Below are positions 1 through 64,000 of a DNA stretch of 64,000 nucleotides, piece by piece. A model generated the notes under the pieces. The model searched no databases and had not been told where the DNA came from. It saw only the letters and a program-made list of their open reading frames with translations. Position 1 is the first letter of the stretch, and each line of letters begins with the position of its first letter. Position numbers and translations under genes: made by a program. This DNA comes from Desulfuromonas sp. (lineage in GTDB: Bacteria; Desulfobacterota; Desulfuromonadia; Desulfuromonadales; BM501): the NCBI RefSeq assembly GCF_002868845.1, contig NZ_PKUB01000014.1, forward strand, positions 27,762 through 91,761, read 5' to 3'.

Positions 1-1
1 G

Positions 2-199
2 ACGCTGCTGATCTTCCGCGTGCTCCAGAACGCGGTCGTCCATCCTCCCTTCCCGGCCAAGGAGATCGAGTTAGGCCTGCGCACCTACATGCGGGGCCGC
101 ATGCGGGGTGGCACCAAACGAGCCACCTCCGAGAACCATCCGACGATCCTCCCCAGCGCTATCCCAGCGTTGGAAGGCTTGGGCGACATCCCTTTCTAA
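2..199 (+). CDS. 3' end of an unidentified GC-rich ORF (last 65 codons, stop TAA 197-199)
   Basis: Frame is open from the window edge. Composition is GC-rich like the core half. No recognisable motif. Confidence 0.3.
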   Translation, partial: TLLIFRVLQNAVVHPPFPAKEIELGLRTYMRGRMRGGTKRATSENHPTILPSAIPALEGLGDIPF

Positions 200-424
200 G
201 CCCAGACCACAGAACCACTTCACGGTGCCCACATGGCGCCTTTTTACATCCCAAAGTGGACACTAAGCTCCTCGAAGATTCCACTCGCAATTCAAGAAAG
301 CGCCGTGCTGGCTGGGCAAGCCCTTACGCCTCTCAGGGGGAGAGTTTTTCTCATCTTCTAGGTAAGCAGCAGTCGTTGCCACTTGAGCCGCAATCCCTAC
401 CGGTTCACACGAATCTCTTTTGGC

Positions 425-484
425 TTGACATCTTCAATTGGATAATGTAGTATCCATTTGCGTATTGCAGTATCCAATTGGATA
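425..484 (+). promoter_or_regulatory. sigma-70-like promoter overlapped by TTGGATA/TATCCAA operator-like palindromes
   Basis: TTGACA (425-430), 17-nt spacer, TAGTAT (448-453). Half-sites lie at 438-444 and 451-457. A perfect 14-bp palindrome TATCCAATTGGATA lies at 471-484, just upstream of the regulator gene. Confidence 0.4.
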
Positions 485-515
485 CTTTAGTGCCCTTAGG
501 CGTGGAGAGACATTA

Positions 516-1436
516 ATGCCATTACCTCTACAGCGTAGTACCCTCAGATACCCCCTTGATGGTGCGCTTGGCACCCCCGCCATGGTGCGCCTAATCCGAG
601 TGTTGGTTCATGACGTGAACGGCCCTGTTGGCGTCACTGATGCGGCACAGATGGCAGGACTAACACGGGCTGGCACGCGCAGGTCGCTGGAGAAACTAGA
701 GCGACTTGGAGTGGCCGCCAGGCTTGGCACCGGACGTGCTCAAAAGTTCGCGCCGAAGGAAGGGAATCCGTTTTTACCTTTTCTTCGCGAGCTTTTCATG
801 ATGGAGCAACGCCAGCACGAGGAACTGCTCCGTGAACTCCGAGATGCAGTGGGGATACCCGAGATACAAGTTGCTTGGATGCTTGACCAACCAGCCGAGA
901 CTTTCCATGCTCTTGAAGTGGGGGTGATTGCTGAAACTCGGGCGATCAACTGGATTGGACCTGAACTTCGAACACGACTAATAGGCCTTGAAAAACGGTT
1001 CAATCTCATTGTTGAACTCGGCGTTTTCACCCGCGCAGACAGCCCAGGGATTCCTGACGGTGCAGTGATGCTGTGGGGAGCGGGGTCGAGTCCAGATGCA
1101 GGTCGAGCATTTGGCCTTCAGAGTCATACAGAGTCAGCGGAGCGGTCGCTGAGAATGTCGCTGGCCATCGCAGATCTGATCAAATCCGACCCGTCAATAA
1201 TTCGGCGGGCCCTCCATTACACAAGCCGGCTCCTACAAGAGGGGCAAGGGACTGCGGATAGTGACATAGGTGAGTGGCGACAGCTTCTTGAGACGTACTC
1301 GCCTGAGCGGTTGAGGGAGCTACTGGGTTCTAGGAGTTCTCGCGCAGAGCGCCTGAGAAGGAGTTCTCCATTTTTCGCGGTCCTGACGCCGGTTGAGCGC
1401 GATCGGATGCTCAAGCAGATAGAGGATGAACGATGA
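516..1436 (+). CDS. wHTH DNA-binding protein, putative AbiEi-like antitoxin/regulator
   Basis: ATG at 516 is preceded by GGAGAGA; the track start (TTG 438) lies inside the promoter. N-terminal wHTH-like segment: VTDAAQMAGLTRAGTRRSLEKLERLGV. The stop overlaps the next start (ATGA). Confidence 0.5.
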   Translation: MPLPLQRSTLRYPLDGALGTPAMVRLIRVLVHDVNGPVGVTDAAQMAGLTRAGTRRSLEKLERLGVAARLGTGRAQKFAPKEGNPFLPFLRELFMMEQRQHEELLRELRDAVGIPEIQVAWMLDQPAETFHALEVGVIAETRAINWIGPELRTRLIGLEKRFNLIVELGVFTRADSPGIPDGAVMLWGAGSSPDAGRAFGLQSHTESAERSLRMSLAIADLIKSDPSIIRRALHYTSRLLQEGQGTADSDIGEWRQLLETYSPERLRELLGSRSSRAERLRRSSPFFAVLTPVERDRMLKQIEDER

Positions 1437-1978
1437 GGTACGACCAACTTGAACACGCCATTCGTGCCGCCTGCACTGTTTCAGGCGACGATGAACTTCT
1501 CATTTTCGGTTCACAGGCCATTCTTGGTAGCTACCCCGATGCGCCGGAGAGTTTAAGGGCGTCAATTGAGGTCGACGTTCAGTCAAAAAATCTACCAGAA
1601 ATGACAGACCACATCGATGGGGCACTAGGCCTAGACTCTCAGTTCCATGTAACGCATGGCTTCTACGTTCATGGCGTTTCTATTGAAGCCGCCACGCTCC
1701 CAGAGGGGTGGGCCGATAGAACGGTCACGGTTTCTGATCCAGTCGGAACGAGGGGGCATAAAGGTCTATGTATCGAAGCCCATGATCTTGCCGCAAGCAA
1801 GCTCGTTGCGTACAGGGAAAAGGATCGGGTCTTTGTTGCGACCCTCTTGATTGAGAGTCTCATAGACGGGGAAACCCTGCTTGAGCGTATCAGGACCCTC
1901 CCGGTAGATGAGGACACTCGCGTAAGACTGGTCAGATGGGTTGAAATAACGCTCGCGGATATTCGCGGTGCAGACTGA
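1433..1978 (+). CDS. minimal nucleotidyltransferase-fold protein (DUF6036/AbiEii/MNT-like putative toxin)
   Basis: NTase signature LLIFGSQAILGS ... IEVDVQ (hG[GS]...[DE]hDh). 4-nt overlap with the upstream wHTH gene. Confidence 0.5.
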   Translation: MRYDQLEHAIRAACTVSGDDELLIFGSQAILGSYPDAPESLRASIEVDVQSKNLPEMTDHIDGALGLDSQFHVTHGFYVHGVSIEAATLPEGWADRTVTVSDPVGTRGHKGLCIEAHDLAASKLVAYREKDRVFVATLLIESLIDGETLLERIRTLPVDEDTRVRLVRWVEITLADIRGAD

Positions 1979-2334
1979 ACAGTTTTCAACCAAGATTCCA
2001 CCATGTAGCGCTCCCTTGAAAAATCTCCCGACAGCGCCCCTTTGCTCACCAGTGAGGCAGGGGGATTTTCGCTTGCCCCTTGCCGAAAAGTGCGCAACTG
2101 TACCCACGAAAGGTAGGCGGTTTGCCGGCGAGACCTAGCGCTTTCCGCCACCCCTTCCACCCACATTCGGCCCTAGGGGCCCTTCTCTAAATCCATCGAA
2201 ATCGATGGGTTTAGAGAGCTGTCACTGTAACCACAAGATGTAGGGGGTGGTGGAGTTAAGTGCGTAACCCAAATCCCTGATTTTAAACACATGGCCAAGC
2301 CCGACTGTGGTGGAGTGGAGGTGAGGTTCAACCT

Positions 2335-2873
2335 TTACGAGGGGGGCCTCAGGATGGCTTTCGTATGCGACGGCCAAGGTAGGACTTGAAGAGCTGGATG
2401 TCCACATCGGAGATGCTGGCAGGAGCGTTTCGATATGAAGACATTTAGCACTTTGGGGCTCAATGTCCAAACGGCAGCGTTTGCATGTTTCTGAGGCCCC
2501 TGAACAAACCACCCGGGATAGAGTACCACTGATTGCACAGCAACCATCCTCGCCGTCTCTTCTATCAAGAACCCTTTGAGCCAATTGGATTGGGCCTTGG
2601 CCTGCACAATAGGGTTGCGATCGGGCCGCGCTCCGAGGATTCGCACTTCTTCCCCATCGTAAACAATCTTGGCTTCACAGCGAGGCTTGCTGACCGTTTT
2701 TGTCTCGACGTTAAACAGACCCTTCGGGCCGATGATGACATTGTCCAGGTAATCCCGTCGCCCAGGACATCTTGGAAGACATAGTTGCCTTGGCGTCGCA
2801 GGTCTTCCAGACACTGACCGACGGCGCGTTCGCGGTCTCGGCCGTGCTTGAGAAGCTTAAGCTCCTTAACCCC
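2335..2873 (-). pseudogene. NERD-domain gene, frameshifted
   Basis: The NERD core DYLDNVIIGPKGLFNVETK is in one frame. The expected upstream part (GRDRERAVGQCLEDLRRQGNYVFQDVLGDG) is in another frame and joins at ~2755-2770. There is no start codon for the upstream piece, and the C-terminus also looks degenerate. Confidence 0.55.
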
Positions 2874-3083
2874 TCACACCATTTTCCACGCCGAATACGC
2901 GCTTATTCCAAAATCGACCGCGCGAAAATTCGACTTTTTCCTGGAACCCCATTCGAGAGATCCAGGACTGTCGCCACTTAATAAACATTTCATCATTTTC
3001 TTGCTTTTCTGCGCTCAGAATGATAAAAATTCGTGTCATATTAAACCCTTGTCTTTTTCACTCGAATTTTTCAAGGGGGAGGA

Positions 3084-3275
3084 ATGGTTAAAAGAGGGCC
3101 TGCATCCCCATCCAATTCTGCTTGGTTGACTCGTCGCAAAATCATCGACCCAAAGCTTAAGGCCGCTGGTTGGAGGGTCGTCGGAACAAAAGACTTCGAT
3201 TCCACCAAGCCCCTTGAGGGCGAAGTTGTTCAAACGGGTGAAAGGCGTGGAGCACGGTTCAAGTTGTGCAATTAA
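3084..3275 (+). pseudogene. possible remnant of a restriction-enzyme N-terminus (HsdR_N-like)
   Basis: LTRRKIIDPKLKAAGWRVV resembles the TRxxLIDPxLxxAGW signature at the N-terminus of type I/III restriction subunits. The ORF stops after 63 codons. Confidence 0.25.
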
Positions 3276-3311
3276 CACGGGAGGATTTCAATATTAAAGA
3301 GGAGGGGAAAC

Positions 3312-4280
3312 ATGGCATCTCCTGACTTGCTGCAGAGGGAATTGAAATGGCTTGGTTCGCCTACAGTGAACCACTTCGGAACCATTACAGAAATCCGGGG
3401 GCTCCTTCCTACCTTTGTCCGCCGCCCGTTCTCGACCGTCTCGGTCGATGGAGCCAACGACCTGCCAAGCAACGCCTTCCTCGATGTGATCGTCCGGACC
3501 CCCCTGAATGAGGGAGACGAAGAAATCCCGGTCGGTGTTGTGTCCAAACAATACCAACTTGTTCAGCACGCAGAGGTTCTCGACAAGGCTATCGAGGCAA
3601 TTAAAAAGGCTGGCATTGCCCCTGAGAAGGTCAAGGCAGATTTGACAATCACAAAGTACGGAGAGCGCGTCGGCCTGCATCTCCAGTTTCCAGAAGAATA
3701 TGGCCTTGACCCTGGCGACGGTCACCGCCTCGCGCTGAGGCTCGGGTGTTTCAATTCCGTTGATGGAAGCACCAAGTTTAGAGCCGTCTTGGGATGGATT
3801 CGGTTCGTGTGCAGCAATGGAATGATCGTTGGATCAGCCCGGACCGATTTTCGAAGCAGGCATACCCAGAGCCTGCAAGTCGAGGGCTTGTATGAACTGC
3901 TTGAGGACGGGATTGATCGAGCCATAAAAGAAAAAGACAACCTGCAAAGATGGGTTAAGACGCCTTTAGGGGAACAAAAGCTAGTCGAATGGGTCGATGG
4001 CCCCCTTGCGAAAAAGTGGGGCATCAAAGCCGCGACCAGGGCATTTCACATCGCCAGAAAAGGCAAGGATGTGCATGTCGTCCCATTCACGGAGAAACTG
4101 CCGCCTTCAGAGAAAGAGGTCGAATTCCTAGATGCTGTTCCCGGCTCTTCGGAAGCAGCCAAAAACCTCTATGCAGTGAGTCAGGTCCTGACCTGGTTGG
4201 CCGGACAACGCAGTGATATTGAGGAGCAGCTTTCCTGGCAAAGAGACGTCCCGGACCTGATGATGGGTCTGGCAGGGTGA
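3312..4280 (+). CDS. DUF932-family protein (common on ICEs, plasmids and islands)
   Basis: GGAGGGG RBS. Motifs VVSKQYQLVQHAEVL and FNSVDGSTKFRAVLGWIRFVCSNGM are typical of DUF932. Confidence 0.6.
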   Translation: MASPDLLQRELKWLGSPTVNHFGTITEIRGLLPTFVRRPFSTVSVDGANDLPSNAFLDVIVRTPLNEGDEEIPVGVVSKQYQLVQHAEVLDKAIEAIKKAGIAPEKVKADLTITKYGERVGLHLQFPEEYGLDPGDGHRLALRLGCFNSVDGSTKFRAVLGWIRFVCSNGMIVGSARTDFRSRHTQSLQVEGLYELLEDGIDRAIKEKDNLQRWVKTPLGEQKLVEWVDGPLAKKWGIKAATRAFHIARKGKDVHVVPFTEKLPPSEKEVEFLDAVPGSSEAAKNLYAVSQVLTWLAGQRSDIEEQLSWQRDVPDLMMGLAG

Positions 4281-4289
4281 TTTAACGAG

Positions 4290-4322
4290 AAGCCCCACGG
4301 CAATTTGCTGTGGGGCTTTTTT
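4290..4322 (+). terminator. rho-independent terminator
   Basis: Stem AAGCCCCAC / GTGGGGCTT with an 11-nt loop, followed by TTTTTT. Confidence 0.7.
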
Positions 4323-4514
4323 GTGGTTTTGCGCTTTTGAGTTTTGTGCGCAACAAGAAATTCGATTACTCGTTTTTCGGGTCTCAGTGGAAGCCAAGTG
4401 TCGCCCTAGAGGAGCCAGCCCCGGCTGGGAGCTAAAATAGTCGAACCCTAACCGCTTTCAGCTTTGTGAAAGAGTGCCATTGCAATTTGTTTTCAAACTT
4501 CGGGAGGGAATGCG

Positions 4515-7500
4515 ATGTTTCATTTGACACAACGTGTAGCCTGGCACGACAGCAATTGGACCGGGACAATATGTCTTAAGCCATCCAATAACTCATATTG
4601 CATATCCCTTGACAGGATCAGGGGAGAGCGTGAGGGCGCAAAAGAAGACAAAGCACAAGGCTGCTCTTGGTCGGATCTGTCCCAAAATGATTTACCCTCA
4701 TGCATCGCCGAATCGGCTGGTTTTATGAACTCCCAAGAATGGTCACGGGAATTTCGCCACCCGTATAGTAAAAACAAAAAAACCAAGGACACCCATGGTC
4801 ACCTCAAACCAACTACGGTAAAAGTGCCGAGGTTTGCCACATTTTCCGTTCCCTTCGGCTGGATGCTCCGAGAGCATCAAAAAACCGTAGAGGAAGGCCT
4901 GCCAACCCCCCTGCCATCCGACAAGGTGTCACCATTCCCATCTCCCTGGGTTTTTGGGCGCGAACGCCAAGAGGCTTTGCTAGATCTCATGTTCGGTCGA
5001 ATATCCCCCGAACATTCCCTGGTCTTTTTTTACTGCAAAGAAGGGCAGCCCGTTGACGAGTCGATTTCAAGGTTGGTCGTCGGGGTTGGTCGCATCCTTT
5101 CCGTTGGGCAGACAACATTATACGAATCAGACCAGAGCAGCACCTACCCTCTTTGGGACCGGGTTGTCCGCCACTCCATCAGGCCAGAGGGAACCGATGG
5201 TTTCCTCATGCCCTACCATGAGTACCTCGAACCGACAGGCGATTCTGAAGAAGATGAACGTCGTCGCCGCCTTCTAAAAGAAATCGCCATCGTACCCGAA
5301 TCAACCCAAATCCGTTCCTTTTCTTATGCCGCAGAACTTGCCCGAGCAGATATTGCGTTGGCTACCATCGTTCAGTGCTTAGAAGCGGTCCGCAAAATTC
5401 GCGAACATGGCATCGCAAAAGGCCCCTGGCCCCAACGGGAAGAATGGCTCAACCAGCAAATCGCCTCTATCTGGGAGAGCAGGGGGGCGTTTCCGGGTAC
5501 GGGATCTGCGCTCGAAGCATTGGGTATGCGGCTTGGCACCTCGCTTCACCTAGAGCTTATGGCGTCTGGGGCATTATCCTCCGAAGAAAACCCTTGGGGG
5601 AAAATCGACCAAATTATCCGTGGAGAGATGAAGCCTCCCCAGCCTGCCTATGAGGCGGACCTGAAAGCTGTCCGGCAAACCTGGATCAACCTTTCCGACG
5701 AGAGAAAAGAGCTGTTTCTGCTCCTTTCCCGGATGGACCTTTCGCCCAAACAAACCAAGCGTTGGTTCAATGAACACGAACGGAACAGGGCCACAAAGCG
5801 GCCTGTAAATGACGCCGAAATTATTGGCAACCCTTATCGCATTGTTGAATGCGATTTGGGCGATGACAAAGAGCCGCCTGTTACTCTGGGTACGGTTGAT
5901 CGTGCCTTACTCCCAGAAGATACCATTCGGGCAAAACACCCGGTTCCTGAACCATCCCATATAGGATCTTTGGGCGATGCCAGAAGAATTCGGGCCGCCC
6001 TGGTCACTGTTTTATCCCAGGCGGCAGTCGAAGGCGATGCCTTGCTGAGCATTACAGAAACCCTTGAACTCCTCGAATTGATAAACCAGGGAAATGGCTT
6101 CCACATAGGTCAGGATTGGATTTTCGCCAATCGGGAGTTTCTATCTGACGAGATTGTGATCCTTGAAATCCCGAGCAAAGATTCCACTAAGAGCGGAGTT
6201 GCCGCATTGCAGCTTTGTGATCTGAAGAGAAGGGAGGAAAGTCTTAGAAAAATCCTCGCGGCAAGGGCAAGAAAAGAACTCCCTTCCCTAAAATCTGACT
6301 GGACGGCCTTGGTCAAAAAATCCATTGAAGAGTCCAAGAGTTTATTTGACGAAAAAAACGATCGCCACATCCAGGCATTAAAAGAACAATCCTACGCATT
6401 GGAAAGGCTGACAACCCATAAGCTCAGTGCGTTGACAGGAAAGGCAGGCACAGGAAAAACCTCGGTTCTTGGCGCCCTTTTGAGGTGCGAGGATCTTGTC
6501 CAAGATGGAATCCTTTTGTTGGCTCCTACCGGAAAAGCGAGGGTACGCCTCGGCAAGGCTGCCGACGCTGAGGCCATGACGATCGCGCAGTTTCTTTACG
6601 GCCTAGGCCGCTTTGATGGCATTCGGCAGCGTCCTCTTTTCTCAGGCAAGGAGAAATACCGAAAAGAAAAGACGGTGGTCATAGATGAATGTTCAATGCT
6701 TACCATGGATGACCTTTTGGCCGTTTTCGAAGCACTTGACCTAGCACATGTCCAGAGGTTGATCCTTGTCGGTGATCCTAACCAGTTACCACCTATCGGG
6801 GTTGGAAGGCCCTTCGCGGACCTTGTTGGTTATCTTGAAAAGATGGCGCTGGAAGACGATCCCAATTCAAGAGTTTTGGGCTCTTCCCTAGCGCGTCTTT
6901 TCGTGGAAGTGCGCACTGCGGTGGGGGCCCCCTCGGACACCCTCCGCCTGGCATCCTGGTTTTCTCGGGAGCCACAGATGGTGGACTCTGACAGGGTTCT
7001 AAGTGAAATGGAGTTGGGCTCGTCATTCAATGATCTTGAAATTTGCTTCTGGAATTCTCCCGACGAGTTGCGGGCTACAATGTTGTCTCAATTCCAAAAG
7101 TACCTTGATCTGAATGGAGCCGAAGACGTTGACGGATTTAACGCTGCGCTCGGTTTGGATGAAAAAGGATGGGTACCGTTCGATTCTCCTGATGGCTCAG
7201 AGAATTTCCAGGTTCTTTCACCGGTTCGAAGGCACTATTATGGAGTTTATGCCCTGAACCGCTGGATTCAGCAACATTTTCGAAAAAAGGAATTGCTTAA
7301 CTCGCGTCAAGGCTGGGGGAAGGTTTCCTTAAGTGACGAGGAAATTGTTTGCAAGGACAAGATAATCCAAACACGAAACCAGAAGAGAAAGTTTTTTGAT
7401 GGTCAAAATGAAGGCGAGGAATACTTGGCCAATGGCGAAATCGGAATGGCAGCAACAGGAACGAGCAAATTCCTCAACATTGCTTTTGCAGGACGCCCCA

Positions 7501-8204
7501 ACAAAACCTTTGGATACAGAGGTAAGGATTTCCCCAGGGGGAAAGGGCCTCTGGAACTCGCATACGTCTTAACCATCCACAAATCCCAAGGCAGTGAATT
7601 CCAAAAAGTATTCGTCGTCCTCCCTAAAGATTGTCCATTAGTCTCAAGGGAACTACTGTACACAGCATTGACGAGGGCAAAGGAAAAACTGATCCTATTG
7701 ATCGAAGGTGACAACGTCAGCGCCCTCTACGATCTGACGAGACCAGAAAAGTCCGAAACTGCCCGACGCAATACCAATCTTTTTGTTGGGCAAGGCGCCG
7801 TAAGGGAGCGGTCAGACTTGATACCCTACGCCGACCATCTTATTCACCGTACTGATAAAGGGCATATGGTTCGCAGTAAGTCGGAACTTGTCATAGCCAA
7901 CAAACTTTTCCAAATGAATTTGAACTATGAGTATGAACGGGTCCTGGAAGGGACATCTGAACCAGGACGCCTGCGACCCGATTTTTCATTCGTTGATCCG
8001 GCCGGGGACCTCATCATCTGGGAACACCTGGGGATGCTTTTCAGAGTTGATTATCAGCGCTCCTGGGAGTGGAAGAAAGCTTGGTACCAGAAAAATGGGT
8101 TTGTTGAAGGCGTCAATCTTTTTACGACCTTCGATGATGAAAACGGCGGATTGGACTCCTCGCAGCTAACCGCAGTAGCAGATAAGATTGAAAATATGGT
8201 GTAA
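4515..8204 (+). CDS. 1229-aa protein: unassigned ~600-aa N-terminal region + SF1 RecD/TraA-like helicase + C-terminal restriction-endonuclease-like module
   Basis: GGGAGGG lies 6 nt upstream of the ATG. Helicase motifs: LTGKAGTGKTS (~6437-6463), VVIDECSML (~6675-6700), LILVGDPNQLPPIG, VLTIHKSQGSEF, LLYTALTRAKEKL. C-terminal motif SKSE..YEYE..RPDF..IIWEHLG (~7876-8040). The N-terminus starts RVAWHDSNWTGTIC..NNSYC. Confidence 0.8.
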   Translation: MFHLTQRVAWHDSNWTGTICLKPSNNSYCISLDRIRGEREGAKEDKAQGCSWSDLSQNDLPSCIAESAGFMNSQEWSREFRHPYSKNKKTKDTHGHLKPTTVKVPRFATFSVPFGWMLREHQKTVEEGLPTPLPSDKVSPFPSPWVFGRERQEALLDLMFGRISPEHSLVFFYCKEGQPVDESISRLVVGVGRILSVGQTTLYESDQSSTYPLWDRVVRHSIRPEGTDGFLMPYHEYLEPTGDSEEDERRRRLLKEIAIVPESTQIRSFSYAAELARADIALATIVQCLEAVRKIREHGIAKGPWPQREEWLNQQIASIWESRGAFPGTGSALEALGMRLGTSLHLELMASGALSSEENPWGKIDQIIRGEMKPPQPAYEADLKAVRQTWINLSDERKELFLLLSRMDLSPKQTKRWFNEHERNRATKRPVNDAEIIGNPYRIVECDLGDDKEPPVTLGTVDRALLPEDTIRAKHPVPEPSHIGSLGDARRIRAALVTVLSQAAVEGDALLSITETLELLELINQGNGFHIGQDWIFANREFLSDEIVILEIPSKDSTKSGVAALQLCDLKRREESLRKILAARARKELPSLKSDWTALVKKSIEESKSLFDEKNDRHIQALKEQSYALERLTTHKLSALTGKAGTGKTSVLGALLRCEDLVQDGILLLAPTGKARVRLGKAADAEAMTIAQFLYGLGRFDGIRQRPLFSGKEKYRKEKTVVIDECSMLTMDDLLAVFEALDLAHVQRLILVGDPNQLPPIGVGRPFADLVGYLEKMALEDDPNSRVLGSSLARLFVEVRTAVGAPSDTLRLASWFSREPQMVDSDRVLSEMELGSSFNDLEICFWNSPDELRATMLSQFQKYLDLNGAEDVDGFNAALGLDEKGWVPFDSPDGSENFQVLSPVRRHYYGVYALNRWIQQHFRKKELLNSRQGWGKVSLSDEEIVCKDKIIQTRNQKRKFFDGQNEGEEYLANGEIGMAATGTSKFLNIAFAGRPNKTFGYRGKDFPRGKGPLELAYVLTIHKSQGSEFQKVFVVLPKDCPLVSRELLYTALTRAKEKLILLIEGDNVSALYDLTRPEKSETARRNTNLFVGQGAVRERSDLIPYADHLIHRTDKGHMVRSKSELVIANKLFQMNLNYEYERVLEGTSEPGRLRPDFSFVDPAGDLIIWEHLGMLFRVDYQRSWEWKKAWYQKNGFVEGVNLFTTFDDENGGLDSSQLTAVADKIENMV

Positions 8205-8391
8205 GTATGGCTCTTTGTTTTGTCAGTCCGAGGTTTTTACCTTGGCTAAAGGATGAGCGCAAAGATAATCAAAAATAGCCTGTTTGCATAACAAAATATT
8301 CCAACCAAAGCGAACACAACGACCATATGTTAATTCAATAATCCATAAATCGCCTTCATAGTGCTCAAACTCTTAAAAACCATATTGAAAA

Positions 8392-11300
8392 ATGGGATTA
8401 AAATTTATGAACAACCTTCTTCACATGGCCACGGTCGAACTATCTCAATATCTTTCAGTGCAATTACCAGAATTGGCCGATGACTGGTGGAATAAACATG
8501 TTGTTGGACGCCTTAGTTTCCAGCAGCAGCGAATGGTTGAAAATCGCGGGTTCAAGACTCTACAGGAACTTGATTTCGCAGCACTGCTGCGGATTATGGA
8601 TCAGAACTGGTTTGAATTATCCAACACCCTTAACTTGCCACGAGAAGGGCGGACGTGGTTGAAAGAGTTGCAAACCGTGCGCAACAAATGGGCCCATCTC
8701 TCGGCAGAAACGATGCCGGCAAGTGAGATTTACCGTGATGCCGACACCCTGGGACGTTTGATGGGAATGTTGGGGGCTGGACAGGTTGCTATCGACACGG
8801 TGGAAGCAACCAAGTCTGAAGCGGTAGCTGCGATGGCAGATTCGATCTGTTCGGTGACACCAGAACCATCTGCGTCATCGCTTCAACAAGTTGTTGCCAT
8901 TGCTCCTGAATCGAAAATGACACCCGTGAGCGCATCCGAGCAAATGAGTGCAAAGCCGGCCTCCCTATTCAAGGTGGGCGACCTGGTCGCATTACGATCA
9001 AACCCTTCCGAGCTGATGCCAGTGCTTGAGATAATCCCAGGGGGCGGGGAATGCCGCTATAGTGTTTTTCACAACAACTCTAAAACCACATATTATGAGA
9101 GTCAGTTGCTCACCCCGGTGGAGGCCTCTGAAGAACACAAGATCCTTACCGTCAAACAACTCCAGGCCCATTTGACCAGCCTACAAATTCTTTCACCAAG
9201 CACAACAAATCTTTTTTCTCTCCGCTCGGGACGCGTTCAATTCGTCCCCTATCAGTACAGGCCCGTAATGAAGCTAATCCGGTCTGATCGACCTCGCCTG
9301 CTGATAGCAGATGAAGTCGGGGTGGGAAAGACCATCGAGGCCGGTCTGATTATCAAGGAGTTGCGGGCCCGAATGGAACTCAGTTCTGTGCTAGTGATCT
9401 GCCCAAAGGCTCTGGTGGCGGAGCGCAAGTGGGCCAATGAAATGAAGCGCTTCGATGAAAACTTCACAGCCTTGGACGGTCCGTTGTTGCGCCACTGCCT
9501 AAACGAAACACATCTGGATGGGGAATGGCCGGATCAGTATTCAAAAGCCATCCTCCCGTTTTCCCTGTTCGACTCCAAGCTCGTCTTTGGGCCAGAGGGC
9601 CGGAAAAAGAAAAGAGACCAGGGGCTATTAAGCCTTGAACCGCCCCCAAAGTTCGATCTGGTGATCGTGGACGAAGCGCACCACATCAGAAACTCAGACA
9701 CCTTTTTACATCAAGGGGTTCGGTATTTCTGCGACCATGCCCAGGCCGTACTGCTGCTCACGGCGACACCGGTTCAACTTGGCAGTTCGGATTTGTTCAC
9801 CCTGCTGAATGTCCTTCGCCCAGACCTGATCATCGACCATGCTAGTTTCAGGCAGATGGCTGAGCCAAACGGGCTGATCAATCAGGCGGTTCAGCATTGC
9901 CGAACAGGACAAGATGGTTGGCAGCATGATGCTCGCGGCTGTCTGGATGATGTCGCTCAGACGGAATGGGGCAGACTGTTCCTGCGTGAGTCACCCACTT
10001 TTCAGAATGTCTATGACAAATTGGGGGAGGACGACCTTGGCGATAAAGAGCGGGTTGAACTCACCCACGCCATCGAGTCTCTCTACACCTTCAGCCCGCT
10101 GATCAACAGAACGCGACGCCGCGACATCGGCGAGTTCACCACCCGAAAGCCAGAAACCGTTACTGTTGACTTCACCTCGGACCAAAAGGAACTCCACAAT
10201 GAGTTGTTGGACATAGTCGCACGCATTCTGACCTTCTGCCACGGCCAAAAGAATGTGAAATTTATGATGACTACCATCCGTCGACAAGCTGCGAGCTGCC
10301 TTTACGGGTTGGCGCCGATGCTCCAAGACCTTTTGGTCGGCAAATTGGATCAGATTGAGTCGATGGAGGCTAGCGACAACGATACCGATATTGATTTAGG
10401 CTTTGTCAGCGAGGTTCGCTCTGACGTGGAAGATTTGCTGGAAAAGGCACGTCATCTGGAACCGTATGACCCTAAGATCGAAGCCTTTATGGAGATACTG
10501 GTCGACAAAAGCAAACTGGAAAACAACAAAGCCCTGGTCTTTAGCACATTCCGACATACTCTGGCCTATCTTGCGGTGCACACCGAAAAGACAGGGTTAC
10601 GCTATGGGTTGATCCACGGCAACGTGCCGGATGACGAGCGTGCTGAACTGCGGCGCCGGTTTGCATTGCCCAAAGAGCATGATGAGGCGATTGACATCTT
10701 GCTTTCGTCTGAAGTCGGCTGTGAGGGTCTCGATTTTCAGTTCTGTGATTTCCTGGTCAACTACGACCTACCTTGGAACCCGATGCGAATTGAACAAAGG
10801 ATTGGCCGTATTGACCGATATGGGCAACAGAGCGAGACGGTCGCCATTATCAACTTCGTCACCCCCGGAACAGTCGATGCCGACATCTACGGGCGCTGCC
10901 TGTGGCGAATTGGTGTATTTCAGCATGCTGTCGGTGGCAGCGAAGAAATCCTAGGGGAGATCACTCAAAAAATACATGACATAGCAGATAGTTTCGTTTT
11001 GACCACAGAAGAGCGTGAGCAGCGATTAAAGCAGCTTGCTGACAACGGAATCCGACAGGTGCGCGAAGAGCAAGAGCTTGAAACCAAACAGGCCGAACTC
11101 TTTGGCTTAAATGTACCGAAACAGACTTGGCAAGAGGAAATTGAAGCCGCGGAAACCTTCTGGCTTTCACAAGAAGCCATACAGGGCTGCGTGCGCACAT
11201 ATCTTGCGGAGCGGCTTGAAGAAGAGGTCGAACATTTGCTTGGAGAAAAACCTCTGAAGACTTTGCGTATAAGCCAGCAAGCACGCAACAAACTACTTGC

Positions 11301-12018
11301 CGACTACAAAAAACTGAAGCGCTCCAATGAGCCCATGGCCAGGGAATGGGAAAAGTGGCTGAAGGGGGCCCACCCGACGATCTCGATAACGTTCGACCAA
11401 GAGGTAGCAGCAGAGAACCCCAAAGCTATACACCTATCTGTGGCTCACCCCCTAGTGAGGCAAGCCGCGCATTGCCTGAGGCTTGATGACCCGGTAGATG
11501 TTGCAATTTCGGTCCAACACACCGACCTTCCACCAGGGGAGCATCATTTTGCCATCTACCGTTGGAAGAAGCAGGGCGTTAAATCTGACGAAACACTCAT
11601 CGCTGTAGCCGCAAGGCAAGAAATAGAAAATGCCCTGCTCACGCTTCTCCAAATGGGTTCAGACAATAGAAAACATAGCCCACTGAGCATTTCCGAGCGC
11701 GATACTCTAGACATGCGACACCACCTCAAGTGGACGGAAGCACGCGGCAATCATATTGCAGAAAATCGTCAAATCGTGGAACTGCGGGCACAAAGTCTGA
11801 CGGTAAGTCATCAAGCACGATGCAAGGCCATAGGGGATCAGCTAGCGGTAGCCACAAACGACAAGATTCGGCTGATGAAAGAAGGGGAACTTGCTCGCGC
11901 CAATGCTGACTTTTCACGTCACATGGAACAGGTTCAGCAGGCCGCCGAACGAGCTGACATTTTGGCAGTACCCGCGGTGTTCGGAACTTTGGAAATTGTG
12001 GGGGGGGGGCAGTCATGA
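8392..12018 (+). CDS. 1208-aa Swt1-like HEPN + SNF2-family (SF2) helicase
   Basis: HEPN R-x4-H motif: LQTVRNKWAHLS (RNKWAH = 8680-8697). SNF2 motifs: LLIADEVGVGKTIEAG, LVIVDEAHHIRN, LLLTATPVQLG, LLSSEVGCEGLDFQ, NPMRIEQRIGRIDRYGQ. Exact start is uncertain (ATGs at 8392, 8407, 8425; none has a good RBS). Confidence 0.85.
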   Translation: MGLKFMNNLLHMATVELSQYLSVQLPELADDWWNKHVVGRLSFQQQRMVENRGFKTLQELDFAALLRIMDQNWFELSNTLNLPREGRTWLKELQTVRNKWAHLSAETMPASEIYRDADTLGRLMGMLGAGQVAIDTVEATKSEAVAAMADSICSVTPEPSASSLQQVVAIAPESKMTPVSASEQMSAKPASLFKVGDLVALRSNPSELMPVLEIIPGGGECRYSVFHNNSKTTYYESQLLTPVEASEEHKILTVKQLQAHLTSLQILSPSTTNLFSLRSGRVQFVPYQYRPVMKLIRSDRPRLLIADEVGVGKTIEAGLIIKELRARMELSSVLVICPKALVAERKWANEMKRFDENFTALDGPLLRHCLNETHLDGEWPDQYSKAILPFSLFDSKLVFGPEGRKKKRDQGLLSLEPPPKFDLVIVDEAHHIRNSDTFLHQGVRYFCDHAQAVLLLTATPVQLGSSDLFTLLNVLRPDLIIDHASFRQMAEPNGLINQAVQHCRTGQDGWQHDARGCLDDVAQTEWGRLFLRESPTFQNVYDKLGEDDLGDKERVELTHAIESLYTFSPLINRTRRRDIGEFTTRKPETVTVDFTSDQKELHNELLDIVARILTFCHGQKNVKFMMTTIRRQAASCLYGLAPMLQDLLVGKLDQIESMEASDNDTDIDLGFVSEVRSDVEDLLEKARHLEPYDPKIEAFMEILVDKSKLENNKALVFSTFRHTLAYLAVHTEKTGLRYGLIHGNVPDDERAELRRRFALPKEHDEAIDILLSSEVGCEGLDFQFCDFLVNYDLPWNPMRIEQRIGRIDRYGQQSETVAIINFVTPGTVDADIYGRCLWRIGVFQHAVGGSEEILGEITQKIHDIADSFVLTTEEREQRLKQLADNGIRQVREEQELETKQAELFGLNVPKQTWQEEIEAAETFWLSQEAIQGCVRTYLAERLEEEVEHLLGEKPLKTLRISQQARNKLLADYKKLKRSNEPMAREWEKWLKGAHPTISITFDQEVAAENPKAIHLSVAHPLVRQAAHCLRLDDPVDVAISVQHTDLPPGEHHFAIYRWKKQGVKSDETLIAVAARQEIENALLTLLQMGSDNRKHSPLSISERDTLDMRHHLKWTEARGNHIAENRQIVELRAQSLTVSHQARCKAIGDQLAVATNDKIRLMKEGELARANADFSRHMEQVQQAAERADILAVPAVFGTLEIVGGGQS
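12000..12009 (+). repeat. G10 homopolymer at the ORF2/ORF3 junction
   Basis: gtG GGG GGG GGG cag tca TGA. The tract encodes the GGG tail of the SNF2 protein and lies 5 nt before the ATG (12015) of the GHKL gene. Confidence 0.95.
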
Positions 12019-15000
12019 GCATCATTGATGAGATTCGAGGCGAAAGGGTGGATTTAGCCAGAGTCCTGAAGAAACACAAAGGTATCCGTAGAATTGTTGA
12101 GGACCTTTACCCCGATAGTGCTCATTTCATTTACGAGCTTCTGCAAAATGCTGAAGATACTGGGGCGACAGAGACCACTTTTCGCTTGGAAGAAAATGGT
12201 CTCTTCTTTGAGCACAATGGCCGCCCATTTGAGCCCCCGGACATATATGCGATTACGGATATCGGGGAAGGGACCAAAGCGGCCGATAACGATAAAATCG
12301 GCAGATTCGGTGTCGGATTTAAGGCGGTTTTTGCATACTCGGAAACCCCCCGAATCTGGTCTCCCACATTCTCTTTCGAAATAACCGAACTGGTCCTGCC
12401 CGCTGCCCTGGAAACGAACTCGGGGGTGGGCGATAAGACGTGTTTCGAATTTCCTTTTAACAATCCCAAAAAAGCGCCTCAAAATGCGTATGAGGAGATC
12501 AAGGAAGGGCTTGAGGAATTGGCCGAGACGGCCCTCTTGTTCCTCTCGGATCTAGAATCAATCCGCTGGCAGGTAAGAGGCAAGCCGGCTGGGGAGGTAT
12601 TGCGGATTGAACACTCACTAAACCATATTGAGGTGCTGAAGCAGGTCGATGGCAAAAAAACGAGGGCTTCCCATTTCCTACGTTTCTGCAACCCTGTTGA
12701 TGGTTTGGAAAAACAGAATGTAACCATTGCCTTTGAACTCGATTTTTTGCCAAATATTACTGAGTTTGAGGCCAAGAAACCTCTCTTCATGCAACTAAAA
12801 ATAGTCCAAGCAAATCCCGGGCGAGTCGCTGTATTTTTTCCTGCAGAAAAAGAGGTCTCAGGGTTACGTTTTCATCTCCATGCCCCGTTTGTCCCAGAAC
12901 TCAGCCGTGCCAGTGTCAAGGAGACCCCCGCAAACGAGCCGTTATTTTTTCAACTCGCTGCGCTTGCCGCAGCCTCGCTGCACTCGATACGTGATTTGGA
13001 GATGCTGACGGGAGACTTCCTTGGGGTTCTTCCTAACCAGCAGGACGTTTTACCTAAACGGTATCAACCAATCCGTGAGGCTATCATCACGGAGATGATA
13101 AACGAGCCGGTAACACCAACCTATTCTAAAACCCACTCTCAGGCCAAACACTTAGTTCAAGCGAAGCTATCTCTCAAGTCACTATTGTCAGAGCAGGACC
13201 TTGAGTTTCTGATTGACTATGGCGCAGTGCCACCACAGTGGGCAATCACTGCATCTCAAAAAAACAGCTTTCAAGACCGCTTTATATCGGCCCTAGCAAT
13301 CACCGAGTGGAATATTGAGCAGTTTGTAGACTTATTAGAGGATAGGGCATACGGAGAGGAATGGGCCGAAGTTGATGAAAATTTTATGGATTGGATTAGA
13401 AAAAAACCTATGGAATGGCACCAGCATTTTTATGCGATGCTTTACAGGGAACAAGAGGCAGGTGAAGATTTTCTTGACAGGTTGAATGATGTTAAAATAG
13501 TTCGTCTAACCGATGGCAGCTACGGTGTGGGATATAAGAGTTATTTCGTAACGGATGGAATGGTTCCTGATGAAATTTTTCCTTGTGTTGACCCTGAAGT
13601 CTATTCCTCAGGCAAAAGCAAAACTCAGCAATCTAACTCTAAAAAATTTCTCAAATCAATTGGTGTTCGAGAGATTGGAGAGGTTGAAAAAATAGAGTCA
13701 ATACTCGACCAACGCTATTCAACAGAAAATTGTTTTATTCAAGAAAAAACCTATTTCACTGACCTGAAAAGATTCATTGAACTCGTTGAAAAAGAGCCTA
13801 ACAGGGCGGACTTATTTACAAATAAATACATTTTCAGACAAAAAAATCACAAATGGTGCCAGCCGAGAAAGCTCTACTTAGACAAACCTTTTAAAAACAC
13901 AGGCCTTTCCTCTTATTATAAGGTAATAGGCGAAAAAGGGCTACGCTCTGCATTGGCGAATAGCTATCAGGACTCCGGAATCGACATTGAAAGAATAGGA
14001 AGATTTGCTCAAGCAGTCCGAGTACAGCATAAGTTACTTATTTTCCAACAATCCACCAACAAGCACACATCTAAAGATGTTCTTCGTCAAGACTACTATC
14101 AACCTTATGTCAGATGGACTAGCACGGCCATTGACAATGATTGGATGATTCAATATCTGGAGGAATTACTGGTAGATCCTTCAGAAAATTTATCAAGATT
14201 ATTATGGAAAACAATGGTAAATGCTATCCCTAATATACTGAAGGCACAGTTCAGACCGAACCAACAGTATCGCATTCGAGAACAGCCATCTTCGTTAGTT
14301 TTGATATTAAGGCGAATGCGCTGGGTACCCCAAGGAAATGAAGAATTTGTTACTCCAGAAAATGCATATCGTGAAAAGCTACCGAAAGGGTTTCCTTACG
14401 ATGAGGACTATGAATGGCTCAAGGCATTAGGCTTTGGAGCAAAAATCCGCCAGCAAACAGAAGAACATATCAAAAAACGAGCTGTTGCGAAGGATGTTCT
14501 TGGAACTGATGACCCCGATTCAATCGAAGATGCCAAATGGTTTGTCGGTCTTTCCGAAGAGGAGCGACAGAGTTTCAAGGCGGAATATCATAGTCGAAAT
14601 GTGTCCGACTTGCCTGAGCATGAACCCCAACACCCTGAACGCCGAGCTAAGCGACTTGGGGAACAGGCCGCGGGTGCGCCGGAGCGCACTAAGGAACAAC
14701 GCACACGAACCGTTTCGATCGGTCAAGGAGAGATAAAAAAAGAAGCTGACCAGTATCTTCGCCAGCAGTACACCGATGACAACGACCGGACGATCTGCCA
14801 GGTGTGCAAAAAGGAATTGCCATTCAAGCTTCATGATGACAGTTACTATTTTGAAAAGGTGGAATTGCTACCAGAACTTAAAAAAAGATATCCACAGAAC
14901 TATATAGCATTGTGTCCAAACCATGCCGCTATGTTCCAACATGCTAATGGTTCTATAGAAACAATTAAAACTTCCCTCTTTGAATCTAATAACAATCATG

Positions 15001-15113
15001 TAGACATTACCCTTGCTAACAAAAATGCTAGCATTTACTTCACTAAAACACATATTGCCGACCTGCAAACCGTTATCCATTCTGACACTGAAGACTCTAA
15101 AATAGGTGTCTAA
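12015..15113 (+). CDS. 1032-aa sacsin/MORC-like GHKL ATPase with C-terminal HNH-like finger
   Basis: Start overlaps the upstream stop (ATGA). Bergerat-fold motifs: YELLQNAEDTGA (~12135-12161), EHNGRPF, DIGEGTK, IGRFGVGFKAVFAYS. C-terminus: CQVC...LHDD...NYIALCPNHAAMFQH (~14794-14945). Confidence 0.8.
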   Translation: MSIIDEIRGERVDLARVLKKHKGIRRIVEDLYPDSAHFIYELLQNAEDTGATETTFRLEENGLFFEHNGRPFEPPDIYAITDIGEGTKAADNDKIGRFGVGFKAVFAYSETPRIWSPTFSFEITELVLPAALETNSGVGDKTCFEFPFNNPKKAPQNAYEEIKEGLEELAETALLFLSDLESIRWQVRGKPAGEVLRIEHSLNHIEVLKQVDGKKTRASHFLRFCNPVDGLEKQNVTIAFELDFLPNITEFEAKKPLFMQLKIVQANPGRVAVFFPAEKEVSGLRFHLHAPFVPELSRASVKETPANEPLFFQLAALAAASLHSIRDLEMLTGDFLGVLPNQQDVLPKRYQPIREAIITEMINEPVTPTYSKTHSQAKHLVQAKLSLKSLLSEQDLEFLIDYGAVPPQWAITASQKNSFQDRFISALAITEWNIEQFVDLLEDRAYGEEWAEVDENFMDWIRKKPMEWHQHFYAMLYREQEAGEDFLDRLNDVKIVRLTDGSYGVGYKSYFVTDGMVPDEIFPCVDPEVYSSGKSKTQQSNSKKFLKSIGVREIGEVEKIESILDQRYSTENCFIQEKTYFTDLKRFIELVEKEPNRADLFTNKYIFRQKNHKWCQPRKLYLDKPFKNTGLSSYYKVIGEKGLRSALANSYQDSGIDIERIGRFAQAVRVQHKLLIFQQSTNKHTSKDVLRQDYYQPYVRWTSTAIDNDWMIQYLEELLVDPSENLSRLLWKTMVNAIPNILKAQFRPNQQYRIREQPSSLVLILRRMRWVPQGNEEFVTPENAYREKLPKGFPYDEDYEWLKALGFGAKIRQQTEEHIKKRAVAKDVLGTDDPDSIEDAKWFVGLSEEERQSFKAEYHSRNVSDLPEHEPQHPERRAKRLGEQAAGAPERTKEQRTRTVSIGQGEIKKEADQYLRQQYTDDNDRTICQVCKKELPFKLHDDSYYFEKVELLPELKKRYPQNYIALCPNHAAMFQHANGSIETIKTSLFESNNNHVDITLANKNASIYFTKTHIADLQTVIHSDTEDSKIGV

Positions 15114-15407
15114 GACGAGAGACAAACCCCAATTCAACGCAAACAGCCACACCTAACTATACACCCTTGAGCTTGAGGCATTCAGCAATATGGAGAAACA
15201 AAAAAGGGCATTCGACTGTCTCTCTTAATAGCGATATTAAGTATCGTTTTGCCTCAGTCGGAAATGGAGAATTAACCCAATTGAGTTAGCGGGCTCGACG
15301 GTTCCCCCCTTTGGGGCCTTCTGGTGTTCTGCTCGGAGAGAGCAGAACACATCCCCCGTGATATAGGCGTAAAAGCCGAGCGTTTTTCAACGACATATTT
15401 CAAACAT

Positions 15408-15447
15408 GCAAAAGGCCACCCAAACTGATGGGGTGGCCTTCGTTTTT
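15408..15447. terminator. bidirectional hairpin terminator between the convergent operons
   Basis: 10-bp stem AAGGCCACCC / GGGTGGCCTT. Flanked by TTTTT on the + strand and TTTT on the - strand. Confidence 0.55.
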
Positions 15448-15649
15448 CTCTGAAGCAACACCTACCTACTCCTTCGGTAACCGGAAGACAATTCTGATTG
15501 AACGGCGCTCGGGCACCTAGGTAGTTTCTGCATTAGAGGATATCTTCAATCCACCGAATTCAAGCCAGTAGACGAGGTATCGCGAACGAAGAGACATCTT
15601 CCCTTTGGATCGCAAAGAACATGTCTGTGCAAAAAGATTAAAATAATTA

Positions 15650-17251
15650 CTAGGTCTGCGGCTGTTCTCTAGCCAGACACGCAAGAAGCTCTATGCATGT
15701 CATCATTGCCGCCACAGCAACCCCCAAATCTATATCCTGCCCATCAGCATGTTGATTTCGATTTCGATAACTATGAATTGCATTAAGCAGAACATATGTA
15801 TCTTTTGTTGTTCTTTTAGCCTTAGGAGCAAAACCATTATAGCTACCCGTGAGCAGTTGAAGCATTCGTAACTGCAACCCAAGGTCTCCAGGGATTTCCC
15901 AGGAATTTCTGTCCATCATATCCTTTATCAACCGCAGTCCGCTTCGAGCAGGTTCGGTCCAATAGCTAATTACTTCAGGTGGCACAACAAGTGAGGACCC
16001 AAATTCTCTCTGCCAAATAATATTTAGTGCACGTTCTCTGATTCCGTTCAAGTTATTAAGGCAGTCATCTGGATACGCTGGGATGTCCTCTATGGCACGA
16101 GCGACCAGACGAAATAGACGCTCATCAAATCTGGCGATGTGTGACAGACGGCGCTCCAACAATGCTCGAATATTAGCCAGATAGCTGTCCCAGCTACCAA
16201 ATAGGCGTGCCATGCTGCCGGCGTCTGGCCCTGCACCATGAATGCTTCTTTCTAGCAAACGGCAAGAAGCTGTAACCCTCTGCCCCTTTACTGAAACAAA
16301 GCCCTTCTCGGCAAGTTCTTGATCCTCTTCCTTCCCAGTATCAGCCAGAGCCAAGTTCCCATTCTCTACCAATGCAGCATAAAGATCTTGAGCCTCAGGG
16401 GAGCAATCCGCCCAAAGTGTCTTCAGGATTGGCTCGACTTGTGGCAATGCGTACTCAGCAGCCCTGTTAATGTCATTGTTATCTATTTTCCCAGATGTTT
16501 TTTGGGAGCAGATGCCATTAAGTAGCGCCAACAATAAAGGTGGATTCCCTCCTGACCAGTTATTAAGCTCTGTCTTTGCTCCACTTTGAAAACTGTAGGA
16601 GCCAAGGCTCTGAAGGGTTGAATCGATGTCTGCGTCATCAAAGGGTGCGACTCTGATGATGCCGTTGAAAATGTTCCAGAAATCACTTGTTACCGATTTC
16701 TCATCTCGGATAAGATCATGCAACTGTCGACGAGTAGCTGTAACCAATCGGACTGCGTCCTTCAAACAAAGCTCTCGCATGTTGTCCCAAAGGTTTCTCC
16801 CTAGATTGCCTCCAGACAGCGGCTTGTCAAATCCGTCCCAAACCATAAGAAACTTCAGGTTTTCTCCATTTATAGAGTCAACGACATTGCTTAGCTCCGC
16901 ATAATGGTCATCTTCCACAGAAAGAAGATAGTCTCCGTATTCATCTTGACCTGCATCCTTGAGCCCTTCCCCTACGCGGCTGCATAACGAACTGATAAAT
17001 TCCTGTTCGGATTTTGGAGTCTTGTGACCAAGGTCCCATTCAATGACAGCACAGTACGGTGTCCCATCTGCACGCATTCTTTTGGCTAATTCTTTTAAAA
17101 TTACGCTCTTGCCCGAGAACCTGGCCCCAACTACCGAGAGATGGCTCGGGCTAACCTTCGTAAGTTCAGCGACCAGGCGATGCATAACTTGGTCGCGCCC
17201 CAACATGGGGGGAATTTCTGGCGTACAAATGGGAAATTGATTTTCAATCAT
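15650..17251 (-). CDS. 533-aa P-loop (STAND/ORC-like) ATPase with C-terminal HEPN-type domain
   Basis: ATG 17251 is preceded by GGAGGGG and overlaps the upstream stop (ATGATTGA); the track start at 17314 lies inside the upstream gene. Walker A VVGARFSGKSVILKEL (~17105-17128), Walker B FLMVWDGFDKP, then LVTATRRQL. The helical C-terminus carries SYRNRNQHA (R-x4-H, 15749-15766). Confidence 0.7.
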   Translation of the reverse strand: MIENQFPICTPEIPPMLGRDQVMHRLVAELTKVSPSHLSVVGARFSGKSVILKELAKRMRADGTPYCAVIEWDLGHKTPKSEQEFISSLCSRVGEGLKDAGQDEYGDYLLSVEDDHYAELSNVVDSINGENLKFLMVWDGFDKPLSGGNLGRNLWDNMRELCLKDAVRLVTATRRQLHDLIRDEKSVTSDFWNIFNGIIRVAPFDDADIDSTLQSLGSYSFQSGAKTELNNWSGGNPPLLLALLNGICSQKTSGKIDNNDINRAAEYALPQVEPILKTLWADCSPEAQDLYAALVENGNLALADTGKEEDQELAEKGFVSVKGQRVTASCRLLERSIHGAGPDAGSMARLFGSWDSYLANIRALLERRLSHIARFDERLFRLVARAIEDIPAYPDDCLNNLNGIRERALNIIWQREFGSSLVVPPEVISYWTEPARSGLRLIKDMMDRNSWEIPGDLGLQLRMLQLLTGSYNGFAPKAKRTTKDTYVLLNAIHSYRNRNQHADGQDIDLGVAVAAMMTCIELLACLAREQPQT

Positions 17252-20200
17252 GCGACCCCTCCGATTCGATCTTTGCCCTGGACAACACCACATCCATATC
17301 ACGTTGTTTATCAATCCAAACGCCCATCAGCGGGATGGCGAGCCTGTAATACTTGCCAGTGGATTCTCCAGCCCACTCAATCAATTCCAACTCTTGTAAA
17401 TATTCGAGATCGGAAATGATATCATCGTCACTCACCTCAATACCGGCATTCAGCAACCGCTCTTGGATGACCCCAAGACGCAGCGGGTCTGGTCCTGCAG
17501 CTTCTTTATGACAAAGGGCCAAAAGAAAGCGTCGCCGGTCTGATCCTGCGTAGTCCCATAGACTGGCAAAATGCTCATTGTCTTCGACCAACGACAAGCC
17601 TGAACGATTTACAATGTTCAGAGTAATTGAACGCGTTTTGAGCTGTGCGGACATTTCGAAAATACGATTGCACAAGCATTGCAGCAAAAATGGTTGGCCA
17701 GAAGTGAGATAAATGGCCCGTTTTATTGATTCTCGGGAATAAGTCAGTCGGTCTTTGACTGGTTCCGTAATCAGACGCTCTGCCGCTGATGCATCAAGGG
17801 AGGTGACGCCAATCCGAGTTCCGAGACCATATAGGGCTGACCAGTATTCTTCCCGTAATCGTTTTAGGCGCCGCGAGCCCGTGAGAATCGCCGAAAAGCG
17901 AGGATATGTCTGAACTAAATAACGAAAATTTTCTGGCACTTGCGAAGAAGTGACTCCATTTTCGATTCCTTCCTGGAGCTTATCGAACTCATCGAGCATC
18001 AATAATAAGCCCAGATTCTGTTCCTCCAACAAATCAAGTATGACATTGAGGTAGGATTCAAATTCGACAAATGGCTCCGCCGATATCCCCTCGCGGCAAG
18101 CTTTTGGTAGCGCTAGAGGTTTTTTGTCGGCAGGTAGCATTTCTCCGTTTGGCAAAGGAGTATCAAGGCCAAGTTCATAAGTAGTTTTTGCGATTGATCT
18201 CGCGATGCTTCTGAACACTTCAACGGTCGGCACTCCTACACCGTCTTCACTCCCCGCAGCCCCCTGCAAACTACTGTATACTCCGAGCCATCCTTCGACA
18301 CCATTTTTGCCGGAAAGGTGCGAAAGAATAGAGGTTTTCCCTGCGCGACGGTTTCCCTCCAAAAGAACGACGTTACCCGTCAACCTGATCTGCCGTCTAA
18401 TGCTTTCCAGTAGCTCATCACGTCCAAAAAAAACATCACTTCGTTTGGGTGTAATCGGCGCCCCGCAGACATACGGACTAGCCCCCATATCAGGAGCAGC
18501 TTCTCTTTCGACATAGTGCCTTGCCCCCAACTCAAACGGTAACTCAACCACGCCCTCTAGCTGTCGACCATCCATTGACACGTATTGAAGTTCGAAAAAC
18601 AGTGAGAATGATTCGCATTCATTGGGTACTTTTCCGCTAATCTGAACTGTCTTTTCAGATCTCTCAGCCAGGTAGCCAATTTCTTCACTGCCCCAATCTG
18701 GTGTTGTCTTGAAAGAAAAATTGCGTACGGGAAGAGGACTTTCGTTTGCAATTACAATTTCAATCGATTCATGGTCTCCACGGAAGAGTGCTAAGGTATC
18801 GCAACTTACGGTCACGTTGATATCTTCAACCAGCCAGGCAATCGCAGCCTGGATTCGACCATCAAAAAACTTAGACAATTCCCGTGCGCGGTTGTCCGCG
18901 GGCATGTGCCCCTTGATATCATTTAAAGACTCTTTGAGAGCCACATACGTTTGTTGAAGCAATGAAAAATATGTAGGCCCGAGAGGAACTCCATTTGTGC
19001 CATTCAATATTTGAGAAACTTTGTCCAAAGATTGGACCCAGACAGAGAGGGGATGTTCAGAAATGTTCCGGGAAGCTAAATTGCTTTTTTTATTGAAGGC
19101 ACTACCAAGAGCAACCAGAAGAGGCATAAGGTCATGGGGTTTCGATGAGGAATCTTCCTTGAGAAAAAAGAGTGCGTCATCTATCCACTTAACGATTGGG
19201 TCCCCTTCTTTTTCCAGCAATAGCTGGGAAAGGAAGGCCAGTGCATCCGTTTGGTGCTCAAGGTGACTTTCAGCGACGCGCTTCTGAATCTGCAGAGGGG
19301 GGAGAGGGACAAGGAGTTCATCGACAACCTTTTTTGAAAGGTGATTGATGACGGCCCCACGTGTTTTGCTTTCAAGCCAAGCGCGACACTCGGCACTGTT
19401 CAGGTATGCCGATAAGTAGTATGGATCGATCTTTCCTGGATCAGGACGAAGAATGAACAAACCACTTGCCGCAATAGCTCCTACTGCACCATTGCGTACC
19501 ATACCGACTTTGCCGATAGTCCCTGACTTTGAGACAAGAACATCTCCGGCTTTAAGCTTCCACTTCGGATCAATCTCTTGAGCAAAGTCAGCTTTTAGCC
19601 ATGAAGACCCTTTTGCAGCCTGTCCTCGGTGAATGTCCTTGATCCGGATGTATGGAAGGGATATGTCACTTCGCGGATTATCAGTCAGCTCTGACGACTT
19701 GATTGCGCGGCCAGAAACTATCAGGCAGCATTCACTCAGCTTGGTTATCTTTGTCTCAACTCGTAGGGACTCTAGAACACTTTCAAGGCCACTTTGGCCA
19801 CGGTTACGGGGCGAAAGATCCCACTCTGCTTCTTCAAGCTCATCAATGGAGGCATCCCAACAATTATTAGCAAGTTGTGGGCTACGAACTCGCCTTACCA
19901 GCTCATTCGCCATATCTTTACGAAGAATGGCTGGCTCTTTGCGCGGCCCTTCGTCAAAAAAGGACGCGGCATCGACCATCCGTACGCTTTTTGTCGGACC
20001 ACTACGGCGTAAAAGTAGAATGCTTGATCGGACCGATGTGTATGGAGCAAAAGCATTTGCGGGCAATTGGATTACAGCTTCAACGGCGTGTTGTTCAAGC
20101 AAAATACGACGCAGTTTCTGCTCTTGCCCTCCTCGAAAGAGAAATCCCTGAGGAACGACAATAACCGCCCGACCATCTGGGCGTAGTTGCGACAGGGAGT

Positions 20201-21119
20201 GTTGGATAAACAAGCCAGTGGCATCGTTTGTTTTTACCGGAAAATGATCGAGTCCGTTGGCGTTGACACGCATACCCCAAGGGGGATTTGCCAGCACCAA
20301 GTCGAACCCCTCCTTGTTGGGATTATTGGAGGCGGTCCGTTCCAAGCTATTGCCAAGTTCAAGCTTTGGATCGTCGATTCCAGCGAGAGCGAGTCGGGTC
20401 AGGCCGATAATAAATGCATCGGCATTCAGCTCGACGCCACTTATGGAAAGCGGTGGGCTAGCACTGCGGCTAAAGCCTTGTTCGTTTTTGGCAGTGACTT
20501 GTTCGCAGGCCGCTGTCAGATAGCCCGCCGAGCCGAAACATGGGTCGTAAATTCGCTCACCTGAGGAAGGTGCTCCCAGCAGCGCAACCAATTGGCTGAT
20601 CCATTTAGGGTCCAGACTTTCACGAACGCCACCCTGTGTTCCCTTGATTGATTGACTTAAAAACTCATCGAAAAGGCTGAGGAGCTTTAAACGATCTGCG
20701 GGAGTTTCAAAGGGGTGGTCAGCTAGCCAGTCAACCAGACGTCCCAAGAAACGCGGGTTAAACGAACCAAATAGCGCAACGGAACCGGCCATACGATGCA
20801 GATGAGTGGCCAGGGGCTTATGCCGAACATTTCCCAATGCTTCCAGCTTAGCGGGTAGCTGATGGGACAAAAGGTCGTGAAGCTTTTCAGGAGGATAGGA
20901 ATGCCAGGTTCGCCAATGCATTGCAGCGGGAAGAACTGGTTCATAATCGGTGTCATCAAAAGCCGCGATGGCTTCTTTCTCGGCTTCCTGAAAGTCGGCC
21001 CAACGCAAATATATCAGGGCTGCTAGCCTTGGGGCGATTTCATGCGACCCAAACTCAGAATTTGCCCTGAAGTTGCCGAGGACTTTCCAGAACTGAGATT
21101 GTGACGATACGTGAGGCAT
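17244..21119 (-). CDS. 1291-aa fusion: HsdM-like N6-adenine MTase + single HsdS-like TRD + linker + STAND-like ATPase + C-terminal wHTH-like
   Basis: MTase motif I YDPCFGSAGYL and motif IV NPPW (20277-20288). TRD: LVSKSGTIGKVGMV, ASGLFILRP, INHLSKKVVDELLVPLPPLQIQ. ATPase: FFGRDELLESI..LLEGNRRAGKTSIL (Walker A 18333-18356), LLLMLDEFDKL, AILTGSRRL. The start lies 3 nt after the hsdS stop. Confidence 0.8.
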   Translation of the reverse strand: MPHVSSQSQFWKVLGNFRANSEFGSHEIAPRLAALIYLRWADFQEAEKEAIAAFDDTDYEPVLPAAMHWRTWHSYPPEKLHDLLSHQLPAKLEALGNVRHKPLATHLHRMAGSVALFGSFNPRFLGRLVDWLADHPFETPADRLKLLSLFDEFLSQSIKGTQGGVRESLDPKWISQLVALLGAPSSGERIYDPCFGSAGYLTAACEQVTAKNEQGFSRSASPPLSISGVELNADAFIIGLTRLALAGIDDPKLELGNSLERTASNNPNKEGFDLVLANPPWGMRVNANGLDHFPVKTNDATGLFIQHSLSQLRPDGRAVIVVPQGFLFRGGQEQKLRRILLEQHAVEAVIQLPANAFAPYTSVRSSILLLRRSGPTKSVRMVDAASFFDEGPRKEPAILRKDMANELVRRVRSPQLANNCWDASIDELEEAEWDLSPRNRGQSGLESVLESLRVETKITKLSECCLIVSGRAIKSSELTDNPRSDISLPYIRIKDIHRGQAAKGSSWLKADFAQEIDPKWKLKAGDVLVSKSGTIGKVGMVRNGAVGAIAASGLFILRPDPGKIDPYYLSAYLNSAECRAWLESKTRGAVINHLSKKVVDELLVPLPPLQIQKRVAESHLEHQTDALAFLSQLLLEKEGDPIVKWIDDALFFLKEDSSSKPHDLMPLLVALGSAFNKKSNLASRNISEHPLSVWVQSLDKVSQILNGTNGVPLGPTYFSLLQQTYVALKESLNDIKGHMPADNRARELSKFFDGRIQAAIAWLVEDINVTVSCDTLALFRGDHESIEIVIANESPLPVRNFSFKTTPDWGSEEIGYLAERSEKTVQISGKVPNECESFSLFFELQYVSMDGRQLEGVVELPFELGARHYVEREAAPDMGASPYVCGAPITPKRSDVFFGRDELLESIRRQIRLTGNVVLLEGNRRAGKTSILSHLSGKNGVEGWLGVYSSLQGAAGSEDGVGVPTVEVFRSIARSIAKTTYELGLDTPLPNGEMLPADKKPLALPKACREGISAEPFVEFESYLNVILDLLEEQNLGLLLMLDEFDKLQEGIENGVTSSQVPENFRYLVQTYPRFSAILTGSRRLKRLREEYWSALYGLGTRIGVTSLDASAAERLITEPVKDRLTYSRESIKRAIYLTSGQPFLLQCLCNRIFEMSAQLKTRSITLNIVNRSGLSLVEDNEHFASLWDYAGSDRRRFLLALCHKEAAGPDPLRLGVIQERLLNAGIEVSDDDIISDLEYLQELELIEWAGESTGKYYRLAIPLMGVWIDKQRDMDVVLSRAKIESEGSHD

Positions 21120-21122
21120 GGG

Positions 21123-22301
21123 CTACAGCTCTCCGGCGAAGGCTTTGCGGAGGATTGCTTCTTGAAGGCCCGCCATAGCCGGTCCTTGTTTTACTATCTC
21201 ATCTTGGAGTTGAATGGCCAAGGGGAGAAATTGCTCCTTGATATTTATCATCTCCTGTTGGACTTCGAGGCATGGCAGTGGAAGTAAGGTTGATAGCAAA
21301 TCCGACTGGTTTATACTCGACTGCCCAATCGCATGCTTGGCCCGCCCCCTTAGGTCATGAAGGAATTGCGGACTATTCATGAGCCATGAGAGAAATCGAC
21401 CATCAGCCTTCTTGCTATCAATACGCAGACGAATAATCATTGCTTCATTAACGGCAGGCTCGGTTAAGTCATGAACGAGTGCCGACTTTCCTACTAGCTC
21501 CCGGCTATTGACTCTAGAGACGATTATGTCCCCATTTAGAACGGCAAAATCGGACGTTTCCTTTTCAGTTGTCTCTAGCCTTTCGGATCGAGAAATGTCC
21601 ATTTCACCATCCCGGATGTTAAACATCCGCAAAAGCAAAGTGCCTGAACCATGGAACTTTTTGGGTTTATACAGTCCATTCTTTGCCGACCTTACGGCTT
21701 CTCCGAGTGGAGTCATGGCAAATGCGGATGAGCATTCATTCCATAGATCATATTTACTGGCCACTGGCAGCACTTTACTTTCAGCAGTCAAGTCCTTATA
21801 AAGCCCTTGAACTTCGTCCACCCGCTCCATCACCCCCTTGATGCGGGCAACAATACGAACTTGATCATCTATTGGCGGGCATGGCACTAAAATCTTTTTC
21901 AACTCTTTTTGATTCAGCTTTTTTAGCGTTGAACCTTTAATCATGTGGCGAATATCTTGAAAAGCAACTGAATAATTCAGCCAATCAACGTTCATATTGC
22001 TCAAGGGTCGCAAAACATGTGCATGGTTATTCACCCATGACTTTCCAGAAATGCGGTATGAAATCGGACGAACTGGATCGTTGAAAAAGCCGCCATCCTC
22101 GGCAACCAGGACAAGGTCTTCATTAAATATCCACTCGTCGATTGTTCCAACCTGGCCGTTTGCTCCGTAATACGGTATATCTCCCTGTCGATTACGGCGT
22201 TCATCGTTATTGATTGGACGACGCAATCGATCTAGAACCTCGACGCATTCGCCGAGTGGTTTAAGTTCAAAGCTAGAAACCTCATTACTCATAGTGAACA
22301 T
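21123..22301 (-). CDS. hsdS: type I R-M specificity subunit (two TRDs)
   Basis: Two Methylase_S-like halves (IPYYGANGQVGTIDEW... and ...IVSRVNSRELVGKSALV) with conserved spacers. Starts 2 nt after the hsdM stop. Confidence 0.85.
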   Translation of the reverse strand: MFTMSNEVSSFELKPLGECVEVLDRLRRPINNDERRNRQGDIPYYGANGQVGTIDEWIFNEDLVLVAEDGGFFNDPVRPISYRISGKSWVNNHAHVLRPLSNMNVDWLNYSVAFQDIRHMIKGSTLKKLNQKELKKILVPCPPIDDQVRIVARIKGVMERVDEVQGLYKDLTAESKVLPVASKYDLWNECSSAFAMTPLGEAVRSAKNGLYKPKKFHGSGTLLLRMFNIRDGEMDISRSERLETTEKETSDFAVLNGDIIVSRVNSRELVGKSALVHDLTEPAVNEAMIIRLRIDSKKADGRFLSWLMNSPQFLHDLRGRAKHAIGQSSINQSDLLSTLLPLPCLEVQQEMINIKEQFLPLAIQLQDEIVKQGPAMAGLQEAILRKAFAGEL

Positions 22302-22303
22302 TT

Positions 22304-23782
22304 TCAGTCCTCAAGAATCGCTTCGAGTTCGCCGAGCAAATCCATAATCCGTTCCTCTTTCGCCTTAATTGACTGCACCAGCTCCAAAGCGGGACGGTGC
22401 TCATAGTCGTCCTTGCGATTTGGATTTTTTGCTGTAAGATCGTAGCCCCGCTCGGCAATATCTTCGATTGAAACAATCCAAGAATTTTCGCCCTCGATAT
22501 ACTCACCCCACTTGTCCAAGAAATCCGGAAACTGATTGCCTTCAATCGGTTTTCTGGTTTGCTTTAACTCAAAACCATCGTTAGTCAGTTCGTAAAACCA
22601 GACATTCTTTGTTGCCATCTCCCCACTAGGATCGGTTTTAGGGCGATCAAAGAAAATGATATTGGTTTTAACGCCCGTATAGGGTAAAAAACAGCCCGCC
22701 GGAAGCGACAGAACGGTATGGACGTTGAAACGTTCGAGCAGTTCCTGCCGCACCTTCTGGTCGGGGCCGCCTCGGAACAGCACACCTTCTGGAATCACCA
22801 CCGCAGCACGCCCGCTTTTAGCGAGATTGGCCATAATGTGCTGAACAAACAAGCACTCGGTGGCGCTCGACTTCACTCGGAAGTTGGTTTGCAGCGACTG
22901 AGCCATCTTGCCACCATAGGGAGGATTGGACAGGATAACGTCGTACTTGTCCTTTTCGCTCACGTTCTGGCTGTGGAGTTCAAGGGTGTCGCCAAGTTCC
23001 AGGTTAGCACCTTCGATTCCGTGGAGAATCATGTTCATAGTACCGAGCAGGTATGTCAGGGGTTTCAATTCGATGCCGTAGAAGGTCTGCTTCTGTAATT
23101 CATCGAGCTGCTTGCCGGACAGATTGCCGTGAGCGCGAATATAATCGGCCGCTTCGCCCAAAAAGCCTGCGGTGCCAAATCCGGGATCATAAACCCGCTC
23201 TCCAGCTTTAGGCTGAGTCACATGGACCATGGCACGGATGACGTGACGCTGAGTGTAGAATTCACCTGCATAACCGGCCGAGTCCGCGGCAACGCGCTTG
23301 AGGAGATCTTCATAGATTTCCGACAAAACGTGAACGTCGGTATCGTCGGCGAAGTGGAGCTTGTTGACCTGCCCTACAACGCGGGCAAAGGTGACCCCCT
23401 GACGACAGTAGTTACGGACATTGTCAAAAATGCGCCGGAACCGCTGGGCCAGCAGGTCATCCCCCAATCCTTTTTTGGGGTCGGGGCTAGTCAGCTTGGT
23501 CCAGAGCTTACCCTGAACGAACTCCAGCATGTCATCCGGGTTACGCTTGGTCCATTCCGGCCAAGCAAATTCGCCACTAAGACGCCTCTCGTAGCAGCCA
23601 TCATCGAAGGCCGCTTCTTCTTCGCGGCGTGACTCGGCCTCATCGAAAGCTTTGAGAAAGAAAAGCCAGGCGAGCTGCTCGACATAATTGCGGGCGTCAA
23701 CTCCGGCAACGTTAAGTTCGTCGCAGGCGTTTTTGACGATTTGTTGAACTTCTTGACGACGGTTATCGATTATTTTGTTCAT
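22304..23782 (-). CDS. hsdM: type I R-M N6-adenine DNA methyltransferase subunit
   Basis: HsdM N-terminal region (YVEQLAWLFFLKAF). Motif I DPGFGTAGFL, motif IV NPPYGG. Confidence 0.9.
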   Translation of the reverse strand: MNKIIDNRRQEVQQIVKNACDELNVAGVDARNYVEQLAWLFFLKAFDEAESRREEEAAFDDGCYERRLSGEFAWPEWTKRNPDDMLEFVQGKLWTKLTSPDPKKGLGDDLLAQRFRRIFDNVRNYCRQGVTFARVVGQVNKLHFADDTDVHVLSEIYEDLLKRVAADSAGYAGEFYTQRHVIRAMVHVTQPKAGERVYDPGFGTAGFLGEAADYIRAHGNLSGKQLDELQKQTFYGIELKPLTYLLGTMNMILHGIEGANLELGDTLELHSQNVSEKDKYDVILSNPPYGGKMAQSLQTNFRVKSSATECLFVQHIMANLAKSGRAAVVIPEGVLFRGGPDQKVRQELLERFNVHTVLSLPAGCFLPYTGVKTNIIFFDRPKTDPSGEMATKNVWFYELTNDGFELKQTRKPIEGNQFPDFLDKWGEYIEGENSWIVSIEDIAERGYDLTAKNPNRKDDYEHRPALELVQSIKAKEERIMDLLGELEAILED

Positions 23783-23796
23783 TTGGGTTCTTATCC

Positions 23797-26103
23797 TTAA
23801 ACTGTCATTGAAACGTAAAGGTGTTTTTTGACGGCTTCCAGGTCAGCTTTAAGCTGAGGCGCCCCGCCATATTTGGCTGTGAGGTTTTGAAAGCTGCCGA
23901 ACTGCTCGGCGAACTGCGGGGCACCATAGGTGCGGGCTTTCTCAAGGTCATCGATTCCGTACAAACCATAGTGGTCGAGAGCGGTCTGCCAAAAATTATA
24001 TTTCAGGTGGTTCCCGTCAAACCGGTCGGCATCGCGACCAGGAACGACGATGCCAAGTTCCGAGTCCAGCCATTGAATGTCTTCATCCCAGATACGATCC
24101 ACCCGCTGATGGCGGGTCGGAACCCGCACCAGATCGAAGCCAATTTTAGCGAGGATGTCGACATCGTCAGTGTTCGGCAGATCAAGGTAGTGGCGGAAAG
24201 CCGAGGGGTAAATGTCATGATCGCGCAATTCTTCTCGCAGGTCCTGACGGCCATTTTTATCAATCCAGATACCAAGCAGTTCATCGAGATTCTTGGTGGT
24301 GATGCTCTGAATGAACTCACGGGATTGATCGGTATATTCCTCAAATGGGATCTTGCTTCCATCCGCCAGACAGACATAGCGGTTGGTATCCGAGATAATG
24401 ACCGAGATCCCCTCACCGACAAGTTTGGTTTCTGGCTGTTTCGTCGTCTTCTTCGGCTTGGATGGCTTTTTGGGCTTCTGCTGATTGGCGGGATGTCCAT
24501 CAAATTCGGCATCTTCAAGCAGGCTGGCTCCTGAATAGTCAAAGATCGTAAAGTAGCGCTTGTTGATGTCTTCACACAGGCGTGTTCCGCGCCCCTTCAT
24601 CTGCTTGTAAAGGATGGCACTGCGCAACGGCCGGACGAAAACCACATTTTTCACGTCTGGGGCATCGAAGCCGGTGGTCAACAGGTCAACGGTAACGGCC
24701 ACTCGTGGCTTGCTTGGCCCAACGATGGCAAAGTTGCGTTCTAGTTGATGGCTGTTGCGCTCGGCACGGGTAATGCGTGCAGCGAAATCCGGATCTCCGG
24801 AAAGGCGACGAAGCTCGGCAGCCATGAAGGCGGCATGTGTATCGTCCACGCAAAAGACAATGGTTTTTTCATCGCGCAAACCGTATTTACCCAGGGTTTC
24901 CCACAGGTCACTGGCTATGGCTTTGGTACGATCCGGCATGCGGATTTCGCGCTCAAAATTCTGGGTTTTGTAGTGCTTCCCATCAGGACCGACGAATCCT
25001 TCTTCATCGACATTGGTGATGCGCTCTTCAAGCAGGTAGGGAACTAAAAAACCATCCTCTACGGCTTGTTTGAGGCTGTAGGTATAGATCGGATCACCGA
25101 AATAGTGATAGGTATCGCGACGCTGCTCTTCACTGGAGAGTTCGCGCTTAACCTCTTCAAGTTCTCGTGGCGTAGCGGTAAGGCCGAGCTGGAGAGCACT
25201 CTCGAAGTGCTCAAAAACACCGAACCAGTCGCCGAAGCCGGAGCGATGGCATTCGTCGATAACGACCAGATCAAAAAAATCGGGATCATAGTGCTCATAG
25301 ACCTTCTTGCCATCCAGTTCTTCATCAAGAGTCTGGTAGTTGGCAAAAAAGATCTTGCCCACCAAGTGGTTGCCTTTGGCGACAGTTTCTTTATCGATGG
25401 CTACACGCTCAGATGCACCAAATGCCTGAAAAGCTCTGAATGCCTGGCCCTTAAGGCTGTTGCGGTCGGTCAGAAACAATACATGCTGCTTGGGCAGAGC
25501 ATCGCCATTCATCATCTTCCAGATTAGCTGGAACACGGTGAAGGTTTTGCCGGTGCCGGTGGCCATCAGAAGTAAGGCTCTGTCGTCTCCCTGAGCAAAA
25601 CTCCAGAGTGCTTTTGAGATAGCCATTTCCTGGTAGGGGCGTACATTTTTACGGGTAACCTGATCGACGTGATAGCCGGCTGTGAAGGTTTCGCCCCAGC
25701 GGTCCCAATCGACCTCTACACCCAATCGCCTGATAATGTCTTCGGGACTGGGTGGAGCAGAAAATGTCTCGAAATCACCGGAGTCATTATCGGTAAGAAT
25801 CCAATCCGCACCGTTACTGGCAAGGGAAAAGCGGATCATCAAGCGCCGTGCATACCGAGACGCCTGCTGCATACCATCGGCAGCGGACTCAGTTTCGGCC
25901 TTGGCCTCCAATATTGCCAGCGGAATGCCGCGGTGACGGAGCAGGTAATCAGCAATGATCGCCTGCGACTCATCGTACATGCTCTCGCCGGTAATATTAA
26001 CCCGTCCTGGGCCTATGTGGAGCTGTTCTTCCCAGTCCCACCCGACTCGGGTCAGGACGGGTTCAATCAGATCCTTACAAGTTGTCCGTTCATTTCTTGC
26101 CAT
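23797..26103 (-). CDS. hsdR: type I restriction enzyme R subunit (EcoEI-like length class)
   Basis: N-terminus NERTTCKDLIEPVLTRVGW. Nuclease region ADYLL..LAILEAKA. Helicase motifs LLLMATGTGKT and VVIDECHRS. I chose ATG 26103 (8 nt from GAGGG); ATG 26109 is the alternative. The track start at 26157 would overlap the upstream gene. Confidence 0.9.
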   Translation of the reverse strand: MARNERTTCKDLIEPVLTRVGWDWEEQLHIGPGRVNITGESMYDESQAIIADYLLRHRGIPLAILEAKAETESAADGMQQASRYARRLMIRFSLASNGADWILTDNDSGDFETFSAPPSPEDIIRRLGVEVDWDRWGETFTAGYHVDQVTRKNVRPYQEMAISKALWSFAQGDDRALLLMATGTGKTFTVFQLIWKMMNGDALPKQHVLFLTDRNSLKGQAFRAFQAFGASERVAIDKETVAKGNHLVGKIFFANYQTLDEELDGKKVYEHYDPDFFDLVVIDECHRSGFGDWFGVFEHFESALQLGLTATPRELEEVKRELSSEEQRRDTYHYFGDPIYTYSLKQAVEDGFLVPYLLEERITNVDEEGFVGPDGKHYKTQNFEREIRMPDRTKAIASDLWETLGKYGLRDEKTIVFCVDDTHAAFMAAELRRLSGDPDFAARITRAERNSHQLERNFAIVGPSKPRVAVTVDLLTTGFDAPDVKNVVFVRPLRSAILYKQMKGRGTRLCEDINKRYFTIFDYSGASLLEDAEFDGHPANQQKPKKPSKPKKTTKQPETKLVGEGISVIISDTNRYVCLADGSKIPFEEYTDQSREFIQSITTKNLDELLGIWIDKNGRQDLREELRDHDIYPSAFRHYLDLPNTDDVDILAKIGFDLVRVPTRHQRVDRIWDEDIQWLDSELGIVVPGRDADRFDGNHLKYNFWQTALDHYGLYGIDDLEKARTYGAPQFAEQFGSFQNLTAKYGGAPQLKADLEAVKKHLYVSMTV

Positions 26104-26133
26104 TCGCATTTCCCTCTCTTGCAGACCCTTTTG

Positions 26134-26149
26134 AGCAACGGCTGTGCCA
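26134..26149 (-). promoter_or_regulatory. sigma-54 (-24/-12) promoter in front of hsdR
   Basis: The minus strand reads tTGGCACagccgTTGCTc (TGGCAC 26149-26144, TTGCT 26138-34), matching TGGCAC-N5-TTGCW. It begins 2 nt after the activator's stop codon and lies ~25-30 nt before the hsdR ATG. Confidence 0.7.
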
Positions 26150-26150
26150 A

Positions 26151-27659
26151 TCAACAATCAAGACCATATTTTTCGATCCAATTGTTGAGGGTTTGATAGT
26201 TTTTGAGCCCCAGCAAGGTTGCGGCTTTGCTCTTATTGCCGCCCGACTCTTTTAGGGCTCTTTGGATGTAATGTGAAGACAAAAAAGCCTGTAATTCCTG
26301 AAGTTTGAACCCCTCCCCCAAAGGTTTTTGCAGCATATCAGCATTCTGTTTCTGAGGGCTAGGAAGAAGTGCTTGGCGAACATCTTCTTCTTTTATCGTT
26401 TTGCCCTGACACCAGACGCAGATGCGCATAATTGTGTTAAACATCTCCCTTGCGTTTCCGGGCCAACCATGCCGAATCATAATATTTCTTGCATTTACAG
26501 AAAATTTCTTATGACTGTAGTCTGGACCGTCAGACAACTTCTTGTTGACCTGCCCCAGGATTGCATCCAGAAGAAGGCTGAGATCTCCATGCCTCTCCCT
26601 GAGCGGTGGAAGCCCGAGCACAATAACGGCTAGTCGATAAAAAAGATCTTCACGAAATCGCCCTACAGCAATCTCCGACAGGAGACTGCGATTGGTAGCA
26701 CCAATTATCCTGACGTCAATCGACCTCTCTTGCCCATCCCCAAGCCGCCTCAACATGCCGTCATTCAATACTCGAAGAATCTTCACCTGCGCATCAAGTG
26801 GCATTTCGCCTATTTCGTCCAGAAAAAGCGTGCCCCCGTTGGCCTGCTCAAAGTAACCAGCATGATCCCGGTGGGCCCCAGTAAAAGCCCCTTTCTTATG
26901 CCCAAAAAACTCTGACTCAAAAAGGTCTCGGGGGATCGCGCCGCAGTTGACTGCCACAAAACTCCCTGCAACGCGAGGACTCTCGTTGTGGATTGCCCTC
27001 GCGAAAAGCTCTTTTCCCGTCCCCGTTTCACCTTCAATCAGAACAGGAACATCTCTTCTTGCAGCCAACCTGGCCCGACTGACGATATCCTTCATATCGG
27101 CACACTGGTGAACAATGGCTTCAAAGGCTGGGCTTTCTGGCGGGAACCCCTCACTCAGTTGAACAAGGCGACTGTCAGCCCCCCTCGCCAAGTCCGGAAT
27201 AAACTCAGTAAAAATATTGAAAGGCATTTCGACCTGCTCCAGTCCACGCATGACCGAGGTCTGAATAAGCTCGGCGCCAGGAAAGGGGCCCTTGGCCAGG
27301 ATGATCCACGCCGCAGACATGGCTGGAGTCCCTGGACTCAGATGGAACACGGGCGTGCTCTTCTGCCGACTGGCCTTAAGTATCTTTTCAACATGGGCCT
27401 TTGCGGCGACGTAGATCGCCCCAAAATCAATCGGACTGGACAGTGTGACCGGGGTCACCAATATATCGCTCTGACATTTCCCCTTAAGCCATTCAACATA
27501 ACCATCTACATCTCGATCGGGTCCGTAGTTGTTCAACAAGGCGATTTCATGAAAATGCTCTGCGATAGCTGCGCCCGCTATGGGCCCAAGCCCCTCGCCG
27601 ACACCTCTCGCAGCATCAAAATCATGCCCCCCAATCCACGCAAACATAACTCTAGACAT
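26151..27659 (-). CDS. RtcR-like sigma-54-dependent transcriptional activator (CARF-like N-terminal domain + AAA+ + Fis-type HTH)
   Basis: N-terminus FAWIGGHDFDAARG ... VFHLSPGTPAMSAAWIILA parallels E. coli RtcR FGFVGTVLDYAGRG ... IHITTGTHVAQICWFLL. AAA+ domain: LIEGETGTGKELFA, GHKKGAFTGA (GAFTGA), LFLDEIGEM, FREDLFYRL. C-terminal HTH: AATLLGLKNYQTLNNWIEKYGL. Confidence 0.8.
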   Translation of the reverse strand: MSRVMFAWIGGHDFDAARGVGEGLGPIAGAAIAEHFHEIALLNNYGPDRDVDGYVEWLKGKCQSDILVTPVTLSSPIDFGAIYVAAKAHVEKILKASRQKSTPVFHLSPGTPAMSAAWIILAKGPFPGAELIQTSVMRGLEQVEMPFNIFTEFIPDLARGADSRLVQLSEGFPPESPAFEAIVHQCADMKDIVSRARLAARRDVPVLIEGETGTGKELFARAIHNESPRVAGSFVAVNCGAIPRDLFESEFFGHKKGAFTGAHRDHAGYFEQANGGTLFLDEIGEMPLDAQVKILRVLNDGMLRRLGDGQERSIDVRIIGATNRSLLSEIAVGRFREDLFYRLAVIVLGLPPLRERHGDLSLLLDAILGQVNKKLSDGPDYSHKKFSVNARNIMIRHGWPGNAREMFNTIMRICVWCQGKTIKEEDVRQALLPSPQKQNADMLQKPLGEGFKLQELQAFLSSHYIQRALKESGGNKSKAATLLGLKNYQTLNNWIEKYGLDC

Positions 27660-27688
27660 AGATGATCCCTTCCGATGTTTGCAGCAAG

Positions 27689-27718
27689 TATAAATAAATT
27701 TACAATTTTATAAATAAA
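27689..27718. promoter_or_regulatory. two TATAAATAAA direct repeats 20 bp apart in the divergent control region (candidate UAS/IHF-type site)
   Basis: Copies at 27689-27698 and 27709-27718, ~70-100 bp upstream of the sigma-54 promoter at 27789. A binding function is not demonstrable from sequence. Confidence 0.2.
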
Positions 27719-27788
27719 ATTCCATACAGAAAACTCAAAAAACAACCACAAGCACACATTCGCATTCAATAACAGATGGTTACAGTTT

Positions 27789-27804
27789 TGGCATTATGAT
27801 TGCT
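27789..27804 (+). promoter_or_regulatory. sigma-54 (-24/-12) promoter in front of the DUF2130 gene
   Basis: TGGCATtatgaTTGCT with correct GG-N10-GC spacing. Lies ~105 nt upstream of ATG 27910 and is divergent from the RtcR-like activator gene. Confidence 0.7.
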
Positions 27805-27909
27805 AAACAGAAAAATACCTTCAACAGTTGGAGGGGGGGGACTGCCGGAACCGCTCTTGAGTCCCAGCAGTCAAAACAATAATCCATATTTTTCATAGAG
27901 GAGATTGCC

Positions 27910-29148
27910 ATGAACCAAAACCAGCAAACGATTGAATGTCCAAAGTGCCATAACCAATTCAATATTGAAGATGTCATTCAGAATCGGATGGAGGAAGAGA
28001 TTGCCCAGCGAATTGCGGTGGCCAAGTCCGAGATGGAGCAACAGGCCGCACAAGAGCGGGAAGCCCTGAACAAACAAGAAGAAGACCTCGCCCGACGGCA
28101 ACGAGAGCAGGAAAAACAGGTCCGGGCCAAAATAGCCGAACGCGAACATCTATTACGAAAAGAACTTAAGACCGAATTTCAAAACGAGAATGCGACCGCA
28201 CTGCAGACGCTTCAAGAGGAACTTAAAGAGCGAACGCAAAAAATTCAACAGCTCCAGGACAAAGAACTGGAACTTGAGAAGCTCAAACGCAAAGACCGAG
28301 AGCGCGAGAAAGAATATGAAATTCGCTTTGAACGCGAGAAAAACCACTTTGCACAGCAGATAGAAGAACAGATCCGCCTTCAGGAAGGTGAAAAAATCCA
28401 ATTCAAGCTGGCGGAAAAAGACGAGCAGTTGAATGTTTTACGCAAGCAGTTAGACGAAATGAAGCGTAAGGCCGAGCAGGGATCTATGCAGATCCAGGGT
28501 GAAGTCCAAGAACTGGCCATCGAGGAAACCCTGCGCAACCTGTTCCTTCTGGACAACATACAGGAAGTCCCCAAAGGCTGCACAGGCGCCGATTCGATCC
28601 ACACCGTCCAGGATCGCAACTGTGATCCGATTGGCAAAATCATCTACGAAAGCAAGCGCACCAAGGCCTTCCAAAAGAACTGGATCGAAAAGCTCAAACA
28701 GGACCAACAAAGTGTCGGCGCCGACATTGCCGTTCTTGTCACGGAAGTCCTACCTGAAGGAGTAGAACGAATTGGCGAGATTAATGGTGTTTGGATTTGT
28801 GACTACCCGAGCATGAAGGGTCTGGCACTAGCTCTTCGGAGCAGTATCTGCCGTGTTGGCGAGGCCCAGAAAGCCCAGACGAACAAGGGCGACAAGATGG
28901 AGATCCTCTATGGTTACCTGACCGGAACCGAATTCAAGATGCAGATTGAGGCCATTGTCGAGGGGTTCAGCAACATGCAAGAAGGCATCGCAAAAGAGCG
29001 TCGCGCCATGGAAAAAATCTGGAAGGAGCGCGAAAAGCAACTGGACAAGGTCCTCAACAATGCCATCGGCTTTTACGGATCGGTGAAAGGAATCGCAGGA
29101 AGTGCAGTACCAGTTCTTCCGCTTCTTGAACTGGCAGAGGAGCACTAA
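27910..29148 (+). CDS. DUF2130-family protein (N-terminal Zn-ribbon, long coiled coil, C-terminal nuclease-like domain)
   Basis: GAGGAG RBS. N-terminal IECPKCHNQF, then a Glu/Lys/Gln-rich coiled coil. C-terminus GADSIHTV..GKIIYESKRTKAFQKNWIEKLKQDQ..ADIAVLVTEVLP..GVWIC is typical of DUF2130. Confidence 0.7.
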   Translation: MNQNQQTIECPKCHNQFNIEDVIQNRMEEEIAQRIAVAKSEMEQQAAQEREALNKQEEDLARRQREQEKQVRAKIAEREHLLRKELKTEFQNENATALQTLQEELKERTQKIQQLQDKELELEKLKRKDREREKEYEIRFEREKNHFAQQIEEQIRLQEGEKIQFKLAEKDEQLNVLRKQLDEMKRKAEQGSMQIQGEVQELAIEETLRNLFLLDNIQEVPKGCTGADSIHTVQDRNCDPIGKIIYESKRTKAFQKNWIEKLKQDQQSVGADIAVLVTEVLPEGVERIGEINGVWICDYPSMKGLALALRSSICRVGEAQKAQTNKGDKMEILYGYLTGTEFKMQIEAIVEGFSNMQEGIAKERRAMEKIWKEREKQLDKVLNNAIGFYGSVKGIAGSAVPVLPLLELAEEH

Positions 29149-29201
29149 GTTTCGGGGCTAATTCTTCATCGAACGAAGCGCCCTGATGTCTTGAATAGAA
29201 A

Positions 29202-29248
29202 AATGGCCATCCCGAACTCACGGGATGGCCATTTCCAACTTTATTTTT
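29202..29248 (+). terminator. rho-independent terminator after the DUF2130 gene
   Basis: 13-bp stem AATGGCCATCCCG / CGGGATGGCCATT with a 6-nt loop, followed by a T-rich tail (tccaacTTTATTTTT). Confidence 0.6.
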
Positions 29249-29267
29249 CATTTCCCGACTTTATTTT
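29235..29267 (+). repeat. tandem pair (20-nt period) of the CCAACTTTATTTT motif, left copy block
   Basis: CCAACTTTATTTTT at 29235-29248 and CCGACTTTATTTT at 29255-29267. The same motif pair recurs at 31356-31394. Confidence 0.8.
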
Positions 29268-29402
29268 CCAAATACAGTAAGTGCCTGAAAAAGAAAATGC
29301 CCCCCAACGTGCCTCTTGGCTTGATGGAGGCATTATGTTTTACTGACCAGGAAAATTTGTAAGAACTTTTATATTTTCCCATAACCTGATGACCTAAAAA
29401 GC

Positions 29403-29439
29403 AAAATGGCCAACTCTGAAATCCGAGCTGGCCATTTTT
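29403..29439 (+). terminator. second AAATGGCCA...TGGCCATTT hairpin (terminator-like or REP-like)
   Basis: AAAATGGCCAaCTC tgaaatcc GAGcTGGCCATTTT. Shares its arm sequence with the hairpin at 29202. Confidence 0.35.
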
Positions 29440-29456
29440 ATTAGGCGATCCCTAAC

Positions 29457-31236
29457 GAGTTTGTAGAAAAACCATCCCGGCAGAGGCCGTCTTATCCCTC
29501 CTCGGGAAAATTTGAAATTCACTGCGCGAAAACCACCTGTTCAACCCTGAGCACCTTATGGTTGATATCCCGCGAGTTTTTCCCGGGCGGTGCCCCTTTC
29601 AAGGCGCTTTTCGGCCCTTGCCTCCCCTTATGTCGCCCATCCGTATCGATGGATCTTGAAGATGTTGTGCAGCATCGTCATCAAGTTCCACTGACCGTTA
29701 ACCTTTGCCCTGCCCCGTAATGAAAAGCGCCTGAGGCCCAAGGTCTCGCGGATGTTGCCGAAGACCGGCTCGACGATTCCTAACCGCATGCTGTAGGTGT
29801 GGCGGCCCACGGCTGAATCGATCTTCTGCTTCATGCGCTCAATGGGTCCGGTCTTGCTCTTGGGCAGAGTGGCCAGCAGCACATTGACCTGCCGGGCGCC
29901 CTTCTGCTTCACCGAGCGCAGGCACTGGGACCGCAAGGGACAGTCATCGCAGTCGGCTTGTCGTCCCATAAACTGCATGAAGATGTGGTTGCCGATCTTG
30001 GCCCGTTCGCACTTGAGCCACATCGTCTTGCCCGCCGGGCAGGTACAGGTCTGCTCCTCGGTGTCGGCGTCAAAATCCTCGACGGTGAAACGCTTCTTCG
30101 GGGACTTCGGCTTGGCCGGCTCTTTGGCCTTGTGGCGATCCGCAGTCTGGAATCGAGGGTCGCGGGAACGGAAGGCATTGTCGGCGATGTAAGCGTCGAT
30201 CTTGTTCTCTTCGAGATGTTCCAGTGTCTTCTTGCTGTGATAGCCGCTATCGGCCAGCACCTTGGCCTCATCCAGCACGTCGTCTTCGCCGACGCGGTTG
30301 AGGTTCTCCCGCACCTCGTCGAGCATCGGCTCTAGCAGGCCGTGTTCCTGCCCCTGCCCGTAGGCCTCGGCAGCGACCACCACCTGATGCTTGCCATCGA
30401 CGGCAGCCACGCCGTTGTACCCCTGGATTACCCCGTGGCCGGTCTTCATCTTGGCGCTGTCGTTGTCGGTGATATTGCTCTTCACCGGCTTGCCGGAGAT
30501 GCCTGTGCGCTCATCGTTACAAGCCAGGAACTTTTTGATCTTGCCGCTGGCTTTGCGCAGTGTTGCGATCTGCTTCTCTTCACGCTGCCGGATCGAATCC
30601 TCCCGGGCGCCCTTGCGGTCTTCTTCCCGGTGCTTCTTCAGCATGTGGCCAACAGCCCGCTCGATCTTCGCGCTCTTCTTCTGCAACTCCTCTTTGGTTC
30701 CGCTCCATTCCTTGGAGGCGTTCGAGGGGAGCTTGCAGCCGTCAATGGCGAACATCTCCTTGCCGATCAGCCCCAAATTGTCGCAGACCATTAAAACCTG
30801 ATGGAAGAGTTGGGAAATCTCCTTGTGCGATGAGGAGATGAAATCGGCAATGGTGGTGAAGTGCGGTCGACTATCGGCGGAGATGGCCATGAAGACCACA
30901 TTCTCCTGGCACAACGCTTCGATCTTGCGACTGCTGCTGACGCCCCGGGAGTAGGCCAGCAGAACGATCTTGAGCAGAATCGCCGGATCGTAGGCCGGTC
31001 GCCCGTTGTCGTCATTGTTGAAGCGATGATGAAAGATAGTCAGGTCGAGTTCGTGATCGACCAGGTAGCTAACAGAGTGTTCAAAGGTGCCGGGCAGAAT
31101 CTGCTGATCGAATGCTACCGGAACCATGACCATTTGGTTGTAGTCGTAGTTTTTGAACTTGGGCATGTCGTGACCTCTCGTTTAGATCGAAAAACCACGA
31201 CGATAATAGCATTTTTAAGGGTTTTTCTACAGCCTC
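29457..31236 (-). mobile_element. IS1182-family insertion sequence (approximate ends)
   Basis: Single transposase ORF flanked by the inverted repeat GAGttTGTAGAAAAACC (29457-29473) / GGTTTTTCTACAgcCTC (31220-31236). The 12-bp core is perfect. Size is ~1.8 kb. Confidence 0.65.
29628..31166 (-). CDS. IS1182-family (IS5-related DDE) transposase
   Basis: N-terminal DUF772-type motif GRPAYDPAILLKIVLLAYSRGVSSSRKIE. The C-terminal DDE_Tnp region ends ...HNIFKIHRYG. Confidence 0.75.
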   Translation of the reverse strand: MPKFKNYDYNQMVMVPVAFDQQILPGTFEHSVSYLVDHELDLTIFHHRFNNDDNGRPAYDPAILLKIVLLAYSRGVSSSRKIEALCQENVVFMAISADSRPHFTTIADFISSSHKEISQLFHQVLMVCDNLGLIGKEMFAIDGCKLPSNASKEWSGTKEELQKKSAKIERAVGHMLKKHREEDRKGAREDSIRQREEKQIATLRKASGKIKKFLACNDERTGISGKPVKSNITDNDSAKMKTGHGVIQGYNGVAAVDGKHQVVVAAEAYGQGQEHGLLEPMLDEVRENLNRVGEDDVLDEAKVLADSGYHSKKTLEHLEENKIDAYIADNAFRSRDPRFQTADRHKAKEPAKPKSPKKRFTVEDFDADTEEQTCTCPAGKTMWLKCERAKIGNHIFMQFMGRQADCDDCPLRSQCLRSVKQKGARQVNVLLATLPKSKTGPIERMKQKIDSAVGRHTYSMRLGIVEPVFGNIRETLGLRRFSLRGRAKVNGQWNLMTMLHNIFKIHRYGWAT

Positions 31237-31321
31237 AACATTCATCAACTGATCAGAAAATCATGTAAGAACCTTATTGCTTCCCCACACCAACACATCT
31301 CCCACTAAAACACTCAAGAAC

Positions 31322-31348
31322 AAAAAACCCTCCCTGGAAAGGGGAGGG
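31322..31348 (-). terminator. rho-independent terminator downstream of glmS
   Basis: Minus strand reads CCCTCCC ctttcca GGGAGGG followed by TTTTTT. Confidence 0.6.
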
Positions 31349-31355
31349 CTTTTGC

Positions 31356-31394
31356 GGTTGCCAACTTTATTTTTAGGTTGCCAACTTTATTTTA
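31356..31394 (+). repeat. tandem 20-nt repeat GGTTGCCAACTTTATTTT(T)A x2, 33 nt from the glmS stop
   Basis: Copies at 31356-31375 and 31376-31394. They share the CCAACTTTATTTT core with 29235-29267. Confidence 0.85.
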
Positions 31395-31426
31395 AATAAA
31401 CACGGAACCGTTTCGTCCGGTGGAGG

Positions 31427-33256
<1,830 letters not shown>

Positions 33257-33341
33257 AGTCAAAATCTCCAGCAAGGGAGTCAAGGAGTGAAAATAGTGAA
33301 GGAGAAAACCGTACCCGGTCTCTCAAACTCTCTCTAGCCCA

Positions 33342-34742
33342 CTATTTCGTCGTCTTACTCTTTCCGCTTTTCTTCTTCCGCAAAGCCCATCCCTCGATGA
33401 TCTTCTGCTCGGCGCGGGAGAGGGCCAGGGAGTCGGGAGGGACGTCTTTGGTGATGGTCGAGCCGGCCCCGATGAGACTGCCCCGACCGATGCGCACCGG
33501 GGCGACGAACTGGGTGTCGCTGCCGACGAAGACGCCGTCCTCGATGACCGTCTTGTGTTTGGCGACGCCATCGTAGTTGCAGGTAATGGTGCCGCAGCCG
33601 ATGTTGACGTCGGCGCCGACCTCGGCGTCGCCGATATAGGTGAGGTGACTGGCCTTGGAACCCTCCCCGATCACCGCCTTTTTGGTCTCGACGAAGTTGC
33701 CGATCTTGTTGCCCCCGGTCAGCACCGTCCCGGGCCGCAGGTGGGCCATGGGGCCGATGTCGGTGCCCGCGCCGATCTGCGATTCGCTGAGGACCGAGCC
33801 GGCCTTGATGTGGACCTCGTCGCCGAGGACGCAGTCGGTCACCACCGCTCCGGGGTCGATCTCGCAGAAGCGGCCGATGCGGGTGGCGCCCCGCAGGTGG
33901 GCTCCGGGGTGGACGATGGTGTCCCGGCCGATCTCCACCCCCGCCTCGATGTAGGTCGCCTCGGGGTCGACGATGGTGACGCCGCCCCGCATCAGCTCCT
34001 CGTTGATGCGCCGGCGCATGAGGCGGTCGGCCCGGGCCAGCTGCACCCGGTCGTTGATCCCCATGATCTCCACGGCATCGGCCGCCGCCAGGGCGCGGAC
34101 CGCTTCTCCCGCCGAGCGCGTCACCTCGAGCACATCGGTAAGGTAGTACTCGCCCTGGGCGTTGTCGCTGCCGACCCGGCGCAGGGCGTCGAAGACCCGC
34201 GGCGCCTCGAAGGCGTAGATCCCGGTGTTGATCTCGTGAATAGTCTTCTCTTTCGGGGTGGCGTCCTTCTCCTCGACGATACGCAGCACCTGGTCGCCGT
34301 CCCGTACGATGCGCCCGTAGCCGTGAGGTTCGGGAACCTCGGCGGTGAGAACGGTTACCGCCGCCCCCTGACTCCGGTGGTAGGCCAGGAGGCGCTCCAG
34401 GGTCTGGCGGCGCAGCAGGGGCACGTCCCCGCACAGCAACAGCAGGGTTCCGGCGAAACCGTCGAGGGCCTGCTCGGCGCAGAGCAGGGCGTGGCCGGTA
34501 CCGAGCTGCTCGGCCTGCAGGGCGAACCGCACATCTTCGCCGGCCAAGGCCGACTGCACCTCTTCGGCGCCGTGGCCGACCACCAGAACCGCCGGGTCGC
34601 AACACAGCGACCGGGCCAACTCCACGGGGTAGCGGACCATCGGCCGCCCCGCCACCGGATGGAGCACCTTGGAACGCCCGGAACGCATCCGCGTTCCCTT
34701 CCCCGCGGCCAGGACGACCGCTGCCAAATTCTGCTCGTTCAT
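33342..34742 (-). CDS. glmU: bifunctional UDP-N-acetylglucosamine pyrophosphorylase / GlcN-1-P acetyltransferase
   Basis: AAVVLAAGKGTRM near the N-terminus, with left-handed beta-helix hexapeptide repeats in the C-terminal half. Start trimmed to MNEQNL. Confidence 0.95.
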   Translation of the reverse strand: MNEQNLAAVVLAAGKGTRMRSGRSKVLHPVAGRPMVRYPVELARSLCCDPAVLVVGHGAEEVQSALAGEDVRFALQAEQLGTGHALLCAEQALDGFAGTLLLLCGDVPLLRRQTLERLLAYHRSQGAAVTVLTAEVPEPHGYGRIVRDGDQVLRIVEEKDATPKEKTIHEINTGIYAFEAPRVFDALRRVGSDNAQGEYYLTDVLEVTRSAGEAVRALAAADAVEIMGINDRVQLARADRLMRRRINEELMRGGVTIVDPEATYIEAGVEIGRDTIVHPGAHLRGATRIGRFCEIDPGAVVTDCVLGDEVHIKAGSVLSESQIGAGTDIGPMAHLRPGTVLTGGNKIGNFVETKKAVIGEGSKASHLTYIGDAEVGADVNIGCGTITCNYDGVAKHKTVIEDGVFVGSDTQFVAPVRIGRGSLIGAGSTITKDVPPDSLALSRAEQKIIEGWALRKKKSGKSKTTK

Positions 34743-34881
34743 CAATCCCCTCCGCAACAATAGCTTTTGAAGTGACAAAGTATACGAAAGCCCGACGGGC
34801 AGTCAAGGCATGGTTGGGTTAAGTCCCCCGAATCAGGGCTTTTCGCTTTGCAGGGAACGCCAACTTCAGTATAGTTGGGGC

Positions 34882-35430
34882 ATGCCGGACCAAACGAGAA
34901 ACGAACGCGACCGCATCGCCCGGGACCTGGCCGAAATCGAGCACAGTATGAAGACTCTGGTTATCCTGTACGACCAGTACTTCAACGGGGTGGAAAAGCG
35001 CGAGCCGATGAAAGACCGCGAGACCCTGGCGAAACGACTGCGCCGCTTCGCCAACCGCCGCATCATGCAGACCGACCTGCGCTTCAAGTACCAGAACCTG
35101 GCAACCCGATACCACAGTTACGCCGGCTACTGGGACCGCATCCTGCGCCAGATGGACGAGGGGCGCTTCGTCCGCCCCGGCTCCCGAAGGGGCGGGGCTC
35201 GGCAAGGGGCGCCGCCTCCCGAGTCGGAATTCGACGGCCTTTACCGGGACTATCTCGAGGCCCACCGCAGCTGCCAGGTTGCCGGGCCGACGCCGAGCCG
35301 CGAACAGATCGCGGCGTTCCTGGAGCAGCAGAAGGGAAAGATCCGCGAGCAGTTCGGAGAACGGGACGTGGCCTTCCGGATCGTCACCGAGGCGGGCCGT
35401 CCGAAAATCAAAGTCAGGGTCAAGAAATAA
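34882..35430 (+). CDS. hypothetical protein
   Basis: ORF with non-degenerate composition, starting MPDQTRNERD. No recognised motif. Confidence 0.4.
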   Translation: MPDQTRNERDRIARDLAEIEHSMKTLVILYDQYFNGVEKREPMKDRETLAKRLRRFANRRIMQTDLRFKYQNLATRYHSYAGYWDRILRQMDEGRFVRPGSRRGGARQGAPPPESEFDGLYRDYLEAHRSCQVAGPTPSREQIAAFLEQQKGKIREQFGERDVAFRIVTEAGRPKIKVRVKK

Positions 35431-35462
35431 GCGCGGGAACGAGGCACTTGCAGAGGGAAGGG

Positions 35463-36590
35463 ATGACCCAAAGCGAAGGAAAAACGGCCCTCGTTCTGGC
35501 GGGCGGAGGGATCATGGGGGCGGCCTACGAAATCGGCTGTTTGACCGCCCTCGAGCGCCTCTTCGCGCCGGGCTTCTCCACCGGTCGGTTCGACATGTTC
35601 GTCGGGGTCAGCGCCGGGGCGGTCATCGCCGCCCTGCTCGCCAACCGCATCCCCCCCTCCCAGTTGTTCGAGGCCATTGCGCGGGAAGAGCGCAGCGTCT
35701 TCAATTTCCGCCGCTCCGATATCTACCGCATCGATCTCTGGGAGGTCCTCGGCTGCTGCGGCCGACTGGCAATCAACCTGCCGCGCATTCTCTGGCACTT
35801 CCACAGCAACCGCCTGCGGCTCTCCGGCTCCGACCTGTTCCACGTCCTCCAGGAGCAGTTCCCCGCCGGGCTCTTCTCCCTCGGCCCGATGCAGAACTAT
35901 CTCTGCCACTCCTTCCGCACGGAGGGGATTCGAGACGCCTTCCACCTCATCGACCCGGAGCTCTACATCCCCGCCTACGACCTGGACCGGGGAGAACGGG
36001 TGGTCTTCGGCAGCGAGGGTTTCCGGGACGTCCACATCTGCCAGGCGATCACCGCCTCCAGCGCCATCCCCTTCTTCTTCCGCCCCCACAAGGTCGGGGA
36101 GCACTACTACCTGGACGGCTCGACGGGCCGGGTCACCCACCTGGACGTGGCCCTGGAGCAGGGGGCCAAGCTCATCGTCGTCTTCAACCCCCGGGTGCCG
36201 ATGGCCAACGACATGGAGCGGGCCTGCCTGCCCTCCCTCTCCCTCGGGAAATGCTCCAGCATCGCCGACCTCGGCATCACCTTCGCCTGGGAGCAGGCCC
36301 GCCGCATCGAAAACAAGGAAAAGCTGGACCTGGCCCTGGCGGGCTACCGCCGGGAGCACCCCGAGGTGGACATCCTCCTCATCGAGCCGCCCCAGGAAGA
36401 GTCGCTCCTCTTTTTCCAGAGCCCCATGAGCCACACCGCCCGTCACCACGTCATGAATCACGGCTATCACCTCACCCTGGGGCATCTGCGCGACCTCTAC
36501 GGGGAATTTCGGCAGGTCTTTGCCCGGCACGGCATCCCGACCACCGACGCCCACCTGGACGCCGCCCCCCCCGCCGAGGTGGCCACCTGA
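35463..36590 (+). CDS. patatin-like phospholipase
   Basis: ALVLAGGGIMGAAYEIG (GGGxxG), GVSAGA (GxSxG) and a DGS/DGG-type aspartate motif. Start trimmed from the long track ORF. Confidence 0.8.
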   Translation: MTQSEGKTALVLAGGGIMGAAYEIGCLTALERLFAPGFSTGRFDMFVGVSAGAVIAALLANRIPPSQLFEAIAREERSVFNFRRSDIYRIDLWEVLGCCGRLAINLPRILWHFHSNRLRLSGSDLFHVLQEQFPAGLFSLGPMQNYLCHSFRTEGIRDAFHLIDPELYIPAYDLDRGERVVFGSEGFRDVHICQAITASSAIPFFFRPHKVGEHYYLDGSTGRVTHLDVALEQGAKLIVVFNPRVPMANDMERACLPSLSLGKCSSIADLGITFAWEQARRIENKEKLDLALAGYRREHPEVDILLIEPPQEESLLFFQSPMSHTARHHVMNHGYHLTLGHLRDLYGEFRQVFARHGIPTTDAHLDAAPPAEVAT

Positions 36591-36609
36591 ACCGCAGGGA
36601 AACCGACTT

Positions 36610-38553
36610 ATGATTATCGTCCTGCCCACCCTCCACGTGCGTACCTCGGCCCAGGCCGTTTCCCTGGCGGCGGCGAGCCTGGCGGCGGCCCTTCCGAAGA
36701 AGCTGCGCACGCAGGCCCGGCTCATCGACCTGTTCCCGGAACGGGACGAGTCGGAGATGCTGGAGGCGGTCCGCGCCGCCGGGCCGGGTCTGGTCGCCAT
36801 CCCCCTTTATTCGTGGAGCCGGATTCCCATGCTGGCCCTGGCGCGTCGCTTCAAGGAACAATGCCCCGAAGTCCCGGTGGTGGCCGGCGGCCCCGAAGCG
36901 ACGGCCGACCCAGAGGGCGTGATGGCGGAAGGAAGCCTGGACGGGGTCATCTGCGGCGAGGGGGAGGAGACCTTCCGGGAGCTGGCCAAGGCCCTCGCCC
37001 GGGGCCAGGAGCCGCCCCCCCTGCCGGGCCTGGTCCTGAAAGGCGACAAGTTGCTGCGGGAGGGCGCCGGGCGCTCCCCGGCCGCCCGCATCGAGGAGCT
37101 GCCCTCCCCCTGGCTGACGGGGGTCCTGACCCCCACCCCGGGAGGCGGAGTGCTCTGGGAGATCTCCCGGGGCTGCCCCTTCAGCTGCGATTTCTGCTTC
37201 GACGCCCGCGGCGGGCACGGGGTCCGCCATCTTCCCCGGCAGCGCCTGGAGGCGGAACTCGACCTCTTCGTCCGAAGCGGGGTCTCACAGGTGTGGGTTC
37301 TCGACTCGACCTTCAACTTCCCCCCCGAGCGGGGCAAGGCCCTGTTGCGCCTGATCGCCGCAAAGGCCCCCGGGATCCATTTTCACCTGGAGGCCAAGGC
37401 CGACTTCCTGGACCGGGAAACGGCCGCCCTGCTCGCGGAGATCCCCTGCTCGGTGCAACTCGGCCTGCAATCCGCCCGCCCGGAGGTGCTGCGCAACCTC
37501 AACCGCTCCTTCGACCCCCGGCTGTTCGAGGAGAAGGCCCGAATGCTCTCGGCGGCCGGGGTCATTTTTGGCCTGGACCTCATCTACGGCCTGCCCGGGG
37601 ACAGTCATCAGGGGTTCCGGCAGAGCCTTCTCACCGCACTCCAGCTCCAGCCCAACCACGTCGATATCTTTCCCCTCGCCGTCCTGCCCGGCACCGCCCT
37701 GCACCGCGACCGCAGCCGCTACGGACTGCGGGCCCAAGACCGCCCCCCCTACGAGATACTGGAGACCATCACCTACGGCGCTCCGGATCTTTCCCGGAGC
37801 CGCCTACTCGCCGCGGCGACCGACCTGTTCTACAACCTGGGCCGGGCGGTGGCCTTCTTTCCCGCCCTGCTGGGTGCGACGGGCAGAGACGCGGTCACCT
37901 TCCTGGAAGAATTCGCCGCCTGGGCCCTCGATCGGGGGGGAGTGGAAAGAGAGCGCTTTCTCGTTGCGGAGAGCTGGCAGCCGGACCAGATCCTGGAACT
38001 GCAAAAGGCCTGGTTGGAGCACCTGCTGCGGCAGGTCGGCCGGCAGGAACTGCTCCCCGCCGCCCGGGACCTGGTCCACTATCACTTTCACTACGCCGAA
38101 ACCCTGCTCGGAGAGGAGACCCTGCCGGCGGCCGGAAACGTCCCGTCGGAACCCGCCCCCTGGAACACCCCATGGCAAAGGGCGCCGGGCATCCGCCTGG
38201 TTTCCTTTACCTACGAGATCCTCGACCTTTTGGAGATGGGAGAGATCGACCCGGTGCAATGCTCCGGGCTGTTCCGCCCGGTCGGTTCGACCGGACTGTT
38301 CTTTCGAAGGGGCGAGGAGGTGTTCTGCGAGTCCCTTCAGGAGGATTTTCTCAAACTGCTCGCCGGGTGCGACGGCGGACGCTGTCCACGGGAGATCTTC
38401 GCCGGAAGCGTCCCGGAGCGGGAGGGAAGGGAAATCGTCGATTTCGCGGTCAGTGAAGGGCTGCTGGTCCCCCCGCAGGAAAACGGAAGGACAAAGGACG
38501 GACGGGCTCCGGACGAGACTCAGCGCAGGAGCAGGTCCATGACCCCGCGGTAG
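36610..38553 (+). CDS. B12-binding-domain radical SAM protein
   Basis: N-terminal Rossmann-like B12-binding region. Radical-SAM cluster motif RGCPFSCDFC. Start trimmed to MIIVLP. Confidence 0.75.
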   Translation: MIIVLPTLHVRTSAQAVSLAAASLAAALPKKLRTQARLIDLFPERDESEMLEAVRAAGPGLVAIPLYSWSRIPMLALARRFKEQCPEVPVVAGGPEATADPEGVMAEGSLDGVICGEGEETFRELAKALARGQEPPPLPGLVLKGDKLLREGAGRSPAARIEELPSPWLTGVLTPTPGGGVLWEISRGCPFSCDFCFDARGGHGVRHLPRQRLEAELDLFVRSGVSQVWVLDSTFNFPPERGKALLRLIAAKAPGIHFHLEAKADFLDRETAALLAEIPCSVQLGLQSARPEVLRNLNRSFDPRLFEEKARMLSAAGVIFGLDLIYGLPGDSHQGFRQSLLTALQLQPNHVDIFPLAVLPGTALHRDRSRYGLRAQDRPPYEILETITYGAPDLSRSRLLAAATDLFYNLGRAVAFFPALLGATGRDAVTFLEEFAAWALDRGGVERERFLVAESWQPDQILELQKAWLEHLLRQVGRQELLPAARDLVHYHFHYAETLLGEETLPAAGNVPSEPAPWNTPWQRAPGIRLVSFTYEILDLLEMGEIDPVQCSGLFRPVGSTGLFFRRGEEVFCESLQEDFLKLLAGCDGGRCPREIFAGSVPEREGREIVDFAVSEGLLVPPQENGRTKDGRAPDETQRRSRSMTPR

Positions 38554-39848
38554 GTCTCCGCCTTGCGCTCGGAGGCCTCGTAGAGGGTGGCGGTGAACAG
38601 GGCGGTGGCCGCATGCCCGGCGAGCATGGAGAAGAGCTGAAAGTCCACCTCTTCGAAGCGCTCCTTCTGGACAAAGAGGCGGTAGATCGCCAGTACGCCC
38701 AGGGTTTCACCCTTGATCTTGAGGGGGATCGCGGCAAGGGGATTGCGAGGATCGTCGGAGCCCTCGGGAACCGCACCTTGGGCGAAGAAGCTTTCTCCCC
38801 CGCTCAGAACCTTGCCGAAGACCCCCTCTCCCGGGGCCAGGGAGGGGAACTCTTCGTCCTCGAACCCCTCGGTGGCCTGGCAGCGGAGCTCTCCCGAATT
38901 TTTATTCAACTCGAGCAGGGCGAACTTTTCGGCCCCCACCAGGTTGATCACCACCTCCTTGACGATATACACCACCCTGCCCCGGTCCAGGACCGAGTGC
39001 AGCTTGGAGGCGGCGATGTAGAGGTTGGTCAGGGTGTTGTTGACCTGTTCGGCGCGCACGATCTGATCGGCGAACTCCCGGTTCTCCTCCTCCATCTCCC
39101 CGATGCGCTGGAGCAAGCGGATATTCTGCTCCCTCAGATCCTCGCCCTCGGCGGGTTGAACTGCGGACGCATCCCCCTCATGGGCCTTTTCGGCCAGCTC
39201 CTGCAGGGCCCTGAGCCCTTCTGGCTCGGGGTGGATGAAGTAGATCCCGAGTCCCGGTTCGGCCCCCTTCTGGACCCGTTTGACCTTGCCCAGCAGCGGC
39301 AGTTGCCGGCCGCCCGGCAGTCCGAGCTGAAGTTCGACGGCCGTTCCGGGTTTGAGGGTGGTGCGGCTTTTGACGTAGATGCCGTTTTTGGAGATATCCT
39401 GGGCATAGCCGCCAAGGCTGCGGTTGTTGCCCCGGATCTGGACCTGCAGGCTGACCGGGGTCCGGGAGGCTGTTCGCCCCCTGACGGCGCCGAGAAGGCG
39501 GTCGACCTTTTCGAGCAGGTCCTTCTTGTTGACCGGCTTGGTGAGATAGTCGTCGCAGCCGGCGTCCAGGCACTTGAGGATCTCCTCCTGCTTGCCCGCC
39601 GCGGTGACCATGATGACCGGGAGCCGCCGCCAGCGCTCGCCTGCCCGGAGACGGCGACAGACCTCGTCACCGTCGATTTCGGGCAGATAGAGATCGAGAA
39701 GGGCCAGGTCCGGCTCGACCCGGTCGAGCTTGGACAGGGCCTCCTCCCCCGACTTGGCGGTCACCACGGTGTGGCCGCTGTCCTCCAGAAAAGACTTCTC
39801 CACTTCGAGAAAGAGTTCAACGTCATCGACCAGCAGAATGGTTGCCAT
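38520..39848 (-). CDS. response regulator with REC + PilZ + GAF-like domains
   Basis: REC: ILLVDDV..PDLALLDLYLPEIDG..VIMVTA. PilZ-like: RTPVSLQVQI..GYAQDISKNGIYV. The C-terminus is GAF-like. Confidence 0.7.
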   Translation of the reverse strand: MATILLVDDVELFLEVEKSFLEDSGHTVVTAKSGEEALSKLDRVEPDLALLDLYLPEIDGDEVCRRLRAGERWRRLPVIMVTAAGKQEEILKCLDAGCDDYLTKPVNKKDLLEKVDRLLGAVRGRTASRTPVSLQVQIRGNNRSLGGYAQDISKNGIYVKSRTTLKPGTAVELQLGLPGGRQLPLLGKVKRVQKGAEPGLGIYFIHPEPEGLRALQELAEKAHEGDASAVQPAEGEDLREQNIRLLQRIGEMEEENREFADQIVRAEQVNNTLTNLYIAASKLHSVLDRGRVVYIVKEVVINLVGAEKFALLELNKNSGELRCQATEGFEDEEFPSLAPGEGVFGKVLSGGESFFAQGAVPEGSDDPRNPLAAIPLKIKGETLGVLAIYRLFVQKERFEEVDFQLFSMLAGHAATALFTATLYEASERKAETYRGVMDLLLR

Positions 39849-39940
39849 AACCGCCTCTTAAAACCCCCGAGAATATGGTGGACGTTACCGCAGCAGGGTC
39901 CAAAAGTAAAGCCCCCAGGCCGATGGTCCGGGGGCAAAGG

Positions 39941-39964
39941 AAAAGACCCCGTGCGGGGTCTTTT
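39941..39964 (-). terminator. hairpin terminator
   Basis: AAGACCCCG cac CGGGGTCTT followed by TTTCCTTT on the minus strand. Confidence 0.55.
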
Positions 39965-39996
39965 CGGGATCGTCTCATCATGAATGCTGCCAGCGC

Positions 39997-40272
39997 TCAG
40001 GCGACCCTCTGAAGCCTCTTGTGGTAGCGGGGACGCTCGGCGATGAACCTGAAAATCTCCTCCACCTCGGGCACCCGCCCTGCGATGCGTACGCTGTCAT
40101 CGATGAGCAGGGCCGGCGAAACGTAGACCCGGTTGTCGATCATCTTGCGCCTGTCGCGGTAAAGGTGAACCTCAGCTTCGACTCCAGCACGGGAAAGGGC
40201 AAGACGTACGTTCTTCAGGGTTTGCTCGCAACGTTTCCCACTCTCCGGCTTGCAAAGGATATCGATCCTCAT
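39997..40272 (-). CDS. small thioredoxin-fold protein (MTH895-like family)
   Basis: Aligns by eye to the MKIEVLG..C..C....AL...G....VE.V.D...I...GV..TPALVI.G.V...GRVP..EEI pattern. GGAGG lies 5 nt upstream of ATG 40272. Confidence 0.55.
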   Translation of the reverse strand: MRIDILCKPESGKRCEQTLKNVRLALSRAGVEAEVHLYRDRRKMIDNRVYVSPALLIDDSVRIAGRVPEVEEIFRFIAERPRYHKRLQRVA

Positions 40273-40418
40273 AACGGCCTCCATCGGGGAAGATATCTTA
40301 CCGCCAAATTATAACCTTTACGGTCATATTATAGCCAGCCAGAAGAAAAAAGCAACTTTTTTCTCTCTCCTTGCGTTCTCTTCCTCCGGGGCCGAGGCGA
40401 GCCAAGGCTGGCAGGGGA

Positions 40419-41267
40419 TTAACGAAACGGTGGGGAGTCGCCGTAGACGGACTTCAGGGCCCTTTTGACCCGGGCCATGAGGCGGACCGGGTTGATCGGC
40501 TTGGCGACGAAGTCGAAATAGCCCTTCTCCAGCAATTTGGCTTCCTCCTCCGCCGCGGAGCGGGAAGAGAGTGCGATGACCGTGATGGAGCAGGTACGGC
40601 TGTTGGCCTTCAGGGCCCGAAACATGTCGTAGCCGTCCATGCGCGGCATGATCGTGTCGGAAATGATCAGGTGGGGAAGGTGCTCGTAGGCGGCCTTGAG
40701 CCATTCGGCGCCGTTGGCGGCCTCGATGGCGTGGAACCCCTCCTTTTCCAGAGCCGCGATGGCGGCCGCGCGAACCAGTTCGTGGTCGTCCACAACGAGA
40801 ACCATCCACCAGGCGGGCTTGAGGCCGCTGCCGACCTGAAGGTAGTGCCGGTTGACGGCCTCCTGGATTTCACCGGCGGTGGTCACGCAGGGGATGACAC
40901 GCATCCCGGTCCGAAAGGAGAGATCGTCCAGGGTCTCCATATCGAGGGGGTCGGCCATGGCCAGGTAAAGGGTTTTGCCCTGCTGCCGAAGGGGGAAAAT
41001 CAGCTTTTTGATGGCCGTTTCGCTGTCGAGCAGTCCGAGCAGTTCAGGGGAGAAGGAGTGCTTGGCGATGTCCCGGACGATCTGAAAATTGAACTGGCGC
41101 GCCAGCACCGCGGCGATGTCCCGTTCCGAGACCGTCCCCATCTCCTCCAGAATCTGTCCCAGGAGCCCCCCGAAATTTTCCTGCCGTTTCAGAGCCCGGG
41201 TCAACGCCTCTGCACTAATCGTCCCGGTTTCGACCAGAATCTGGCCGATCCGCTTGCGTCTGGTCAT
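40419..41267 (-). CDS. response regulator with N-terminal T2SSE_N/MshEN-like domain
   Basis: N-terminus RIGQILVETGTISAEALTRALKRQ. REC domain: VLVVDDHELVR..LIISDTIMPRMDG..VIALSS. Confidence 0.65.
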   Translation of the reverse strand: MTRRKRIGQILVETGTISAEALTRALKRQENFGGLLGQILEEMGTVSERDIAAVLARQFNFQIVRDIAKHSFSPELLGLLDSETAIKKLIFPLRQQGKTLYLAMADPLDMETLDDLSFRTGMRVIPCVTTAGEIQEAVNRHYLQVGSGLKPAWWMVLVVDDHELVRAAAIAALEKEGFHAIEAANGAEWLKAAYEHLPHLIISDTIMPRMDGYDMFRALKANSRTCSITVIALSSRSAAEEEAKLLEKGYFDFVAKPINPVRLMARVKRALKSVYGDSPPFR

Positions 41268-41529
41268 ACGCGCCTCGATCCTTCCGTTTCCCGCACCCCC
41301 CCTCATGAGGGACCATGCCTTAATATAAACACACCCGGCTCGGACTGAACAGAAAAAACATCCTTTCCCGGCCCCGGTGTCCCGTACGTTAATTCTTGAT
41401 GCAAACTCCGTTCCTTTTCATGCCGCGGCCCACGTTCCGCCTTCTCGGCCCGGTCCAATCACGAGGCGGCAAGCCTCGGGACCATCCAGTACACCTCGAC
41501 ATGGGTGACACGGCCCACCATGGGGGACA

Positions 41530-44151
41530 CTAGCCCCCGGGGGGGTTGGCGATGGCGACCTCCAGCTCGCCGCCCTCCGCCGTCACCAGGATGGTCGCAC
41601 CCTCCCCGACCTCGCCGCCGATCAGGGCGCGCCCGATGCGGGTCTCCAGAGTGTGCTGGAGGTAGCGCCGCAGGGGGCGGGCTCCGTAGACGGGGTCGAA
41701 GGCGGTGCGGGCGATGTGGTCCCGCGCCTCGTCGGTGATCTCCAAAGACATCCTGCGCCCCGCCAGGCGCCGGCGAAGCTCCCCGGTGAGCAGGTCGACA
41801 ATCTGCTTGATCTCCTCCAGGGTCAGGGGCTTGAAGAGGACCGTGTCGTCCACACGGTTCAGAAATTCGGGGCGGAACTGATGGCGCAGCTCGGCCAGCA
41901 CCGCTTCGCGGGCCGCCTCCTCGATCTGGCCGTCGGCGGTGACCCCTTCGAGAAGGTGCTGCGAGCCGATGTTGGAAGTCATTATAATGACAGTGTTCTT
42001 GAAGTCGACGGTGCGGCCCTGGGCGTCGGTCACCCGGCCGTCGTCGAGGATCTGCAGCAGGATGTTGAACACCTCGGGGTGGGCCTTCTCAATCTCGTCG
42101 AAAAGGATCACCGCATAGGGCTTGCGGCGCACCGCCTCGGTGAGCTGCCCCCCTTCCTCGTAGCCGACATACCCCGGAGGCGCCCCGACGAGGCGGCTCA
42201 CGGCGTGCTTCTCCATGTACTCGGACATGTCGATGCGCACCATGTTGTCCTCGCTGTCGAACAGCGCCTCGGCGAGGGTCCGCGCCAGTTCGGTCTTGCC
42301 GACGCCGGTCGGCCCGAGGAAGACGAAAGAGCCGATGGGACGGCGCGGGTCCTTGATTCCGCTTCGGGCCCGGATGACCGCGTCGGCCACCAGGCCGACC
42401 GCCTCGTCCTGGCCGATCACCCTGCGGTGCAGAACCTGGTCGAGCTGAAGGAGCTTCTCACGCTCCCCCTCCACCAGCCGGGTCACCGGGATGCCGGTCC
42501 AGCGGGAGACGATATCGGCGATCTCCTCCTCGGTGACCTCCTCGCGCAGCAGGCGCGGCTCCGCCTCCTCGGCCTCGCTTTTCTCCTCGAGGCCGTGCAG
42601 GTCGCTCTCGAGTTGAGGCAGGCGGCCGTGCTTGAGCTCGGCGGCCCGGTTCAGGTCGTAGGCCCGCTCGGCCTGCTCCACCTCCTGGCGCACCCTTTCG
42701 ATCTCTTCACGCAGGGACTGGACCTTTCTGATCCCCCCCTTCTCCTGCTCCCACTGGAGCCGCAAGGCGTCGGCCCGCCCTTTCAATTCAGCCAGTTCCC
42801 GGCGCAGGGTCTCCAGGCGCTCCCCGCTGGCCCGGTCCTTCTCCTTTTTCAGGGCCGCCTCCTCGATCTCCAGCTGCATGATGCGCCGGGTCACCTCGTC
42901 GAGCTCGGCGGGCATCGAATCGATCTCGGTGCGAATGGTGGCGCAGGCCTCGTCCACAAGGTCGATGGCCTTGTCGGGCAGGAAGCGGTCCGAGATGTAA
43001 CGATGGCTCAGGGTCGCCGCAGCCACCAGGGCGTTGTCCTGGATACGAACCCCGTGAAAGACCTCGAAGCGCTCCTTCAGACCGCGCAGGATGCTGACCG
43101 TGTCCTCCACCGTCGGCTGATCGACGAGCACCGGCTGGAAACGGCGCTCCAGGGCGGCGTCCTTCTCGATGTAGCGGCGGTACTCGTCGAGGGTGGTGGC
43201 CCCCAGGCAGTGCAGTTCGCCCCGGGCCAGCATCGGCTTGAGCATGTTGCCGGCGTCCATGGATCCTTCGGCCTTGCCCGCACCGACGATGGTGTGGAGC
43301 TCGTCGATGAAGAGCAGGATCCGCCCCTCGCTCTGCCTGATCTCGGTCAGCACCGCCTTGAGCCGCTCCTCGAACTCGCCCCGGTACTTGGCCCCGGCCA
43401 CCAGCGACCCCATGTCGAGGGCGAAGAGGGTCTTTTCCTTGAGTCCCTCCGGAACGTCCCCCCGCACGATGCGGTGGGCCAGCCCCTCGACGATGGCCGT
43501 CTTGCCGACTCCCGGCTCGCCGATGAGAACGGGGTTGTTCTTGGTCTTGCGCGACAGGATGCGGATCACCCGGCGGATCTCGGCGTCCCGCCCGATGACC
43601 GGGTCGAGTTTGCCCTTGCGCACCTCTTCGACCAGGTCCCGCCCGTACTTCTCCAGGGCCTCATAGGTCCCCTCGGGATCCTGGGAGGTCACCCTCTGGT
43701 GGCCGCGCACCCGGGTCAGGGCCTGCAGCAGCCGGTCTCGGGTGACAGAAAACTGCTTGAAAAGCCGACCGGCGGGATGCCCCTCCCCTTCGCCGAGCAT
43801 GGCCAACAGCAGGTGTTCGACGCTGACGTACTCGTCCTTCAGGTGGCGGGCCTCCTCCTCGGCCCTGACCAGCAGGCGGTTCAGGCGCTGGGTGACGTAG
43901 ATCTGCCCCGCCCCCGCGCCGGGGCACGAGACGCTCGGCTTTTTCTCCAGTTCCTTTTTCAGGGCGGCGGAAAAATTCTGCGGAGCAACCTCCATCCCCT
44001 CCAGCAGGCGGGGGACCAGGCCCCCCTCCTGCTCCAGAAGGGCCGCGAGCAGGTGCTCCACGTCGACCTCGACGTGGCCGAGTTTGACCGCACGGCTCTG
44101 GGCGGCCTGCAGGGCCTCCTGGGTTTTCTGGGTCATGCGGTTGAGGTCCAT
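41530..44151 (-). CDS. clpB: ATP-dependent chaperone ClpB
   Basis: 873 aa. Two AAA+ modules ([21 protein letters not shown]), a Clp_N domain and a long middle coiled coil. Confidence 0.95.
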
Positions 44152-44286
44152 GGGAGAGTCCTTTCCTGGGAACTAAGGCTATATTTCAAGTATAATTCTT
44201 TTCGCCGCGGAGGCAGGTTGACGCCCGGGAAAACCGCAACCTGTTCTGCGGGCCGGGGCCTTTCCCGGGCCCCGGCCCTGATCCCC

Positions 44287-44640
44287 CTAGTGGACGCTGA
44301 CCTCGATTCTCCGCGGCCTGGCGGCAGCCGCCTTCGGCAGAGTCACGGTCAGGACCCCCTGGCTCAGCTCGGCGGCCACCTGCTCCAGGTCGAGATGGTC
44401 GGGCAGCCGGAAGCGGCGCCGGAAGCCGGCCTCCCGACCGCTCATGCGCCCCTCGATCGTGAGGAGTTCCCCGTCGATGCCGAGTTCCAGCCTTTCCCGG
44501 GACACGCCCGGCAGGTCGGCAACGACGGTCAGGGCCTCGCCTGTCTCGTAGATGTCGACGCTTGGTGTGGTCCAGGTCTCCTCGCTCTTCTTTTCGGCCA
44601 GTTCGGCCCCCGTCTTTACTGCCAGCTCCCTGTTTCCCAT
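44287..44640 (-). CDS. Hsp20/alpha-crystallin small heat-shock protein
   Basis: Alpha-crystallin domain PSVDIYETGEALTVVADLPGV...GVLTVTLPK. AAGGAG RBS before ATG 44640. Confidence 0.85.
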   Translation of the reverse strand: MGNRELAVKTGAELAEKKSEETWTTPSVDIYETGEALTVVADLPGVSRERLELGIDGELLTIEGRMSGREAGFRRRFRLPDHLDLEQVAAELSQGVLTVTLPKAAAARPRRIEVSVH

Positions 44641-44705
44641 GGTCTGTCTCCTTATCCGTATCATCATCGTCGTCACTCTTCAGCCCGATTGCGATGCGCC
44701 GCCAA

Positions 44706-45143
44706 TCAAGCGGCCTTGATCGCGATCCGTTTCGGCTTCGCTTCGGCCGCCTTGGGCAGGGTCACGTTCAGCACCCCGTCCCGAAACTCCGCCCTCACCC
44801 CTTCGGCGTCGATCGGCGCCGGGATGTCGACGGTCCGGGCAAAACGTCCAGCACTGCGCTCCCGGCGATGCCAGGTGGCCCCGTCGGGAGCGGCTGCAGT
44901 GCGCTCGCCGGCGATCGTCAGGGCCCCGTCCTGGAAGGTCATCTCCAGGGCCTCGGGGGTGACCCCGGGCAATCGGGCGTCAAGGGTATAACCCTCGGCG
45001 TTCTCCCGGAGGCAAAAGCTGTGGTATCGGCCACCGTTGCCGGAAGCGAAAGGCGGTTCGAGAAAACGACCGAAACCGCGGAAGAGGCCATCCATCTCGC
45101 GGGATAGGTGATCCATTTCTCTGAGAAGAGTCAGTCCTGTCAT
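44706..45143 (-). CDS. Hsp20/alpha-crystallin small heat-shock protein
   Basis: Alpha-crystallin domain ...GYTLDARLPGV...DGVLNVTLPK. AAGGAGG RBS before ATG 45143. Confidence 0.85.
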   Translation of the reverse strand: MTGLTLLREMDHLSREMDGLFRGFGRFLEPPFASGNGGRYHSFCLRENAEGYTLDARLPGVTPEALEMTFQDGALTIAGERTAAAPDGATWHRRERSAGRFARTVDIPAPIDAEGVRAEFRDGVLNVTLPKAAEAKPKRIAIKAA

Positions 45144-45212
45144 GGTTGTTGTCCTCCTTGCTCGGGGTTGATGGGGGAAGCCCTGGCGGCTTCCGGGTGT
45201 GCCCATCGGTAC

Positions 45213-45228
45213 TTCAACACCCGTGCCA
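45213..45228 (-). promoter_or_regulatory. sigma-54-like promoter upstream of hsp20-hsp20(-clpB), imperfect -12 element
   Basis: Minus strand reads TGGCACgggtgTTGAA: a perfect -24 element, but the -12 is GA rather than GC. It lies ~70 nt upstream of the hsp20 ATG and immediately downstream of a sigma-54 activator gene. Confidence 0.35.
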
Positions 45229-45388
45229 TCGGCCCGAGAAAAGACAACCTACCGAATTTACGTTGTATTCAAGAAACAGAGAACGCCGGAGCGACTCCTT
45301 GCGACGTCGCAGTGCAGCGCCGCAGGAGGCGCTTGCGGCGTCGCAGGAACGTTCGGGCCAAAGGGTTCGCGGCGGGCCGCCTCCGGCT

Positions 45389-46855
45389 TCAACCCTCCAG
45401 GTCTTCGCGCCGAAGGCCGAGCTTTTGGAGGTAGCGGTAGAGGGTGGCCCTGTGGACCCCCAGCAGGCGGGCGGCCCCGGAGAGGTTGCCCCCGGCCTGG
45501 GCGTAGGCCCGGCGGATCTGCCCGGGCTCAAGTTCGACGGGACGGGTGGAACGCCGGGCCGCAGACGGCCCCGCGGGCAGGAGTTCGGCATCCAGGACCC
45601 CGGCATGGGAGGACTCCAGCAGGGGCCGCTCCGAGGCGAGGGGATAAGGGGGGGCGAGGGGCGGCGGGCCGGAGGCGGCCTCCAGGTCCCAGCCGCCGGG
45701 GGAGAAGCCCTGGCGCTCCCGGACCCACTCCCGGAAAGCGCGGGCGGGGATCACCTCGGCCTGGGTCTCGACATAGACCCGCTCCAGGACGTTGCGCAGC
45801 TCACGCACATTGCCCGGCCAGAGGTAGGACTGGAGAAGGGACTGGGCCTCCGGGGTCAGCCGCTCGATGCGCCGCCCGTATCGGCGGTTGAACATCCGCA
45901 GGAAATGGTTCACCAGGGCGGGGATGTCCTCGGATCTCTCCCGCAGGGGCGGCAGGTGAATGCGCAGCACCGAGAGGCGATGATAAAGGTCGGCGCGGAA
46001 GCGCCCCTGCCCAACCGCCTGTTCGAGAGGGATGTTGGTGGCGCTGATCACCCGCACGTCGACCAAGCGCTCCTGCTCGGACCCCACCCGCTCGACCCGC
46101 CCGGTCTCCAGCACCCGCAGCAGCTTGCTCTGGGTGCGCCGGGGCATGTCCCCGACCTCGTCCAGGAAGAGGGAGCCGCGATGGGCCCGCTCGAAGCGGC
46201 CGCGGTGTGTCCGCAGGGCACCGGTAAAGGCCCCCTTTTCGTGCCCGAACAGCTCGGATTCGAGCAGCTCATCGGAGATGGCCGCGCAGTTGACCGCGAC
46301 ATAGGCCCCGCCGCCCCGGGGGCTGGTGTCATGAAGAGCCCGGGCGACCAGTTCCTTGCCGGTCCCGGTCTCCCCGGTGATCACCACCGCCGCATCGCTC
46401 GAGGCGTACAGGGAGATCTTGCGAAACACCTCGCGGATTCCCGGACCGCTGCCGACCAGGCCGTGAAACTCGCTCACGGCCCCGGTCTCCCCGGGAGAGA
46501 GACTCCGGAAGCTGAAAGCCACCGTCTGGGCCCGAAAGTCGCCGGTCAGGCCGCCGGGGCTCACATCTGCCGCAAGGGATTCCTCAGCCCCGCCGCCCAA
46601 CCGGACTCGGACGCCGACGAGGGAGTGCCCTTCTTCAGCGGCCTCCCGCGCCAAACTCGTCAAATCTGGAACAGCCGTGGGGAAGAGCTGGCCGAGGGGC
46701 CGGCCCGCCCCGGTATCGGAGCTGAGCGCCGCAATCTTGGCCAAACGGGGGGTGACGCGCACCACCAGCCAGTCCCCACCGGGGGCCTGAGCGACCACCA
46801 GGTCAGGGGAAGGGACGGGCAGACGCCCGCTCTGGAAATTCTGTTCTGAGGACAT
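45389..46855 (-). CDS. sigma-54-dependent Fis-family transcriptional regulator
   Basis: VVITGETGTGKELVARALH, GHEKGAFTGA, LFLDEVGDM, FRADLYHRL. C-terminal HTH: AARLLGVHRATLYRYLQKLGL. Confidence 0.85.
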   Translation of the reverse strand: MSSEQNFQSGRLPVPSPDLVVAQAPGGDWLVVRVTPRLAKIAALSSDTGAGRPLGQLFPTAVPDLTSLAREAAEEGHSLVGVRVRLGGGAEESLAADVSPGGLTGDFRAQTVAFSFRSLSPGETGAVSEFHGLVGSGPGIREVFRKISLYASSDAAVVITGETGTGKELVARALHDTSPRGGGAYVAVNCAAISDELLESELFGHEKGAFTGALRTHRGRFERAHRGSLFLDEVGDMPRRTQSKLLRVLETGRVERVGSEQERLVDVRVISATNIPLEQAVGQGRFRADLYHRLSVLRIHLPPLRERSEDIPALVNHFLRMFNRRYGRRIERLTPEAQSLLQSYLWPGNVRELRNVLERVYVETQAEVIPARAFREWVRERQGFSPGGWDLEAASGPPPLAPPYPLASERPLLESSHAGVLDAELLPAGPSAARRSTRPVELEPGQIRRAYAQAGGNLSGAARLLGVHRATLYRYLQKLGLRREDLEG

Positions 46856-47006
46856 GTAACAACCCGGAATGGTTGGCAGCTGACGTTGCCGCTACAATGT
46901 AAACCCTCCCCGCACCGAGTGCAAGGCTCCCCTTTGCCGAAAGGTACGAAAAAACCGCCCCGAAGAGGGGCGGTCGCGGGTCGGCAGAAGGGCTGGATGG
47001 GCCGGG

Positions 47007-49589
47007 TCAGAATCGGTAGCGATTCCCCTCGGCGGTGGTCAGCCCCGATCGCAGCAGCCCGGCAAAGTCCTCCCCGGCCACCGGGCGGCTGAAATAGTAT
47101 CCCTGGACCTCGTCGCACTCCAGGGCCCGCAGGAACTCAAGCTGTTCCTGGGTCTCCACCCCCTCGGCCAGCACCTTGAGCCGCAGGCTGCGGGCCAGGG
47201 CGACGATCGCTTCGGCGATAGCCGAGGCGTCGTCCGGCTTGCGGGTGATGTCCTGCACGAAACTCTGGTCGATTTTGAGCCGGTCGATGGGAAAGTGCCG
47301 GAGATAGTTCAGGGAGGAGTAGCCGGTGCCGAAATCATCGATGGCCAGCTTCACCCCCATCGCCTTGAACTCGCCGAGGATATTCTTGTTGGCCTCGGCG
47401 CCCTCCATGAGGATACTCTCGGTGAGTTCCAGTTCCAGGCAGCTCGGATCGAGACCGCTGCGGTGCAGAACCTCCTCCACCATGGCGGGCAGGTTGCGCT
47501 GGCGCATCTGGCAGCCGGAGAGGTTGACCGCCACCCTCAGGCCCGGAAACCCCGCTTCGTGCCAGGCCTGTGTCCGGGCGCAGGCGGTCTCCAGAACCCA
47601 ACGGCCGATGGGAAGGATAAGCCCGGTCTCCTCCGCCAGAGGAATGAACTGGGCCGGGGAAATCAGGCCCAGGTCGGGATGGTTCCAGCGCAGCAGGGCC
47701 TCCATGCCGAACAGCCTCCCCGAGGCGAGCTCCACCTGGGGCTGGTAATGCAGGAAGAATTCCCCCCGTTCCAGGGCCCGTCGCAGGTCGTTGCCCAGCA
47801 GCAGGCGCTCCAGGGCCTTGGCATTCATGTCCGAGGTATAAGCCCGGTAGGTGTTGCGCCCCTCCTCCTTGGCCCGGTACATGGCGTTGTCGGCATTTTT
47901 CAAAAGGGCATCGGCATCGCATCCGCCTCGGGGATAGATGGCGATGCCGAGACTGGCCGTCGTGAACACCTCCCGCCCATCCAGGTCCACCGGCTGCGCC
48001 AGTGCCTGAAGGACTTTTTGGGCGAGCAGGGATGTGTCCTTCTGACTGATGAGGCTGGTCTGGATGATGACGAACTCATCCCCCCCGACCCGGGCCACCG
48101 TATCGCTCTTGCGCACGCAGTGCAGCAGCCGCTCTGCGACGACCTTGAGCAACCCGTCACCGACGATGTGCCCAAGGGTGTCGTTGATCTCCTTGAAGCG
48201 ATCGAGGTCGAGGAACATCACCGCCACTTGATGACCGCTACGCTCGGCCTGCAACAGGGTCTGGCAGAGGCGGTCGTGGAGGAGGGAGCGGTTGGGCAGG
48301 TCGGTCAGGGCATCGAAGTAGGCGAGCTTCTGGATCTTGGCCTCGGCCCGCTTGCGCTCAGTGATGTTGTGGAGGATGCAGTGACTCTGCTGGAACCTGC
48401 CCCTGGCGTCGTAGGCCACCTTCCCCGTCACCGAGACGACGACTTCGGAGCCGTCCTTATGCACCATGATGAACTCGGCCCCGTCCGCAGCCCCTTCGGC
48501 CTTAAAGCGGGGAAGCCACTCCTTGAGCAGCATTCTCGATTCGGGAGACATGAAGTCTCCCACCCAGCGGCCGAGGAGCTCGCCCCGAGCGTAACCGAGC
48601 ATGTCGAGGTAGGCCTGGTTGACCTCGAGCAACCGCCCCTCGCCGTCCAGCGACTGATAGCTGGAGGGCGCGTTCTCGTAAAGACCGCGGAAGCGCTCCT
48701 CGCTTTCGCGCAGGGCCTGTTCCGCCGCCTTGCGGGCGGTCACGTCGCGGAAGATTCCCCGGGTGGCCTTCGGCCGGCCATCTTCGAAGCTGCAGTTGAC
48801 GCTCCCCTCGACAATGATGGCCCGGCCATCCTTTGTCACGAAGGTGGCCTCCAGCCTTCCTCCCGTGTTGTCTCCCGAGACCAGCCGGCCAAAAGTCTCC
48901 ATGCAACGATCGATGCAGCCGGGATGGATGACGTCCTGCAGTTTCAGGCCGGCCAGCTCTTCCGGCCCGTAACCCATGGCCTGCCGCAAGGCCCGGTTGA
49001 CATAGATGAGGGAGCCGTCCGGAGCGATACTCTGGATCAAGTCGTTGGCGTTCTCGAACAGGTCGCGGAACCTCGTCTCGCTCTCCCGTAGAGCTTCCTC
49101 GGCGCGAATCCGGTCGGTGATATCGGCGTACACCAGTACCACCTGGGTGATTTCGTCCCGATTGTTCTTGATGGGCGTGCCCACGACGTGGAAGTGGCGG
49201 CCCCTGGCGACGAAATCGACCTGCTCCACCATCCACCGGGTGGCCAGCACCCGGTCGAAGATGCACTCCTCGGGGGGCAGTTCGGGCTCGCACACGATCT
49301 GGCGGAAGTTGCCGCCCAGCACCTCGGCCTCGGTCTTGTCCGGGAAAAAGAGCTGCTGGCTCTTTTTGTTGAAGGCTTCCAAGCGCATCCGGTCATCGAC
49401 CACCAGGATGCCGGCACCGGCCGAGTCGAAAATGGCCTGGATCTCGTCCCGCGCCAGGGCCAGCTCCTCGTTAACCTCTATCTGGTTTTCCAGGACCTGG
49501 GCGAAGGACTCGCTGAGGATTCCGATGGGATCGAGGGCAAAGAGAGTCTCGTCGTCCAGTTCCTCGGGGCGCAGGGGCAGGGTCCCCAT
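47007..49589 (-). CDS. multi-PAS GGDEF/EAL signalling protein
   Basis: Several PAS repeats. GGDEF motif (RVGGDEFVII). EAL domain (EALLRW, DDFGTGYSSL). Confidence 0.9.
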   Translation of the reverse strand: MGTLPLRPEELDDETLFALDPIGILSESFAQVLENQIEVNEELALARDEIQAIFDSAGAGILVVDDRMRLEAFNKKSQQLFFPDKTEAEVLGGNFRQIVCEPELPPEECIFDRVLATRWMVEQVDFVARGRHFHVVGTPIKNNRDEITQVVLVYADITDRIRAEEALRESETRFRDLFENANDLIQSIAPDGSLIYVNRALRQAMGYGPEELAGLKLQDVIHPGCIDRCMETFGRLVSGDNTGGRLEATFVTKDGRAIIVEGSVNCSFEDGRPKATRGIFRDVTARKAAEQALRESEERFRGLYENAPSSYQSLDGEGRLLEVNQAYLDMLGYARGELLGRWVGDFMSPESRMLLKEWLPRFKAEGAADGAEFIMVHKDGSEVVVSVTGKVAYDARGRFQQSHCILHNITERKRAEAKIQKLAYFDALTDLPNRSLLHDRLCQTLLQAERSGHQVAVMFLDLDRFKEINDTLGHIVGDGLLKVVAERLLHCVRKSDTVARVGGDEFVIIQTSLISQKDTSLLAQKVLQALAQPVDLDGREVFTTASLGIAIYPRGGCDADALLKNADNAMYRAKEEGRNTYRAYTSDMNAKALERLLLGNDLRRALERGEFFLHYQPQVELASGRLFGMEALLRWNHPDLGLISPAQFIPLAEETGLILPIGRWVLETACARTQAWHEAGFPGLRVAVNLSGCQMRQRNLPAMVEEVLHRSGLDPSCLELELTESILMEGAEANKNILGEFKAMGVKLAIDDFGTGYSSLNYLRHFPIDRLKIDQSFVQDITRKPDDASAIAEAIVALARSLRLKVLAEGVETQEQLEFLRALECDEVQGYYFSRPVAGEDFAGLLRSGLTTAEGNRYRF

Positions 49590-49798
49590 GACCTCGAGGA
49601 GCTGGTTGATCTTCTCACGAACATAGGCGACGGCGGCCGCCTCCCGCTGGCGCAGCGCCTCGTTCTCCCCCGCAAGGCGTGCGATCTAGGCGCGCAGGGC
49701 GCTTTTCGTCGATGTTCGGTCCGACTCTTCGAAAGGCATTGTTAAGGACATGGGTCAACCCGGGCGAACGGTCTTGGCCGGGGCCTCCTCCTTTGCGA

Positions 49799-50059
49799 CT
49801 AGTGCTGTTTGCCGATAACGATGCAGTAGTGCCCCTTCTCCTTAGTCACCGCCACATGGTAGCCCATGTTACGCACCGCGTCGGGGATGGTCGTTGTGGA
49901 ATCCCGGTTGTCGGTCTGGAAGGACAGCGTGAGCCCTCCGGCCCTGAGCGGCCCCTTATAGCGGTTGACCTCGCGCAGGGCGGTCAGCAGGGTGGAGGGG
50001 CAGATCTGTCCCCTCAGATCGTAGTAGAGAAATTCAGCTTCTTGATCGGACATGGGCAA
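49799..50059 (-). CDS. TusA/SirA-like sulfurtransferase
   Basis: YDLRGQICPSTLL contains the conserved CP motif. About 85 aa. Adjacent to a YeeE/YedE gene. Confidence 0.7.
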   Translation of the reverse strand: MPMSDQEAEFLYYDLRGQICPSTLLTALREVNRYKGPLRAGGLTLSFQTDNRDSTTTIPDAVRNMGYHVAVTKEKGHYCIVIGKQH

Positions 50060-50123
50060 AGCCCCCTTCCTTCGATGGCATTCTATTCCTATTGCACCGC
50101 CTCCCGGCCAACCGAACAGCCTC

Positions 50124-51263
50124 CTACCGGGAGGATTTCAGAACCAGTCCGGTGAGAATCCGGCTTCCCAACCAGGCGCCCGGAACCATTCCGGCCACAA
50201 ACAGCATGCTCTGCATGCCCAGAATCGGCACCCCGCCCAGCAGGTGCCAAACATTGCAGGCCGGGGCCATGCGCGCGGCCAGGCCCATGATGAGGCCACC
50301 GGCCAGAGCGGACAGGGCCTGCCGCCACGGCACCCGCAGATAAATCCGGAACTCCCCGAGCCGAAGGGCCGAAAAGGCTGCGCCAAGAACGATCCCCCCG
50401 ATGAGGGGAAACTGGATAAGGGCGATGGCATCGAACCGCGGCCCCGCCCCGCCCTGCAGCACCACCCCTCCGAGGGGGGCCGTGTAGTCGAGGGGAACCC
50501 CCTGGAAGTAGGCGAGACCGGCCACGTGCTCCGGCATCACCAACTGCTCCAGAAAGGCTCCCGCCTTGGCATAGGCGGTGGTAATGCCCATGGGCATGCC
50601 GACCGCGAGGTACGAAACAAGCCCGACCAGAGCCAGCGCCAGGGCCGCCTTCCAGGGCTGCAGATACCCCTCGACGGAGGTCTGGCGGGACCACTTGCCC
50701 TGCCGATACCAGCGCCAGAAAGGGTAGCCGGCGGCCAGCACCACCGCCCCGACGAGGAGCCCCGGTTCGATCCCCAACAGTTGCGGCAGGGTGACAATCC
50801 CCGGGAAAAAAGTGGTGTTCCTCACCAGCTCCCCCCACCAAGGGTGCACCTCCGCGTACAGAGCGCTGCCGGCGACCAACCCCGCCAGGGCCAGAACGCT
50901 CAGCAGACTCCCCGACCCCAGGCGATAGAGGGTGCCCACCACGCAACCCCCAGCCAGAACCATCCCGGCCCCGAGCAGGGCGCCGCCGAAAAGGTTGGCG
51001 AGGGAGGGGGAACCTAGCAGGGGGAAGGGATACAGGGTGATATAGCCCAGCTGCCTGGCCATTTCGAACAGCACCATGCTGGCCACGACCAGCAGCAGCA
51101 GAGAACGCAACCGGAGCGTCTCTCCGAACAGGAAGAAGTCACGAAACATGCCGGCAATACAGTAGTCTGAGCGGTGCATGACGAGCCCGGCCACACCCCC
51201 CAGAAAGAAACAGACCACCACAATGAGCAGGTAAACCACACCTTTTTCCGCCATCCCGAACAT
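50124..51263 (-). CDS. YeeE/YedE-family membrane protein (thiosulfate/sulfur transport)
   Basis: Polytopic membrane protein. Signature motifs HRSDYCIAGMFRD and GGCVVGTLYRLG. Confidence 0.8.
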   Translation of the reverse strand: MFGMAEKGVVYLLIVVVCFFLGGVAGLVMHRSDYCIAGMFRDFFLFGETLRLRSLLLLVVASMVLFEMARQLGYITLYPFPLLGSPSLANLFGGALLGAGMVLAGGCVVGTLYRLGSGSLLSVLALAGLVAGSALYAEVHPWWGELVRNTTFFPGIVTLPQLLGIEPGLLVGAVVLAAGYPFWRWYRQGKWSRQTSVEGYLQPWKAALALALVGLVSYLAVGMPMGITTAYAKAGAFLEQLVMPEHVAGLAYFQGVPLDYTAPLGGVVLQGGAGPRFDAIALIQFPLIGGIVLGAAFSALRLGEFRIYLRVPWRQALSALAGGLIMGLAARMAPACNVWHLLGGVPILGMQSMLFVAGMVPGAWLGSRILTGLVLKSSR

Positions 51264-51584
51264 CCTGACTTTTGACTTTATCCCTCAACGCCTAATGAAA
51301 CAGCACAATGCATGCCAAATCGAGACCGCCCTCCCGAGGTCCCGGCGACTTGCCCTTGAAGCTTTCGCCCGCCTCGGCGAAACTGCCCGGGACTCCATTT
51401 CTCCCCCGGCAGAACGAGGAATCGAAGGCTCTCGTCCGAAAGAATGAGACATTCTTAAGCTTTTGGCATGCACACCGCCCCGTCCTGCGCTATAATGCAA
51501 ACTCATTGTTCATGCCGGGACGTGTGGACCCACGCGATCCCCTCCACTTGAAGAGGCAACCCTTCACAACCTGGAGCCGCGCCA

Positions 51585-53018
51585 ATGGAAGCTGCACCAA
51601 ACCACCTGGACAGGAATTTGACCCTTGGCGAACAACTGCTGGCCGAACGGGTGATCAGCGAAAGTCACCTGCACAAGGCACTGGCCCGCCAGAAAGTGCA
51701 TGGGGGGAGGCTCGGCCACAACCTGGTAGCCCTAGGCTATGTGACGCCCGAGAAACTCAACACATTCCTGCGGCGTCACCCGGTTTCCCCAAAAAACGTG
51801 GAGCAGACCGGCCTGGACATCTCCAACATTGCGGATCTGGTCCTGAAGCACATCCTTTACATGGGAGATTTCAGGCTCTCGGACGTGGTGGAGAGCACCA
51901 AACTGCCGGGCACCGTGGTCGATGCCGCCATCGAAAAGCTCCGTCGCGAGAAGCTGGTGGAGGTCAAGGGAGCCGCCCAGTACGTGAAGGCCGCCTTCGC
52001 CTTCTCCATCAATGAATACGGGAAGAATCGCGCCGCAGAGCTGCTCGACATCTGCCATTACACCGGGCCGGCCCCGGTCTCCCTCGAAAGTTACAAAACC
52101 TTCGTCGAGATGCAGTCGGTGCGCAACATCGTCGTTACCGAAGACCAGGTGAAGAGGGCCTTCGCTCACATGACCCTCGACGAACAGCTCCTTCGGCGCA
52201 TCGGCCCGGCCATCTCCTCGGGCAGGCCCATGTTCATCTACGGTCCTTCGGGAAACGGCAAGACCACCATCGCCGAAACCATCGGCAGGGTTCTCCCCGA
52301 CACCATCTTCATTCCCTACGCCCTCACCGTTGGAGGGCAGATCATCACCCTTTTCGACCCCGTCAACCACGAACTGGCAGACACCGGGTCCGCCCCGCCG
52401 GACCTGGACCGGCGCTGGGTCCAGATAAAGAGGCCGGTGATCATCACCGGGGGCGAACTCACCCTGAAGATGCTGGACCTGGAGTTCAACTCCATCGCCA
52501 AGTTCTACGAGGCCCCCCTGCAGATGAAGGCCAACAACGGCCTTTTCATCATCGACGACTTCGGGCGGCAGCAGATGGCCACCCAGAGCCTCCTCAACCG
52601 CTGGATCGTCAACCTCGACCGGAACATCGACTACCTCTCCCTGCATACCGGAATGAAGTTCGATATCCCCTTCAACCAGCTGGTCATCTTTTCCACGAAT
52701 CTCGAACCGAAGCAGTTGGTGGACGAAGCGTTCCTGAGGCGCATCCGCTACAAGATCAAGATCGACCACCCCAGCGAATTGGAGTACGGGCGGATCTTCC
52801 GCTCTGTCTGCGAAACCAACGGCATCCGCTTCGCCCCCCACATCCTCGAATACCTCCTCCGGCACCACTATCGGCGCATGGCGGTCATGTTGAGCGCATG
52901 CCACCCGCGCGACATCATCGACCACATCGTCGATGACGCCCGTTACCACAACCGGGATCCGGAACTGACCGAGGAGTCCATCGACATGGCGTGGCAGAAC
53001 TACTTCGTCGAAATGTGA
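51585..53018 (+). CDS. AAA-type ATPase with N-terminal T2SSE_N-like domain
   Basis: N-terminus LGEQLLAERVISESHLHKALARQ. Walker A FIYGPSGNGKTTIA, Walker B LFIIDDFGRQ. Confidence 0.6.
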   Translation: MEAAPNHLDRNLTLGEQLLAERVISESHLHKALARQKVHGGRLGHNLVALGYVTPEKLNTFLRRHPVSPKNVEQTGLDISNIADLVLKHILYMGDFRLSDVVESTKLPGTVVDAAIEKLRREKLVEVKGAAQYVKAAFAFSINEYGKNRAAELLDICHYTGPAPVSLESYKTFVEMQSVRNIVVTEDQVKRAFAHMTLDEQLLRRIGPAISSGRPMFIYGPSGNGKTTIAETIGRVLPDTIFIPYALTVGGQIITLFDPVNHELADTGSAPPDLDRRWVQIKRPVIITGGELTLKMLDLEFNSIAKFYEAPLQMKANNGLFIIDDFGRQQMATQSLLNRWIVNLDRNIDYLSLHTGMKFDIPFNQLVIFSTNLEPKQLVDEAFLRRIRYKIKIDHPSELEYGRIFRSVCETNGIRFAPHILEYLLRHHYRRMAVMLSACHPRDIIDHIVDDARYHNRDPELTEESIDMAWQNYFVEM

Positions 53019-53043
53019 CAGGAGAACTGGACCGGAAAAATCA

Positions 53044-53087
53044 GAAAGCCCGCCACCTCGAGGAGGTCGGCGGGCTTCTTTCTTTTT
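53044..53087 (+). terminator. rho-independent terminator
   Basis: AAGCCCGCC / GGCGGGCTT stem followed by CTTTCTTTTT. Confidence 0.65.
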
Positions 53088-53105
53088 GAAAACGGGACAA
53101 TCGGC

Positions 53106-54461
53106 TCAGAGGGGGCCTCTGCCCCCGTTCCGCAGGCGCTCAAGGAGCAGAATGATCCCGGCGGTCCCGAGTGCCAGCAGGAGAAGCACGATGGCCGTCC
53201 AGGCGCTGTTCAGCAGATCGGGCCGGACCAAAAGGATCAGGCCGAGACAGAGCATCATCAGGCCGGAGACGAGTTTCAGCCCCCGCCCCTCCTTCTCGCT
53301 CAGCTTCCGGGAACCGAGGGTGGCGGTAAAGGCGAGAACGATCACCAGCAGAGGCAAAACGTAGACCAGGTTATACAGGGCGAGATACGCGTAGTAGTGC
53401 CCGCGGGGCATCTCGTGCAGGGACAGTACGCGGGTGTAGACCATGGGAAATCCGGCCGTGCAGAGCAATTCGTAGCTGTTGGCTGAGACTGCCAGAACCA
53501 CCGTGCCGAAGAGGACCGAGGGGATGCGACTGGCCTGAACGAGCCCGCGCATGCGGGCGAAGAGCCTGGGCTTGGCCCCCTCGGGAATGGACAGAGAGAG
53601 CCACCGATGGGGTGAAAAATAGTCTTTGACGTTGATGGCGGCGATGACCAGGGCGACCCCCCCTGCAACCGCGGTTATCGCCCGGACCGTGCCGGCGAGG
53701 AAAAACAGGTTGAGCCAGGCCGCCATGAAAAGAAAATAGATCAGCCCCGAGAACAGCACGAAGGTCCCCCCGACCAGCAGCATCAGGCGGCGGGACCGGG
53801 CGTGGATGAGGAGGCTGAGCAGAAACAGCAGCACGAAGAAAGCGCAGGGGTTGAACCCGTCGAGCAGGCCGAGGACGAAGGTGAAGGCCGGCAGGGAGAG
53901 GGTTGACGGGTCGACGAGTCCCAGCCCCGGGACCGCAATCGGGGGTGATTCGCCAGCCACGGCAGGCTCCTCCGGTTGCCCCGCTCCGGGCGCCGCAGGC
54001 CGCTCCAGGGGATCGGTGCAACCGGAGGACAGGCACCTTTGCAGCACTTCCTCGATCTCGGAGGCCACCGGATCGGAGAATCCGAACCAGAGCCTGCCAT
54101 CAATGGCCGTTGCCGGGGTGGAGACCGCCTCCTGGCCGAAGGACTCCGCCAGGCTCACCAGCAGATCGAAATTGGCCCTGTTGTTCCAGATCTCGTAGTC
54201 CAGAACCTCCAACCGGGGATATCGCTCCTGAAGCCCCTCAAGAAAGGGTCTTTGCTCCGCGCAGTGGGGGCAACTCTCTGCCCAGAAGAAATGCAGCGTC
54301 ACCTTTGCGGGGGCGACTGTCTGGGCCTCAGAAAAGGCGGGGGCCGCAGAGATGGCCAGGGTCAGAAAAAGCAGGGCGCCGACCACGCGTAGCGCGCCAT
54401 CGCCCTTTTTCCGGCTCGGCTGAAGGCCTTTCCTGAAACGGCATGTCGGGATCTTTTCCAT
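53106..54461 (-). CDS. thioredoxin-fold + CcdA/DsbD-like transmembrane protein
   Basis: Signal-like N-terminus. Thioredoxin motif WAESCPHCAEQ. Membrane region contains LLDGFNPCAFFVLLFLL. Start trimmed to MEKIP. Confidence 0.65.
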   Translation of the reverse strand: MEKIPTCRFRKGLQPSRKKGDGALRVVGALLFLTLAISAAPAFSEAQTVAPAKVTLHFFWAESCPHCAEQRPFLEGLQERYPRLEVLDYEIWNNRANFDLLVSLAESFGQEAVSTPATAIDGRLWFGFSDPVASEIEEVLQRCLSSGCTDPLERPAAPGAGQPEEPAVAGESPPIAVPGLGLVDPSTLSLPAFTFVLGLLDGFNPCAFFVLLFLLSLLIHARSRRLMLLVGGTFVLFSGLIYFLFMAAWLNLFFLAGTVRAITAVAGGVALVIAAINVKDYFSPHRWLSLSIPEGAKPRLFARMRGLVQASRIPSVLFGTVVLAVSANSYELLCTAGFPMVYTRVLSLHEMPRGHYYAYLALYNLVYVLPLLVIVLAFTATLGSRKLSEKEGRGLKLVSGLMMLCLGLILLVRPDLLNSAWTAIVLLLLALGTAGIILLLERLRNGGRGPL

Positions 54462-54711
54462 GGCCGTCTCCCCGAAACCCACTTAACAGGGGAAGTTTAC
54501 CAGATAAGCCTTCGCCTTCCTCCGTTCGGCGACAGTACCGGTCCCCGAACGGGAAGATCTGGAAAGGTTCTCGGCCAAGACCGGGGCGAAATTAACCCCG
54601 TAAAAGCGCCCACCTCCCCGTCGGAGGCGGGCGCTTCGAAAACGGGCGGCCCATTCTGAAAACCAATCGAGCGAACCTGTCGATGCCGGCGGCGATGCGT
54701 GAGTTCATAAC

Positions 54712-54743
54712 AAAAAACTCCCACCTCTTTTCAGAAGTGGGAG
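54712..54743 (-). terminator. terminator downstream of tRNA-Asn
   Basis: Minus strand reads CTCCCAC ttctgaaaagag GTGGGAG followed by TTTTTT. Confidence 0.6.
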
Positions 54744-54751
54744 TTTCGATT

Positions 54752-54827
54752 TGGCTCCACCTGCTGGGCTCGAACCAGCGACAAGCGGATTAACAGTCCG
54801 CTGCTCTACCAACTGAGCTAAGGTGGA
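54752..54827 (-). tRNA. tRNA-Asn (anticodon GTT), CCA encoded
   Basis: Folded by hand. Acceptor TCCACCT/AGGTGGA, D arm GCTC..GAGC, anticodon arm GCGGA-CTGTTAA-TCCGC, T arm GCTGG-TTCGAGC-CCAGC, 3' end GCCA. Confidence 0.9.
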
Positions 54828-54944
54828 ATGGAACTGATTTGCATCCTGCCGGCGATCTCGTCGGCAGGGAAAATTCAACAGGCGCAGAATATAAGAAATT
54901 GACGAATTGTTGTCAAGGTTTTTTGCTTCCCCCGAAGGGATTTC

Positions 54945-55535
54945 CTAAGACGACCCCTTCTTGAGTTCTACGAGGATCAGCTTAGCCACGGCTTTGAGGG
55001 TTTCGAACACCCCCTCGCCGCTCATTGCGCAGGCCTCGAATTCGGGAACCTCGTCGGGATTGAGCAGACTGCGCAACTCCTCCAGCGAGGATACGTTGGG
55101 CAGATCGCGCTTGTTGTATTGCATGACGAAGGGAAGTTTCTCGAGTTGGTAGCCCTGCTCCTCGAGGTTGTCCTTGAGATTCTCCATGCTCTCGATATTG
55201 GCGTCGAGCCGCTCTTCCTGCGAGTCGGCGACGAAAACAACTCCGTCGACGCCCTTGAGGATCAGCTTGCGGGAGGCATCGTAGAAGACCTGGCCGGGGA
55301 CCGTGTAGAGGTGGAAACGCGTCTTGAACCCGCGGATCTCGCCGAGGGCCAGGGGAAGAAAGTCGAAGAAAAGGGTCCGCTCCGTCTCGGTCGCCAGGGA
55401 GATCATCTTCCCTTTGGCCTCCGGTGCGGTCTTGTTGTAGACGGTCTGCAGGTTGGTCGTCTTGCCACAGAGGCCGGGGCCGTAGTAGACGATCTTGCAG
55501 TTGATCTCGCGCGAGGCGTAGTTAATGAAGGACAT
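54945..55535 (-). CDS. mglA: Ras-like GTPase MglA
   Basis: [30 protein letters not shown] is near-identical to the Myxococcus MglA N-terminus. Confidence 0.9.
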
Positions 55536-55548
55536 GCTCGCTCAACCC

Positions 55549-56046
55549 TTACCTGAACAGATTGTCGATATCGTCGTCGGTGATCTCGGCGAAGGGGCTC
55601 GGCGGGCCACCGGTTTGCCCGACCTGCTCGGACTTTCGGTTCAACTCGTCAAAGATCGTTCCCAACTCGTCGCTGGCCTTCTTGACCCGCAGGCGGACCA
55701 AGCCGAGGGAGCTGCGCTCGTCGAAAATCACCACCAGAATCACCCGGCTGGCGACGAGGGAGATGTGGATATTGTCCTTCTCCCCTTCGTGAAAGAGGAT
55801 GGAGAACTCCTTCTCGCCGATCAGCTTGGCCAGCCCGCCGGTCGCTGCGATATTCCCCGCGGTGAGGGAGGCGAGGCTGGTGGTGTCCAGGTGCTTGCTC
55901 TCCCCGGCTGAAGCGATCAACTGGCCGTTCTTGTCCACCAGGAAGATAACCTTGGCGTTGGACTCCCGCAGCAGTTTCGCCAGCACGGCACTGATCTTCT
56001 GGAATTCCTCATCGTACATGACGAGGGACGACTGCGAACCGAACAT
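55549..56046 (-). CDS. mglB: Roadblock/LC7 protein MglB (MglA GAP)
   Basis: 165 aa from MFGSQSS. Roadblock-like core VIFLVDKNGQLIASAG. The 458-aa track ORF is an artefactual upstream extension that runs antisense into the PFOR gene. Confidence 0.85.
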   Translation of the reverse strand: MFGSQSSLVMYDEEFQKISAVLAKLLRESNAKVIFLVDKNGQLIASAGESKHLDTTSLASLTAGNIAATGGLAKLIGEKEFSILFHEGEKDNIHISLVASRVILVVIFDERSSLGLVRLRVKKASDELGTIFDELNRKSEQVGQTGGPPSPFAEITDDDIDNLFR

Positions 56047-56149
56047 GCCAATGCTCCTAGATAGGTTACCAAGCCAGTGGCCTTTATAGCATCTATCCTG
56101 CCATCGATCAAGGCTTTCTTCCGCGGCCAACCCCCCATAACGCCAAAGG

Positions 56150-56186
56150 AAAAAGCCCCCGGCGAATGGACTGCCGGGGGCTTTTT
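56150..56186. terminator. bidirectional-looking hairpin terminator after PFOR
   Basis: AGCCCCCGGC / GCCGGGGGCT stem, flanked by AAAAA and TTTTT. Confidence 0.65.
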
Positions 56187-56207
56187 CCTGCTTTATGAAA
56201 GGACGAA

Positions 56208-59200
56208 TCAGTCCTTGGTGCTGAAGCTGGCCTGGATTTCGGCCAGCGCCTTGTACATCTCGAAACGGGCGTTGGTGATCTTGTTGCCCGCCTCCATCAA
56301 CTGCTCGGCCACCTCGGGCTGGGCCTTCGCCAGCACCCGATAGCGGTTCTCCTTGCCGGCGTACTCGGCGAAGGTCATGCTGGCGTCCCTGCTGTCGAAC
56401 TGCAGGGGGTTCTTGCCCGCATCGGCCAAGGCCGGGTTGTAGCGGAAGAGAGGCCAGTGACCGGAGGCGACGGCCTCCTTGCAGCGGTCGACCGCAGTGG
56501 TCATGTTGATGCCGTGGGCGATGCAGTGGCTGTAGGCCAGGACCAGGGACGGCCCGTCGTAAGCGTCGGCCTCGAGCATCGCCTTGACCACCTGGGCGGG
56601 GTTGGACATGGAGACCTTGGCGACGTAGATGTTCCCGTAGGTCATGGCGATCATGCCGAGATCCTTCTTCGGCATGCGTTTGCCGCCGGCGGCGAACTGG
56701 GCCACGGCGCCGAGGGGGGTCGCCTTGGAAGCCTGCCCCCCGGTGTTGGAGTAGACCTCCGTGTCCATAACCAGGACGTTGACGTTCTCGCCGGAGGCGA
56801 GGACGTGGTCGAGGCCGCCATAGCCGATGTCGTAGGCCCAGCCGTCTCCGCCGTGGATCCAGACCGACTTCTTGACCAGGTAGTCGGCCACGGAGAGGAG
56901 GTTCTTGGCGGCGGCGTCGGGGCACTGCTCGAGGGCCGCCTTGAGCTTGGCCACGCGGACCCTCTGGGCCTCGATCCCCTCCTGGGTGGACTGGTCGGCG
57001 CCCTTGATCTCATCCATCAGCGCCAGGTTGTCCTTGCACCCCTTGCAGTCGCAGGAGGTGACCTTGTCCAGCAACTCGAGGGCGTACTCGTTGAACTTGT
57101 CGATGGTCAGGCGGAATCCGTAGCCGAACTCGGCGTTGTCCTCAAAGAGGGAGTTGCTCCACGCCGGGCCAAGGCCGTCCTTGGTCGTCGTCCAAGGGGT
57201 GGTGGGGAGGTTGCCGCCGTAGATCGAAGAACAGCCGGTGGCGTTGGCCACCACCATCCGGTCGCCGAAGAGCTGAGAGCAGAGCTTGACGAAGGGGGTC
57301 TCGCCGCAGCCGGCGCAGGCGCCGCTGAACTCGAAGAGGGGCTGCAGCAGCTGGCTTCCCTTGAGGCTAGAGCGGTTGATCAGGGCCGGGTCGGTTTCGG
57401 GGAGGGTGAGGAAGAAGTCCCAGTTCTTGGCCTCGGTCTCGCGCAGCGGGGCCTGGAAGGTCATGTTGATCGCCTTGTGGCTCGGATCTTCCTTGCTCTT
57501 GGCCGGGCAGTTGTGGACACAGGCGCCGCAACCGGTGCAGTCCTCGGGAGCCACCTGCAGGGAGAACTTCTTGCCCGCCATCTCCTTGCCCTTGGCGTCG
57601 ACCGCCTTGAAGGCCTCAGGGGCCCCGGAGAGCTGGTCGGCGTCGTAGATCTTCATGCGGATAGTGGCGTGGGGGCAAACGAAAGAGCAGATGCCGCACT
57701 GGATGCAGATATCCTCATCCCAGACCGGGATATCGACGGCGATGTTGCGCTTCTCGTACTTGGCGGTGTCGGTGGGGAAGGTCCCGTCGACGGGCATGGC
57801 CGAGATCGGCAACTGGTTGCCCTTGCCGTCGATGATCGGCCCGGTGGTCTCGCGCACAAAGTCGGGGACTTCGCCGCTGATCGCCGACTTGATGCGGATG
57901 GCACTGTCGGCGCTCGCCGGCACGGCGACCTGCTCGACGTTGTTGGTGCCGGCGCCGACCGCCTCGAAGTTCATGTTGACGACCTTCTCGCCGGCTTTGC
58001 CGTAGCTCTTGACGATGGCGTCCTTGATCTCCTTGGTCGCCAGACCGAAGTCGATGATCTCGGAGATCTTGAAGAAGGCGGTCTGCATGATGACGTTGAT
58101 GCGGGGACCGAGGCCGATCTGGTTGCCGAGCTTGACGCCGTCGATGACGAAGAAATTGAGCTTCTTGTCGATGATCTGCTGCTGGACTTCGAGCGGCAGG
58201 TGGGCCCAGATCTCGTCCTTGCCGAAGGGGGCGTTGAGCAGGAATGTGGCCCCGTCCTTGGCGAACTTCAACATGTCGTACTTCTCGAGGAAGGAGAAGT
58301 TGTGGCAGGCGATGAAGTCGGCCTTCTGCACCAGGTAGGGGGAGCGGATCTCCTCCTTGCCGAAGCGCAGGTGGCTGGTCGTCATGGAGCCGGCCTTCTT
58401 GGAGTCGTAGACGAAGTAGGCCTGGGCGTTGAAGTCGGTGTTCTCGCCGATAATCTTGATGGAGTTCTTGTTGGCGCCGACGGTGCCGTCGGAGCCGAGG
58501 CCGTAGAACATGGCGGAGTAGACGTCCTGGGGCACCTGGTAATCGGCGTCGAAGTCGAGGCTCTTGCCGAGGACGTCGTCCTTAATGCCGACCACGAAGT
58601 GGTTCATCGGCTTGGCGGCAGAGAGGTTGTCGAAGACCGCCTTGACCATGCCGGGGGAGAACTCGTAGGAACCAAGGCCGTAGCGGCCGCCGACAATCGT
58701 CGGGTATCCGCCGAACTCGACCAGGCCGTCGGCCATCGCCTCGCCGATGGCGGTGCGGACGTTATGGTAGAGGGGTTCGCCCATGGAGCCGGGCTCTTTG
58801 GTGCGGTCGAGAACGGCGATGCTCTTGACCGTCTTGGGCAGAGCCTTGGCGAAGGCCTCGATGCCGAAGGGGAGGAAGAGGCGGGTCTTGATGAGGCCGA
58901 CCTTCTCACCCTTGGACACGAGGTGCTCGACGAGTTCGTGGGCGGTGTCGCAGCCGGAACCCTGCATGACGATGACCCGCTCGGCGTCGGGGGCGCCGAC
59001 GTAGTCGAAGAGGTTGTACTGGCGGCCGGTGAGCTTCGCAAACTTGTCCATCTGCGCCTGGACCAACTCGGCGAGTTTCTCGTAGAAGGGGTTGACCGTC
59101 TCGCGCCCCTGGAAGTAGACGTCGGGGTTCTGGGCGCTGCCGCGCAACACCGGGTGGTCGGGGGAGAGGGCGCGGGCCCGGTGGGCGCGGACGAGGTCGT

Positions 59201-59789
59201 CGTCGATCATGGCGCGCATGTCGTCCATGGAGAGCTCGTGAACCTTCTGCACTTCGCTGGAGGTCCGGAAACCGTCGAAGTAGTGGAGGAAGGGGATCCG
59301 GCTCTCGAGGGTCGACGCCTGGGCGATGAGGGCGAAGTCCATGACCTCCTGGACGTTGCTGGAACAGAGGAAGGCCCAGCCGGTGGAGCGGCAGGACATG
59401 ACGTCGGAGTGGTCGCCGAAGATGGAGAGGGCCTGGGCGGCGATGGCCCGGGCCGAAACATGGAAGACCGTCGGGGTCAGCTCACCGGCGATCTTGAACA
59501 TGTTGGGGATCATCAGCAGCAGGCCCTGGGAGGCGGTGAAGGTGGTGGTCAGGGCCCCGGTCTGCAGCGCCCCGTGAACGGCCCCGGCGGCGCCGCCCTC
59601 GGACTGCATCTCGACGACCTTGGGGACCGTCCCCCAGATGTTCTTCTCGCCGACGGCGCTCTTGGCATCGGAGACCTCCCCCATTACCGAAGAGGGGGTG
59701 ATCGGGTAAATGGCGATAACCTCGTTGGTCGCGTGAGCCACATGCGCCGCGGCGGTGTTGCCGTCAATGTTGACCATCTTCCTGGACAT
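56208..59789 (-). CDS. nifJ: pyruvate:ferredoxin (flavodoxin) oxidoreductase
   Basis: 1193 aa. N-terminus VNIDGNTAAAHVAHATNEVIAIYPITPSS. Two 4Fe-4S motifs (CIQCGICSFVCPH, CTGCGACVHNCP). TPP-binding C-terminal domain. Confidence 0.95.
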   Translation of the reverse strand: MSRKMVNIDGNTAAAHVAHATNEVIAIYPITPSSVMGEVSDAKSAVGEKNIWGTVPKVVEMQSEGGAAGAVHGALQTGALTTTFTASQGLLLMIPNMFKIAGELTPTVFHVSARAIAAQALSIFGDHSDVMSCRSTGWAFLCSSNVQEVMDFALIAQASTLESRIPFLHYFDGFRTSSEVQKVHELSMDDMRAMIDDDLVRAHRARALSPDHPVLRGSAQNPDVYFQGRETVNPFYEKLAELVQAQMDKFAKLTGRQYNLFDYVGAPDAERVIVMQGSGCDTAHELVEHLVSKGEKVGLIKTRLFLPFGIEAFAKALPKTVKSIAVLDRTKEPGSMGEPLYHNVRTAIGEAMADGLVEFGGYPTIVGGRYGLGSYEFSPGMVKAVFDNLSAAKPMNHFVVGIKDDVLGKSLDFDADYQVPQDVYSAMFYGLGSDGTVGANKNSIKIIGENTDFNAQAYFVYDSKKAGSMTTSHLRFGKEEIRSPYLVQKADFIACHNFSFLEKYDMLKFAKDGATFLLNAPFGKDEIWAHLPLEVQQQIIDKKLNFFVIDGVKLGNQIGLGPRINVIMQTAFFKISEIIDFGLATKEIKDAIVKSYGKAGEKVVNMNFEAVGAGTNNVEQVAVPASADSAIRIKSAISGEVPDFVRETTGPIIDGKGNQLPISAMPVDGTFPTDTAKYEKRNIAVDIPVWDEDICIQCGICSFVCPHATIRMKIYDADQLSGAPEAFKAVDAKGKEMAGKKFSLQVAPEDCTGCGACVHNCPAKSKEDPSHKAINMTFQAPLRETEAKNWDFFLTLPETDPALINRSSLKGSQLLQPLFEFSGACAGCGETPFVKLCSQLFGDRMVVANATGCSSIYGGNLPTTPWTTTKDGLGPAWSNSLFEDNAEFGYGFRLTIDKFNEYALELLDKVTSCDCKGCKDNLALMDEIKGADQSTQEGIEAQRVRVAKLKAALEQCPDAAAKNLLSVADYLVKKSVWIHGGDGWAYDIGYGGLDHVLASGENVNVLVMDTEVYSNTGGQASKATPLGAVAQFAAGGKRMPKKDLGMIAMTYGNIYVAKVSMSNPAQVVKAMLEADAYDGPSLVLAYSHCIAHGINMTTAVDRCKEAVASGHWPLFRYNPALADAGKNPLQFDSRDASMTFAEYAGKENRYRVLAKAQPEVAEQLMEAGNKITNARFEMYKALAEIQASFSTKD

Positions 59790-59988
59790 GAAAAACCTCC
59801 TTTTTGCGTGATATTTTTCAACGAAAAAACGGGGCGAATCAGGCTACAAACGAAATCGACCCCGGCGTCGCCTGCCCACAACCGACAGCCCTTGATGAAA
59901 CGGGCGAAAGGTGCGAAGAGGAACGCTGCGGGGCTTTTCCCCAAAACATAAACAGTTTACGTCATGGTAGACAAAACTCAACAAAAGT

Positions 59989-60588
59989 TCAAATTTCCCG
60001 GCGGCCCTCCACGGCCCGGTTGACCGTGGCGTCGTCCACGAATTCCAGGTCGCTTCCCATGGGGATGCAGTGGGCCGGCCGGGTGACCCGAATGCCGAGA
60101 GGGCGGACGAGCCGGGACAAGTAAAGTGCGGTGGCGTCCCCCTCGACGGTAAAGTTAGTGGCCACCAGGACCTCCTCCACCGCCCCCTGCCCCAGGCGGG
60201 CCGTCAACTCGGCGACCTTCAAATCCTCGGGACCGACGCCGTCCAGGGGCGACAGGGCGCCATGCAGAACGTGGTAGCGCCCCCGAAAAGAACGGCTGCG
60301 CTCGATGGCGATAAGGTCCTGAGGCTGCTCCACAACACAGAGCAGGCGGTCATCCCGCCCTGGGTCGGTACAGAGGGGGCAGGGATCTGCCTCGGTGATG
60401 TTGAAGCAGACCGAACAGAAACGAACCTTCTGCTTCAGATCACGAATAGCGCCTGCCAGGGCCTCGACCTCCCCGGTCGCTTGGCGCAGCACAAAGAAGG
60501 CCAACCGGGTCGCTGTTTTCTGCCCGATGCCGGGGAACTTGGCCAGTTCGGCCACCAGCCGGGCGAAAGACGGGATGGAGTCTAGCAT
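59989..60588 (-). CDS. recR: recombination protein RecR
   Basis: HhH N-terminus (LAKFPGIGQKTATRLAF), C4 zinc finger (CSVCFNITE..CPLC) and Toprim domain. Confidence 0.95.
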   Translation of the reverse strand: MLDSIPSFARLVAELAKFPGIGQKTATRLAFFVLRQATGEVEALAGAIRDLKQKVRFCSVCFNITEADPCPLCTDPGRDDRLLCVVEQPQDLIAIERSRSFRGRYHVLHGALSPLDGVGPEDLKVAELTARLGQGAVEEVLVATNFTVEGDATALYLSRLVRPLGIRVTRPAHCIPMGSDLEFVDDATVNRAVEGRREI

Positions 60589-60728
60589 GGCTTAAAACAA
60601 AAATCCAAGAGTTTTAAAATGGCGTTCTATTTTTTTAAGTGGACTGAAGAAGTTTTGTATCGCTAAAATTTTTTGGCCTTACCATTTCAAGGCATGGCCA
60701 CCATAGCAGAAGGTTTTCTCATGGGAAA

Positions 60729-60765
60729 GAAAAAAGCCACCGCCATTCTTCCCCATGACGGTGGC
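60729..60765 (-). terminator. terminator after ybaB
   Basis: Minus strand reads GCCACCG...CGGTGGC followed by TTTTTTC. Confidence 0.6.
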
Positions 60766-60790
60766 CTGCCGACCGAAGCGATCCCAGAGA

Positions 60791-61105
60791 TCAGAAGAGC
60801 CCGGGGATCTGCATGCCGCCGGTGATCTTCGACATCTCCTGCTGGGCCATGTCCTGGCTCTTCTTGATCGCCTCGTTGACCGCAGCGATCACCAGATCCT
60901 GCAGCATCTCGACATCCTCCGCATCGACCGCACTCGGCTCGATTTTGAGAGAGAGTAGCTGTTGCTTGCCGTTGACGGTGGCGGTCACCATCCCCCCGCC
61001 GGAGGAGGCCTCCACCTCGCGGTTCCCCAGATCCTCCTGCAGGCGAGCCATCTTCTGCTGCATGAGCTGGGCCTGCTTCATGATGTTCCCCATACCTTTG
61101 GACAT
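60791..61105 (-). CDS. ybaB: nucleoid-associated protein YbaB/EbfC
   Basis: MSKGMGNIMKQAQLMQQKMARLQEDL... . AGGAGG RBS before ATG 61105. The track ORF has a spurious 22-codon extension. Confidence 0.9.
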   Translation of the reverse strand: MSKGMGNIMKQAQLMQQKMARLQEDLGNREVEASSGGGMVTATVNGKQQLLSLKIEPSAVDAEDVEMLQDLVIAAVNEAIKKSQDMAQQEMSKITGGMQIPGLF

Positions 61106-61222
61106 GGTTCCTACCTCCTTGCATCGCCTCCGCGGGCGGCGTTTGTGAATTGATATTTCAGCCGTCAGCAATCAACTTTCGGCTCGAAACTGTTTCCACG
61201 ACCGAGGGATCAAGGACCTCCC

Positions 61223-62908
61223 TCAGACGAACCCCTTGTCGATCGGCTTGACGGTCTTGACCTCGCCGCCGAAGATATCCACGGCCGCCTTCACCATCGG
61301 ATGGTCCAGGGCGTCCTCCCGGAGGCGCTTCTTGCGGTCGGTTTCCCGGGCAAGGCGCTCATCCAGCAGAGAAGGGGGAGCGTCCCCCTCCCGAGCATCC
61401 ACCGGAGAGACCAGCACCTTCACCGGCTGTCCGAAATGCTCCTGGGCCAAATCCTCCAGAGCCTGCAGGGTCTCCGGGTCCTTAACCTGCTCGAGCGGAA
61501 AGGAGCCGGCGGGAAAGCCGATCTTCAGCTGGGGCAAATCGAGGGCCAGGAGGCTGGCGCCTTCGAGCATGGAACCGACGAGGGGCCGGCGGCCCCTGAC
61601 GTACTCCACCAGACCCTGCCAGCCCCGGCCGCCGTCCCCTTCGGGCGCCGGGGCCTCAGTCTTTTTTGGCGGCGCCGCCTCCGGTTGCCGGACGGGGGGC
61701 CTTGCAGAGACCTGGGCGGGGGGCCTTGCAGAGGCCTGGACGGGAGAATAGCCCCCCCCCGCCGCCAGGCGCCCCTCGACCTCCTCGAGCTTGCGCACCA
61801 GGGCGGCAATCTCCCGGGCCGGGGGCAACTGGGCCAGGCGAATCAGGGCCATCTCCAGGGTCAGACGGGGAAAGGCCGAGCCGGCCAGCTCGGCCTCGGT
61901 CTTGACCAGCAGGCCGAGGGCCCGCTGCAGGTCTTCCAGGCCGGAAGCTCCGGCCAGAGCCTGAAGACCCTGGACCTCCTCGCCCGTGGCGTCGAGATGC
62001 TCCGCCGGATCCTCCAGCACCTTGACCAGAACCAGGGCTCGGAAGGTCTCCACCAGTTCCTGGCAGAACTGCCGGAAGGAGTGCCCCAACTCGTCCACCC
62101 GGCGCACCGTCTCCAGAGCCTTGCGGCTGTCGCGCTGCATGACGCCCTCCACCGCGTCGAGCAGAAGCCGGCGGTCCACCATCCCCAGGAGCCCCTGCAC
62201 ATCGTCGTCGGCCACATCCTCGCCGCAGAACGCGATGACTTGGTCGAGGGTGGAGAGAGAATCGCGCATGCTCCCCTCCCCCCTTCGAGCGACCAGGGAA
62301 AGGGAGCGGTCTGAGATCCGGACCCCCTCGGCATCCACGATCTCGCGCAGGCGTCCGGAGACCCGTCCGAGGGGGATCTTGCGGAAGTCGAAACGCTGGC
62401 AGCGCGAAAGGATGGTGACGGGAATCTTATGCGGTTCGGTGGTCGCGAAGATGAACTTGGCGTGTTCGGGCGGCTCCTCAAGCGTCTTCAGCAGAGCATT
62501 GAAGGCGTTGATGGAGAGCATGTGGACTTCGTCGATGATGAAGAGCTTGTATCGGGAGCGCGACGGTAGGTAGCGGATATTCTCGCGCAGGTCGCGAACG
62601 TCGTCGACCCCGGTGTTGGAGGCGCCGTCGATTTCGAAGACATCGGTTCCCTGCCCGGCGGCGATCTCCTTGCAGGAAGGACACTCGTTGCACGGGGTCG
62701 GGGAGAGGCCCTCCTCGCAGTTGAGGGCCTTGGCAAGGATTCGGGCAGCGGAGGTCTTGCCGACCCCCCGGGCGCCCGTAAAAAGGAAGGCGTGGTGAAC
62801 GCGGCCGGTGCGGATGGCGTTGGCCAGGGTCCGGCTGACATGCTCCTGCCCGATCAGGTCTTCAAAACTCTGGGGCCGCCACTTGCGCGCCAGGACCAGG
62901 TAAGACAT
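61223..62908 (-). CDS. dnaX: DNA polymerase III subunit tau (full-length frame); gamma predicted by -1 frameshift
   Basis: Starts MSYLVLARKWRPQSFEDLIGQEHV. Walker A GARGVGKTS. Zinc module CNECPSC. Start trimmed from the track ORF, which would run into the SRP RNA gene. Confidence 0.95.
   Translation of the reverse strand: MSYLVLARKWRPQSFEDLIGQEHVSRTLANAIRTGRVHHAFLFTGARGVGKTSAARILAKALNCEEGLSPTPCNECPSCKEIAAGQGTDVFEIDGASNTGVDDVRDLRENIRYLPSRSRYKLFIIDEVHMLSINAFNALLKTLEEPPEHAKFIFATTEPHKIPVTILSRCQRFDFRKIPLGRVSGRLREIVDAEGVRISDRSLSLVARRGEGSMRDSLSTLDQVIAFCGEDVADDDVQGLLGMVDRRLLLDAVEGVMQRDSRKALETVRRVDELGHSFRQFCQELVETFRALVLVKVLEDPAEHLDATGEEVQGLQALAGASGLEDLQRALGLLVKTEAELAGSAFPRLTLEMALIRLAQLPPAREIAALVRKLEEVEGRLAAGGGYSPVQASARPPAQVSARPPVRQPEAAPPKKTEAPAPEGDGGRGWQGLVEYVRGRRPLVGSMLEGASLLALDLPQLKIGFPAGSFPLEQVKDPETLQALEDLAQEHFGQPVKVLVSPVDAREGDAPPSLLDERLARETDRKKRLREDALDHPMVKAAVDIFGGEVKTVKPIDKGFV
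61622..61682 (-). promoter_or_regulatory. dnaX: programmed -1 ribosomal frameshift cassette in dnaX
   Basis: On the minus strand: GGAGG (61682-61678), a 10-nt spacer, then the slippery A AAA AAG (61667-61661) in the correct zero frame (CCA AAA AAG). A 6-nt spacer is followed by the GC stem GCCCCGGC...GCCGGGGC (61654-61622). The -1 frame reads AAA AAA GAC TGA. Confidence 0.7.
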
Positions 62909-62964
62909 GAGGCCTCGGAGTCTCCACGGCAAAGGTGGAAGGGCAAAAGAAGATAGACGGGTTT

Positions 62965-63090
62965 GCCGCCACAAGTGACAGCCAGGCACCCCCGCGGCAC
63001 ACGGCTGAGGTCGTTACCGCTGCTCCCTTCCGGGCCTGACGGAGTTGGCGACCGGCCGTTGCGCGGGACCCGGCTGTCACTTCTGGCGGC
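62965..63090 (-). ncRNA. ffs: SRP RNA (4.5S-type, ffs)
   Basis: Minus strand carries the domain IV core GTCAGGCCCGGAAGGGAGCAGCGG. The termini pair (GCCGCCAGAAGTGACAGCC / GGCTGTCACTTGTGGCGGC). The position just upstream of dnaX is classical. Ends are approximate. Confidence 0.8.
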
Positions 63091-63121
63091 AATGGACGCC
63101 GGCTATGTCATCGGAATGTTT

Positions 63122-63147
63122 AAAACTGGCGGAGAGGGAGGGATTCG
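63122..63147 (-). repeat. 26-nt duplicate of the tRNA-Ser 3' end (att-like)
   Basis: AAAACTGGCGGAGAGGGAGGGATTCG at 63122-63147 is identical to 63285-63310. That segment covers 5 nt of flank, CCA, the discriminator, the 3' acceptor arm and part of the T arm. Confidence 0.9.
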
Positions 63148-63289
63148 CCCACTTTCGTCGCCGCCGTCACGGCGGCTCCGGCGTCGGCTCCCCTGCGCTC
63201 GCTGGCGCGTCCATCCCTGGCCGCTTTTCTGCCGCTGGCAGCGCTCGCTCCGCTTCGAATCCCCTTGGGATCCATCTGCTTGCAAAAAC

Positions 63290-63377
<88 letters not shown>

Positions 63378-63463
63378 GCAGGTTGCGCAGAATACATCAA
63401 AGGGGTATGGCTGTAAAGAATTTTCTGAGCGCTGCGGCAGCCCCCCGGAAGACGGGCGGACAC

Positions 63464-63847
63464 TCACTCTATCGGGTCGGCCGCCGGGTCCTCCAGCCTC
63501 CCCTGACAGGCCTGCTGCACCTCGTGGCGCAGAATGGCATTCTCCTGAGCGAGGTTCTTGACCTGGTTGGTGAGCTGGGAAATCTTGATCGAAAACTGCA
63601 CCGCGACGAGCGCCAGGAAAATGATCGAGCCGAGGAAGAGGGTCGTCGTCGGCAGGGCCGCTCCGATCATCTCCGTCAGCGCCACCAGCCATTCATACTT
63701 GACCACCAGCACGAACATCCCGACGCTGACTGTCAGCCAGAGCACCGAGTACTCCTCGCGCAAACGCTTGCGGCGCACCATCTCAAAGGTGAAGAAAAAA
63801 ACCCCGGCACAGACCAGAAGGGCGAATATCTTCTGATTTATCGGCAT
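63464..63847 (-). CDS. DUF2304-family small membrane protein
   Basis: 127 aa with three or four TM helices followed by a C-terminal coiled-coil-like tail. The start overlaps the stop of the upstream glycosyltransferase-like gene. Confidence 0.55.
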   Translation of the reverse strand: MPINQKIFALLVCAGVFFFTFEMVRRKRLREEYSVLWLTVSVGMFVLVVKYEWLVALTEMIGAALPTTTLFLGSIIFLALVAVQFSIKISQLTNQVKNLAQENAILRHEVQQACQGRLEDPAADPIE

Positions 63848-63999
63848 GACACAACCTTTCGGTAAAACTTGCGGCTGCGCATCAAGGTGACGGAAATCGA
63901 CAGGAACATCTTGAAGATGTAATAAAGCGGCTTCAGCCCGCCGTGCATGGTCTTGCCCTCCTCGTTGGCAAGCATGCGCACCGGCACCTCCTGGATTCG
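63838..63999 (-). CDS. 3' end of a family-2 glycosyltransferase-like gene (partial, runs off window)
   Basis: The minus frame reads RIQEVPVRMLANEEGKTMHGGLKPLYYIFKMFLSISV..., typical of the GT2 C-terminal region. Stop TAA on the minus strand at 63838-63840. Confidence 0.5.
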   Translation of the reverse strand, partial: RIQEVPVRMLANEEGKTMHGGLKPLYYIFKMFLSISVTLMRSRKFYRKVVSCR

Positions 64000-64000
64000 G

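Follow-up and report, generated by a model that had tools for sequence, protein, structure and literature searches.

The element that directly follows the activator stop codon, ahead of the hsdR restriction gene, is probably a genuine sigma-54 promoter, and it appears to be part of a compact, horizontally mobile cassette through which the restriction operon would be switched up on a signal. We put the probability of this reading, with the mechanism proposed below, at about three in four. The parts needed first are the following, with positions in the window (the whole stretch of 64,000 nucleotides that was analysed).

26134-26149, minus strand: sigma-54 (-24/-12) promoter of the hsdR operon, TGGCACagccgTTGCT, predicted from an exact consensus match and conservation
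26112-26118, minus strand: Shine-Dalgarno sequence GAGAGGG in the hsdR leader of ~12-20 nt
26151-27659, minus strand: CARF-AAA+-HTH enhancer-binding protein (bEBP) of 502 aa, RtcR-like (RtcR_PspF2), assigned with Pfam, PADLOC and AF2/Foldseek
23797-26103, minus strand: hsdR, EcoAI-like type I restriction subunit (Pfam HSDR_N, ResIII, EcoEI_R_C), with an alternative start at 26109
22304-23782, minus strand: hsdM (HsdM_N, N6_Mtase; PADLOC MTase_I, 8e-140)
21123-22301, minus strand: hsdS (Methylase_S in two stretches, i.e. two TRDs; PADLOC Specificity_I)
17244-21119, minus strand: 1291-aa protein in which an N6-methyltransferase is joined to a single specificity (TRD) domain and, at the C-terminus, to an AAA_16/ATPase_2-like NTPase
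15650-17314, minus strand: final gene of the operon, for a P-loop protein of 554 aa (weak AAA_16; its start is uncertain and overlaps the preceding gene)

The promoter element starts one base past the activator TGA (26153-26151), from which a single t separates its -24 part. Read directly on the minus strand, TGGCAC (26149-26144), agccg and TTGCT (26138-26134) are followed by caaaagggtctgcaaGAGAGGGaaATG (26109-26107), cga and ATG (26103-26101), and the sequence of promoter and gap is as first described. The GG (26148-26147) and GC (26136-26135) doublets lie one helical turn apart, with no mismatch to TGGCAC-N5-TTGCW. This is the only exact match on either strand of the window, where a mean of 0.02 is expected and 2 of 100 dinucleotide-preserving shuffles reach one match; the original prediction, that chance would produce such a site well under once per window, holds. 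Sites with up to two mismatches are at background level (31 in the window, 29.8 expected), so that only the exact site is distinctive on sequence alone.

From the end of TTGCT to the hsdR ATG, on the same strand, there are 24-30 nt (start at 26109 or 26103), and from the spacing the transcription start is predicted near 26123. The gap of 41 nt described earlier applies to a start at 26109. On identical metagenome contigs, hsdR is called at the second ATG, 26103 (768 aa), which makes the gap 47 nt; because of these gene calls and a better Shine-Dalgarno spacing, 26103 is the more likely start. The short leader with a ribosome binding site was indeed found, and it is unstructured (folding z +1.2). 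A consensus scan of the gap between the activator stop and hsdR detected no terminator-like and no sigma-70-like site, and a search of Rfam matched no known RNA element or attenuator there. The activator gene lies directly upstream on the same strand, in a conserved layout, which agrees with the claim that the site is correctly oriented beside a sigma-54 activator gene. Position, orientation and adjoining activator are all consistent with a functional sigma-54 promoter.

The activator belongs, over its full length, to the RtcR-like CARF-AAA+-HTH family. PADLOC profile PDLC01995 (RtcR_PspF2--CARF_AAA_HTH) aligned with residues 3-500 over positions 2-480 of its 481 (E 5.1e-187), Pfam returned Sigma54_activat (PF00158, 1.5e-67), AAA_lid_14 and HTH_8, and the translation contains an intact GAFTGA, Walker A (GETGTGKE) and Walker B (LFLDEIGE) motifs, and a C-terminal Fis-type HTH. 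A fold search was needed for the CARF assignment, because a sequence-only search of the PDB with this domain gave no match. With the AF2 model of residues 1-185 (pLDDT 81, pTM 0.75), Foldseek returned 32 PDB matches at E<=0.001, all of them CARF domains (Csm6 6tug, E 2.6e-7; also Can2, Cad1 and Cam1). Calling the protein a sigma-54 activator was therefore right as far as a bEBP goes, but too generic for an RtcR-like bEBP with a CARF sensor. It is not RtcR proper: NCBIfam NF038308 scored 313.9 bits against a cut-off of 650, aligned from residue 69 only, and the neighbours are hsdRMS and a DUF2130 gene, with no rtcA or rtcB nearby. No rpoN gene is present in the 64-kb window. The high-GC core of the window has a gene for a second, chromosomal bEBP (45389-46855), which argues that the host uses sigma-54.

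Downstream, hsdR, hsdM and hsdS form a type I restriction-modification (R-M) system in one operon. The operon, with intergenic gaps of 14, 2 and 3 nt, ends at ~15650, the next gene being on the opposite strand. HsdR aligned over its full length with NCBIfam restrict_EcoAI (NF046051) at 516.6 bits, close below the cut-off of 550, and is best called EcoAI-like rather than a type IB member. Large fusions similar to the 1291-aa protein also follow hsdS in four related loci (L061, L064, L067 and L079), and one homologue of the 554-aa protein was found, in L028. A CoCoNuT superoperon was considered and rejected, as none of the five operon genes contains a McrBC-type domain.

The decisive evidence for the predicted promoter is its conservation. 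Related loci were collected by a scan of genome contigs with an alignment of 8 fragmentary protein-database matches to the CARF domain. They span Desulfuromonadales, Desulfobacterales, Chromatiales, Acidobacteriota, Planctomycetota and Spirochaetia, and 513 relatives were counted among GTDB species representatives. An exact site begins at an offset of 3-7 nt from the first base of the activator stop in 24 of 69 related loci, where 0.005 are expected, and a site with at most one mismatch at the same offset in 42 of 69 (0.013 expected). The corresponding binomial P is <1e-80, a value that overstates independence, the loci being kin by descent and horizontal transfer. Five further loci have TGGCAC-N5-TTGA/TTGT in that position. 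The same layout occurs on 3 plasmids outside the 69-locus set, and the promoter is present in plasmid loci L086 and L087. HsdR is the first gene downstream in 36 loci, window included (about half); in the remaining loci this place is taken by other defence-type families. As a side observation, the contig scan was far more productive than the initial protein-database search, in which the CARF query had returned only the 8 fragmentary matches.

Two clusters of a tandem dyad motif, one on each side of the activator start codon, and a second sigma-54-type site complete the map:

27688-27724, minus strand: tandem dyads TGTAAATTTATTTATAC and TGGAATTTTATTTATAA upstream of the activator gene, a direct repeat (Gibbs motif, PWM)
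27687-27714, minus strand: sigma-70-like promoter of the activator gene, TTTATA-16-TATACT, a pattern match from a consensus scan
26477-26514, minus strand: two tandem dyads tCATAAGAAATTTTCTGt and aTGCAAGAAATATTATGa, 20 nt apart, inside the activator ORF (codons 383-395, HKKFSVNARNIM)
27789-27804, plus strand: a further site of sigma-54 type, TGGCATtatgaTTGCT, that points away from the activator gene; the DUF2130 start lies 106 nt downstream of it
27910-29148, plus strand: DUF2130 protein of 412 aa with a coiled-coil N-terminus, the putative divergent target (Pfam DUF2130, 2.9e-69)

In most of the 76 loci whose upstream flank was long enough, Gibbs sampling placed the dyad motif (consensus ~cAyAAGaaatTCTTGTa, tandem copies 20 nt apart) ahead of the activator gene. 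In the window these dyads overlap the sigma-70-like promoter of the activator, and -35/-10-like hexamers overlap them likewise in many related loci. The centres of the two copies lie ~100 and ~120 nt upstream of the predicted start of the divergent promoter, which is the classical distance of an upstream activating sequence (UAS). Divergent sites with at most one mismatch, 94-192 nt from the activator start, were found in 15 other loci (~0.4 expected from the background rate). Three related loci have a DUF2130 homologue upstream of the activator, and in one of these, L037, it is directly divergent; the divergent gene of L052 has a weak Pfam DUF2130 match only. The upstream dyads are thus candidates for two roles, a UAS for the divergent promoter and an operator for autoregulation. 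A 16-nt inverted repeat (26177-26192 / 27817-27832), considered as a site common to both promoters, was dropped because its chance count is near 1, it stands at unequal offsets from the two promoters and it does not correspond to the conserved motif.

A PWM was trained on the non-coding upstream sites. Its information content is low (~12 bits), and the window sites are an AT-rich variant. It has one other hot spot only, shared by 51 of 71 loci, between -380 and -340 relative to the stop and thus within the ORF. The two intragenic dyads of the window scored 16.1 and 15.6. When the window gene was resampled with synonymous codons, the dyad score reached 13.1 +/- 6.1, compared to 31.7 observed (p=0.002). 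The same procedure gave p<=0.01 in 60 of 71 loci, with a mean z of 3.8. A scan of codon choice along the whole gene in 56 non-redundant sequences produced a single peak, at residues 385-395 (TCT 50/55, GCA 52/56, CTT 41/44), with z of 13-17 compared to a gene-wide mean of 1.8. Where other codons are used for the same peptide, the locus has neither dyads nor stop-adjacent promoter, and the co-occurrence of the two is significant (56/4/3/7, OR 33, Fisher p=2.8e-5). The intragenic pair is under selection at the DNA level and co-occurs with the promoter. That it doubles as a sigma-70 promoter (TTTCTG-16-TATGAT in the window) seems less likely, as high-GC loci conserve the dyad but not the -10-like hexamer.

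Lying ~345-365 nt upstream of the -24 element, the intragenic pair is a candidate enhancer, or UAS, for the stop-adjacent promoter. In two loci, L014 and L033, the upstream dyads and a divergent promoter have been kept while internal dyads and downstream promoter are both lost, and we therefore assigned each dyad pair to its nearer promoter. In both clusters the dyads would be bound by the activator. The motif is not anchored to a characterised RtcR site, because the E. coli rtcR-rtcB intergenic region gave no match at >=10 bits. A search for a conserved IHF site between internal dyads and promoter gave no support (3 of 71 loci, 1 of 213 control segments).

Alternatively, the promoter may be real and dependent on sigma-54 and the bEBP while being activated from the upstream dyads, 1.55 kb off, or from other sites. 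The intragenic pair could then serve autoregulation, as a roadblock or in a repression loop with the upstream pair, and so limit both activator synthesis and read-through into hsdR. The distance speaks for this possibility: bEBP enhancers usually lie 80-200 nt from their promoter and ~350 bp is atypical. Repression is also the natural reading of a motif placed over the sigma-70-like promoter of the activator, two dyad pairs 1.15 kb apart could loop, and 4 loci have internal dyads and no recognisable stop-adjacent promoter. Such a role would not account for the co-occurrence of internal dyads and stop-adjacent promoter, nor for their joint loss in L014 and L033. Moreover, bEBP enhancers work at several hundred bp, and NtrC sites moved by kilobases still activate glnAp2. 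We consider this alternative unlikely, although it is the strongest of those weighed.

Under the preferred reading, in which the intragenic pair is an enhancer, the cassette would consist of the CARF-bEBP gene, the dyads over its own sigma-70-type promoter, the dyads within the ORF and the -24/-12 promoter flush with the stop. The activator would be made at a low level, probably autoregulated via the upstream dyads. As the stop codon is flush with the -24 element and no terminator lies between, transcription from the sigma-70-like promoter should read through into hsdR-hsdM-hsdS and provide a basal level of methylase and restriction enzyme. Such a basal route would be needed because hsdM and hsdS on an inducible promoter alone would be self-toxic; the basal level would serve self-methylation. 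Binding of a ligand to the CARF domain would let the AAA+ domain oligomerise on the dyads. The bound activator would then loop over ~350 bp to the sigma-54 holoenzyme at 26149-26134, and ATP hydrolysis would open the promoter, boosting hsdR, hsdM, hsdS and the two downstream NTPase genes. From the upstream dyads, bound activator would also turn on the divergent DUF2130 gene via the site at 27789-27804. The nature of the CARF ligand and the basal expression by read-through are both points that we infer.

The restriction operon is thus probably switched up on a signal, and not only constitutively made. The original prediction had gone further, holding the promoter to be silent without its activator and hence inducible. 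Sigma-54 control is supported by the present data, but "silent", or non-constitutive, is too strong, because the activator gene and hsdR have no terminator between them and some read-through is to be expected.

The same absence of a terminator, together with the position flush with the stop codon, would also suit a site that binds the sigma-54 holoenzyme and acts mainly as a brake, its closed complex blocking read-through. Sigma-54 closed complexes are long-lived, and regulatory, non-promoter sigma-54 sites have reportedly been proposed in Salmonella. A brake would, however, require conservation of neither the -12 element nor the orientation, whereas the orientation always matches the downstream operon, and in every locus the site adjoins the gene of a cognate activator whose GAFTGA and ATPase motifs are intact. 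We regard a mainly negative role as improbable. Finally, a functionless chance match, conceivable for a site with only ten specified bases that 2 of 100 window shuffles also produce, is effectively refuted by the 42 of 69 loci sharing its offset from the homologous stop (0.013 expected) and by its presence in independent plasmid loci.

A link between RtcR-like CARF regulators and R-M systems, with predicted sigma-54 control, has been drawn before (Makarova 2014, PMC4012209; Bell 2024 on CoCoNuT, PMC11090510). In the parts of these papers compared here, the systems are like the window in the regulator family, in the place of the CARF regulator 5' of a defence operon on the same strand, with type I HsdR/M/S among its products, and in the predicted logic, sigma-54-dependent activation on binding of a CARF ligand. 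They differ in that the argument there is one of gene neighbourhood, with an "upstream activating sequence" by analogy only, and the window operon, unlike the CoCoNuT systems of Bell 2024, has no McrBC or CoCoNuT genes. The same parts of the two papers report no promoter or enhancer sequence (the 2020 CARF classification lies outside this comparison). Sigma-54 control of R-M by this CARF family is not a new idea. The earlier remark that such control is unusual for R-M systems stands at the experimental level; as an idea, it had been predicted in 2014 and 2024. The present analysis adds three features that appear undescribed: a promoter flush with the stop, a second promoter in the divergent direction, and dyads embedded in the ORF. 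A literature search combining RpoN and hsdR returned strain genotypes only, and a 2025 survey of sigma-54 regulons did not mention restriction.

Among characterised systems, rtcR/rtcBA of E. coli and Salmonella has the same CARF, NtrC-type AAA+ and Fis-type HTH architecture, a sigma-54 promoter of the same class (E. coli TGGCACGACGGTTGCA) and, as in the window, a divergent sigma-54 promoter beside the regulator gene. It differs in that the main target in the window is a co-directional restriction system, and in that the E. coli intergenic region lacks the dyad motif. Removal of its N-terminal part reportedly renders RtcR constitutively active (Genschik 1998). The UAS of PspF overlap the pspF sigma-70 promoter and serve both negative autoregulation and activation of the divergent sigma-54 pspA promoter. 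The tandem sites of the window are placed alike, over the sigma-70-like promoter of the activator and ~100-120 nt from a divergent sigma-54 promoter; PspF, on the other hand, has no sensor domain and no second, intragenic pair of sites for a co-directional operon. Co-directional cascades from a bEBP gene to a sigma-54 promoter exist in flrA-flrBC and fleQ-fleSR, and NifA and FhlA have intragenic enhancers, so that an activator gene followed by a sigma-54 promoter and enhancers within coding sequence both have precedents. In the window, by contrast, the promoter lies 0-4 nt from the stop, the candidate enhancer is in the activator's own ORF, and the whole unit moves between phyla ahead of different defence operons. 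As for R-M systems, type II systems are regulated by C-proteins, and type I systems by constitutive hsd promoters and ClpXP-dependent restriction alleviation. The window shares with these the timing or limiting of restriction relative to methylation; we know of none that uses sigma-54, an enhancer-binding ATPase or a nucleotide- or RNA-sensing CARF domain.

Type I R-M systems are usually viewed as constitutive and controlled post-translationally, and to our knowledge few mechanisms are established by which infection switches on defence islands. This locus and its relatives provide a concrete cis-regulatory map, with a promoter, two operator/enhancer clusters and a sensor domain. A ten-year-old neighbourhood prediction, CARF-sigma-54 control of restriction, becomes a directly testable model, with relatives in cultured strains (Azotobacter chroococcum pAcX50d, a Pseudomonas luteola plasmid, Methylobacter marinus A45 and Geomonas oryzae). 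The ORF dyads, if they are an enhancer, would be a clean natural overlap of protein and regulatory code under strong selection. On balance we lean, with some reserve, towards a portable sense-and-induce cassette, its enhancer in activator codons 383-395 and its promoter fused to the stop, which would make recombined downstream defence operons inducible by an infection or RNA-damage signal. Its targets would include type I R-M, OLD/AAA_15-type ATPases, DUF4007 systems and kinase/phosphatase conflict systems, and the module might serve as a compact inducible expression unit. Should this be true, dual-use coding DNA would be widespread across the 513 relatives, and restriction inducible at the level of transcription would have, in this cassette, its first defined cis-regulatory logic.

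In the original prediction, a sigma-54 consensus match lay flush after the activator stop codon, directly in front of hsdR, and this was confirmed:

26151-27659, minus: sigma-54 activator, 502 aa, first gene of the operon
26153-26151, minus: activator stop TGA, then a single t before TGGCAC
26149-26144, minus: TGGCAC half of the sigma-54 element, then the spacer agccg
26138-26134, minus: TTGCT half of the element, then caaaagggtctgcaaGAGAGGGaaATGcgaATG

When both strands were searched, TGGCAC-N5-TTGCW matched once in 64 kb; dinucleotide-preserving shuffles of the window gave 0.02 exact matches on average, which bears out the claim that well under one was expected by chance. With up to 2 mismatches allowed, 31 sites were found for 29.8 expected, the chance level, and the window-only argument for a promoter rests on a single exact site, correctly placed. 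The 41-nt gap had been read correctly as sequence, but gene callers place the hsdR start at the second ATG (26103) on 3 identical metagenome contigs, which gives a gap of 47 nt and a better spaced Shine-Dalgarno. A scan of the gap revealed no terminator-like and no sigma-70-like site, no Rfam family matched it, and no folding was found in the hsdR leader.

Related loci were collected with a CARF-domain alignment as query, which gave 513 relatives among GTDB species representatives, of which 80 loci (L-numbers) were retained. These were aligned on the activator stop codon, and sites were counted when GG and GC were intact and the start lay 3-7 nt after the first base of the stop; expected counts came from the background rate within the loci themselves. 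A stop-adjacent site was present in 24/69 loci with 0 mismatches (0.005 expected), in 42/69 with at most 1 (0.013 expected) and in 45/69 with at most 2 (0.041 expected). The loci originate from Desulfuromonadales, Desulfobacterales, Chromatiales, Methylococcales, Acidobacteriota, Planctomycetota, Spirochaetia and others, and in the CARF domain they share only 40-60% identity with the window. P-values (<1e-80) are nominal because the loci are not independent samples; the positional signal is unmistakable despite this non-independence. The same behaviour was found in 3 plasmids outside the locus set, Azotobacter chroococcum pAcX50d, a Pseudomonas luteola plasmid and a Rhodoferax antarcticus plasmid. 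In 36 loci the first downstream gene encodes an HsdR homologue, and HsdM and HsdS usually come next; elsewhere the first place is taken by an AAA_15/AAA_21-DUF3696 ATPase, DUF4007, HATPase_c, TPR or PcfJ-like protein. Since the cargo differs between loci, the conserved unit is the regulator with its promoter. We conclude, with a probability of roughly 0.85, that the site functions as a sigma-54 promoter controlled by the activator next to it.

Five more loci (L017, L050, L064, L072, L074), forming one clade, carry TGGCAC-N5-TTGA/TTGT at the same spot (stop codon +3), with GA or GT in the -12 position instead of GC; the promoter variant of this clade may be weaker or tuned differently. On the Rhodoferax antarcticus plasmid (L085, 10480-10512 and downstream), the sigma-54 element TGGCACggatgGTGCT reaches back into the final codons of the activator ORF, an additional dyad lies immediately past the stop, and a VWA-PP2C phosphatase-protein kinase-AAA operon takes the place of R-M as cargo.

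The activator contains Sigma54_activat, AAA_lid_14 and HTH_8 domains, with GETGTGKE, LFLDEIGE and GAFTGA motifs intact. The AlphaFold model of its N-terminal domain (pLDDT 81) was compared with the PDB, and all 32 matches at E<=0.001 were CARF domains, led by Csm6 (E 2.6e-7), then Can2, Cad1 and Cam1. The PADLOC model RtcR_PspF2--CARF_AAA_HTH, which covers exactly this family, matched over the full length (E 5e-187). RtcR proper was ruled out: the protein scored 314 bits with the NCBIfam RtcR equivalog, whose cut-off is 650, and its neighbourhood lacks rtcBA. The island encodes no cyclase or oligoadenylate synthase.

Upstream of the activator gene, the following features were found:

27688-27724: upstream dyad pair, AT-rich variant, also direct repeat D11
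27789-27804, plus: one-mismatch sigma-54 site TGGCATtatgaTTGCT, divergent from the activator gene
27910-29148, plus: divergent gene, DUF2130 protein with coiled-coil N-terminus

The dyads emerged when the 110 nt before the activator genes were searched for motifs by Gibbs sampling, as two tandem imperfect dyads (unit ~cAyAAGaaatTCTTGTa) 20 nt apart in most loci. They overlap sigma-70-like hexamers (-35/-10) that belong to the activator gene; in the window, their distances to the predicted start of the divergent promoter are about 100 and 120 nt. The layout, in which overlap with the activator promoter is combined with a divergent sigma-54 promoter, is shared with PspF, where one site pair doubles as enhancer and auto-operator. 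The DUF2130 gene starts 106 nt downstream of the divergent site, and a comparable site 94-192 nt from the activator start occurs in 15 other loci, for ~0.4 expected; the DUF2130 gene seems to be a further target, which the activator would reach through the divergent site. Elsewhere the divergent gene encodes an ARPP-1-domain or PolB-exonuclease-like protein, and PADLOC has no model for any of the three. The window activator has a 28-nt leader with GGAAGGGA. In many high-GC loci (e.g. L022, L044, L060, L064, L074), a -10-like hexamer (TATCAT/TATCCT) ends 6-9 nt before the activator start and no Shine-Dalgarno precedes the gene, which suggests leaderless activator mRNAs.

A PWM trained on the non-coding upstream sites only was then run over the loci. 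It revealed, in 51/71 loci, one further hot spot, which lies inside the activator ORF and precedes the stop by 340-380 nt; this is again a pair 20 nt apart:

26477-26514, minus: internal dyads tCATAAGAAATTTTCTGt and aTGCAAGAAATATTATGa, PWM scores 16.1 and 15.6

A repeated peptide as the source of the pair was excluded, since, at a spacing of 20 nt, the two units fall in different codon phases. When synonymous codons were resampled 500 times from each gene's own usage, the tandem score exceeded the resamples at p<=0.01 in 60/71 loci (mean z 3.8; window 31.7 vs 13.1+-6.1, p=0.002). An unbiased codon-choice scan of the whole activator gene in 56 non-redundant sequences gave residues 385-395 as sole outlier block, with Ser TCT in 50/55 (z 17), Ala GCA in 52/56 (z 15), Arg AGA/AGG (z 13.5) and Leu CTT in 41/44 (z 12.8), for a gene-wide mean z of 1.8 (SD 2.0). 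These rare codons are retained even in high-GC genomes. In six loci (L014, L033, L038, L041, L059, L027), GC-rich codons specify the same peptide, and both the internal dyads and the stop-adjacent promoter are missing; L014 and L033 retain upstream dyads and a divergent promoter. Internal dyads and stop-adjacent promoter co-occur (56/4/3/7, odds ratio 33, p=2.8e-5). Selection at the DNA level on the intragenic dyads is thereby shown, together with their co-occurrence with the promoter, and we lean towards the view that they are its enhancer. No IHF site between them and the promoter is conserved across the related loci; a ~350-bp loop does not need one. Weaker dyad-like matches at 26277-26293 and 26316-26332 (minus; 10.8 and 10.7 bits, 140 and 179 nt before the stop), the former common to the window, L003 and L005, could be auxiliary activator sites in a Desulfuromonadales-like clade, or chance.

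The genes downstream of the activator form with it a tight minus-strand operon, towards which three large co-directional genes (4515-15113), which PADLOC matches to other candidate defence genes, converge:

23797-26103, minus: hsdR, EcoAI-like (NCBIfam 516.6 bits, slightly below the cut-off of 550)
22304-23782, minus: hsdM
21123-22301, minus: hsdS
17244-21119, minus: methyltransferase-TRD-NTPase fusion, 1291 aa, directly after hsdS
15650-17314, minus: P-loop protein, 554 aa
4515-8204, plus: PDC-S68 (PADLOC E=0)
8392-12018, plus: DrmD/BrxH-like SNF2 helicase
12015-15113, plus: TmtA-like sacsin/HATPase protein

The fusion combines an N6-adenine methyltransferase, a single TRD and a C-terminal AAA_16/ATPase_2-type NTPase. 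Comparable proteins of 750-1340 aa follow hsdS in L061, L064, L067 and L079, and may be a conserved accessory of such regulated type I systems. Within the hsdR 3' end, ~180 nt ahead of hsdM, there is a sigma-70-like match, TTGGCA-16-TATGGT (23965-23992, minus). It could serve hsdMS as a separate promoter, as in EcoKI; the window contains no more matches of this kind than shuffles do. From 1 to about 31200, GC is 44-55% (rising to 59% in the final ~1 kb) compared to 59-69% in the core. This region adjoins glmS (31427-33256, minus), with an IS element (DDE_Tnp_1_6, 29628-31166) between the defence genes and glmS; given the low GC and these neighbours, it is an acquired defence island, and its site downstream of glmS recalls Tn7-type attachment sites. 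The host probably uses sigma-54, since the high-GC core encodes a second bEBP:

45389-46855, minus: second bEBP, 488 aa, Sigma54_activat and HTH_8
45213-45228, minus: sigma-54-like site TGGCACgggtgTTGAA, -12 GA in place of GC, ~160 nt past the bEBP stop, before the next gene

We propose that the activator HTH would be bound to the dyads, and that ligand binding by CARF would release AAA+ oligomerisation, as in RtcR. The oligomer would then loop to the sigma-54 holoenzyme at 26149-26134 and open the promoter, with a predicted start near 26123; the upstream pair would repress the activator's own promoter and drive the DUF2130 gene. Expression of hsdR had been predicted to be inducible rather than constitutive. 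The -24 element follows the stop codon too closely for a terminator to fit in, so transcripts from the sigma-70-like promoter of the activator should run on into hsdRMS; in our reading, induction adds to a basal level, as opposed to an off/on switch. Self-methylation should require basal expression, such as read-through would give.

Makarova 2014 (PMC4012209) predicted sigma-54-dependent activators of downstream genes, sensing infection-derived ligands. Bell 2024 (PMC11090510) describes superoperons headed by an RtcR homologue, type I R-M included, with activation proposed via 'an upstream activating sequence', and gives no promoter or enhancer sequences. No experimental study of hsd expression under sigma-54 came up in a literature search. 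The sigma-54-controlled restriction operon is, in principle, an already published prediction for this family; the promoter itself, conserved beside the activator, now backs it. The papers compared do not mention the strict stop-codon-adjacent placement across phyla, the paired divergent promoter, or the tandem dyads that lie in the ORF under extreme synonymous constraint. Together, these three features define a portable sensor-enhancer-promoter cassette. The principle will not surprise specialists of defence or sigma-54; the value lies in the defined cis-elements and the candidate dual-coding enhancer.
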